Source of the DNA: a virus
Taxonomy: Duplodnaviria; Caudoviricetes
Strand: one strand, 5' to 3'
IMG/VR virus record: IMGVR_UViG_3300044724_004857
Coordinates: 1-34,834 of that record
DNA length: 34,834 nucleotides
The translations under genes and the position numbers were made by a program. Shown one piece after another: positions 1 to 34,834 of this stretch. Each line of letters opens with the position of its first letter. Within the stretch, counting starts at the first letter, position 1. The notes beneath the pieces are model-generated. The model ran no database searches. It was not told the origin of the DNA and was given only the letters and a program-made list of their open reading frames with translations.

Positions 1-3000
1 GAATATACTTCAATTGATGTTTCTAGAACTGTTGGAGTAGGGTCTACAAGTAGACTTTACTTATATAATCAAAACAATCCAGACATTAGACCCGAATCCA
101 GAATCCAGGGATATAGAGTTGGTTCCAAGAGTGATGATAGACTTTATGTTTTAATTCCTGATGGTGTAACTACTGAGGCATACAATGCAAGAATTGTGAT
201 GCCGGAGACTCATATTGGTTCAAGTAATGTAACCAGTGTGAAGGTCTCAAGAGTCGGTAGATCTGTAGGAACAGGTAATAGCATTGCAAGTAATATACTT
301 ACATTTACCGAAGATCATAGTTTTCAGAATGGTGAATCTATTAGAGTTGTGAGTGATAATTCAAGACTTCCTGATGGTCTTGAAAATAGTTATGTTTACT
401 ATGCGATCACAACTGGTCTGAATGATGATCAAATTAAGATTGCACAAACTACAAAAGATGCTGAGTTTGGAACAGAGTTAGTTCTCAACAATCTTGGTGG
501 TAATCTGAGTGTTCAGAGTAGAGTTAGTGATAAGAATTCTGGCGATATTGGACATCCAATTCAGTTTGACTCTGATGTAAACCAATGGTATATAACTGTT
601 GGAACTGCAACATCCGATAACACACTGTATTCTAAACTGGTAAGTCTTGGAACTACCACTCTTGGTGATTCAACTTCTAGAACATACATTACAAGAACAC
701 CTGATACCAGATCATCTGACGATAGGATTTATCAGTATAGATATATACTTCCTGCTTCTTCAGGTGTTGGAACTGCTAGAGTTCCTAAAGATAGTTTCAT
801 TGTTCAAGAATCCAATCGTGTCAATGGACAAACAGATACTGAAGTAGGACTTCAGTACAATCCAGGATCTGTTACTATGAGTAACAGTGGCCAACTCCGA
901 AATCCATCTTACATCACCAAGGCAAAGTATAATGGTGGAATTGCATTCTATGAGACAGAAAGAAATCATCGTCTATCTATTGGTTCCACTATTGAAGTCA
1001 ATAATGTAACCAGTACAAACTTTACTGTTGGTACAGCACAATCTGGTTATAACGGTAAATTCAGAGTTATTGGTATTCAAAGTGCCAGATCATTCTCTGT
1101 AGAGGGTGTATCTACTGATCCTGGAACTTTCACCAACAATGTTTCTAGTAGAACTACAAGTCTTCCTACTTTCAAACGTAAGAACTTTAATAATGATTAT
1201 TTTGTCTATGACGTTCAACAGGTTAAGGAGTATGTTCCTGGACAACAGGATGGTGTTTATTATCTGAATATTCTTAATACATCAAATACACCTCAAGTAT
1301 CACCATTTGATAACTCACAGGAGTATAGTTTCAGACAACCTATTATCAATCTTTATCCACAAGTTGATAGAGATAATCCAATATCAGATCCAAGTCCCTC
1401 TATAACTTATGCACTCCCTGATAAGATTGGTAAGACCGTTATCAGTGAACCAAAAAATAGTACTACCAAAGAAACACTTGATAAGATTAATAATGAAAAC
1501 AATTTGGGTGTTGGTATCACTGATATTCAATCTGCGGCTGATGGTTCAAACATTGTTATCTTTACTGACCGTGACCATGGACTACAACAAGTTACTAGAG
1601 TAAGTGTTGGTGCCGGTGGTTCTGGATATGGTAATGGTAGTGGTGGAACAGAAAACCTCTACAATGCAATTCTTTCTGGTTCAAGTTCCGGTACTGGTGG
1701 TCTAGCAAGAATTACCGTTGATGCATCTGGTAGTATTACTAATGTTCATATTATGAATGGCGGTAGTGGTTATGTTCTATCAGAAACACTGAATGTTGTC
1801 GGAACTTCTCAAACCACAGGTTATAGTCAAGGTTCGGTTACTGTTGATAAGGTTTATAATAATCTCAACGATACTATTCAAATTTCTGGTGTCGTATCTG
1901 ATGATTATGTGCAATATAATCAACTCTATAGAATTTCTGAAATCATCAGTAATAACTCTATTAGAGCAATACCTGTCGATACTATTACATCTGGTATCAA
2001 TACCACTGGTATTGGTTCTATTACAACTACAGACGCACTATTCAGTCTTACAGGTCCAACTCTTGGTATCAGTACATTTGTGTATGATAATGTCAGTGGT
2101 CTGGCAACAGTCACCACAAACCAAGGTCATGGTCTGAGAGTTAATAACACTGTTAGAATTGGTGGAGCTACCACAGACTTCTTTAATAAAGATTTCCTTG
2201 TTACTGATAACGTAGGTATCAATACGTTTACAATCAATGTGGGTGTCAATACAGTTAATCCAGGAACTGGTGGAACTATTCGTGCATACTATCCTGGTAA
2301 CACCTCTCAAGGTGGAACACTTCTATCAGGTTCTGATGAGAACTTTGGGGGAAGAGATATTACCCCCTATATTGGTATCACTACTGTTATTTCTTCGGTC
2401 GTCGCTAATGCAACAACAGATGAAGTCAATATCGAAAATCTTACAGATTTTAATCTTCAGATAGGTGATTATCTGAAGATTGATGATGAAATTGTGAGAA
2501 TTAAGACAACTGTAACTTCTAACCCTGTTAAGGTGTTCAGAGGTATGATGGGTACAAGACCCACTAGTCATCTAGATGAGAGTGTAATCAAGAAGGTTTC
2601 TGTCTCACCTGTTGAATTTAGAAGAAACTCAATTATCCGTGCATCCGGTCATACATTTGAATATCTTGGTTATGGTCCTGGCAATTACTCTACTTCACTA
2701 CCTGTCAAACAGAAGAAACAACTTTCTGTTGATGAACAGTTAACTGCACAGTCACAAACTACCTCTGGAGGTGTTGTTGTCTATACCGGTATGAACGATG
2801 CTGGTGACTTCTTTATTGGTAACAAGAGAATTTCCTCCAATACTGGTAAAGAAATTGTTTATGATACTCCGATTCAAACCTATACTGGTGAAGACTTTGT
2901 TAATGGTGAGAATGCATCATTTGGTATCGATGTTCTTGAGACACAAGAGGTCATTGCTTCTAGAGCACTGAGAGTTAATGGTGGTCCTTCAAATAATATT

Positions 3001-4365
3001 CTTTCAGAATTTGATGGTCCAGTTGTATTCAATCAAAAACTGACATCTACCTCGGATAAAGGTATTGAGGCAAACTCAATATTCCTTCAAGGTGATGCAG
3101 TTGTTTCTAGAAACTATACTGTTGGTATCACAACTCCCACAGACGCAGGTAATCCCGGTGACGTAGTTTATAATGCAAATCCAACTAAAGGTGGAACAAT
3201 TGGTTGGACTTATACTATAGAAAATGGTTGGTATGAATTTGGTAGTGTTACCTCTGAAGGGGGTGAGTTTATCTTTGAAAAAGTTGGTATTGGAACAACA
3301 ACTGCAGGAGATTGTACTTTTAAGGTTGGTTCTGGTTCTTCAATGTTCTGTGTTGATGAAACTGGAGTTGGCATTGGAACTACTTCTAGTGGTTATAGTC
3401 TAAGTGTTGAGGGTAATGTCAATGCAAACTTCTATTATGGGGACGGTTCAAACCTTTCAAACCTGTCATCCGATAGTCTTTGGAGTAATACTGGTACCGC
3501 AGGAACTTCAATATGGTATGATAAGAATGTTGGTATTGGTACAACAGTAGTTAATACTGACTATACATTATGGCTTGGTACTCCTGGTACAGGAAAGACT
3601 GATCTATATGTCAATAATCAGTCTAGATTTATCTCTACTGCCACATTTGAGGGTAATGTTAATTTTGATGGACAAGTAAACATACAAAATCTGGTGTCTA
3701 ATGGTGGTAATGTTCTTGCAGGATTCATTACAACCACAGACGCTTTGAGAGTCGGAACAAGTAACACTACATTCTCTGCGGTAACTAGTCAGGGTGTTGG
3801 TATTGGAACCTCAGCTCCTAGAGAAAATCTGGACATTGAAGGTAGGACAAGATTTAAGTCATATTATGAGATAACTCAACAACTTACTTCTGTAAGTAAT
3901 ATTGTTACTATTGACTTGTCTCATGGTAATTCTTTTACACATACTACTACAGAAAATGTTGGCTCATTTAAAATTATCAATCCTCCAACGGGTGGTACAT
4001 TTGCATTCACACTGAAAATCTCACAAGGTGCTACACCTAGGTCAGTTGGTATTTCTACATTTACTAATAGTATTGGTAATGCCGTTGCTGTCTATTGGCC
4101 TGGTGGATTGATACCTGAAGTTACTGGAGTTGGAACTGCTACAGATGTTTATTCCTATATGAGTTTTGATGGAGGTACTTCATTGTTTGGTGGAGTTATT
4201 GGACAGAACTTCATTACCGGTATTGGTGGAACTACTCCATTCAATGGTTGGACATATGATTCCAACTCTAAGACTGTCACCATCTATGATAATCTTACTA
4301 CAATTGGTGAAGTCTCTGCAGGTGCCACCATCACCTCCAGTAGTGACATTAACTCTGGCACCTAA
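1..4365 (+). CDS. Large virion structural / tail fibre-baseplate protein, 5'-partial
   Basis: Frame 1 is open from base 1 (EYTSIDVSRT...), so the gene starts upstream of the window. Gly/Ser/Thr-rich, with repeated T-x3-H-G/x-L modules, several VGIGTT motifs and a C-terminal IDLSHGNSF...YWPGG...DVYSY...GQNF module typical of cyanomyovirus fibres. Confidence 0.8.
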   Translation, partial: EYTSIDVSRTVGVGSTSRLYLYNQNNPDIRPESRIQGYRVGSKSDDRLYVLIPDGVTTEAYNARIVMPETHIGSSNVTSVKVSRVGRSVGTGNSIASNILTFTEDHSFQNGESIRVVSDNSRLPDGLENSYVYYAITTGLNDDQIKIAQTTKDAEFGTELVLNNLGGNLSVQSRVSDKNSGDIGHPIQFDSDVNQWYITVGTATSDNTLYSKLVSLGTTTLGDSTSRTYITRTPDTRSSDDRIYQYRYILPASSGVGTARVPKDSFIVQESNRVNGQTDTEVGLQYNPGSVTMSNSGQLRNPSYITKAKYNGGIAFYETERNHRLSIGSTIEVNNVTSTNFTVGTAQSGYNGKFRVIGIQSARSFSVEGVSTDPGTFTNNVSSRTTSLPTFKRKNFNNDYFVYDVQQVKEYVPGQQDGVYYLNILNTSNTPQVSPFDNSQEYSFRQPIINLYPQVDRDNPISDPSPSITYALPDKIGKTVISEPKNSTTKETLDKINNENNLGVGITDIQSAADGSNIVIFTDRDHGLQQVTRVSVGAGGSGYGNGSGGTENLYNAILSGSSSGTGGLARITVDASGSITNVHIMNGGSGYVLSETLNVVGTSQTTGYSQGSVTVDKVYNNLNDTIQISGVVSDDYVQYNQLYRISEIISNNSIRAIPVDTITSGINTTGIGSITTTDALFSLTGPTLGISTFVYDNVSGLATVTTNQGHGLRVNNTVRIGGATTDFFNKDFLVTDNVGINTFTINVGVNTVNPGTGGTIRAYYPGNTSQGGTLLSGSDENFGGRDITPYIGITTVISSVVANATTDEVNIENLTDFNLQIGDYLKIDDEIVRIKTTVTSNPVKVFRGMMGTRPTSHLDESVIKKVSVSPVEFRRNSIIRASGHTFEYLGYGPGNYSTSLPVKQKKQLSVDEQLTAQSQTTSGGVVVYTGMNDAGDFFIGNKRISSNTGKEIVYDTPIQTYTGEDFVNGENASFGIDVLETQEVIASRALRVNGGPSNNILSEFDGPVVFNQKLTSTSDKGIEANSIFLQGDAVVSRNYTVGITTPTDAGNPGDVVYNANPTKGGTIGWTYTIENGWYEFGSVTSEGGEFIFEKVGIGTTTAGDCTFKVGSGSSMFCVDETGVGIGTTSSGYSLSVEGNVNANFYYGDGSNLSNLSSDSLWSNTGTAGTSIWYDKNVGIGTTVVNTDYTLWLGTPGTGKTDLYVNNQSRFISTATFEGNVNFDGQVNIQNLVSNGGNVLAGFITTTDALRVGTSNTTFSAVTSQGVGIGTSAPRENLDIEGRTRFKSYYEITQQLTSVSNIVTIDLSHGNSFTHTTTENVGSFKIINPPTGGTFAFTLKISQGATPRSVGISTFTNSIGNAVAVYWPGGLIPEVTGVGTATDVYSYMSFDGGTSLFGGVIGQNFITGIGGTTPFNGWTYDSNSKTVTIYDNLTTIGEVSAGATITSSSDINSGT

Positions 4366-4368
4366 ATA
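4362..4368 (+). promoter_or_regulatory. Possible T4-like late promoter variant (CTAAATA)
   Basis: CTAAATA lies 23 nt upstream of ATG 4392 and overlaps the upstream stop codon. Confidence 0.45.
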
Positions 4369-4391
4369 TCAATGTAGGAAAGTAGAAACTA

Positions 4392-5993
4392 ATGATACCA
4401 TTCGGTCTTAGGGCATTTAGAACACCGCCTACAGAGTTGTATTTGAATGGCCCTGAGTTAGAAATACTAACTCAACCACAAAATACAATATCCTCTGTAG
4501 GTGGTACATCTACTTTTACATCATCTGTTAGAGCTTTTTTCAAAAATAACCAAGAAAGTCCAGTAGCTGATGGTGCAATTTTGTATCAATGGTTTGATCA
4601 AAATGGTCCATTGATTGATGGAACCAAAATTAGTGGTTCTAAATCAAATACACTTACTATCAGTAATGTACAATCTCCAAATGATAATAGGTCTCTTTAC
4701 TTAAGAGCAACTTATATCCCTGGTGGATATGATAATAAGAAGGAGGATTACTTTTTTGAGACTAAAACTTCAGGTAGTGCGAATAATAGTCCGATACTTA
4801 CAAATAATGTCTCACTGACTATTATACCTACAATTACAATTACAACTCAACCTGAATCACAAACTGTGGGTTTGGGTCAGGATTTAACTTTCACAGCAGC
4901 TGCTTCTACTTCAGACCCATCAATACCTCTTAATTACTATTGGACTATTGACGGTACAATTCAATCTAATTCAAATTCAACTTCTTTCACAGTTACAACA
5001 TCAACTATTGGAACACAGAAAATTCAGTTCCATACATTTGTGACTATTGATGGTACTCAATATGTCACTTCCTCAAATGAAGCAGACATTATTACAGTAA
5101 CACCAAGAGCTCTTGTTAAGTTTGAGGCATTTGATACTACTAATAATTCGATATCGACTCAGGAAGCACTTCTTGATGGAGGACAATATACATTATCAGA
5201 TTCCGTATTTCCCAACAATTTCAATGTTGTGACTTTTTATGCAAAAGAAAAAGATCTTAAATTGAATTTGCAACTTAATGCTTCAAAGGGACTTGATAGT
5301 TCAACTAATTCTGGTGGTGAAGGAGGAACTTCTACAATTATAATTGATGTAGAACAAAATGTAGAGTACACATTATTAGGAGTTACCAATAACTCAGCAA
5401 TATTTCTTTATAAAGGATCTCAACTTTTTACTGTCGTAGGTCAAGGCGGCGCCGCTGGTATCAGCGATGGAGGTGATGGTGGAGGAATCGGACTTTCTGG
5501 GACAGATGGCGTAGGAACTGGAGGTGGTTCTGGTGGTCAGGTACCTACAATTTCATTAGATGGTATATATGGTTCAATTATTCAAAGTACAACATTACAA
5601 TCTGGAGACAGTATTGCATCAGTTCCTGATGGTGGAAGAACTATTTCATGTACTAAAGGTCAATATTGGCTTGATCAGGGTGTTTCACCATGTTCTGATA
5701 ACGATACTTCGCCAATTAAATTCAGATCATCTGATGGAACAGAAATTTCTGGAAGTGATGAGATAATTAGAGGATTCAAACCAGGATACACTATCACCAC
5801 AACTGCTGGTGCAAAAGGTTCATCTAACGGTGGTAATGGAGGTAATGGTGCCGAAGGTGGTCAAGGTGGAACCACTGGAGGTGGTGGAGGAGGAAGTGGA
5901 TATACTGATGGTTCAGTTACTCTTGTTTCTTCAACTTCTGGTGGAAACAATACTAATAAGTCAAGTGTATTGTTCTCAGTTGTATTGATATAA
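4392..5993 (+). CDS. Tail fibre-like protein with Ig-like domains and Gly-rich C-terminus
   Basis: Two Ig-like motifs (ILTQPQN...YQW...NTLTIS and ITTQPESQTV...YYW) followed by GGxGG-rich repeats; lies between fibre genes. Confidence 0.7.
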   Translation: MIPFGLRAFRTPPTELYLNGPELEILTQPQNTISSVGGTSTFTSSVRAFFKNNQESPVADGAILYQWFDQNGPLIDGTKISGSKSNTLTISNVQSPNDNRSLYLRATYIPGGYDNKKEDYFFETKTSGSANNSPILTNNVSLTIIPTITITTQPESQTVGLGQDLTFTAAASTSDPSIPLNYYWTIDGTIQSNSNSTSFTVTTSTIGTQKIQFHTFVTIDGTQYVTSSNEADIITVTPRALVKFEAFDTTNNSISTQEALLDGGQYTLSDSVFPNNFNVVTFYAKEKDLKLNLQLNASKGLDSSTNSGGEGGTSTIIIDVEQNVEYTLLGVTNNSAIFLYKGSQLFTVVGQGGAAGISDGGDGGGIGLSGTDGVGTGGGSGGQVPTISLDGIYGSIIQSTTLQSGDSIASVPDGGRTISCTKGQYWLDQGVSPCSDNDTSPIKFRSSDGTEISGSDEIIRGFKPGYTITTTAGAKGSSNGGNGGNGAEGGQGGTTGGGGGGSGYTDGSVTLVSSTSGGNNTNKSSVLFSVVLI

Positions 5994-5996
5994 ATA
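5989..5996 (+). promoter_or_regulatory. T4-type late promoter TATAAATA
   Basis: Exact T4 gp55 late consensus 40 nt upstream of ATG 6037. Confidence 0.75.
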
Positions 5997-6036
5997 TAAA
6001 AAACTACGGGGTGGATAGTGAAACCCTACAATAACC

Positions 6037-8094
6037 ATGTCTCTAAGTAAGAACTTTGTAGTCAAGAACGGTGTAGAGGTTTCAACAAACCTTATCTACG
6101 CCGAAAGTAGTATTGATAAAGTTGGCATTGGAACCACTACTCCTAATGCTAAACTTGACGTTATTGGAAATATTGTTGGTGTGGGTCTGACCCTATCAGG
6201 GTCAACTACTGGAACCAATGCAAATTATTCGGGGATCGTTACTTCTAGCACTGGTCTGGATGTTGGTTCAGGTGGAACTTCGATTACTGTTGACATAACC
6301 AACAACAGTACTGGATTTAACTCTACAACACCTGATACCAACTACGTTTTAGATATTCAACCAGGTGCTGGTCAGTCAGCAGCTACTTTTGGTGCCGGTG
6401 TTGATATTGGTGGGTCAACTTATATTGATGGCGATCTTACTGTAAGTGGTGCAATTGATGGTAGTTTCACAGTAAATTTAGATAATCCAGTTATCGCTGG
6501 TGTTGTTACTGCAAATAATGCAGAAATCTTCACACAGTTTGATATTATCAATAATAGTAATATTGCATATCAATATCAATCAACTGGAATTGGTTTCACA
6601 CAAAATACAGACAATCCAGTACTTGTCATTAATAGAGGGCAAAAATATCACTTTAATTTGAATGCTTCTGGACATCCATTTTATATTAAAACTGACAATA
6701 CTACAGGAGCAGGTGATCAATACACGGCGGGTGTTACAAATAACGGTGCTCAGGTAGGTGTTGTCACCTTCTATGTTCCATATAACGCTCCTAAAGAACT
6801 TTATTATCAATGTGGTGCTCACTCTGGTATGGGCAACACCATGTATGTGTTGAAAGATCCACCAGTTGGTTTGACCACCACCGCTCCACTTGCTATTGCC
6901 GATCTATATGTCACGGGCATTTCTACGATTATCGGTAATGCAGAATTTCAATCAAATATTATTCTTGGTGATAATGATGAGATCCAACTTGGTACAGGAA
7001 CAGATTTACAGATTTATCATAATGGAACTAATTCATTTATAGAAAATAGCACAGGTTCTCTTTACATTAGAGACACGAGCGGTGGTGATATTCGCATTCA
7101 AGGAAAATCTGGAGAAGATAGTATCATTGCTAATGATGATGGATCAGTAGATCTTTATTATGACAACTCCAAAAAGTTTGAAACTACTAATACTGGTGCA
7201 ATAGTCACAGGAATCCTGACTGCAACAACCTTTAGTGGTTCATTCAGTGGTTCAGGTGCATTACTGACTAGTATTCCTAATGGAGCACTAGATAACTCCA
7301 CCATCTCTGGTATTTCTCTTGGTTCTAACCTAGCAACACTGACTAGAGGAACTTATCTAACTGGTTCTGACTACAATGGTTCTACTGCTCGAACCTGGGC
7401 AGTTGATGCCACATCAGCAAACACCGCATCTAAAGTTGTTGCTCGTGATGGTAGTGGTAACTTCTCTGCAGGAACCATTACAGCAACACTAAGTGGTAAT
7501 GCCACAAGTGCAACAAGTGCAACAAGTGCAACTAACGCGGCTAATGCTGCACTACTTGATAGTATTGACTCTAGTCAGTTCTTAAGGTCTGACACGGCAG
7601 ATCAAAAAACCAGTGGAACTTTAAGGTTCAATGATAACGTATTTGCCACTTTTGGTACTGGTGATGATGTTGAGTTCTTTTACGATGGTTCTAATATGTA
7701 TACCGACCTGGTTGCAGGTGACTGGTTCATCCGTGATGGTTCAACTACACGTTTCACTTTTGATGATGCCGGACATTTTACAGCAACTGGTGACATCAAC
7801 TCTAGTTCTGATATTAGACTGAAAGATAATATTCAAACACTAGAAGGTTCATTAGATAAAGTGAACCAACTTCGTGGCGTTGAGTATGATAGAATTGATA
7901 TGAGAATGAAAGGTGAGGAGAAGTATCATCAACTTGGTGTAATTGCACAAGAGATTGAAAAAGTTTATCCTGATATGGTCAATGAGGATGTAGATGGAAT
8001 GAAGACAGTATCTTATCAACAATTGATCCCTGTCCTCATTGAAGCTGTGAAGGAACTTTCTACAAGAGTAGAGGAATTAGAGAATGATAAATAA
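6037..8094 (+). CDS. Tail fibre protein with C-terminal peptidase S74 intramolecular chaperone
   Basis: VGIGTTTP motif at the N-terminus. SSDIRLKDNI autocleavage motif and GVIAQEIEKVYP...LIEAVKELSTRVEELE coiled coil at the C-terminus. Internal GHPF...YYQCGAHSGM module. Confidence 0.85.
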   Translation: MSLSKNFVVKNGVEVSTNLIYAESSIDKVGIGTTTPNAKLDVIGNIVGVGLTLSGSTTGTNANYSGIVTSSTGLDVGSGGTSITVDITNNSTGFNSTTPDTNYVLDIQPGAGQSAATFGAGVDIGGSTYIDGDLTVSGAIDGSFTVNLDNPVIAGVVTANNAEIFTQFDIINNSNIAYQYQSTGIGFTQNTDNPVLVINRGQKYHFNLNASGHPFYIKTDNTTGAGDQYTAGVTNNGAQVGVVTFYVPYNAPKELYYQCGAHSGMGNTMYVLKDPPVGLTTTAPLAIADLYVTGISTIIGNAEFQSNIILGDNDEIQLGTGTDLQIYHNGTNSFIENSTGSLYIRDTSGGDIRIQGKSGEDSIIANDDGSVDLYYDNSKKFETTNTGAIVTGILTATTFSGSFSGSGALLTSIPNGALDNSTISGISLGSNLATLTRGTYLTGSDYNGSTARTWAVDATSANTASKVVARDGSGNFSAGTITATLSGNATSATSATSATNAANAALLDSIDSSQFLRSDTADQKTSGTLRFNDNVFATFGTGDDVEFFYDGSNMYTDLVAGDWFIRDGSTTRFTFDDAGHFTATGDINSSSDIRLKDNIQTLEGSLDKVNQLRGVEYDRIDMRMKGEEKYHQLGVIAQEIEKVYPDMVNEDVDGMKTVSYQQLIPVLIEAVKELSTRVEELENDK
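7501..7533 (+). repeat. Short in-frame 9-bp tandem repeat (GCMACAAGT), encoding ATSATSATSAT
   Basis: gccacaagt gcaacaagt gcaacaagt gcaact. Confidence 0.7.
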
Positions 8095-8156
8095 TAATAG
8101 CATAAAATACCGAGTGGAGACACGAAGATGGTAGAATACAACTTTTCATTGATATG
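8071..8156 (+). repeat. 86-bp direct repeat, copy 1 (end of fibre gene + late promoter GATAAATA + leader)
   Basis: 82/86 identical to 9221-9306. Confidence 0.95.
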
Positions 8157-8585
8157 AAAGATTCCGACATTAACTGGTCAGGTTGTAATGTAGGATGTAC
8201 CGTCAGAGGTGGTGGTAATGTGATCTATAAAAGTGGTGGTATCATCTGGATTGTAGCACCATCAGGATCAGAAGCATTCCCTGGCGGAGCATGTACTGCA
8301 TGGCCTATGGGCTACTGTAGTGGTGACCAAGGAGCTAGTCCAAAAGCAGCAACAAGAATCACTGGTCGTGATGGTTGGTTTATTCCTGATCTAGGAATGC
8401 TTCAAACTGCTTATGCATGTAGAACTTATTGGGATACTTATTCCTCAGGTCTCTATTGGAGTTCCACAGAGTACACTAACTCCGTTTTCAGGGCCATGGT
8501 CACCACGTTCGCTAATGGCACATCGTACTCCTCCACCAAGAACAGCCGCAGATTTCAGCGTCCTTTTCGGATCATATGTTATTAA
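8154..8585 (+). CDS. N-terminally truncated CLec/DUF1566-like paralog 1 (possible silent cassette or pseudogene)
   Basis: Same GWFIPDLGML...YWSSTE...FANG...RP.R domain as its three neighbours, but lacks the MAIQISG N-terminal ~61 aa and the RBS. Confidence 0.7.
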   Translation: MKDSDINWSGCNVGCTVRGGGNVIYKSGGIIWIVAPSGSEAFPGGACTAWPMGYCSGDQGASPKAATRITGRDGWFIPDLGMLQTAYACRTYWDTYSSGLYWSSTEYTNSVFRAMVTTFANGTSYSSTKNSRRFQRPFRIICY

Positions 8586-8620
8586 ATTTTGTACTTTTAA
8601 CCAAGCAGAGGAAAAGATAA

Positions 8621-9211
8621 ATGGCTATTCAGATTTCAGGAACCACTGTTATTGACAATAGTAGGAATTTTAGTTCTATTGAATCCATTAGTGGAAATGG
8701 TGTTGCAACTCAGGCAGAGGCAGAGGCAGGTACAAATAATGATCAAATAATGACTCCTTTGAGAGTTAAACAAGCTATCGAAGCGACAAGTGGTGGTGGT
8801 GGAGTAGACGACGACATTAACTGGTCAGGTTGTAATGTAGGATGTACCGTCAGAGGTGGTGGTAATGTGATCTATAAAAGTGGTGGTATCATCTGGATTG
8901 TAGCACCTTCTAGTTCACAAGATGGTTCCACATGGCCCTTAGGTTATTGTAATGGTAGTGGTGGTGCCAGTCCAAACCAAGCACAAAGAATCACTGGTCG
9001 TAGTGGTTGGTTTATTCCTGATCTAGGAATGCTTCAAACTTCTTACAATTGTAGAGCTTATTGGGATACTTATTGCGGGTGCGTCTACTGGAGTTCCACT
9101 GGGTGCTATTCCATCAGTGCACATAATCTTTGCTTCGCTAATGGGACCTATAGCAACCGCCAAACCAATGGGGGGGGGTGTGTTCGCACGATGAGGGTCA
9201 TATGCTATTGA
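8621..9211 (+). CDS. Putative receptor-binding/tail tip protein with DUF1566/CLec-like C-terminal domain, paralog 2
   Basis: MAIQISGTTVID N-terminus, ATQAEAEAGT...MTPLRV fibre repeat, Cys-rich domain with YWSST motif; GAGG RBS. Confidence 0.75.
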   Translation: MAIQISGTTVIDNSRNFSSIESISGNGVATQAEAEAGTNNDQIMTPLRVKQAIEATSGGGGVDDDINWSGCNVGCTVRGGGNVIYKSGGIIWIVAPSSSQDGSTWPLGYCNGSGGASPNQAQRITGRSGWFIPDLGMLQTSYNCRAYWDTYCGCVYWSSTGCYSISAHNLCFANGTYSNRQTNGGGCVRTMRVICY

Positions 9212-9220
9212 ATTTTATAT

Positions 9221-9306
9221 GAGGAATTAGAGAATAATAAATAATAACAGAATAAAGTACCGAGTGGAGACACGAAGATGGTAGAATACAACTTTTCATT
9301 GATATG
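9221..9306 (+). repeat. 86-bp direct repeat, copy 2
   Basis: 82/86 identical to 8071-8156; includes an orphan copy of the last codons of the 6037-8094 gene and AATAAATA. Confidence 0.95.
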
Positions 9307-9318
9307 GGAGGGTGAATA

Positions 9319-9912
9319 ATGGCTATTCAGATCTCAGGAACCACTGTTATTGACCAGAGTAGAAATATTACTAACTTTGAATCTATTTCTGGAAATGGTA
9401 TTGCAACTCAGGCAGAGGCGGAAGCAGGTACAAGTGACAATCAAATAATGACTCCATTAAGGGTCGTACAAGCAATCTCCGCACTCTCCTCTGGTGGTGG
9501 CAAAGACTCTGACATTACATGGTCAGGTTGTAATGTAGGATGTGCCGTTAGAGGTGGTGGTAATGTGATCCGTAAAACCGGTGGGATTATTTGGATTGTA
9601 GCACCATCATCGACACAAGTGAATTCGACCTGGCCTATGGGTTATTGTAATGGTGAGGGTGGTTCGGGCCCGAACCATGGCCAAAGACTTACTGGTCGTT
9701 CTGGATGGTTTCTTCCTGATCAAGGAATGCTCCAAACTGCTTATAGTTGTAGAACTTATTGGGACAGTTATTCCTCAGCCCGATATTGGAGTTCCACGGA
9801 GTGCAATTCAACCGGTGGCGTCTTCGTGCACTTCAGTAATGGAACTGTAGGCAACGTCTCCAAGGGCAACAACACCCAATGTGCTCGCACGATTCGAGTC
9901 ATATGCTATTAA
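9319..9912 (+). CDS. DUF1566/CLec-like tail protein, paralog 3
   Basis: Same architecture as 8621-9211; GGAGGG RBS at 9307. Confidence 0.75.
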   Translation: MAIQISGTTVIDQSRNITNFESISGNGIATQAEAEAGTSDNQIMTPLRVVQAISALSSGGGKDSDITWSGCNVGCAVRGGGNVIRKTGGIIWIVAPSSTQVNSTWPMGYCNGEGGSGPNHGQRLTGRSGWFLPDQGMLQTAYSCRTYWDSYSSARYWSSTECNSTGGVFVHFSNGTVGNVSKGNNTQCARTIRVICY

Positions 9913-9947
9913 ATTTTGTACTTTTAATCATACGGAGAAAGAGGTAG

Positions 9948-10544
9948 ATGGCTATTCAGATTTCGGGAACCACTGTTATTGACAACAGTAGGAATATCAC
10001 TAATTTTGAATCTGTTGCCGGAAATGGTGTTGCAACCCAGGCAGAGGCTGAAGCAGGTACAAATAATGATCAAGTAATGACCCCATTAAGGGTCGCACAA
10101 TCAGTTGCCGCAAATGCATCTAGTGGTGGAGTAGACGACGACATTAACTGGTCAGGTTGTAATGTAGGATGTGCCGTTAGAGGTGGCGGCAATGTATTCT
10201 ACAAAACTGGTGGGATTATTTGGATTGTAGCACCATCAACAGCACAAGTGTATTCGACCTGGCCTATGGGTTTTTGTAATGGTACTAGTGGTACAACTCC
10301 AAACCAAGCACAAAGAGTTACTGGTCGTGATGGATGGTTTATTGCTGATAAGTCAATGATGCAAACTGCTGTCAGTTGTCGAACTTATTGGGATACTCAT
10401 AACGAGTATGTATGCTATTGGACTTCCGCTGAGTACAACGATGGCATTGGCTGGGCTGTTAGCAGCCCATTCGCTGGTTTAAACGGTGTTTATAAGGGTT
10501 GTTGTCATTGCGTTCGGCCGATGAGGGTCATATGCTATACATAA
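9948..10544 (+). CDS. DUF1566/CLec-like tail protein, paralog 4
   Basis: Same architecture with a YWTSAE variant motif; GAGGT RBS. Confidence 0.75.
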   Translation: MAIQISGTTVIDNSRNITNFESVAGNGVATQAEAEAGTNNDQVMTPLRVAQSVAANASSGGVDDDINWSGCNVGCAVRGGGNVFYKTGGIIWIVAPSTAQVYSTWPMGFCNGTSGTTPNQAQRVTGRDGWFIADKSMMQTAVSCRTYWDTHNEYVCYWTSAEYNDGIGWAVSSPFAGLNGVYKGCCHCVRPMRVICYT

Positions 10545-10584
10545 ATTTTGTATTTTGATTTTTGTATATTACTGTACAAAATAA

Positions 10585-10592
10585 TATAAATA
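10585..10592 (+). promoter_or_regulatory. T4-type late promoter TATAAATA heading the modification-enzyme cluster
   Basis: Exact consensus 31 nt upstream of ATG 10624. Confidence 0.65.
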
Positions 10593-10623
10593 TGATAAAA
10601 TATGAAAAACTGAATCAATTAAT

Positions 10624-11250
10624 ATGAACTTGATAAGCATTTATTCAACTCCAATTTGGCAAACAGAATATCCAGAATTTGAAGAAAATAAGACACAATT
10701 TATTCAAGCAATAAGAGACTTAAAAGAAAAAGATCCAGAAGGAGTGAACAAATCAAATCTTTTTGGATATCAATCTTATGAAAGAATTCATGAGGAAGAA
10801 TCTAGAATTCACCCACTTCTTCATTATATTGGAGAACTGGCAGTTAAGGGAGCAGAAGATCTTGGATTTATCTCTGTTGATGTTGCAATCACATCTGTAT
10901 GGTTTAATATTAATGATAGTCGTCAGTGTATGAATGCAGAACATACTCATGGAGATACATTCTCTGGAGTATTTTATCTTAAGGCACCAGAAGGTAGTGG
11001 AAAGTTAGTTCTACAAAATCCAGGTATTAATAGATTGTGGCAAGGACTTTCTTTGGTTGAAAAGAAAAATCAATTTACTGGAGAAAAGATTTGTATTACT
11101 CCAGTAGAAGGTAATATTGTAATGTTCCCTTCATATCTTCCACATTGGGTAGAACCTAATGATCATGACGATGAAAGGATTTCAATTTCTTTCAATGCAA
11201 TTTGTCTTCCTGAAGGTTCATTAGGAGTTCCACATCAAAATGCAGAATAG
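10624..11250 (+). CDS. 2OG-Fe(II) oxygenase (TIGR02466-like)
   Basis: WFNIN...HTH...FSGVFYL...FPSYLPHWVEPN...RISISFN signature. Confidence 0.85.
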   Translation: MNLISIYSTPIWQTEYPEFEENKTQFIQAIRDLKEKDPEGVNKSNLFGYQSYERIHEEESRIHPLLHYIGELAVKGAEDLGFISVDVAITSVWFNINDSRQCMNAEHTHGDTFSGVFYLKAPEGSGKLVLQNPGINRLWQGLSLVEKKNQFTGEKICITPVEGNIVMFPSYLPHWVEPNDHDDERISISFNAICLPEGSLGVPHQNAE

Positions 11251-12049
11251 ACAATATTACTTTATCTCTGGACTTCCAAGATCAGGTTCCACATTACTTT
11301 CTGGAATACTTAAACAAAATCCAGATTTTCATGCAGATATAACGTCACCAATATCAGGAATTATTCAAAGTACAATTAATGGAATTACTGGAAGTGAAAA
11401 TAATCTCAATATAGATGAGCAAAGAAGAAAAGCAATTCTTACTTCAATTTTTGATGGATATTATTCATTCACAGAAACTTCAGTAATTTTTGATACCTCA
11501 AGAGGATGGACTGCAAACACACCTTTACTCAAACAACTGTTTCCATATACTAAAGTTTTATGCTGCGTTCGTGATATTGGATGGATTTTGGATTCCTTTG
11601 AAAGAATTTCTGCCAAAAATCCATTCTATACAAATACATTAATTGCACAAGAATACAATGCAAATGTCTTTTCAAGATGTGATGCAATGATGAGTAAAGA
11701 AGGTGGAATAGTCATGAGTGTCTGGGCACTACTTCATGAAGGTTATGCAATGAATCCGAATATGATTAAGTTGATTGAATATGAGGACTTGTGTAAGACT
11801 CCAGAGAAAACTATAAGATCAATTTACAAATTCATTGATAAACCTTATTATGAACATGACTTTAATAATGTAGAATATTCAAATGAAAACTTTGATCTAT
11901 CATGTAATATTAAGGATCTACATACAGTAAGAAGAAAAGTAGAGTGGATTGAGAGAAAATCTATTTTACCTCAAGATGTTTGGGAAAAGTATTCTGATAT
12001 GGAATTCTGGAGACAAACAAACAAAAAACCTACATTAGATTATAACTGA
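11240..12049 (+). CDS. Sulfotransferase family protein
   Basis: N-terminal PAPS-binding motif FISGLPRSGSTLL; VRD...S and YEDL motifs. Confidence 0.85.
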   Translation: MQNRQYYFISGLPRSGSTLLSGILKQNPDFHADITSPISGIIQSTINGITGSENNLNIDEQRRKAILTSIFDGYYSFTETSVIFDTSRGWTANTPLLKQLFPYTKVLCCVRDIGWILDSFERISAKNPFYTNTLIAQEYNANVFSRCDAMMSKEGGIVMSVWALLHEGYAMNPNMIKLIEYEDLCKTPEKTIRSIYKFIDKPYYEHDFNNVEYSNENFDLSCNIKDLHTVRRKVEWIERKSILPQDVWEKYSDMEFWRQTNKKPTLDYN

Positions 12050-12050
12050 C

Positions 12051-13763
12051 ATGAACATTTTAGGACTTTATGGTGGATTTGATTGGGAAGCAAATAAATC
12101 CTTTGATGAACATCAAGATCTAACATGGACTCATGATGCAGGAGCAACACTAATTTCTAATGGAAATCACGTTACAAGTATTTCACAAGAAAGACTTACC
12201 AGAATTAAATACGATGGAAACTTTCCACAGAATTCAGTAGATTATTGTTTATCTGCAGGAAATCTTTCTTATGAAGATATTGATTTGGTTTGTGTTCCTT
12301 CAATGTGTCTTACTATTTGGTATAAACAATATTATGAAGGAAATATTCATACCAAATTAAATACATTATTTCCTAATGCAAAAATTAAATTTGTTTCTCA
12401 TCATTTAAGTCATGCAGCATCTGCAGTATTTTCATCAAATTTCAATGAGGGTTCATTTTTAGTTCTTGATGGTGCTGGTTCACTTTTATATGATTATAGT
12501 TATCGAGATGTACAACATGTTGAGACCAATTCAATAGGATATTTTAATAAAGAAAAAGGTATCTTTAGATTTTTTCCAGGTCTTCCAAATGTAAATGAAT
12601 TTGGTGAGTACTATCACTCATTGTCCCATAAAATCTATTGTGAAAAAATACAAAGACAAATTAATGGTTATGATGAAAAATATAGAGAATCTTGGGATGG
12701 TAAAATCATGGGACTTTCTGCATATGGAAGTCATCTAAAATTCACAGAAGATCTCAAAGACTATCAACTCTCAAAAGAGCTTACTTATGAAGATTTACCA
12801 TATGTAACTTTTAACAGTAGACTCTATAAAGAAAATCACACATTTAAGAATGCTGACGAAAAAGCATATATTCTCCAAAGAAATTTTGAATGTGCTTTGA
12901 TTGATTATGTAACCGAACTGAAAGAGAAATCTTATCTTGATGATTATATTTGTCTTGCTGGAGGTTCATTTTTAAATGTTCTTGGAAATAGTCTTTTAAA
13001 GCAAAGTGGTTTATTTGAAGACATTCATGTTCCACCGTATCCTAATGATGTAGGATTGCATTTTGGTGCTGCTTGTTTTGGCGCATTTCAAAATAAAGAA
13101 GAAATCAATCTTCCAAACAACATTGCACTTCTTGGTAAAGAATATACACAAGACACTATTGAACAACAATTAATGGCATGTGATACGAAATACAAGAAGT
13201 ATGAGAACTTTGAAGAACTTTGTGAATTTGCTGCACAAGAACTTAATAAAAATAAAATTATTGGCTGGTTTCAGAATAGAAGTGAATTTGGCCCAAGAGC
13301 ATTAGGTTCTAGGTCACTTCTCATGCATCCTGGTCCAGCAAAAAATAAGGACATCATGAACTCTAGAGTGAAACATAGAGAATATTGGAGACCTTTTGCT
13401 GGTATTGTTCTTGAAGAACACCTTAATGATTACTTTGAAGAAGATTTCTGTTCCCCCTATATGTTGTATTCACTTACAGTAAAAGAAGAAAAGAGAGGTG
13501 AGATTGGTGCTATTACTCATGTAGACAATACCTGTAGAATTCAAACAGTCACTAAAGAACTTCAACCAGAAGTTACTACATTGATTCAAAAGTTCAAAGA
13601 AGTTTCTGGTATTCCTGTAGTTCTTAACACTTCATTTAATGATAACGGAGAACCTATCGTAGAAACACCAGAAGATGCAATTAACGCATTCAATAATCTT
13701 GATATTGATTATCTAGTGATTGGTAATTATGTTGTTAAGAAAAGTGAGATGATTTATTCATGA
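12051..13763 (+). CDS. Carbamoyltransferase (NodU/CmcH/TobZ family)
   Basis: HDAGA, ERLTRIK, HHLSHA, DGAG, GKIMGLSAYG, EFGPRALGSRS, KHREYWRPFA, HVDNTCRIQTV, LNTSFN. Confidence 0.92.
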   Translation: MNILGLYGGFDWEANKSFDEHQDLTWTHDAGATLISNGNHVTSISQERLTRIKYDGNFPQNSVDYCLSAGNLSYEDIDLVCVPSMCLTIWYKQYYEGNIHTKLNTLFPNAKIKFVSHHLSHAASAVFSSNFNEGSFLVLDGAGSLLYDYSYRDVQHVETNSIGYFNKEKGIFRFFPGLPNVNEFGEYYHSLSHKIYCEKIQRQINGYDEKYRESWDGKIMGLSAYGSHLKFTEDLKDYQLSKELTYEDLPYVTFNSRLYKENHTFKNADEKAYILQRNFECALIDYVTELKEKSYLDDYICLAGGSFLNVLGNSLLKQSGLFEDIHVPPYPNDVGLHFGAACFGAFQNKEEINLPNNIALLGKEYTQDTIEQQLMACDTKYKKYENFEELCEFAAQELNKNKIIGWFQNRSEFGPRALGSRSLLMHPGPAKNKDIMNSRVKHREYWRPFAGIVLEEHLNDYFEEDFCSPYMLYSLTVKEEKRGEIGAITHVDNTCRIQTVTKELQPEVTTLIQKFKEVSGIPVVLNTSFNDNGEPIVETPEDAINAFNNLDIDYLVIGNYVVKKSEMIYS

Positions 13764-14548
13764 AACCAATACATGTATTTTTAAGACATTGCTACTACTC
13801 TAAACTTCAAGAACTTCCAACAAGAAACAGACCAGTTTGGTTCAATAAAGAAAAAGTATTTGAAAACTTTAAGAATACAATAGACCCTGAACTTGCAGAT
13901 TATACTATTGTATATGATGAACACTTTGGTCCTGTTGAAGATACTTTTCTTAAAGATGAAAAGAATGTAGAAATTATCAACTGTGGAAAAGAGACTACAA
14001 GTTTCTTAAAGACACTGGATGTTGTTCAATCTAAAAACTTTAATGATGATAAGATTATATATTTTTTAGAAGACGATTATCTACATCGTCCAAACTGGTG
14101 TAGAGTAGTCATAGAAGGATTAAGTATTGACAATCTACCATTTAATATTGATTATGTTTCATTGAGTGATTTTCAATTTCTTTATGGTATTGAGGAGTAT
14201 AATAAACTTCTATACACTAAATCTACACATTGGAAATCTTCAACAGGATCTACAAATACATTTGCAACAAAGTATAAAACATTAAAAGAGGATATGAATG
14301 TTCATCAGTACTTTTCACTAAATCCATATGTGAATATTGAAACAGGAGAAAATGTAGAACAATCATTAGACTTTGATAAATTCCAATCTCTTATGAGTAA
14401 GAAAGATAGAAAACTAATTTCTCCTATTCCTGGTTACTCTACACATTGTCAAACTGGTAAAAGAATAGGTGATCATCTGTCCCCATGTGTCAGGTGGGAA
14501 GACTACCTAAATATTTCCAAATCGAATAATACTTTATTATATTCATGA
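13760..14548 (+). CDS. Glycosyltransferase-like protein (GT-A fold)
   Basis: IIYFLEDDYLH DxD-type motif and SPIPGYSTH; cluster context. Confidence 0.65.
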   Translation: MKPIHVFLRHCYYSKLQELPTRNRPVWFNKEKVFENFKNTIDPELADYTIVYDEHFGPVEDTFLKDEKNVEIINCGKETTSFLKTLDVVQSKNFNDDKIIYFLEDDYLHRPNWCRVVIEGLSIDNLPFNIDYVSLSDFQFLYGIEEYNKLLYTKSTHWKSSTGSTNTFATKYKTLKEDMNVHQYFSLNPYVNIETGENVEQSLDFDKFQSLMSKKDRKLISPIPGYSTHCQTGKRIGDHLSPCVRWEDYLNISKSNNTLLYS

Positions 14549-15528
14549 GTACTGTAATTGTTATCAGTGGTGGAGTTGGAAGGGCAGTAGCAGCAATACC
14601 AGCACTTCTAAAGTATCATAAAAATCATCTAGATGAAGAGTGGTATGTGATGGTTCATGGTTGGGATTTTATGTTCTGGGGATTTCCAGAACTTCAGGAA
14701 AGAACATTTAATCCTGATGATAAGTCGGTGTTTAAAAATTACTTTTGGAATGCTACTAAAGTTCTCGTGCCAGAACCATATTGCCTTCCCGCATACTATA
14801 GGAATGAGATCTCATTAAGAGAAGCATTTGATATTGAAATTAATGGTTCTACTGATGATTTGCCAGAAATGCAGTTGAAGCTTTCTATGACTGAAATTAG
14901 AAGTGGTCATAGAGTCATTGCAGAAGCAAAGAACCAACAAAAGAAAAATAAAACCATAGTAATTCAACCTTATGGAAGTGCGGCACTCATATGTCCATTA
15001 GAAATCTTTGATGATACTCTAAGATCCATTCCACAAAAAATGTATCTGACTCTCGTCAAAAAACTATCAAAAGATTATAATATCATCTATATGGGTGCAA
15101 AGGAGTTTTATGATGGAAAAACATATAAACCAGATCCAGATCCATCATTAAGAGAATGGGCAGGAGTAATTAAAGTCGCAGATTACTTTATTGGATGTGA
15201 TAGTTGTGGTCAACATTTTGCAAAGGCAGTAGGTCAAAATGCCTCTGTAATGGTCGCAGGAACCCATAAGAACAACACCACATATCCTGATACATTTCAT
15301 ATTATTGAGAGGGATCATAAGTTTCATCCAGATGCTATGAGAGTCTCACAAATTCAAGCACAACTTTCTACAAGATTGAATGAGGAAAGGTGTATGTTCA
15401 CTGATGAAGAGATTGAGAGTGCCTATCAAACTATTATTCAAAGAATTGAGGGTAAAAAGAAAGTTGAGATTAATGAGATTGAAGAATGGAAAACCAATTT
15501 GAATCAACAAAACTTACTTTATAACTAA
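14545..15528 (+). CDS. Glycosyltransferase family 9 (heptosyltransferase)-like protein
   Basis: N-terminal GGVGR.V.AIPAL, IVIQPYG and ADYFIGCDSCGQHFAKA (GT9 DS-x3-H-x-A motif). Confidence 0.7.
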   Translation: MSTVIVISGGVGRAVAAIPALLKYHKNHLDEEWYVMVHGWDFMFWGFPELQERTFNPDDKSVFKNYFWNATKVLVPEPYCLPAYYRNEISLREAFDIEINGSTDDLPEMQLKLSMTEIRSGHRVIAEAKNQQKKNKTIVIQPYGSAALICPLEIFDDTLRSIPQKMYLTLVKKLSKDYNIIYMGAKEFYDGKTYKPDPDPSLREWAGVIKVADYFIGCDSCGQHFAKAVGQNASVMVAGTHKNNTTYPDTFHIIERDHKFHPDAMRVSQIQAQLSTRLNEERCMFTDEEIESAYQTIIQRIEGKKKVEINEIEEWKTNLNQQNLLYN

Positions 15529-15530
15529 TC

Positions 15531-17150
15531 ATGAATATTTTATCAATCAACTATGGACTTCATGATTCATCTGCTTGTATTTTAAAAGACGGTAAAGTTG
15601 CAGTTTATTTTAAGGAAGAAAGGTTGAGTGGGATAAAAAGGGACAATAGTCCTAAATTTGCAATAGATAGATGCATAAAAAACTTTAATGAAAAAATAGA
15701 CGATACTCTGGTCATCTCATATCCAAATTCCAAACCATATAGAAAACTGACATCTAAATTCTCAAATACAAACAATAATATAGTTGAATTTAGTTATAAT
15801 CATCATTTATGCCATGCAAGTTTGGCATTTTACAATAGTGGATTTGAAAAATCTGTTGTAGTAGTTGTAGATGGTCAAGGTTCAATTTATGCAGATAATT
15901 TGATAGAATCTGAGACAGTTTATCTTGCTTCTTACCCATATAATTTTGAGTGTCTAATTAAAAACCTGTCAACCAAAAAACAATCTTCTAGTGAAAAGTA
16001 TAAAGATAATATAGTTCCTCATAAAAATTATGAATGCAATATTAATGAAAATGAGGGTGGTATAGTTAATGTTTATAATACTGCATCGAGTTTAATATCT
16101 CAAGGAGTTCTTGAGAATGGAAAAACTATGGGATTAAGTTCTTATGGCTCTAAAACAAGTTATCCAAACTTTTTTAATGAAAGTTCTCAACCAGATTGGA
16201 GTTTATTTACAGACAAAAAACCACATAAAAGATTACTTAAAGGTCATGAAGATGAAGTAACTGAAGAACTTACTGAAGAAAATTATAAGTTTTATGCAGA
16301 CTATGCTTATGAAGTTCAAAAACAAACTCAAGAATCAGTTGGAAATTTGATAGAAAAGGCAATTCAAAAAAGTGGTTGTAAAAATGTTTCTATTGTTGGT
16401 GGTTATGGAATGAATATTGTTGCAAATCATTATTATACTCAAAGATTTCCTGATGTGAATTTTTATTTTGAACCAAATTCAGATGATGGTGGTTTATCTA
16501 TCGGTGCCGCTATGTTTTATTATCATGCACTTACAAAAGATAAAACAATTAGACCATTAAAAACTACAGCATTCCATGGTGTTCCATATGATATTTCCCA
16601 ATATAAAGGAAAAACTACATCAGTAGAAGAAATTGCAAAACTTTTATATCAAGATAAATCTGTTGCAGTTTATACTGGATTTGCAGAAACAGGACAAAGA
16701 GCATTAGGAAATAGATCAATCTTATTCAACGCATTGAATCCAAATGCCAAAGAAATTGTCAATGAAATTAAAAATAGAGAGTGGTATAGACCATTTGCTG
16801 CAATGGTTTTAGAAGAAGATGCAAATATCTATTTTGATATGGGAAGGATTAAATCAAGTCCTTTTATGACTATAAGTTTTCCAGTGAGACCAGAATATGT
16901 TTCAGTAATACCTGGAGTAACACATGTAGATAATACTTGTAGAATACAAACTATTTCAAAAGATAATGGTTATGTTTATGACCTTCTTCATGAGTTTAAA
17001 AAACTAACAGGTTATGGTATAATCTTAAATACGAGTTTCAATCTTGCTGGAGATCCACTAGTGGAAACCCCAGAAGATGCAGTTAAAACATTAAATGATT
17101 GTTCTTTAGATTATTTGTGGTTTGAAGAAACACAACAATTATTCGATTAA
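15531..17150 (+). CDS. Second carbamoyltransferase (NodU/CmcH family)
   Basis: HDSSA, EERLS, HHLCHA, DGQG, GKTMGLSSYG, GQRALGNRS, REWYRPFA, HVDNTCRIQT, LNTSFN. Confidence 0.92.
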   Translation: MNILSINYGLHDSSACILKDGKVAVYFKEERLSGIKRDNSPKFAIDRCIKNFNEKIDDTLVISYPNSKPYRKLTSKFSNTNNNIVEFSYNHHLCHASLAFYNSGFEKSVVVVVDGQGSIYADNLIESETVYLASYPYNFECLIKNLSTKKQSSSEKYKDNIVPHKNYECNINENEGGIVNVYNTASSLISQGVLENGKTMGLSSYGSKTSYPNFFNESSQPDWSLFTDKKPHKRLLKGHEDEVTEELTEENYKFYADYAYEVQKQTQESVGNLIEKAIQKSGCKNVSIVGGYGMNIVANHYYTQRFPDVNFYFEPNSDDGGLSIGAAMFYYHALTKDKTIRPLKTTAFHGVPYDISQYKGKTTSVEEIAKLLYQDKSVAVYTGFAETGQRALGNRSILFNALNPNAKEIVNEIKNREWYRPFAAMVLEEDANIYFDMGRIKSSPFMTISFPVRPEYVSVIPGVTHVDNTCRIQTISKDNGYVYDLLHEFKKLTGYGIILNTSFNLAGDPLVETPEDAVKTLNDCSLDYLWFEETQQLFD

Positions 17151-17794
17151 TGACAATGAGTAGTGAAATTTACAAATATTCAAGTTCTAATTGGATCATA
17201 GAAACTCAATATAATCAACTAGATCTATTAAAAGGTTTTTTGAATTCAAATCAAGGTGTTCATAATAATAAAGGATTAAGCACATCAGGCAATGCGGATC
17301 AACATTGGTTTCTTGGGAGGGGTGCTGATTACTCAAAGAATAAACCTTTTATAAAAATACACAAATCAATATCGAAATTAATATCTAAAGAACTAAATGA
17401 TCATTTTCTTTTAGACACTGATGTATTTTTGAAACCAATGAGTTCTTGGGAAGTTACCGGTACAAAGGGAGGTTTTCATAAAATTCACGATCATCAAGGT
17501 AACTATGGAATTTGTATAGTAATATACACACAAGTTCCAGAAACGATAAATGATGAAAATAGTGAAGGTCATGTTTATTTTGTACTGTCTGCCGATATGG
17601 GATCAAATTTATACTCATCCGATACGAAAGTAGTAAATATTAAACCAGAACTTGGTAAAATGATCATATTTCCTTCTCATATGTTGCACGGAGTTTATCC
17701 ATATCCAGAAGGAAATCGACAATCTTTTAATATGGATTTTATTGTGAGACCTTTAGATCAAATTCAAAATGAAACCTTACTAAATTATGATTAA
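17150..17794 (+). CDS. 2OG-Fe(II) oxygenase-like protein
   Basis: HKIHDH...IFPSHMLHGVYP...RQSFN motifs. Confidence 0.75.
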   Translation: MTMSSEIYKYSSSNWIIETQYNQLDLLKGFLNSNQGVHNNKGLSTSGNADQHWFLGRGADYSKNKPFIKIHKSISKLISKELNDHFLLDTDVFLKPMSSWEVTGTKGGFHKIHDHQGNYGICIVIYTQVPETINDENSEGHVYFVLSADMGSNLYSSDTKVVNIKPELGKMIIFPSHMLHGVYPYPEGNRQSFNMDFIVRPLDQIQNETLLNYD

Positions 17795-18149
17795 AGTTCC
17801 CATTTCAGTTGGAGAATTGTTGGATAAAATCACAATACTCCAAATCAAAGCAGAAAAAACAAATAATCAATTTGTTCACAAAGAACTCAAAGAACTCACA
17901 CAAACTGCAAAATCTACTAATGTATACAATGAGGATTATCTCAATCAATTAAAAGATGTAAACTCCATGTTGTGGGTTGTTGAAGATGAGTTGAGAGAAT
18001 TGGAAAATGAACAAAGATTTGATGATCACTTCATTAAACTCGCAAGGTTGGTTTATACTACCAATGACGAAAGATCTTTCATCAAAAGAGAAATAAATAA
18101 AAGATATAATTCCACTTATCAAGAAGTGAAACTATATTCAAATAAATAA
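17787..18149 (+). CDS. DUF6165-like protein
   Basis: VPISVGELLDKITILQIK...LW.VED..R...ND.R...KREIN signature, recalled from glycosylation-associated loci. Confidence 0.65.
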   Translation: MIKVPISVGELLDKITILQIKAEKTNNQFVHKELKELTQTAKSTNVYNEDYLNQLKDVNSMLWVVEDELRELENEQRFDDHFIKLARLVYTTNDERSFIKREINKRYNSTYQEVKLYSNK

Positions 18150-18170
18150 TCCAACAAGTACATTATAAAA

Positions 18171-18476
18171 ATGACAGTAACAAGATTAGTTCCAGAAGAT
18201 CCGTATAGTCCACCAAATATTCTTGTGGATGATATGAACAACACTCCATATGTTTATCAAAACAGATATTATCCAATAATGCCTCTTCCTTGGTATCCTG
18301 CGGATTCTGGTGATACTAGAGATAGATTTGACTTGAGAGTTCTTCCTGATGCAGAACTTGCAGCACTTGGATGGACTCCGGCACCAGTAGAACCATCCTT
18401 TGATCCAACAACTGAAGTGTGTGAATGGAGTGAAGAAACTGGTAACTGGGTAGTGTCTACAATTCCAGCAGAATAA
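18171..18476 (+). CDS. Hypothetical protein, possibly tail-associated
   Basis: ORF preceded by AATAAATA (18141-18148); ELAALGW...P.FDP...W....W.V motif. Confidence 0.6.
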   Translation: MTVTRLVPEDPYSPPNILVDDMNNTPYVYQNRYYPIMPLPWYPADSGDTRDRFDLRVLPDAELAALGWTPAPVEPSFDPTTEVCEWSEETGNWVVSTIPAE

Positions 18477-18480
18477 TTAG

Positions 18481-18975
18481 ATGACTTTTGAGATTATAGA
18501 TAATGTTCTTACTGAAGATGAATTGATCCCGATCAGGAACATCATATTGAATTCATCATTTTCTTGGAATTTTACTCCAGCGGTATCATCATTAAATGAT
18601 AGTGATGATACTATCATGGGATCTTATTATTTTACTCATACTTTTTATAATAAATTTCATGCTGATGAATTTTGTCCTGTTTTTGCTCCAATCTTAAATA
18701 AGATTGATGTGAAGGCATTGATGAGAGTCAAAGGAAATTTATATACTTCTACAGAAAAACTGATTCACCATAGTAATCATTGTGATTTTCCTTTTGAACA
18801 CCGTGGTGCTATTTTTTATCTGAATACTAATGATGGATTAACTGTTCTTGAAGATGGTACCGAAGTTCAATCCGTAGAGAATAGATTATTACTTTTTGAC
18901 CCATCTAAATCTCATCATAGTACAACTTGTACGGATAGTAAGTGTAGAATAAATGTAAACTTCAATTTCTTTTAA
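18481..18975 (+). CDS. 2OG-Fe(II) oxygenase-like protein
   Basis: IIDNVL...RVKGNL...HCD...AIFYLNTNDG.T...VENRLLLFD...H...R..VNFN. Confidence 0.75.
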   Translation: MTFEIIDNVLTEDELIPIRNIILNSSFSWNFTPAVSSLNDSDDTIMGSYYFTHTFYNKFHADEFCPVFAPILNKIDVKALMRVKGNLYTSTEKLIHHSNHCDFPFEHRGAIFYLNTNDGLTVLEDGTEVQSVENRLLLFDPSKSHHSTTCTDSKCRINVNFNFF

Positions 18976-18979
18976 AAAT

Positions 18980-19315
18980 ATGGAAAAACTGAATAAGAAT
19001 GATATTGTATCTCCAGTCAATTATGATGTGAATGATTTTCCTTTTCTGACTTATGAGCAACTTTTAGTCCTAAGACTTGAAGTTGCAGAAAGACTCACAA
19101 AACAGATGAGTGAAGAGGAAAAGTTTGAATTTGTTAAGGAAAGTACTTACCACAGTCTACCATTACAACATATTGAGATTCAAGGATTATTGATTAGATG
19201 TGGTGCTGGTGATTTACTTGATCAAGTATTGAAAGAAATTCTTGGAGAAGATTACAAACAAACTGCAAAGAAGACTTCTGAGATCAGAAGAGAAAACGGT
19301 GATCCACCACTATAG
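18980..19315 (+). CDS. Hypothetical protein
   Basis: 111-aa ORF tightly packed in the operon. Confidence 0.6.
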   Translation: MEKLNKNDIVSPVNYDVNDFPFLTYEQLLVLRLEVAERLTKQMSEEEKFEFVKESTYHSLPLQHIEIQGLLIRCGAGDLLDQVLKEILGEDYKQTAKKTSEIRRENGDPPL

Positions 19316-19326
19316 TTCCACTTCTT

Positions 19327-19377
19327 AAACTGTCCACCAAATACCCTGCAGGAGTACCCTGTGGGGTATTGTAGTAT
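19327..19377 (+). promoter_or_regulatory. AACTGTCCAC box + stem-loop + -10-like element
   Basis: AAACTGTCCAC, then hairpin AATACCCTGCAGG/CCTGTGGGGTATT, then TAGTAT. Confidence 0.45.
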
Positions 19378-19396
19378 CTGGAGGTACATAGACACT

Positions 19397-19498
19397 ATGA
19401 GACTTACAGGAACAGAAAAACTATTATTCATCTCTTCCTTCCTTATCTTCCTACAATGGGGTGTAAGACTTACAGAGAGGGTTCTGATAGGGTTCTAA
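19397..19498 (+). CDS. Small hydrophobic protein (33 aa, MRLTGTEKLLFISSFLIFLQWG...)
   Basis: Translated by hand; GGAGGT RBS upstream; one TM-like segment. Confidence 0.5.
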   Translation: MRLTGTEKLLFISSFLIFLQWGVRLTERVLIGF

Positions 19499-19528
19499 AT
19501 ACAGGGTCTATACCTGACAATATGGATG

Positions 19529-19551
19529 AAAAACCCCCTCTGGGGGTTTTT
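19529..19551 (+). terminator. Rho-independent terminator-like hairpin (potentially bidirectional)
   Basis: AAAAACCCCC-TCT-GGGGGTTTTT perfect 10-bp inverted repeat. Confidence 0.7.
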
Positions 19552-19597
19552 GTTACACCACTCTAATGATAAATAGAGTTGTCAGGTATAAGATACT

Positions 19598-20113
19598 ATG
19601 AATAACTATTACACCTACATGTATTGTAGAGAGGATGGAACCCCCTACTATATTGGTAAAGGTAAGACAACCAGGATACATTCTGACAGACACACAGTAG
19701 GTCTCCCTCCTAAAGAAAGGAGAAAGTTTCTGAAAACCTGTCTAACAGAAGAAGAAAGTCTGAGACATGAAAAATACATGATAAGTGTATTGGGAAGAAA
19801 AGATATAGGAACAGGCCTGTTACACAATAGGACTGATGGGGGAGAAAGTGGTGGAAGGGGTTGTATCCCCTCTGAAGAAACCAGAAAGAAAATGAGGGAA
19901 AAGAAGTGCGGAGAAAATAACCCTAACTGGAAAGGGGGACACTCAAAAAACTACCTCAGAAGAACCTCTAAGAAACCACATAGGAAACCCTCTATCAAGG
20001 AACCCTCTGGACACTGGAGAGGAAAACATATTTCTGAACTAACTCCTGAGGAAAAGGAGGAAAGAAAGTGGGAGATATATGATAAGAGAATGAATACCCT
20101 TAGTAACCTATAA
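19598..20113 (+). CDS. Free-standing GIY-YIG/Seg-like homing endonuclease with NUMOD3-like motif
   Basis: YYTY...PYYIGKG...R...E...N.TDGGE catalytic domain; SEETRKKM...GENNPNW motif; GATAAATA late promoter at 19568-19575. Confidence 0.8.
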   Translation: MNNYYTYMYCREDGTPYYIGKGKTTRIHSDRHTVGLPPKERRKFLKTCLTEEESLRHEKYMISVLGRKDIGTGLLHNRTDGGESGGRGCIPSEETRKKMREKKCGENNPNWKGGHSKNYLRRTSKKPHRKPSIKEPSGHWRGKHISELTPEEKEERKWEIYDKRMNTLSNL

Positions 20114-20233
20114 TATATCCTTATCAACCTCAACAAACCTATTCTATACACATATAAGTCAGTTTGTCAAGTGTCCATGGTCCTACCATTCTCTGTGTGG
20201 GTATGATATAGTTCTATCAGTTACACACAAACT

Positions 20234-20581
20234 ATGGTTCATTCATTGGAGGTGGTTAGACCTTCATCTGACACCTCAGAAACCCTCTGTAGGCAGTTGT
20301 TTCATTGGTTTATGATGGAATACCTACCTGATAGGAGTATTGACCTTACAGTAGTTCATATGGACTTAACTGATGAGGGTGTGGATGGATGGTGTATGAG
20401 GGAGAGTGATTATGAGTTTATTATTCAAATAGAGGAAACTCTTGAGGGTAATGAATACACCAGAACTCTTCTTCATGAGTATTATCATCTTATGCAACAT
20501 GTTCTGAATATTTCCAGGTGTGAGACCTGTGCATATCTCAGCGAAAAGATAAACCTTGACAAGTTAAACAAACTCCAGTAG
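20234..20581 (+). CDS. HEXXH zinc metallopeptidase-like protein
   Basis: DGWC...TLLHEYYHLMQ motif. Confidence 0.6.
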   Translation: MVHSLEVVRPSSDTSETLCRQLFHWFMMEYLPDRSIDLTVVHMDLTDEGVDGWCMRESDYEFIIQIEETLEGNEYTRTLLHEYYHLMQHVLNISRCETCAYLSEKINLDKLNKLQ

Positions 20582-20584
20582 GAT
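20556..20584 (+). promoter_or_regulatory. Sigma70-like early promoter
   Basis: TTGACA-17 nt-TAGGAT upstream of 20626. Confidence 0.5.
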
Positions 20585-20625
20585 AGGCTTGTCCGGGTTG
20601 ATAAGGAATTTAACTTTAAGTAATT

Positions 20626-20820
20626 ATGAAGACCAAATTTGTTACAGTTCAACCTAAGTCCAGTAAAGCAAAGAACAGATTTTCAAACATGATGGATGGT
20701 CTTCATTCTTGTAAAGTCCAACAAGAAGATGATGGTCGAATGTTTCTTGAATCAATCACTGGAAGGTATTTCTTCTGGATGAATAAGTTCAATGACCCAA
20801 ACTGGATCCTCATAAAGTAA
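20626..20820 (+). CDS. Hypothetical phage protein
   Basis: 64-aa ORF (V.PKSSKAKNRF.N.M..LH.C.V) after a promoter. Confidence 0.65.
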   Translation: MKTKFVTVQPKSSKAKNRFSNMMDGLHSCKVQQEDDGRMFLESITGRYFFWMNKFNDPNWILIK

Positions 20821-20855
20821 AAACTCATTAAATAACCACAACTACCAAAAGTAGA

Positions 20856-21044
20856 ATGAACTCTTCTGAAAAACATGACAAAAGAAAAGATGCACTGGGT
20901 CTTTTCGTTGAATCAGTTATCAAACCAGACTCACAACTTCGTAAATGTGCTCACAATCAAGGATGTTATAATGAACTGATGGAATGGAGACAAGATATTT
21001 TGGAATACTTATCAAGTAGAAGAAAAGAAGAGTTTGAACGTTAA
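20856..21044 (+). CDS. Hypothetical phage protein
   Basis: 62-aa ORF, collinear packing. Confidence 0.6.
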   Translation: MNSSEKHDKRKDALGLFVESVIKPDSQLRKCAHNQGCYNELMEWRQDILEYLSSRRKEEFER

Positions 21045-21070
21045 ATAGACATATCCAGGAAAGATTGTTC

Positions 21071-21385
21071 ATGTTGTCAACACAGTACAGACTGAAACTT
21101 GAGTTTATTTGCAAATGTATTGCTAATGGTGAAGAAGTAAAATTGTCTGATATGATCTGGGCAAATAAACTTGCCAAGGCAAATACATCTGCAAATGAGA
21201 TGTTAAAGATGGCAAGACGCCAACACTCTCAAAACATTGAAGAAGGTAGTATGGATGACTTCATGAACCGTATGGGACTAGGGGATCCTGATCCAGCAAA
21301 CCACAAGACAGGATTTGATAGTGCTGATGATATTAAAGACTGGTTTAAGAGAGATGATATTTCTGACTGGAGGCAAAGAGATTAA
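21071..21385 (+). CDS. Hypothetical phage protein
   Basis: ATG 21071 preferred (MLSTQYRLKLEFICK...DWRQRD). Confidence 0.65.
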   Translation: MLSTQYRLKLEFICKCIANGEEVKLSDMIWANKLAKANTSANEMLKMARRQHSQNIEEGSMDDFMNRMGLGDPDPANHKTGFDSADDIKDWFKRDDISDWRQRD

Positions 21386-21570
21386 TGCCACATGAATTTG
21401 ATCCATGCGAAGCACCTGTAGGGGGTAAAGTTGATAAGTGGGGATTTACAATTAAACCTACTATCACTGACACAGAATTAATACTCATGTGTTTAAGAAA
21501 TGCTCCCTGTGGAGCAGACAAAAAACAGGCAGAAAGATTGGTTAAATACTATGAACAAAATCCTGATTAA
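21385..21570 (+). CDS. Hypothetical protein
   Basis: 61-aa ORF coupled to the upstream stop (TAATG). Confidence 0.55.
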   Translation: MPHEFDPCEAPVGGKVDKWGFTIKPTITDTELILMCLRNAPCGADKKQAERLVKYYEQNPD

Positions 21571-21572
21571 TT

Positions 21573-21710
21573 ATGTCTAAAGAACAATGGCAAGAAGTTA
21601 TTTTGTGTGTTAAGAAAGAACAGGACAAATCTCTTCAACACATGAACAAACCAAAGTATAATGAATTGAGTGAAATTTTAGTTCAACTACAAAAACTACA
21701 AAATACCTAA
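21573..21710 (+). CDS. Small hypothetical protein (45 aa, MSKEQWQEVILCVK...)
   Basis: Translated by hand; exactly fills the gap between neighbours. Confidence 0.5.
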   Translation: MSKEQWQEVILCVKKEQDKSLQHMNKPKYNELSEILVQLQKLQNT

Positions 21711-21711
21711 T

Positions 21712-21960
21712 ATGTCTAAAACTGCAGTCATTTATACAGATGGAAGTCAAGAATGTGAGAGAATGGGTTCTCTTCTCACCACACTTCCAGAAGTGTCTGA
21801 ATTTTTACAGTACAGATTAGGTGAACATTTCACAGAGAAGTCATTCTTTGATGAATTTGGTGATGAAGCAACATTTCCACAAGTCGCAATTGGAAATGAA
21901 CATATCGGGAGTATGAAAGAAACTCTCCAATTCCTATCAAGTGAAGGTTATTATGATTAG
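21712..21960 (+). CDS. Glutaredoxin-like protein (single Cys)
   Basis: AVIYT...C...TFPQV.IG..HIGS; CxxC reduced to SQEC. Confidence 0.6.
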   Translation: MSKTAVIYTDGSQECERMGSLLTTLPEVSEFLQYRLGEHFTEKSFFDEFGDEATFPQVAIGNEHIGSMKETLQFLSSEGYYD

Positions 21961-22204
21961 TACAGAAACTAAAGAAGTTGTTGTGCCCGAAGGTGCAGAA
22001 TTGGTTGATGATGTATTCTATGTCTGGGAGACTAGGTATGGATTATATTCATCAATGACCAAACAAGGTCGAAAGATGATAACAGGAATGTATAAAGATA
22101 ATGTTACACTAATGACACGTTGGCATCTCCAATGTGAACAAGATGGTACTTTAGATCAATATACAAGAGTCGTTGGTAGTGCCACCATGGGTGTCAAACT
22201 GTAA
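21953..22204 (+). CDS. Hypothetical phage protein
   Basis: ATG 21953 preferred over GTG 21941. Confidence 0.6.
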   Translation: MISTETKEVVVPEGAELVDDVFYVWETRYGLYSSMTKQGRKMITGMYKDNVTLMTRWHLQCEQDGTLDQYTRVVGSATMGVKL

Positions 22205-22207
22205 CAG

Positions 22208-22236
22208 TTTACAGTTACTGATTAAAGTTGTATAAT
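22208..22236 (+). promoter_or_regulatory. Sigma70-like promoter
   Basis: TTTACA-17 nt-TATAAT; GAGG RBS follows. Confidence 0.55.
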
Positions 22237-22259
22237 TATTACATTGAGGAAAAACTTGA

Positions 22260-22484
22260 ATGAAACTACTTACACTTGAAGACTACCAAAAGGCAGGAGA
22301 AACTTTCTGGCCAAAATACTTTTATGTTGCCAAAGAACTTGGTGAAAGTTCTAAACCAGAAGACATCCTAAAAGTTATGGAAGCTGTTGGTGGTGTAGCA
22401 CTCAAGTTGAGATTGGAAGAGGATAGGTCTGGTCCTTTTGGATTCAACAAAAAGAAAGAGGATAGGGAAGATGAAGTCATCTGA
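22260..22484 (+). CDS. Hypothetical phage protein
   Basis: 74-aa ORF with RBS and promoter. Confidence 0.65.
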   Translation: MKLLTLEDYQKAGETFWPKYFYVAKELGESSKPEDILKVMEAVGGVALKLRLEEDRSGPFGFNKKKEDREDEVI

Positions 22485-22875
22485 CATAGAACTTAGCAGT
22501 ATTTCAAAAAACTTTGAATTTGAAAAGTTGTCAAGAGATGTTGATGAGATTTCTGATGTTAAATATCTTCGTGAAATGTTAAAATGTTATTTGAAACTTT
22601 ATTTCAAACAACAGGAAACTATTCAATCCATTGGTTTGATGGATTTTGGTTTTCCAAGAAAAGAAGGTGAAATTCGTGTCGGAGATGAGGTTATCTTTGT
22701 TGGCGGAACAAAGGAACAAAGAAACTGGGGAGGTTGTGACCCTGCACATCATTTAATTGAAAATGTAAAATATACCGTCACAAAAGTGGACGTTAAATCA
22801 CAACACACTAGAATAGAGTTGAAAGGTCTTCAGGGATGTTTCAATTCAGTTTTATTTCGAGTAGATGATGAGTGA
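22471..22875 (+). CDS. nblA: NblA-like phycobilisome degradation domain fused to an SH3-like beta domain
   Basis: IEL.S.SK.FEFEKLSRDVD...LREMLKCYLKLYFKQQE resembles the two-helix NblA pattern; ATG 22471 follows AGGGAAG; ~80 extra C-terminal aa. Confidence 0.6.
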   Translation: MKSSDIELSSISKNFEFEKLSRDVDEISDVKYLREMLKCYLKLYFKQQETIQSIGLMDFGFPRKEGEIRVGDEVIFVGGTKEQRNWGGCDPAHHLIENVKYTVTKVDVKSQHTRIELKGLQGCFNSVLFRVDDE

Positions 22876-23077
22876 CAATTATTGGAAAGAAAGATTCTTC
22901 TCACTGAAAAGGTGGGTAGAACAACAACCCAACATTTCAGAGGCAGCTGAAAAAGATTGGGAAGATTTTTGGTACAATAGTATTACAGTACCCACACTCG
23001 AAGAAGTGTGGGAAGAAATGGAAGAGATTGAACAATTGACACCTAAAATTAAAGGAGATACAAATGGCGTTGAGTGA
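22865..23077 (+). CDS. Hypothetical acidic protein
   Basis: 70-aa ORF overlapping both neighbours. Confidence 0.55.
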   Translation: MMSDNYWKERFFSLKRWVEQQPNISEAAEKDWEDFWYNSITVPTLEEVWEEMEEIEQLTPKIKGDTNGVE

Positions 23078-23294
23078 TAGTGTAAATGAAAGTTTGGATG
23101 ATGCAACATCAAGTTTAAGAAATGCCCTTGCATTTGCTGCTCGTAGTGAAAAACCATTCATATGTAAAGAGATTGCAAGTCTCATTCATAAGATTGAAAG
23201 TGTGAAACAATCAGAGAAAGTTCTTGATATGTTGGAGACCCGTAAAAAAGGTGATAATGGTCTATTTGGTTCCTTCTTTGATGGAGATGAATAA
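23064..23294 (+). CDS. Hypothetical phage protein
   Basis: AGGAG RBS; LRNALAFAAR.E.P motif. Confidence 0.65.
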   Translation: MALSDSVNESLDDATSSLRNALAFAARSEKPFICKEIASLIHKIESVKQSEKVLDMLETRKKGDNGLFGSFFDGDE

Positions 23295-23381
23295 ATATCA
23301 CAACAACCTGAAAACATCCTAAAGAAGGGGAAGTTTCCAGGTTTTCTGGTCTAAACTATTGGTGTTTCAACACATACTCCT

Positions 23382-23546
23382 ATGACTCTTCAAAACAAAA
23401 ATTCAAAACTAACTCAAAATGAACTTGATAGTATTGAAATTGCTGTAAAAGAGACAGGAATCAGGGCAATTCACCCTGAAAGAATGGAAGCATATGCAGA
23501 AAGCATGGTAGAACGACTCAAAAATACTCTCAAAGAAAATAAATAA
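23382..23546 (+). CDS. Small hypothetical protein (54 aa, MTLQNKNSKL...IRAIHPERMEAYAE)
   Basis: Translated by hand. Confidence 0.5.
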   Translation: MTLQNKNSKLTQNELDSIEIAVKETGIRAIHPERMEAYAESMVERLKNTLKENK

Positions 23547-23566
23547 TAAGAAAACTTATAAACTAT

Positions 23567-23782
23567 ATGGAAAAAACTATCGAGGACCATATTGATAAGG
23601 ATAAGAATATCCTTGATGATCCCACTATCTCACCTCAACAACGTCGTCACATTGAATCTGAACTTCATGACCTTGAAGAGTATCATGAGCACAATCCAGA
23701 AGACCATCATGATCCCACTCCACTAGAAATGTATTGTGATGCCAATCCTTCTGAACCAGAATGTTTGGTTTATGAAGACTGA
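23567..23782 (+). CDS. cp12: CP12 Calvin-cycle inhibitor (phage-type, C-terminal Cys pair only)
   Basis: C-terminal PLEMYCDANPSEPECLVYED motif; AATAAATA at 23538-23545. Confidence 0.9.
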   Translation: MEKTIEDHIDKDKNILDDPTISPQQRRHIESELHDLEEYHEHNPEDHHDPTPLEMYCDANPSEPECLVYED

Positions 23783-23802
23783 ACCAATTGAATAAGTGTC
23801 AC

Positions 23803-23829
23803 AAAGAGGGTTGAAAGACCCTCTTTTTT
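23803..23829 (+). terminator. Terminator hairpin overlapping a sigma70-like promoter
   Basis: AAAGAGGGTT-GAAA-GACCCTCTTT plus T-run; TTGAAA(23811)-17 nt-TATTAT(23834). Confidence 0.65.
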
Positions 23830-23840
23830 ATTGTATTATT

Positions 23841-23871
23841 GTTAGTAACCCCCAAAGTGTCCCAGTAGTGA
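23841..23871 (+). repeat. Intergenic cassette element, copy 1
   Basis: GTTAGTAACCCCCAAAGTGTCCCAGTAGTGA. Confidence 0.9.
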
Positions 23872-23885
23872 AACCACCCAAGATT

Positions 23886-24767
23886 ATGAAACTCAATACC
23901 CACCAGCAACACCCAGAGGATATGATCCTGACTGGTGATCTGTCCATCATTGATGAACTCTACAAAGAGAACTTCATCTCGGTAAAAATAGATGGAAGCC
24001 CGGCTGTGGTTTGGGGCACACATCCAGAAAATGGTGAGTTCTTTGTAGGGACTAAATCTGTCTTCAACAAAAAGAAAATCCGTATCTGTTACACCGAAGA
24101 AAATATTAGAGAGTATTACAATCACCAACCAGAAGTTGAGGAAATCCTTCTTGATTGTTTGAAGTATCTCCCTCGTACTGAAGGAGTTTATCAAGGAGAT
24201 TATCTGGGGACAGGAGGATCTGATACATACAAACCTAATACCATTGAATATGTTTTTGATGAGATTGTAACTGAAAACATCATCATTGCTCCTCACACAT
24301 ATTACACTGGTGATTGTCCCCTCTATGAGATGGAAGCTCATTCACTAGAAGGTGAACTTTGTGAGACTAATGATTGTAAGTTCGTTCAACCTTTTGTTGA
24401 CCGTGTAAACTGTAACATTACTGCTCCAGTTATTGACACTAACGACTATACATTCCTCACAGAGAAAGAGGCTTACCAGGCAAAGGTTGCCATCAATGCT
24501 CTTATCAGGTCTGGACAGAAACTTCATGAGGTAGACTTGATTGACATCCTTGGTTCACTCCGACTTGCTAATCTTTACCTACTGGTTGTTGAGATGAAGG
24601 AGGAACTTATGGAGGATATGATTGTCTACAACTGCCCTAAGTCTTACATTGGAGGACTAAAAGTCAATCAAGAAGGGTTTGTTATGTCCACAGAGTATGG
24701 TATGATTAAGCTTGTAAACAGGGACCAGTTCTCTTATGCAAACTTCACACAGGGTAGATTTCAATGA
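23886..24767 (+). CDS. DUF6267-like protein with ligase/nucleotidyltransferase-like motifs
   Basis: NTH..HPED N-terminus, KIDG, YQGD, EGFV, IKLVNR; ATG 23886 lies 45 nt after the start of the repeat element. Confidence 0.6.
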   Translation: MKLNTHQQHPEDMILTGDLSIIDELYKENFISVKIDGSPAVVWGTHPENGEFFVGTKSVFNKKKIRICYTEENIREYYNHQPEVEEILLDCLKYLPRTEGVYQGDYLGTGGSDTYKPNTIEYVFDEIVTENIIIAPHTYYTGDCPLYEMEAHSLEGELCETNDCKFVQPFVDRVNCNITAPVIDTNDYTFLTEKEAYQAKVAINALIRSGQKLHEVDLIDILGSLRLANLYLLVVEMKEELMEDMIVYNCPKSYIGGLKVNQEGFVMSTEYGMIKLVNRDQFSYANFTQGRFQ

Positions 24768-24886
24768 CAGACGAACAACTTCAACAAATGGAACCAGTAG
24801 AACTTGAACGGTTCTTGGAAGAATGTGCCGAGAAGGCCAAAGAATACAAAGTCTCATTTGAATACTACATGGCGGAGTTCGCATGA
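24764..24886 (+). CDS. Small hypothetical protein (40 aa, ...SFEYYMAEFA)
   Basis: Translated by hand; ATGA overlaps on both sides. Confidence 0.55.
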   Translation: MTDEQLQQMEPVELERFLEECAEKAKEYKVSFEYYMAEFA

Positions 24887-25062
24887 CTGAACAACAAAGG
24901 ATTACAAGAGCACTATCACAAGTTGATGATCTAACTACTCTTCTTGAGAATAATGAATGGAAAAACTTTCTATATTCACATCTCATTCCACTCAAATATG
25001 AGTTACAGAGACAACAATGCCTCTTGACTAATCAGACCAATTCCACTAACATTGAAGAGTAA
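24883..25062 (+). CDS. Small hypothetical protein (59 aa)
   Basis: Translated by hand; GGAG RBS, ATGA coupling. Confidence 0.55.
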   Translation: MTEQQRITRALSQVDDLTTLLENNEWKNFLYSHLIPLKYELQRQQCLLTNQTNSTNIEE

Positions 25063-25075
25063 TTAAACCAAACTG

Positions 25076-25309
25076 ATGAAGACCCTTTTTATTGTTGATC
25101 ATTTTGTTCCGTTTCCACAATCAGAATATGGTGGTGTTTGGAATGTTATTGCCGATGATGAAGATGAGTGTTTTGATATAATTACATCTGAAGACGACAG
25201 TAATTATTTTGAGTATTATAGTGTTTTGAGGGAAAATATTAGTAAGGCATATAAATATACTATTACATCCGAGGCAGAATCAGGAATTGTTACCTCATTC
25301 CTTACTTAA
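25076..25309 (+). CDS. Hypothetical phage protein
   Basis: VPFPQSEYGG motif; preceded by TTGACT(25024)-17 nt-TAACAT. Confidence 0.65.
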   Translation: MKTLFIVDHFVPFPQSEYGGVWNVIADDEDECFDIITSEDDSNYFEYYSVLRENISKAYKYTITSEAESGIVTSFLT

Positions 25310-25315
25310 ACTCAT

Positions 25316-25465
25316 ATGTCAAACTATTCAACAGAGTCTCTTTTAGTTGATCTTCAACGAACTATAAAACATCTTGAAGACAATATCAAAGAGAAAAACA
25401 AAGAGATTGAAAATCTTAAAGGCCTAATTTTCAAACTCCAAGACAACATTCAAAAAAGTGACTAA
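25316..25465 (+). CDS. Small coiled-coil protein (49 aa)
   Basis: Translated by hand; fills the gap. Confidence 0.5.
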   Translation: MSNYSTESLLVDLQRTIKHLEDNIKEKNKEIENLKGLIFKLQDNIQKSD

Positions 25466-25469
25466 CTAA

Positions 25470-25769
25470 ATGATTGAACTTGAACTACCCAATGATTTTA
25501 TTCATGATGCTCCAACAGGTTATTCATATTCAGTTAGTGAATTCAAACCCAATGTATTATCCATTTGGTTGAATCATCACGAAGAATATATCTACACAAA
25601 AGAACCTGTTAAAAGTATTTGGGGATTTGTGCGGTTCACAAAGAAGGGTCACAAATACTATTCACCAATCAACTCTAAAAAAGTTGGCAAAGAAATAGAT
25701 ATCAATGAAACACGCCCATTCTCTTCTATGAGACTCCACCTTAATCCTCTAGAGGCGGCATTTTTTTGA
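25470..25769 (+). CDS. Hypothetical phage protein
   Basis: 99-aa ORF (IWGF...PINSKKVG...LNPLEAAF). Confidence 0.65.
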   Translation: MIELELPNDFIHDAPTGYSYSVSEFKPNVLSIWLNHHEEYIYTKEPVKSIWGFVRFTKKGHKYYSPINSKKVGKEIDINETRPFSSMRLHLNPLEAAFF

Positions 25770-26038
25770 TGGAAACCCGTAAAGATCGTATGGCTCACCC
25801 ATATACTCCACAGGTTGATGATTATGTCATCTGGACGCGTCCTGGTGGGACGATTACCCAAGGATGGGTATACTTTGTTGACAGTGAATATATTACTATT
25901 GAGACAGGTGTAAAGGATAAACCTAATTGTGAATATACAAGACATGAGAAACATAAAAAGATTCATATTCTTGTATTATGTCATCCTTGTTTCTGGAATC
26001 AGTTACAGTATATCAAGAACAGAAGAGGTGATGACTAA
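25766..26038 (+). CDS. Hypothetical phage protein
   Basis: PQVDDYVIW...GWVYF...YITIE motif; exact start uncertain. Confidence 0.6.
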   Translation: MMETRKDRMAHPYTPQVDDYVIWTRPGGTITQGWVYFVDSEYITIETGVKDKPNCEYTRHEKHKKIHILVLCHPCFWNQLQYIKNRRGDD

Positions 26039-26061
26039 GTGTAAAATCTATTGACATTATT

Positions 26062-26092
26062 GTTAGTAACCCCCAAAGTGTCCCTATAGTGT
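26062..26092 (+). repeat. Intergenic cassette element, copy 2
   Basis: GTTAGTAACCCCCAAAGTGTCCCTATAGTGT. Confidence 0.9.
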
Positions 26093-26107
26093 AACCAATC
26101 AATCATC

Positions 26108-26320
26108 ATGACGACCCCAATCGTAACTCAGCTCTCAGAAATCCGTGACCAAGTTCGTAAACAGGATTTCAAATGGACTAACGACCAACGCGAACGTTAT
26201 GCAACCCTTATCGATCAACGTCACGCACAAATTGCACAATGGCGTGAAGAAGGTCGTGTCTGGGTAGGCCCTTCTAACATTGGTAAAGAAAAACCACAGG
26301 AGCAAGAATCAGACGATTGA
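26108..26320 (+). CDS. Hypothetical protein
   Basis: 70-aa ORF following the element. Confidence 0.65.
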   Translation: MTTPIVTQLSEIRDQVRKQDFKWTNDQRERYATLIDQRHAQIAQWREEGRVWVGPSNIGKEKPQEQESDD

Positions 26321-26321
26321 T

Positions 26322-26367
26322 AAACTGTCCACTACCTCTTGACTTTCACCAAGTCAGGGGGTATTAT
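26322..26367 (+). promoter_or_regulatory. AACTGTCCAC box + stem-loop sigma70-like promoter
   Basis: TTGACT(26339)-17 nt-TATTAT(26362) within hairpin CCTCTTGACTT/AAGTCAGGGGG. Confidence 0.65.
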
Positions 26368-26368
26368 T

Positions 26369-26399
26369 GTTAGTAACCTCTAAAGTGTTCCTTTAGTAT
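26369..26399 (+). repeat. Intergenic cassette element, copy 3
   Basis: GTTAGTAACCTCTAAAGTGTTCCTTTAGTAT. Confidence 0.9.
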
Positions 26400-26415
26400 A
26401 ACCACCACTTTTGAA

Positions 26416-27600
26416 ATGATTACTCTTCGCCCTCATCAACAACGTGGTTTGGACGCACTAGAGTCCAATGATCGTGGACAAATACTAATCCCAACAGGAG
26501 GAGGAAAAACGCTGATTGCAATCATGGATGCAAAGAGACAATTAGAGACTCAACCTTCCACCATTGTTGTTGTCTGTCCCAGGATTTTGCTTTCTGAGCA
26601 GTTGTGTTCAGAGTTTCTTGAGGTCATTGACACCAAGAATGTTCATGTGCTACATTGTCATAGTGGTGAAACTACTCACTTCAGTTCCACCAGGGCAAAA
26701 GATATTCACCTATTCACCAATGTAGCACGTAGTGAGGGTGAGAGTGTTCTAATCTTCACCACATATCACTCTCTACACCGTGTACAAGAGGCAGACATTG
26801 AAGTCAATACCATTTACTTCGATGAGGCACACAACAGTGTTCAACGCCACTTCTTCCCTCCTACAGAGTTCTTCTCTAACGAAGCAGATCGTTCATACTT
26901 CTTTACTGCAACCCGTAAGACTTCTATCACTATCAATAAGCCTGGTATGAATGACCGTGAGGTTTATGGTGACATTATTTGTCGTGTCTCTGCTCCTGAA
27001 CTTGTTCAAGGTGGATACATTGCTCCACCTAAAATTCATGTGAAAGAGTTTGACATTCACAACAATACCAAACTCATCACTTGTGAAACTGATTGTGAAC
27101 ATCTCATCTCTACTATTGATGAGGTTCAGATGAAGAAACTTCTGGTCTGTGTGAAGACTACCAAACAACTGGTAAATGTCATCACTCATACTGATTTCAC
27201 TACTCAGTTGTCTGACCGTGGTTATTCGTACCTTTATATTACCGCAAAAACTGGTGCAGTTGTTGATGGTAAGAAGGTCAATCGTGAGGAGTTCTTTAAC
27301 GTCCTAAACTCTTGGGGTAAAGATCCCGATAAAAAGTTCGTTGTTCTTCATCGTTCTATTTTGTCAGAGGGTATCTCTGTCAACCGTCTAGATTGTGTTA
27401 TCTTCCTTCGTAATATGGACACTATTGAATTAACTCAGTCGATTGGTCGTGTTCTTCGTACCTGTCCCGATAAGTCCTTTGGGTTATGCGTGGTGCCGAT
27501 TTATAGTAAAGTTGGGATTTCTACACAACGTGCTCTTCAAAATGTTGTTGATACGGTATTTGAAAGAGGTGAGCTCCTTGACAGCGTAGTGCGTAAATAA
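26416..27600 (+). CDS. Superfamily 2 DEAH-box helicase (ResIII-like)
   Basis: LRPHQ, PTGGGKT (Walker A), DEAH, TAT, LSEGI, QSIGRVLR. Confidence 0.9.
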   Translation: MITLRPHQQRGLDALESNDRGQILIPTGGGKTLIAIMDAKRQLETQPSTIVVVCPRILLSEQLCSEFLEVIDTKNVHVLHCHSGETTHFSSTRAKDIHLFTNVARSEGESVLIFTTYHSLHRVQEADIEVNTIYFDEAHNSVQRHFFPPTEFFSNEADRSYFFTATRKTSITINKPGMNDREVYGDIICRVSAPELVQGGYIAPPKIHVKEFDIHNNTKLITCETDCEHLISTIDEVQMKKLLVCVKTTKQLVNVITHTDFTTQLSDRGYSYLYITAKTGAVVDGKKVNREEFFNVLNSWGKDPDKKFVVLHRSILSEGISVNRLDCVIFLRNMDTIELTQSIGRVLRTCPDKSFGLCVVPIYSKVGISTQRALQNVVDTVFERGELLDSVVRK

Positions 27601-27604
27601 GGTT

Positions 27605-27720
27605 CAGTCATACCAAGGGTTTTGGGGGTATCAAAAACCCCTTTTTCCATATCGAACCCGTTTATGACCTAACACACCTTCATTCGCACAGAATTATTGA
27701 AAAATCAGTTTATGAAACTA
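27605..27720. repeat. ~116-bp tripartite site, copy 1
   Basis: Three conserved blocks with the same spacing as 32690-32805. Confidence 0.75.
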
Positions 27721-27921
27721 ATTGAACACAGAAGTGATATCCTAGATTCCAAAGTTCGGGAACTAGGATTCATTGTAGGTAAAGATGATGAGTATGCAGC
27801 CATACCTTTGACAGGTAGTGAGACCAAGTTGGTTATCATTCATAAGGGTAATATTTTGAAGACTTGTCGTAACCGAAAGGCAGCACTTACCTTTATCAAA
27901 AAACATTCTAAAACTAAATAA
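27712..27921 (+). CDS. Hypothetical protein
   Basis: ~69-aa ORF; start uncertain (ATG 27712 or TTG 27697). Confidence 0.55.
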   Translation: MKLIEHRSDILDSKVRELGFIVGKDDEYAAIPLTGSETKLVIIHKGNILKTCRNRKAALTFIKKHSKTK

Positions 27922-27942
27922 GACATAGGATAAAGAAAGAAG

Positions 27943-28875
27943 ATGAAGACCTTTCAACAATTTAACGAAGATGCACAGGTAGGCCCATCGTCTTTCGGTG
28001 GTGATAAGGGTTGGAGTAATACACAAATGAAAGGTTTTAGTAATAAAATTGATAGTGTAAGAAAGGCTCCTGTAAAATTGGTGAAGGATCTTTACAACGC
28101 CAAGAAAGAAGCAGAGGAAGAGAGAGAAAACGAACAAAGAAAGATTGACATCTATAACAAGAAGATGCAAGATAGTAAGAAAATTGCAAAACTTGAAAAA
28201 CAAATTGATAATATAACGAAGAAAGACCAACAACAAACTACTGATAAGAAACCTACACCTACACAACAAACCAATGAAGTTTATGATCCTGAAATTCAAT
28301 CAAGGTCACAGATTCGTAAGACTGGTGAAGGTGGAAGAGTAGGAAGAGACCGTAGAAAGAGTGAACCAGAACGTCGTAGAATGAAGGCCACTGGTGGTGG
28401 TAAGTCTGAACCAGTTAGCTATAAGGATCGTAAGGACATTGGTAGTCAGAAACAAGCAAGCACCCGTCAACAACAACCAGAAAAATCAAGAGGTTCTGAA
28501 GAAGTCAAACAATCATATGCTGATAAGGTTAAGGCAGAAAGAAAGGCCGCAGCATTGGCAAGACGCCAGGCCAAATCAGGTGGTGGAGAGGTAAAGAAAA
28601 CCACCACATCTTCTAAAGATGCTGAGAAACAAGCATCCAAACTTCTGACCAAGAAGACACCAGAGAAGAAAGTTGATCCTGATTATAAACCAGCCAAGGC
28701 GTCTGGACTTACTCGTAAAGAGAGAATGTCCCAGCAACGTAAGGGTGAAACCATGTTGCGTGGTATATTTAAAGACCAAGAAACTGACAAATACCGCAAG
28801 GCAACGGGCAAGAATCCCGATGCCAAAGGTAGAACCAAGATTATGGGTAGAGTGCACAAACGGATGAGTTCCTAA
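27943..28875 (+). CDS. Lys/Arg-rich late protein, possible internal head protein
   Basis: ACTAAATA at 27913-27920; MKTFQQFNE N-terminus; highly charged. Confidence 0.6.
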   Translation: MKTFQQFNEDAQVGPSSFGGDKGWSNTQMKGFSNKIDSVRKAPVKLVKDLYNAKKEAEEERENEQRKIDIYNKKMQDSKKIAKLEKQIDNITKKDQQQTTDKKPTPTQQTNEVYDPEIQSRSQIRKTGEGGRVGRDRRKSEPERRRMKATGGGKSEPVSYKDRKDIGSQKQASTRQQQPEKSRGSEEVKQSYADKVKAERKAAALARRQAKSGGGEVKKTTTSSKDAEKQASKLLTKKTPEKKVDPDYKPAKASGLTRKERMSQQRKGETMLRGIFKDQETDKYRKATGKNPDAKGRTKIMGRVHKRMSS

Positions 28876-28911
28876 ATTATATGTGGGCGGTCAATGTGTC
28901 TTGGCGGAGTG

Positions 28912-28948
28912 TTGACGTAAGACCCAAAATATGATATAATTCTAAATA
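28912..28948 (+). promoter_or_regulatory. Sigma70 promoter plus adjacent late promoter for the second endonuclease
   Basis: TTGACG-17 nt-TATAAT (with TG extension), immediately followed by TCTAAATA. Confidence 0.7.
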
Positions 28949-28968
28949 GTATGTCCGCCAAGACAACT

Positions 28969-29640
28969 ATGAAAGAATATTATACTTATGCCTATCTTCG
29001 CGAAGATGGAACACCTTACTACATAGGGAAAGGTCAAGGAGATAGAATAACTAGAAAACACTATCGTAGGGATGGTGGATATTTTAGTGCCCCAAAGGAT
29101 ACGAATAGAATATTATATCTGAAACGAAATCTGTCAGAACAAGAGGCATTTAGACACGAACAATATATGATTAGTGTCTATGGGCGTAAAGATATTGGCA
29201 CAGGCATACTACGAAACCGCACAGATGGTGGTGAAGGTCCGACTGGCAAAGTTTTAAGTGAAGAAACAAAGAAAAGGATTAGTGAGTTTCAAAGGGGCAA
29301 ACCTAAATGGTCTGACGCCGATAAAGAAAGAATTAAACAACAAGTCACAGGCAGATGGGAAACATATAGTGAAGAGAAGAAAGATATTATTAGACAAAAA
29401 CTAAAAGAGAATCACGGTGGTGGTTCTTCGGGTGATAGAAATGCCAAGTCAATAGGGTGGCGAATTTATCATAAATGTGGTAAAATAACGGAGATGGTAG
29501 GTATATCTAATTGGGCAAAATCTAATGGTTACATTCAGGCACATATAATTGCGGTAAGAGATGGTAAGAGAAAGTATCACAAAGACATCATAAAGGTGGA
29601 GAGACTAAATAAAAATATAATCAAAGTAACCAGTTTTTGA
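28969..29640 (+). CDS. Free-standing GIY-YIG/Seg-like homing endonuclease with NUMOD3-like motif
   Basis: YYTYAYLREDGTPYYIGKG...EAFRHE...NRTDGGEG; SEETKKRIS; ATG 28969 aligns with the paralog start. Confidence 0.8.
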   Translation: MKEYYTYAYLREDGTPYYIGKGQGDRITRKHYRRDGGYFSAPKDTNRILYLKRNLSEQEAFRHEQYMISVYGRKDIGTGILRNRTDGGEGPTGKVLSEETKKRISEFQRGKPKWSDADKERIKQQVTGRWETYSEEKKDIIRQKLKENHGGGSSGDRNAKSIGWRIYHKCGKITEMVGISNWAKSNGYIQAHIIAVRDGKRKYHKDIIKVERLNKNIIKVTSF

Positions 29641-29685
29641 ACTGTCACAAACCCTCTTGACTTTTTGTCAGAAGGGTTTTATAGT
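29640..29685 (+). promoter_or_regulatory. AACTGTCAC box + stem-loop sigma70-like promoter
   Basis: TTGACT(29657)-17 nt-TATAGT(29680) within hairpin ACCCTCTTGAC/GTCAGAAGGGT. Confidence 0.65.
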
Positions 29686-29691
29686 ATGCAT

Positions 29692-29883
29692 ATGAACTAC
29701 CAACAACTGACAGATACAATCTATCCAGACTTTGTTGAATACACTCTGGATAAACATTCAAAAGAAATAAAAGATTTGTACAGGGGTTTCATTGATGAAT
29801 ATCTCAATGAAAGTCTTGGTGAGTTGAATCCAAAGACACGCAACAAACTGACAAAAGAGTTACTTGATCGACTTATTCGGTGA
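29692..29883 (+). CDS. Hypothetical protein (possibly leaderless)
   Basis: ATG 6 nt after the -10 box; alternative ATG 29686. Confidence 0.55.
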   Translation: MNYQQLTDTIYPDFVEYTLDKHSKEIKDLYRGFIDEYLNESLGELNPKTRNKLTKELLDRLIR

Positions 29884-29890
29884 TATTATT

Positions 29891-29921
29891 GTTAGTAACC
29901 TCTAAAGTGTCCCTGTAGTGT
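29891..29921 (+). repeat. Intergenic cassette element, copy 4
   Basis: GTTAGTAACCTCTAAAGTGTCCCTGTAGTGT. Confidence 0.92.
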
Positions 29922-29936
29922 AACCACTCAATTATT

Positions 29937-30515
29937 ATGACCACCACTTATCAACAATTTGTTGATGATCTTCATTCTATCCCTGATAAAGTTTTTATCG
30001 ATTTTCTAATTGAATGTAAGAAAATTTATATGAGATATTCTGGAGTAGGACTTTATAATTTTGTCAAAGGTCATAAGGTTGAACATGAATTTGTGAAATA
30101 TGTTAAATCATATATTGACTTGAGAGCCAGTAAAAAACAATCACCAGATGATCCCGATTGTGTTTATGGTGAGAATTATCTCCCAGATATTAAAACAAAG
30201 CAAGATGGTCTTAAGACAAAGAAAAATGGCGAATTTTATGCAAATCCATGGATCTTAAAGAATCCCTATTCAAATAAAGATGTTTTTACAACTAGGGCAG
30301 ACTCATATATCTTAATTGATCCCACTTGTAACAAAATTGCGGTCGTTGATTCAGAATATTTCTCTGGATGTTTTAATAATCAAAACTCAACTACTTGTTA
30401 TTTCAATGTATGTCGAGATCAAGTTGACATGATTTTTGATGGTACCGGCAAAATTCCTTATGTCGAACCAATTGAACCCATCAGTGAGTATGATTTAATG
30501 GAGTCAATTCCATGA
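29937..30515 (+). CDS. Hypothetical protein, possible PD-(D/E)xK nuclease
   Basis: G..VE...DPD-x9-DIK pattern. Confidence 0.5.
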   Translation: MTTTYQQFVDDLHSIPDKVFIDFLIECKKIYMRYSGVGLYNFVKGHKVEHEFVKYVKSYIDLRASKKQSPDDPDCVYGENYLPDIKTKQDGLKTKKNGEFYANPWILKNPYSNKDVFTTRADSYILIDPTCNKIAVVDSEYFSGCFNNQNSTTCYFNVCRDQVDMIFDGTGKIPYVEPIEPISEYDLMESIP

Positions 30516-30523
30516 ATGTTATT

Positions 30524-30554
30524 GTTAGTAACCTCTAAAGTGTCCCTGTAGTGT
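30524..30554 (+). repeat. Intergenic cassette element, copy 5
   Basis: Identical to copy 4. Confidence 0.92.
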
Positions 30555-30571
30555 AACCACTCAATCAACTC

Positions 30572-30913
30572 ATGACTCTCACTCAATCCAAAACTGAATA
30601 TCTGACTGAGGCTCTCATTGAACAACTGAATAACCGTGAGAAGGTCAACTCTATTGAATCTTCAAGATCCTGTTACACCAACTTTGAGTATGAAGTTGGT
30701 CGTAAGTATATCAAAGTCTGGTCTTATTTGATCTCTGATGGTGAGAAACTCCGTGGTCGTTCTTGCTTCATGTTTGTAGAAAAAGAGACTGGTGCAGTTC
30801 TGAAACCTGCTTCACATCGTGCGCCTGCCAAAGGCATTAGGTTCTACATTGATTTCCTGGCTGATCACCCTGAGGTTGTTGATCAATACGGTTCCTTCCT
30901 TTATCTTCGTTGA
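30572..30913 (+). CDS. Hypothetical phage early protein
   Basis: GRKYIKV...FVEKETG.VLKPAS..APAKG.R motif. Confidence 0.7.
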   Translation: MTLTQSKTEYLTEALIEQLNNREKVNSIESSRSCYTNFEYEVGRKYIKVWSYLISDGEKLRGRSCFMFVEKETGAVLKPASHRAPAKGIRFYIDFLADHPEVVDQYGSFLYLR

Positions 30914-30920
30914 GATTATT

Positions 30921-30951
30921 GTTAGTAACCTCCAAAGTGTCCCTGTAGTAT
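30921..30951 (+). repeat. Intergenic cassette element, copy 6
   Basis: GTTAGTAACCTCCAAAGTGTCCCTGTAGTAT. Confidence 0.92.
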
Positions 30952-30965
30952 AACCACCCAATCAA

Positions 30966-31169
30966 ATGCCACTTTCTGAATCCACTGTCTCACGAATTGT
31001 TGATGCACTCAAAGATGACATCATTGAACACATTTACTTGAACGAGAAATATAATGAAGTTATGCGTCAATGTATTGAAGAGGCATTAGATGCCAAAATG
31101 GGTGAGATGGATGAAGATCTATATTTTGACCTTGGTATGTGTTTATACGAACGAATTGAATTGAAATAA
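30966..31169 (+). CDS. Hypothetical acidic protein
   Basis: 67-aa ORF exactly between two elements. Confidence 0.65.
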   Translation: MPLSESTVSRIVDALKDDIIEHIYLNEKYNEVMRQCIEEALDAKMGEMDEDLYFDLGMCLYERIELK

Positions 31170-31170
31170 A

Positions 31171-31201
31171 GTTAGTAACCTCTAAAGTGTCCCTGTAGTA
31201 T
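31171..31201 (+). repeat. Intergenic cassette element, copy 7
   Basis: GTTAGTAACCTCTAAAGTGTCCCTGTAGTAT. Confidence 0.92.
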
Positions 31202-31222
31202 AACCACTCGCCAATCAATCAA

Positions 31223-31390
31223 ATGAGCATCTATGTAAGATTCGATTCAGCTGAATATGATGAACCACAGTTCATCGGTCCATTTGAAACCGAAGAGGAT
31301 GCTGATGATTATGCAGACTATCAGAACACAGGTCTTTCACTAAATGGTGTTCCTGGTCATGTTGCATCCTATTCTGTATCTGGTTGTTGA
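31223..31390 (+). CDS. Small hypothetical protein (55 aa, MSIYVRFDSAEYDEPQFIGPFETEEDADDY...)
   Basis: Translated by hand; fills the space between two elements. Confidence 0.65.
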   Translation: MSIYVRFDSAEYDEPQFIGPFETEEDADDYADYQNTGLSLNGVPGHVASYSVSGC

Positions 31391-31397
31391 CATTATT

Positions 31398-31428
31398 GTT
31401 AGTAACCTCTAAACTGTCTCTATAGTAT
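31398..31428 (+). repeat. Intergenic cassette element, copy 8
   Basis: GTTAGTAACCTCTAAACTGTCTCTATAGTAT. Confidence 0.9.
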
Positions 31429-31448
31429 AACCACTCTCCCCCAACACC

Positions 31449-31640
31449 ATGAGCAACACTATCAAACAAGAATCTGTTGATCTAATGGCAGAACAACTTT
31501 ATCAACAGATGGTACAACATGTTGATAATGACAACTATGGTAATTCTGACGCCATTCATTCTGAATGGGTTGTTGATGGTAAAGACCCCGAAGATGGTGA
31601 ATATGAGTTCATGTTCATTGACTATCTCTCACAAGTTTAA
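31449..31640 (+). CDS. Hypothetical acidic protein
   Basis: 63-aa ORF following the element. Confidence 0.65.
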   Translation: MSNTIKQESVDLMAEQLYQQMVQHVDNDNYGNSDAIHSEWVVDGKDPEDGEYEFMFIDYLSQV

Positions 31641-31664
31641 TTTACATCACACACAAACTAAATC

Positions 31665-32210
31665 ATGAAAAAGTTTCTCACCTCTGTTATTGCAGGCGCT
31701 TCTGTTATTTTCACACCAGGATCAGCCATTGCTGGTAACACTTATGAAGACCATGTAGATCTCTTTAACGCACTCAACGAAGTTGGTATTATTGTCAGCA
31801 TCAACTCCAAACTTCATTGTAGGTCTGGCGTAGATGGTAAGTATAATACAAGGTCAGGTATGTTGATTGTATGTCAAGACAATGGCGTTCCTGGTGGCCC
31901 TCAAGTAACCTGGACTTTAAATGACTTAGACACACTTAGACATGAATCTCATCATGTTGTTCAGGACTGTAATGAGGGAACAATTGCAGATGGGTTAACG
32001 GATAACCTTTTTTATGAAGAACAAGAGTTAATTGAATTTATCTCAAAGTCATCACTTACTACAGAACAATTAAAAAATCTGATGGAGTCATTAAAAAATG
32101 ATGGACTGAGTTACACCTCAATCATGATTGAAGTTGAGGCATACATTGTAGCAAAAGATGTTGATGCATCAACTATTGCCTCTAAAGTCAGGGAGTTCTG
32201 TACCCTCTGA
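31665..32210 (+). CDS. Secreted HEXXH metallopeptidase-like protein
   Basis: Signal peptide MKKFLTSVIAGASVIFTPGSAIA; TLRHESHHVVQDC; EVEAY. Confidence 0.65.
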   Translation: MKKFLTSVIAGASVIFTPGSAIAGNTYEDHVDLFNALNEVGIIVSINSKLHCRSGVDGKYNTRSGMLIVCQDNGVPGGPQVTWTLNDLDTLRHESHHVVQDCNEGTIADGLTDNLFYEEQELIEFISKSSLTTEQLKNLMESLKNDGLSYTSIMIEVEAYIVAKDVDASTIASKVREFCTL

Positions 32211-32340
32211 TTGATGGGCATATGTAACATGTTTTGGTGTGGTTACCTTGTTACATTGTAAGACCCATGTAGTAGAGGCATCAATCACATAATTGTGGTG
32301 GTTATAGTGATTGAGTAAGGCCTCATTGTTGGATAATAAA

Positions 32341-32371
32341 GTTAGTAACCTCTAAAGTGTCCCTGTAGTGT
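32341..32371 (+). repeat. Intergenic cassette element, copy 9
   Basis: Identical to copy 4. Confidence 0.92.
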
Positions 32372-32384
32372 AACCGCAACAATT

Positions 32385-32585
32385 ATGATGACATTTCTCA
32401 ACTGGGTTCAAGAAGCAATTGGTTGTAAAGTAGAAGACGAAAAAACTGGAATGGTTCATACCATTACCGGTGGTAAGTTTCTCGCTGATTCACCTTTGTG
32501 GCCTATGATTCAACTTACGGATGAGAATGGAGTTGTAAGATATGCAACTCTTGATAGGTTTGAAGAACTGATCTCTGTGGGGTAA
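32385..32585 (+). CDS. Hypothetical protein
   Basis: 66-aa ORF following the element. Confidence 0.65.
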   Translation: MMTFLNWVQEAIGCKVEDEKTGMVHTITGGKFLADSPLWPMIQLTDENGVVRYATLDRFEELISVG

Positions 32586-32612
32586 GTTTTGAATTGATAA
32601 GATAACACTTTC

Positions 32613-32637
32613 ACCCTCTCTTTGAGAGGGTTTTTTT
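32613..32637 (+). terminator. Rho-independent terminator
   Basis: ACCCTCTC-TTT-GAGAGGGT followed by a T-run. Confidence 0.8.
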
Positions 32638-32689
32638 ATGCGTAGAGATCATCACTCACCAGATAGAACAAATCTACTACTTCAGACCC

Positions 32690-32805
32690 CAGTGGTACCA
32701 GGGGCTCTCACGATATCAAAAACTCTTTTTTCCATATCGGGGGTTTTCAGGTGTGATAGGTCGTTTGACCCGATAAAATTATGGAAAAATCAGTTTATGA
32801 CACTA
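32690..32805. repeat. ~116-bp tripartite site, copy 2
   Basis: Matches 27605-27720; contains a 21-bp imperfect inverted repeat 32716-32736 / 32780-32800. Confidence 0.75.
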
Positions 32806-32824
32806 ACTGGTTCCGGGTATTATT

Positions 32825-32855
32825 GTTAGTAACCTCTAAAGTGTTCCATTGATAT
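32825..32855 (+). repeat. Intergenic cassette element, copy 10 (3' part diverged)
   Basis: GTTAGTAACCTCTAAAGTGTTCCATTGATAT. Confidence 0.85.
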
Positions 32856-32873
32856 AGTCTACTACAAAACCAC

Positions 32874-33437
32874 ATGCCTAAGGCCATCACAAGTTTTGAT
32901 CAAACCAAAATTGGAAGAAATTTAGAATCATATTACAATCTTCTCAAACTAATTGGCGGCTCTTTGAAAACTGAAAATGAAGAGTTTGTCAATGATATAG
33001 TAAACATTCTTGATGACACTATTTTTAATGCCGCCAGTAGTGTTTATTTCAGAAGTAATTTGATATCGGAAACCGCTAACCAACAACGTACAGATGGTGA
33101 AGTCATATTAGACGATCTGTGTAAACAACACAGATATCCTAGGAAATTGTCAACCGCATATATTTTTGATAATATATGTAACTGGAACATTGATGAGTTT
33201 AGAGAAGATATCATAAGATTGTCAGTGTTCGACATGACAACCAAGGAAGAGAATCAAGCATTGAAACCCTTTCAGAAGAGTGAAATCTTCAATATGGATA
33301 AGCCACTTGAACCTTATGATAAACTCGGTATAAAGATGGTAAAGTGTGATTGGCTTAAAGGTAAAAGAAAAGATGAACAACCACACATCTATGAAGAGAG
33401 GGTAGACTTATTTGGAAACACCTACTACACCACATAA
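32874..33437 (+). CDS. Hypothetical protein
   Basis: 187-aa ORF between elements; QHRYPRK...TTKEENQ.L weakly nuclease-like. Confidence 0.65.
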   Translation: MPKAITSFDQTKIGRNLESYYNLLKLIGGSLKTENEEFVNDIVNILDDTIFNAASSVYFRSNLISETANQQRTDGEVILDDLCKQHRYPRKLSTAYIFDNICNWNIDEFREDIIRLSVFDMTTKEENQALKPFQKSEIFNMDKPLEPYDKLGIKMVKCDWLKGKRKDEQPHIYEERVDLFGNTYYTT

Positions 33438-33485
33438 GTCTGCCCTCTCTTCCACTCGAATCACTTCAACCTTTCTTCTATTATT

Positions 33486-33516
33486 GTTAGTAACCTCTAA
33501 AGTGTCCCTATAGTAT
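33486..33516 (+). repeat. Intergenic cassette element, copy 11
   Basis: GTTAGTAACCTCTAAAGTGTCCCTATAGTAT. Confidence 0.92.
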
Positions 33517-33700
33517 GAGAACACCTTCAAACAACCCCTACGTGAACAACCTAGTCGAAATGGGTTATGATCAACAAGACTGCGAAGTCGCATCAACAAT
33601 GTTTCAAAAGAAAACGTTTCCATGTGTAATCCATGGTCGTTCATTTGATACTGAAGAGCAGTATCTTGAGGAACTCCAAGAGTTTCTGAATGGTAACTAA
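33515..33700 (+). CDS. Hypothetical protein
   Basis: 61-aa ORF whose ATG overlaps the end of the element; start uncertain. Confidence 0.55.
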   Translation: MRTPSNNPYVNNLVEMGYDQQDCEVASTMFQKKTFPCVIHGRSFDTEEQYLEELQEFLNGN

Positions 33701-33704
33701 CATT

Positions 33705-33735
33705 GTTAGTAACCTCTAAACTGTCCCTGTAGTAT
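33705..33735 (+). repeat. Intergenic cassette element, copy 12
   Basis: GTTAGTAACCTCTAAACTGTCCCTGTAGTAT. Confidence 0.92.
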
Positions 33736-33753
33736 GAGAACACCTTCAAACTA

Positions 33754-33906
33754 ATGCGTTACACAAACCCCTCTGGTCAAGAGTACATTTTTCCTTATTC
33801 AATCTCCCGTGAAGAAGCACTACAACGTATGGAAGAATATGAAAAGAAAGTAGAACAAGATGAACGTTCTGGACAACAATTATTCGATGATATGTTCGGA
33901 GGTTGA
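33754..33906 (+). CDS. Small hypothetical protein (50 aa, MRYTNPSGQEY...QLFDDMFGG)
   Basis: Translated by hand. Confidence 0.6.
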   Translation: MRYTNPSGQEYIFPYSISREEALQRMEEYEKKVEQDERSGQQLFDDMFGG

Positions 33907-33914
33907 TTAACATT

Positions 33915-34076
33915 ATGCAAGAGACTAAGTTTATTCTTCACGGTCAATTTCATCGCTCTGGTTGGGTTATGAACGACAGTTTAAGTTACATCAAACTCAC
34001 AAAAGAGGAAGCAATTGTAACATGTAACCGTATTAATCCCAACTTTGTAATTCAATCTGTTACCATCGAAAAGTGA
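33915..34076 (+). CDS. Small hypothetical protein (53 aa)
   Basis: Translated by hand; GGAGG RBS. Confidence 0.55.
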   Translation: MQETKFILHGQFHRSGWVMNDSLSYIKLTKEEAIVTCNRINPNFVIQSVTIEK

Positions 34077-34078
34077 TT

Positions 34079-34210
34079 ATGAGAATTGCATTCACTGTTT
34101 TAGTTGTCATCCTAGGTGCTAATCTAATGATTGACTTATTAGATTCAAGTATGGTAAAACTCATTCAAGAACGTAATGAAACACTTCAAAGAAGTCTTGA
34201 TTCGATGTAA
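34079..34210 (+). CDS. Small protein with N-terminal hydrophobic helix (43 aa)
   Basis: Translated by hand (MRIAFTVLVVILGANLMIDLL...). Confidence 0.5.
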   Translation: MRIAFTVLVVILGANLMIDLLDSSMVKLIQERNETLQRSLDSM

Positions 34211-34215
34211 TTATT

Positions 34216-34246
34216 GTTAGTAACCTCTAAAGTGTCCCTGTAGTGT
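34216..34246 (+). repeat. Intergenic cassette element, copy 13
   Basis: Identical to copy 4. Confidence 0.92.
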
Positions 34247-34263
34247 AACCACGTTTCTAAACT

Positions 34264-34521
34264 ATGTCTATCACCATCAAATACGATTTTTTCTCTGATC
34301 ATTCACTTACTGCAGTAGCAGAAGTATGTGAGATTGCAAATGTAACACCACTATCTGTTACATTCAATTCTACAATGCATGATAATGTAAGTGTGGAGTT
34401 TGTCGATCAAAAGGACGCAATCCTTTTCAGTGAGGTATATCTTGGATCAACAGATCCTTCTGATATTCAAGAGTATGTTGGTTCTGAAACTCCTCTTGGA
34501 GAGGAAGTATATGGTGGTTAA
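34264..34521 (+). CDS. Hypothetical acidic protein
   Basis: 85-aa ORF exactly between two elements. Confidence 0.65.
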   Translation: MSITIKYDFFSDHSLTAVAEVCEIANVTPLSVTFNSTMHDNVSVEFVDQKDAILFSEVYLGSTDPSDIQEYVGSETPLGEEVYGG

Positions 34522-34525
34522 TAAA

Positions 34526-34556
34526 GTTAGTAACCTCTAAAGTGTTCCTATAGTAT
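34526..34556 (+). repeat. Intergenic cassette element, copy 14
   Basis: GTTAGTAACCTCTAAAGTGTTCCTATAGTAT. Confidence 0.92.
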
Positions 34557-34641
34557 AGGGTTCAGACTTCTCTTTCCTACTTCTCTCCAATCGGATTGTT
34601 TCTAGGTATTGTTTCTCTGAACTATTCTGAGTCTTTCTTCA

Positions 34642-34719
34642 ATGATCAAAACCAAAAAAGAATGGTCTAAAGTCTACGCTAACTTCTATTCTATTGTTTT
34701 AATTCTGATTCTTCTTTGA
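34642..34719 (+). CDS. Possible 25-aa membrane peptide
   Basis: MIKTKKEWSKVYANFYSIVLILILL, translated by hand. Confidence 0.3.
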   Translation: MIKTKKEWSKVYANFYSIVLILILL

Positions 34720-34723
34720 CATC

Positions 34724-34834
34724 ATGACTTATTCAAACCTCTCAAAAATAAAGACTAAGTTCAGAACTGAAGGTCAAATTACTGGTAATTGGGGAAAGAG
34801 TAAAGTACGCACTAATGGTAACAGTGACCTAGGA
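34724..34834 (+). CDS. Hypothetical protein, 3'-partial
   Basis: MTYSNLSKIKTKFRTEGQITGNWG... is open to the window end. Confidence 0.5.
   Translation, partial: MTYSNLSKIKTKFRTEGQITGNWGKSKVRTNGNSDLG

Follow-up and report, generated by a model that had tools for sequence, protein, structure and literature searches.

A kilobase stretch depleted of GpC, CpG and RATY around a putative homing nuclease cassette in a T4-like cyanophage

The DNA analyzed in this work, hereafter the window, is a 34,834-nt stretch (IMG/VR record IMGVR_UViG_3300044724_004857) whose genes match those of T4-like cyanophages, and judged by these genes the virus is a T4-like cyanophage. Where large structural and metabolic genes give way to a cluster of small genes, a stretch begins that is almost devoid of the dinucleotides GpC and CpG and of the tetranucleotide RATY (Table 1). 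The following elements are arranged along this desert: a promoter-like motif, a 33-aa ORF, an insertion cassette with a nuclease gene, a gene for a 115-aa HEXXH protein, and the next promoter match. The first motif, which probably acts as an early promoter, recurs in relatives where the desert has its left edge, and the 33-aa ORF is annotated as a CDS in phages S-B05 and S-SM2. Homologues of the 115-aa gene open the small-gene cluster in S-B05, S-SM2, P-TIM68 and SynMITS9220M01; those of S-SM2 and P-SSM2 are annotated with PF06114, and the atlas lead for this protein stands at 20% of one cluster. The 5' end of this gene is hypervariable among alleles over its first ~20 codons (20234-20300), with indels, and is a possible cleavage target.

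Table 1. Features of the depleted locus and of the paralogous nuclease gene in the window
Feature	Position	Strand	Basis or remark
GpC/CpG/RATY desert	19302..20493		4 GC, 1 CG, 1 RATY; motif positions and counts
Early promoter-like motif CACTT..AAACTGTCCAC, inverted repeat, TAGTAT	19319..19378	+	First position of the small-gene cluster
33-aa hydrophobic ORF	19397..19498	+	Conserved ahead of the 115-aa gene (alignment)
Polymorphic insertion cassette (~750 bp)	19481..20233	+	2 GC vs 28.9 expected
Cassette leader with 12-bp inverted repeat (19509-19520 / 19579-19590)	19509..19590	+	Flanks a terminator-like hairpin (19529-19551)
Ala-free GIY-YIG-fold nuclease with candidate NUMOD3 motif (171 aa), putative free-standing homing endonuclease	19598..20113	+	Profiles, fold, residues
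Sigma70-type promoter match (11/12)	20141..20170	-	Points into the nuclease gene
Promoter-like piece carried by the cassette, with a new start (ATG GTT CAT) of the 115-aa gene	20171..20212	+	Common to loci L456 and L030
115-aa HEXXH protein, Peptidase_M78-like lead	20234..20581	+	Homologues and alignment
Next sigma70-type promoter match	20556..20584	+	Approximate right end of the desert
Unpurged paralogous nuclease (internal control)	28951..29640	+	18 GC, 9 Ala, GpC o/e 0.82

The assignment of the cassette gene was based on profiles, a predicted fold and conserved residues. Its product matches a PHROG homing endonuclease family (E=1e-6) and, slightly below the cut-off (19.9 vs 20.4 bits, E=7e-4), the Pfam family NUMOD3, which would supply a C-terminal DNA-binding module; many of its homologues carry PF07460, and a sequence search against PDB gave no match. 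The AlphaFold model has a pLDDT of about 90 across residues 1-60, the top 8 Foldseek rows are all UvrC GIY-YIG domains (E 0.07-0.33), and the VIA-align Z-scores are 7.2 for PD-T4-3, 5.9 for UvrC and 5.3 for I-TevI. These scores are middling but mutually consistent and point to a GIY-YIG nuclease fold. The residues Y17, Y18, G20, R26, H57, E58 and N77, invariant across 58 aligned sequences, presumably correspond by position to the catalytic roles in I-TevI. By its sequence, the gene thus resembles the members of the free-standing GIY-YIG homing endonucleases, and is putatively one of them.

The protein contains no alanine, as an earlier note on this DNA had reported from the sequence, and the replacements which that note had seen relative to the paralogue (YAY to YMY, EAF to ESL) were confirmed: alanine occupies these two sites in 17/17 and 16/16 aligned homologues outside the desert clade. 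Among the best 120 of 1,394 matches, 10 homologues have at most one alanine. The five of this kind that are included form one branch, with a support of 95, in a quick tree of 111 of the 120 homologues and the two window proteins. The C-termini within this clade diverge widely, yet all are alanine-poor.

The cassette is an intergenic insertion within the first early operon and is polymorphic in nature. A joint 19480>20267 that skips 786 nt was observed in contigs from 3 of 4 public runs, filled and empty alleles co-occur in the same runs, and both are also found among relatives. The cassette leader folds as RNA with z = -4.64, recurs nearly identically at another locus, L456, and contains TAAATA at 19570-19575, which we take to be late-promoter-like by consensus. 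A layout of hairpin and late promoter is described for T4 homing endonucleases in the accessible text of PMC2988022. The reverse-strand promoter match within the cassette may have an antisense role, as its direction suggests. At the start of the 115-aa gene, the motif TGCA is kept in all six nuclease-free alleles examined and is replaced in three cassette-bearing alleles and in one allele with a cassette remnant, so a GpC may belong to the cut site of the nuclease.

The depletion itself is well beyond what composition predicts. Between 19350 and 20490 (1,141 nt) there are 3 GC and 1 CG against 43.9 of each expected from base composition, exactly the counts of the earlier note; its comparison with bases 1-960 also stood for CG (10), while GC is 15 there instead of about 14. 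The lowest other window of 1,141 nt in the contig has 12 GC+CG, and a third-order Markov model of the contig, simulated 200 times, gave a minimum of 13, vs 4 in the desert. RATY is missing as well (AATT 0, GATC 0, AATC/GATT 1; simulated minimum 9), with none from 19301 to 20408, and ATAT, TATA, CATG and GTAC are retained. The G+C content of the desert is raised rather than lowered (0.40 vs 0.36 for the remaining contig). The left part of the desert consists of the early promoter-like motif and the 33-codon ORF, which had been left out of the ORF list. The desert had been described as extending into intergenic DNA and both flanking genes; the intergenic part was borne out, but the upstream 111-aa gene lies outside (GC 4 vs 4.4 expected, RATY 12 vs 9.8). 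Among the GpC-poor stretches of the window, a 262-aa ORF at 13760 ranks second.

A codon-aware null, in which the protein is held fixed, was used to separate the local signal from general codon habits. In the nuclease ORF, GpC is not below the lineage habit under this null (2 vs 3.9, p=0.23), in contrast to CpG (1 vs 8.1) and RATY (0 vs 7.8); the signal therefore resides in the lost invariant alanines, the non-coding DNA, CpG and RATY. Pooling seven purged ORFs gave 11 GpC vs 32.3, and pooling 13 non-coding pieces gave 3 GpC vs 56.9 (P about 3e-6 even at a background o/e of 0.35), these pieces having been chosen after the deserts were seen and being interrelated rather than independent. As this depletion exceeds the lineage background, a local force acts on top of a genome-wide bias. 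RATY is not generally depleted in the window (genome-wide o/e 0.90), and the combined loss of CpG and RATY is present in the sub-lineage of the window and absent from the S-B05 cassette described below.

The link between the desert and a mobile nuclease, proposed in the earlier note, holds in relatives and proved to be wider than claimed, since several unrelated cargo folds are purged. In the lineage of the window, cassettes with four types of cargo are all GpC-poor: GIY-YIG, HNH, NUMOD4-HNH and PD-(D/E)xK-like. The alanine-poor GIY-YIG type occupies four insertion points in the early region and is GpC-poor at each. At L456 (5330-5990), the leader and insertion site of the window are combined with a different cargo, a zinc-finger and PD-(D/E)xK-like nuclease (Pfam E 0.08, atlas TM about 0.75; no relatives of it were found beyond itself), which contains 0 Ala and 2 GpC vs 20.1 expected; the cassette thus swaps nuclease folds behind one leader. 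An alanine-free HNH cassette before gp32 forms the longest GpC-poor stretch in the whole S-B05 genome (1,294 bp; next 639). This cassette, with 0 GpC (L074:5978-7013, S-B05 185,978-187,013), is present in the cultured phages S-B05 and S-B43, near-identical DNA is carried by RB11-B and S-H68, and in RN05-S the HNH gene is absent and there is no desert at gp32. Locus L027 has a purged NUMOD4-HNH gene, whose leader carries a GIY-YIG cargo elsewhere.

The same comparison shows the limits of the association. Close nuclease-free alleles retain a shorter desert of ~500 bp (4-5 GpC vs 19-20 expected, 1-3 CpG, 0-2 RATY of 11), which covers a single operon where the small-gene cluster begins. Locus L472 has a nuclease of the same family at the site of the window and comes from a lineage with GpC o/e 0.81; this gene retains 16 GpC where 19 are expected, and its product has 6 Ala. 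The expectation that homologues would lie in deserts and empty alleles would not was accordingly borne out for the alanine-poor homologues and failed for L472 and the nuclease-free alleles. Among 27 nuclease-like ORFs from 17 genomes or contigs, only four have a GpC o/e <=0.15, and the proposition that all homing nucleases lie in deserts was rejected. The purged ORFs fall among the ten from the lineage of the window or from cmoX carriers (4/10, two of them identical copies) vs 0/17 from cmoX-negative genomes; four nuclease ORFs in cmoX carriers are not purged. Conversely, a nuclease ORF was found in 12 of 22 distinct GpC-free stretches, including 9 of the 11 strongest, in a screen of 511 loci that are redundant and enriched by the manner of fetching. 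A second insertion hot spot lies before a DUF6267 gene: in the window it is empty and mildly GpC-poor (23782-23890), in relatives (L026:5061-5906, L027:9232-10149, L446) it holds GIY-YIG or NUMOD4-HNH genes behind one leader, and in L448:4480-4780 an unrelated 82-aa ORF.

GpC is also the target of a cytosine modification in S-B43, one of the closest cultured relatives. According to the available part of PMC12783734, the CmoX enzyme of this phage attaches a carboxymethyl group to the cytosine of GC motifs and CmoY then joins glycine to it; in the phage, some 75% of these sites carry the modification. The closest cultured relatives, S-B43, S-B05, RB11-B and RN05-S, all encode cmoA-cmoY-cmoX; the four best cultured matches of the 115-aa gene, all from cmoX carriers, have 60.7-61.6% identity, the next 42.7%. 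In S-B05 and RN05-S, a C5-methylase-like gene adjoins a methyltransferase and an asparagine-synthase-like gene, and the S-B05 protein is 100% identical to CmoX of S-B43. cmoX was looked for and not found in seven more distant cyanophages, nor was it found in the 35-kb window, in the contigs G001 and G002, or in five other long related contigs (G019-G023), all of which are fragments. In identity tables, the close relative G001 has core genes most similar to those of the cmoX clade (gp59 69% vs 35-59%; gp32 73-80% vs 51-69% for others). At 21065-22484, in its early region, the window has the genes that come immediately after cmoX in S-B05 and in most contigs with cmoX; six cmoX loci (L246, L252, L253, L255, L258, L272) are without these genes beside them and may belong to the type of the window. 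A cmoX cluster and the window type occur at similar depths in the same four runs, a co-abundance that is only suggestive of a link between cmoX and the window phage.

Like the cmoX carriers, the window avoids synonymous GpC genome-wide, with Lys, Glu and Gln codons ending in G at a fraction of 0.08 before C vs 0.35 before A. ACG-2014f avoids GpC genome-wide with a similar codon ratio, no C5 methylase or cmoX being detected in it, and its gp32 HNH gene is half-depleted (GpC o/e 0.32); S-CRM01 and G003 have cmoX, and in them no kilobase desert and no nuclease ORF were detected. In the accessible text of PMC8256090, marine phage contigs are described with GpC-directed cytosine modification by C5-methyltransferase/TET systems, so another GpC system is conceivable in the window phage. 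A TET gene was found in 0/5 records searched, and a TET-type system was rejected. A D12-type adenine methylase as the cause of RATY loss was also found in 0/5 records; N6/N4 methylases were present only in P-SSM2 and P-TIM68 among five records. As to other motifs, CTAG is wholly absent from S-SM2, P-TIM68 has a CpG o/e of 0.11, and ACG-2014f avoids AATT as well as GpC.

The desert is real and partly explained. The purged stretches have in common that they presumably move by homing, or adjoin sites of cassette insertion, in a GpC-avoiding lineage. Our working explanation, plausible but tentatively held, is that DNA copied by homing, the cassette with its flanks, is selected to lack GpC, the predicted modified site of this lineage. 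For this, the window phage would also have cmoX. The nuclease would cut alleles that lack the cassette, close to where the 115-aa gene begins, and repair would copy the cassette with a few hundred bases of flank. A donor tract carrying the bulky glycyl-carboxymethyl-cytosine might be copied less well; alternatively, a modified tract might be destroyed by a modification-dependent host nuclease and a clean one survive. As the modified tract would be disfavoured in both cases, every homing event would favour GpC-free versions, even to the point of removing conserved alanines. Co-conversion and later cassette loss would leave the shorter desert of nuclease-free alleles, and recent arrivals, such as the paralogue at 28951, would not yet be purged. 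The loss of CpG and RATY is not explained by CmoX; in the sub-lineage concerned it would reflect further modified or restricted motifs. Against copy selection counts the homing of T4 endonucleases on modified DNA, as given in the accessible part of PMC2988022.

Several rival explanations were weighed against selection on the copied tract. Mutational erosion, in which modified GpC cytosines deaminate, faster in DNA that is often single-stranded through cutting, resection and repair at homing hot spots, so that weakly constrained nucleases lose GpC and alanine with no selection on the motif, is unlikely yet draws on several observations: synonymous GpC is low genome-wide, the excess change at fourfold GpC sites consists of transitions (20/85) and not transversions (9/85) in a small, not properly polarised comparison, and a first transition can lead to ATG and AGT, the codons that now stand at the two sites where alanine was lost. 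It fits poorly with a G+C content that is not lowered and with GG/CC above the codon null (67 vs 44); moreover, it does not cover the RATY loss, and the catalytic domain is still conserved. The demands of immediate-early transcription are an improbable cause. The unmodified host RNA polymerase would have to read the first early operon and an antisense transcript over the nuclease from fully modified incoming DNA, and the operon would therefore be kept free of modified sites. The extent of the nuclease-free-allele desert, the 11/12 antisense promoter match and the statement in the part of PMC12783734 at hand that base modifications can affect transcription speak for it. In cmoX carriers, however, the DNA 100-1000 bp downstream from promoters of the TTGACA type is not depleted, a general purge behind early promoters being absent beyond the promoter itself, and in L475 and L479 the purge tracks the nuclease more than the operon.

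The earlier note had favoured self-immunity, with cutting at a very short GC/CG-containing motif. It is taken here to mean that the nuclease cuts a short GpC-containing motif near its binding or production site and that its own locus was purged. The TGCA replaced at the insertion point, the hypervariable 5' end of the 115-aa gene, the single clade formed by the alanine-poor nucleases and a top structural match to a modification-specific GIY-YIG enzyme agree with it. On the other side, the same cassette and others like it are equally purged when they carry unrelated folds, nuclease-free alleles are purged too, same-family genes elsewhere are not, and a change of cut site would probably need tens of bases rather than 1.1 kb, to judge from I-TevI-type enzymes. 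In view of the nuclease-free deserts, the unrelated cargo and the unpurged L472, this cause is mostly unsupported, and we regard it as slightly more improbable than the transcriptional one. Still less probable is restriction of the fresh homing product, whose tract would be unmodified on both strands and cut by host enzymes with GC, CG, GATC and AATT cores. It would cover CpG and RATY, and all depleted motifs are self-complementary apart from the non-palindromic AATC/GATT, the loss of which speaks against it; ATAT and TATA are kept, but so are CATG and GTAC, and GpC is lost in all contexts. Import was the alternative offered in the earlier note, from a lineage under strong restriction pressure. 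An origin in a wholly GpC-free phage lineage is very improbable: the cassettes are mobile and sharp-edged, but no such donor was found among 481 loci of at least 4 kb (lowest locus-wide GpC o/e 0.37), native flanking genes are graded in their purge across relatives, and the divergent C-termini of the alanine-poor clade are all still alanine-poor. Two further candidates were discarded. An RNA-level (mRNase) or alanine-tRNA cause was rejected because non-coding DNA and self-complementary motifs are also affected by the loss. In T5/T7-type phages, the first-entering DNA is poor in restriction sites, a local loss of enzyme-recognised motifs within a special stretch that is similar to the present one; here, in contrast, deserts occur at several internal sites and track nuclease cassettes, and neither evidence for a genome terminus nor relevant literature was found.

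Interference competition by a phage homing nuclease has reportedly been a topic of study. Among described systems, the T4-like Seg-family GIY-YIG homing endonucleases (PMC2988022) are alike in the GIY-YIG fold, to which a NUMOD3 tail may be added, the intergenic insertion, the late-promoter-like motif within a hairpin, the presence/absence polymorphism and the expected co-conversion of flanks. They differ in that the accessible text describes no motif purge of gene and flanks, that the window leader carries swappable unrelated folds, and that cleavage and homing are putative here. The CmoA-CmoX-CmoY system of S-B43 (PMC12783734) shares the GpC motif and the clade of closest cultured relatives, and S-B43 has its own 0-GpC HNH cassette; its genes are absent from the window, and the part of the report at hand treats protection from restriction and leaves GpC-free zones unmentioned. 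The C5-methyltransferase/TET systems, as far as the partial text of PMC8256090 covers them, are alike in GpC-directed cytosine modification and differ by the TET, which none of the five records searched contained. In the literature covered, which excludes most subscription journals, no account was found of motif-free nuclease cassettes or of GpC-free zones in cmoX phages.

If selection on the copied tract is the right reading, phage hypermodification imposes on mobile DNA a cost large enough to alter protein sequences, and modification motifs and long-resident homing elements of uncultured phages could be predicted from sequence only. A broader and more doubtful idea is that selfish nuclease cassettes are modification-free islands that drop the epigenetic motif of their phage whatever their cargo, even at the cost of every alanine, which would ease copying, expression or survival between modified and unmodified phages. 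Were this true, deserts would reveal both modification motifs (GpC and further CpG and RATY marks) and actively homing elements. S-B43 or S-B05, with the 0-GpC HNH cassette, and RN05-S, with the empty allele, form a cultured pair whose modification enzymes are published.

Outside the small-gene cluster, the window contains four tandem paralogous ORFs (143-198 aa) at 8154-10544, which follow a tail-fibre-like gene and have a common Cys/Gly-rich C-terminal domain. A variable island at 12051-17150 includes one sulfotransferase-like ORF, several 2OG-Fe(II)-oxygenase-like ORFs and two ORFs that we take, by their motifs, to be carbamoyltransferase-like.

Follow-up and report, generated by a model that had tools for sequence, protein, structure and literature searches.

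A repeated 31-bp element of a T4-like cyanophage as a probable phage-specific early promoter and recombination linker, read by a candidate injected activator

What is the function of a short DNA element that stands ahead of one small gene after another in a phage genome, and what might read it? We consider this question for a stretch of 34,834 nucleotides (the window), which originates from a T4-like cyanophage, i.e., a virus whose host group is the marine cyanobacteria. The T4 genes alt, modA/B, asiA and motA are missing from T4-like cyanophages (PMC7029224, PMC5780444), which raises the question of what drives phage-specific early transcription in them. We regard it as reasonably probable that the element is a phage-specific early promoter that is also a recombination linker, and that its reader is a likely injected activator. 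The new observation is a basic protein, encoded at 27943-28875, that co-varies with the element's left box (+1 to +10).

The element occurs in 14 copies, all on the plus strand (Table 1). Twelve of these are within 3 mismatches of the consensus, compared to none in 100 shuffles, while the copies at 23841 and 32825 have 4 and 5 mismatches; the minus strand of the window has no copy, even when 9 mismatches are allowed. An earlier interpretation of these letters (the sequence-only reading) had reported the same copies in one orientation with an invariant first 10 nucleotides, and both statements are borne out, the latter by identity in 14/14 copies. It was also right that eight copies from 29891 on closely follow a stop codon (gaps of 7, 8, 7, 1, 7, 4, 5 and 4 nt), and that an ATG lies downstream of 12 copies with no clear SD: the ATG is at element position +45 to +53, and SD-like words are found in 0/14 leaders. 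At the copies at 33486 and 33705 there is an ATG at +30. No copy contains a -35 sequence. Immediately upstream of the copies at 23841 and 26369 there is a canonical promoter match (TTGAAA/TTGACT-17-TATTAT) and a hairpin; terminator-like hairpins directly precede only these 2 of 14 copies, and upstream folding has z < -2 in 3/14. The element itself folds weakly (-0.7 to -8.9 kcal/mol) and had no match in an Rfam search. In two complete element-bearing genomes, every match is in the small-gene region and on one strand; the element lies between ORFans, in a hyperplastic region of the T4-like phage. The palindrome GTTA-G-TAAC, to which the sequence-only reading drew attention, is present in the window's lineage but is not general, with 23 of 242 contexts of the common right half containing it. 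It is lineage-specific, and we rejected it as the functional core because most left boxes are not palindromic. Position-by-position linkage across all contigs was uninformative.

Table 1. Positions of the element copies and associated features in the window
Feature	Coordinates	Strand	Remarks
Element copy 1	23841..23871	+	DUF6267 gene next; degenerate at right end; sigma70-type match upstream as back-up
Element copy 2	26062..26092	+	70-aa gene next
Element copy 3	26369..26399	+	SF2 helicase gene (26416-27600) next; hairpin and TTGACT-17-TATTAT directly upstream
Gene of basic 310-aa protein	27943..28875	+	pI 10.1; candidate reader of the left box
N-terminus like T4 IpII/IpIII capsid-targeting sequence	27943..27975	+	pattern likeness
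Predicted helix, residues 258-288	28714..28806	+	pLDDT about 90
Codon of residue 262	28726-28728	+	co-varies, as do 265/266, with element bases +6/+7
Homing-endonuclease-like gene	28951..29640	+	missing from most close relatives
Element copy 4	29891..29921	+	633-bp unit
Element copy 5	30524..30554	+	precedes DUF7717 gene
Element copy 6	30921..30951	+	consensus match
Element copy 7	31171..31201	+	site of extra unit in relatives
Element copy 8	31398..31428	+	consensus match
Element copy 9	32341..32371	+	extra 321-bp unit at site in L016
Intrinsic-terminator-like hairpin	32613..32640	+	closes unit 9
Element copy 10, degenerate	32825..32855	+	661-bp unit
Element copy 11	33486..33516	+	ATG of gene is element +30
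Element copy 12	33705..33735	+	+30 ATG opens 6-codon ORF, whose stop overlaps next ATG
Element copy 13	34216..34246	+	extra 471-bp unit at site in L038
Element copy 14	34526..34556	+	non-coding stretch next; start of stretch recurs in other lineages

The basic protein is confined to element-bearing phages. Out of 50,697 phage records, two different queries for it returned an identical set of 10, and all 8 distinct phages in this set have the element. For P-TIM68, the window's left box was predicted from that phage's protein and then found, in 13 copies. When IMG/VR loci were chosen by the protein, the element was present in 80/80 (67 strict, 13 variants). When contigs were chosen by the element, 23/40 contained the protein; among such contigs with the helicase, the protein was in 22/29, and the other 7 end no more than 700 bp from the helicase's upstream side. 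Among 78 Syn9-type loci, neither element nor protein was found. The S-B43 record has the element and no homolog, and is broken at the expected location of the gene.

This association extends to individual residues and bases. Across 76 representatives with less than 85% identity, taken from loci that were chosen by sequence similarity, residue 262 ranks highest of 200 columns for its relationship with the left box. With a misalignment in locus L420 corrected by hand, M at this residue goes with TA/TT at +6/+7 (20/20), K with GG at +6/+7 (16/16), Q with A at +6 (12/12) and D with C at +7 (13/13), the last pairing recurring in two box families that are unrelated to each other. Not every locus follows this code: R or L at 262 is found alongside several boxes, and some GG boxes are accompanied by L or A. 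On a tree of the helicase with 107 rows, we counted 29 box changes and 32 residue-262 changes, of which 28 are shared; both these and the co-variation counts include one wrong automatic box call (L468), which we left as it was. Independent pairs changed in the same direction in 8/8, 9.5/11, 6/6 and 6/6 cases, and none changed in the opposite direction. On the DUF6267 tree, box and residue have 20 of 21-22 changes in common. Within a locus the left box is uniform (587/595 hits located by the right half alone), and it is identical on either side of the protein gene in 70/71 loci, while no such tracking is seen for the protein's N-terminal part. On these sequence patterns, the protein quite probably binds the left box directly.

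The sequence-only reading had overlooked this co-varying protein. Pfam, PHROG and PADLOC contain no family for it, homolog searches yielded no named proteins, and the clusters returned by the ESM Atlas were all viral and unnamed (< 0.9). It is mostly predicted to be disordered (mean pLDDT 67), with residues 262, 265 and 266 sharing one predicted helix, and a fold search returned generic helix pairs only (best Z 6.6, rmsd 2.3, 55 aligned). A capsid-targeting-like N-terminus, by a loose pattern match, is present in 162/168 homologs, and this protein is the sole ORF with such an N-terminus among the window's 69. Based on this N-terminus, the protein is quite likely packaged in the head. The T4 proteins IpII/IpIII and Alt are basic, have an N-terminal capsid-targeting sequence and are injected with the DNA, and Alt favours phage early promoters (PMC9026906). 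The basic protein resembles the T4 internal proteins, by pattern likeness, in its charge and its capsid-targeting-like N-terminus, and the resemblance is confined to the N-terminus. In contrast to the role that we propose for the basic protein, that account does not describe the internal proteins or Alt as sequence-specific DNA binders (PMC9026906).

Among relatives of the window's phage, whole units have been gained, lost or exchanged, the switch falling within the element, and we distinguish six element-to-element event types. The unit of copy 4 is missing in L013, L022 and L003, and stands after unit 5 in L016, a swap known from this one metagenome contig. L013, L038, L044 and L051 have an additional unit, complete with an element, at the site of copy 7. 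The unit of copy 10 is missing in L013, L016, L025 and L038, and copy 12 is absent from L025 and L038. However, breaks occurred at 10/13 element junctions vs 6/14 junctions of other genes, which is not a significant excess (p=0.12), nor is there one in a second comparison (18/27 vs 15/26, p=0.58). Roughly half of the dense-part events did not use two elements, and nor did any event between 23841 and 29890; the cultured relatives S-B05, RN05-S and RB11-B have one-ended breaks only and no clean element-to-element indel. Crossover intervals, which gene conversion blurs, differ by event: before +13; +14 to +29 or +18 to +24; and after +38. Copies share up to 47 identical bases (median 20), and comparable exchange has occurred via a duplicated leader that lacks the element. 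Tyrosine (PF00589) and serine (PF00239) recombinases were found neither in the two complete element-bearing genomes nor in three fragments (controls 14/14 and 12/14, respectively), while UvsY is in both complete genomes. Because junction enrichment is not significant, the crossover base is not fixed and no recombinase was matched, the shuffling of units is probably a side effect of homologous recombination, as with PeSLs, and its agent is quite probably the recombination machinery general to T4-type phages. Of the sequence-only reading, a promoter/operator ahead of cassette-like units, exchanged at the element in the manner of PeSLs, gains support; a dedicated, integron-like recombination site does not. 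Most units have no assigned function, and a PADLOC search gave no match; the anti-defence or host-takeover role that this reading inferred for the cargo is conjectural. Logan contigs from 4 runs cover the array, with unit 10 at full identity; these are k-mer assemblies, in which the repeat causes branching and circles would not be visible, and their joints were excluded from the analysis. Gain and loss of the homing-endonuclease-like gene is unconnected with the element.

PeSL/PmSL cassettes are described for RB49/phi1, T4/PST and KVP40/nt-1 (PMC2839356, PMC4122927). As presented there, they too are promoter-like linkers repeated between small unknown genes in the hyperplastic region of T4-like phages, with indels and exchanges at the linkers and no known dedicated recombinase (PMC2839356, PMC4122927). 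Unlike PeSLs, most copies of our element lack a preceding stem-loop, the element has neither an internal sigma70 -35/-10 pair nor an SD, and its box, which is specific to the lineage, co-varies with a phage protein. Integron attC arrays likewise line up gene units head to tail, each junction being marked by a repeat. In contrast to these, however, our array has no integrase, no long imperfect hairpin and a variable crossover, and the element precedes its gene in the fashion of a promoter.

The position of the transcription start bears on the type of promoter. A purine is at +30 in 385/385 copies; the change from T at +29 to this purine is abrupt, and selection on the reading frame begins exactly there. 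Of the ATGs at +30, 91/93 are in frame, a count for which the out-of-frame ATGs at +16, +25 and +28 are a weak control, since they mostly soon meet a stop; in another comparison the figures are 35/38 vs a background of 35/114. No further in-frame ATG follows within the next 15 codons in 12/38. Because the +30 ATG is in frame, these data suggest a start near +30 and not a sigma70 -10 box, and we place the start at or just before +30 with somewhat more belief than doubt. Several candidate systems were rejected. The end of the element resembles a T7 promoter, yet a matching polymerase is not encoded: the single-subunit RNA polymerase domain PF00940 is in 0/4 complete cyanophage genomes (the T7 control was positive). 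As to an alternative phage sigma factor, the lone PF04542 match per genome adjoins a UvsW-type helicase gene and is read, by position, as the late sigma. An upstream TAWWGT (-4 to +2) is strong in the window's lineage and absent from S-SM2, and so is not a general -10, while minus-strand promoter matches over 9/12 copies are not conserved.

We propose that the left box would be bound by the predicted C-terminal helix of the basic protein, which would be packaged in the head and then injected upon infection. Acting through the RNA polymerase of the host, it would switch on the element-led genes. The copies, which are nearly identical, would double as homologous-recombination linkers for the gain, loss and swap of units. 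Activation is probable, in preference to repression, and early timing is inferred from gene position and the literature. It is unlikely, though by no means negligible, that the protein is instead repressing or DNA-organising, with an operator at the -35 position of a host-sigma promoter (-10 TAGTRT at +26 to +31, start at about +37) that is turned off later. The co-variation evidence fits this explanation equally well. A TAnnnT hexamer at +26 to +31, which fits an ordinary -10 box, is intact in 111/135 copies, those without it coming largely from unit 1 with its upstream sigma70 match, and an A is at +36 in 286/385. However, a start near +37 would remove the +30 ATG, including where no in-frame alternative is nearby, the element has no -35 match, and a capsid-targeted protein would be there just when the genes must turn on. 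The TRTAGT proposed as a -10 by the sequence-only reading is similarly doubtful because of the in-frame ATG at +30.

That host factors alone read the promoter, with the protein's match due to common descent and linkage within the early region, is quite improbable. The protein gene does sit within the array, the loci were chosen by similarity, and other C-terminal columns share 22-26 changes with the box vs 28 for residue 262. Against this stand the roughly 28 joint changes on two neighbouring-gene trees with no opposite pair, the presence of the window's left box in a Prochlorococcus phage, the D with C pairing in unrelated box families, and the agreement of boxes on either side of a gene whose N-terminal part does not follow them. 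We consider it very improbable that the element is an integron-like target at whose left box the basic protein or an unrecognised enzyme acts. The invariance of the first 10 nt within the lineage and the switch of units inside the element are what it would predict, but the absence of both recombinase families, crossover intervals incompatible with a single base, exchange via an element-free leader and the lack of junction enrichment oppose it. Least credible is that a read-through transcript is processed at +30, with the element as an RNA signal bound by the protein: the step at +29/+30 with frame selection exactly from there, and a basic, largely disordered protein, would suit this, but the weak folding, the lack of an Rfam match and the concentration of nearly all conserved bases ahead of the step, the arrangement of a DNA promoter, do not. 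The activator reading can be taken further, though here our belief falls slightly short of even: this T4-like cyanophage clade may inject a sequence-specific activator of its own that opens a private non-sigma70 promoter class, and the recognition helix of this activator may have been re-keyed jointly with every promoter copy dozens of times (in a readable code: D-C, K-G, Q-A, M-T/A), with recombination among copies re-keying the array and shuffling genes.

T4 middle promoters, with their MotA box and MotA/AsiA (PMC5780444), offer a parallel, in that a phage protein would read a box lying some 20-35 bp ahead of the start and bring in the host polymerase. The basic protein, for which family searches gave no hit and fold searches generic helix pairs only, differs in looking capsid-targeted, and its candidate recognition residues and box switch repeatedly among relatives. 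A candidate protein, a predicted binding site and a residue-to-base code with swap predictions are now named, and S-SM2, P-TIM68, SynMITS9220M01 and S-B05 are cultured phages suited to testing the pairing. If the proposal is true, a virion-delivered activator joins T4-like phage biology, private promoter keys may matter in co-infection and for which foreign units a phage can express, and a small family of orthogonal activator-promoter pairs becomes available for cyanobacteria; cassette shuffling by itself would be a modest extension of PeSLs. A literature search, with subscription papers largely outside its coverage, found no account of the element or the protein.

Doron et al. (2016) reportedly described an early regulatory element of cyanophage Syn9, a phage-specific motif ahead of early genes. 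Syn9 lacks both the window's element and the basic protein. The word AASTGTC also occurs in repeats of Syn9's small-gene region; these repeats, unlike the window's element, form a pair in inverted orientation, a long way ahead of a -10-like box.

We consider it fairly probable that the 31-bp element is a phage-specific early promoter which a co-evolving phage protein, probably delivered by injection, would read, and that its copies would double as recombination linkers. The sequence-only reading had proposed a promoter combined with a recombination site; a promoter and a linker resembling PeSLs (the promoter stem-loop cassettes of T4-type phages) stand as the most likely reading, but an integron-type site does not.

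The 14 copies in one orientation were borne out: 12 have at most 3 mismatches to the consensus, against 0 in shuffles, and those at 23841 and 32825 complete the set, all on the plus strand. The distances to the preceding stop codon, the ATG positions and the absence of SD words were also as first described. The array consists of small genes around SF2 helicase and DUF6267 genes, and in related genomes this region is flanked by tail-fibre and baseplate genes. Because nearly all matches are to Synechococcus or Prochlorococcus myophages, we take the window, whose DNA occurs in estuarine and marine metagenomes, to be a fragment of a T4-like cyanophage. The label "early" would follow from the region's position and from the literature.

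SynMITS9220M01 (M01), S-B05, RN05-S, RB11-B and S-SM2 each have 11-13 copies in which the right half is similar but the left box (+1 to +10) differs. The right half is confined to the small-gene region, on one strand, in the genomes of M01 and S-SM2, which are complete; it is absent from the Syn9 and S-SKS1 genomes. Its exact sequence occurs in ~390 IMG/VR stretches. The palindrome is not a general feature, since only 23 of 242 distinct right-half contexts have the window's palindromic box. We found no description of the element or the protein in the literature, although Doron et al. 2016 or its supplement may list the motif.

The candidate reader is a basic 310-aa protein to which no family could be assigned. 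Among 50,697 phage records, two queries found it in an identical set of 10, representing 8 distinct phages, all element-bearing. In the Prochlorococcus phage P-TIM68, the window's left box was predicted from the protein's C-terminus, and 13 such copies were found, although their right half is not the window's. When loci were selected by the protein, 80 of 80 had the element, and a loose scaffold detected it in 121 of 133 further loci (at least two copies in 104). Contigs selected by the element hold the protein if they are long enough to reach it (23 of 40; 22 of the 29 with the helicase). Among 78 loci of a related, Syn9-type set, neither was present in any. S-B43 is an exception to this co-occurrence, its record being broken where the gene is expected. 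In 162 of 168 homologs the N-terminus is similar to that of T4 IpII/IpIII; such sequences direct basic proteins into the T4 head, according to an excerpt of PMC9026906. Confidence in the structure model is limited to two predicted C-terminal helices, and a fold search with it gave no informative match. The homologs of loci L318, L319, L320, L322, L325, L328 and L365 are extended far beyond the usual C-terminus, to total lengths of 350-506 aa.

The protein was present in 221 loci, 180 of which had at least two similar element copies, and 76 representatives below 85% identity were analyzed. Residue 262, in a predicted C-terminal helix, ranked first of 200 columns. Methionine goes with TA/TT at +6/+7 (20/20), lysine with GG there (16/16), glutamine with A at +6 (12/12) and aspartate with C at +7 (13/13, spanning two unrelated box families); arginine (10), leucine (4) and alanine (1) have mixed boxes. 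Pairings of Asp with C, Lys with G, Gln with A and Met with T are well known from contacts between helices and DNA bases. On trees that are all quick trees of recombining genes, changes of box and residue were shared in 30 of 34-35 cases (protein N-part), 28 of 29-32 (helicase) and 20 of 21-22 (DUF6267). Residue 262 was corrected by hand where an insertion caused misalignment (L420 in the N-part analysis; L420, L421 and L490 in the helicase/DUF6267 analysis). Independent pairs never ran in the opposite direction (helicase tree, p 0.002-0.03; the DUF6267 tree gave only 4 pairs in two of the tests). Plain linkage is an alternative explanation, against which it counts that left boxes are alike within loci (587/595) and on both sides of the protein gene (70/71).

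Where an ATG occurs at +30, it shares the reading frame of the unit's gene in 35 of 38 cases, versus 35 of 114 for that frame when no ATG is present, and in 20 of 21 unit families of the window's lineage. In a larger, redundant set the figures are 91/93, with a purine at +30 in 385/385 (T at +29 being imposed by the search pattern). These counts suggest that the 5' end lies at +30 or immediately ahead of it, with leaderless translation of the +30-ATG genes, and therefore a non-sigma70 arrangement. It is possible instead that a -10 box lies at +26 to +31, with transcription beginning around +37 and read-through translation. We looked for a T7-type polymerase gene in 4 complete cyanophage genomes and found none; there is only one sigma-like gene per genome. 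A second, Syn9-type site class coexists with the element in the window: the word AASTGTCMC, which frequently forms an inverted pair, lies upstream of a -10-like box. Doron et al. 2016 reportedly described a novel early element for Syn9 and its relatives.

An exact-pattern search of IMG/VR gave 63 stretches on 36 contigs, of which L015 and L026 are not independent of the window because they are >99% identical to it. Cut at the element, relatives have units present, absent or in another order. Fourteen close relatives show six event types with both ends inside elements: unit 4 in or out, units 4 and 5 swapped, unit 10 in or out, and three extra units carrying their own element copy. Three types recur in 2-4 contigs each; the swap and two insertions are in one contig each. 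Misassembly is an unlikely source of these events, since copies are identical to one another over no more than 47 bp, shorter than a read. Other events proceed without two elements: 5-6 in the dense part, one of which used a duplicated leader instead, and every event from 23841 to 29890. The expectation that gain, loss and reordering break at the element holds for the six types, but without significant excess over other junctions (10/13 vs 6/14, p=0.12; over all contigs 18/27 vs 15/26, p=0.58). In cultured S-B05, RN05-S and RB11-B, breaks at the element are one-ended, and comparing these phages revealed no clean excision between elements. In L417, one element whose left box is foreign stands among resident-type copies and may mark a recently acquired, unconverted unit.

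Crossover intervals that vary from event to event and the lack of significant enrichment of breaks speak against a dedicated recombination site. Neither a tyrosine nor a serine recombinase is encoded in two complete element-carrying genomes; both encode UvsY. In T4, homology of <50 bp is enough for recombination, according to an excerpt of Arbiol et al. (PMC2839356). By analogy, we infer PeSL-like exchange at the repeats by homologous recombination, the region being plastic in any case. The element behaves as a PeSL in gene shuffling, but fails on stem-loop, sigma70 boxes and SD; the array is not an integron. An excerpt of Puxty et al. (PMC4503421) judges PeSLs to be sparse in S-PM2.

Coordinates of features in the window and, where named, in other records
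Feature	Position	Observation
Element array	23841-34556	
Candidate reader ORF	27943-28875 (+)	
Syn9-type sites	19328, 20169, 23794, 26323, 29640	23794 and 26323 directly upstream of an element copy
Homing-endonuclease-like genes	19598-20113, 28951-29640	Related to each other; such genes elsewhere in array of L003, L028, L030, L043
Inserted 58-aa gene	L022:6321-6507 (reversed locus)	Duplicated translation leader on both sides, no element
Scrambled-looking region (L510)	S-B43 record 202,000-213,993	Split array, truncated DUF6267 gene, structural genes that alternate between strands
Non-coding stretch behind last element	34557-34723	Possibly encodes small RNA; no Rfam match; its initial bases also follow an element in L028, L046, L048, S-B05, RN05-S, RB11-B
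Second non-coding repeat	27605-27700, 32690-32806	Two copies, ~78% identical; after helicase gene and before element 10
Putative ORFs, by eye	11240-17150	Sulfotransferase-like, two carbamoyltransferase-like, glycosyltransferase-like; GC 30-32%
Four tandem paralogous genes	8071-10544	143-198 aa, behind tail-fibre-like gene; Cys/Trp-rich C-terminal domain; DNA identity 75-95% in blocks; possibly variable receptor-binding tips
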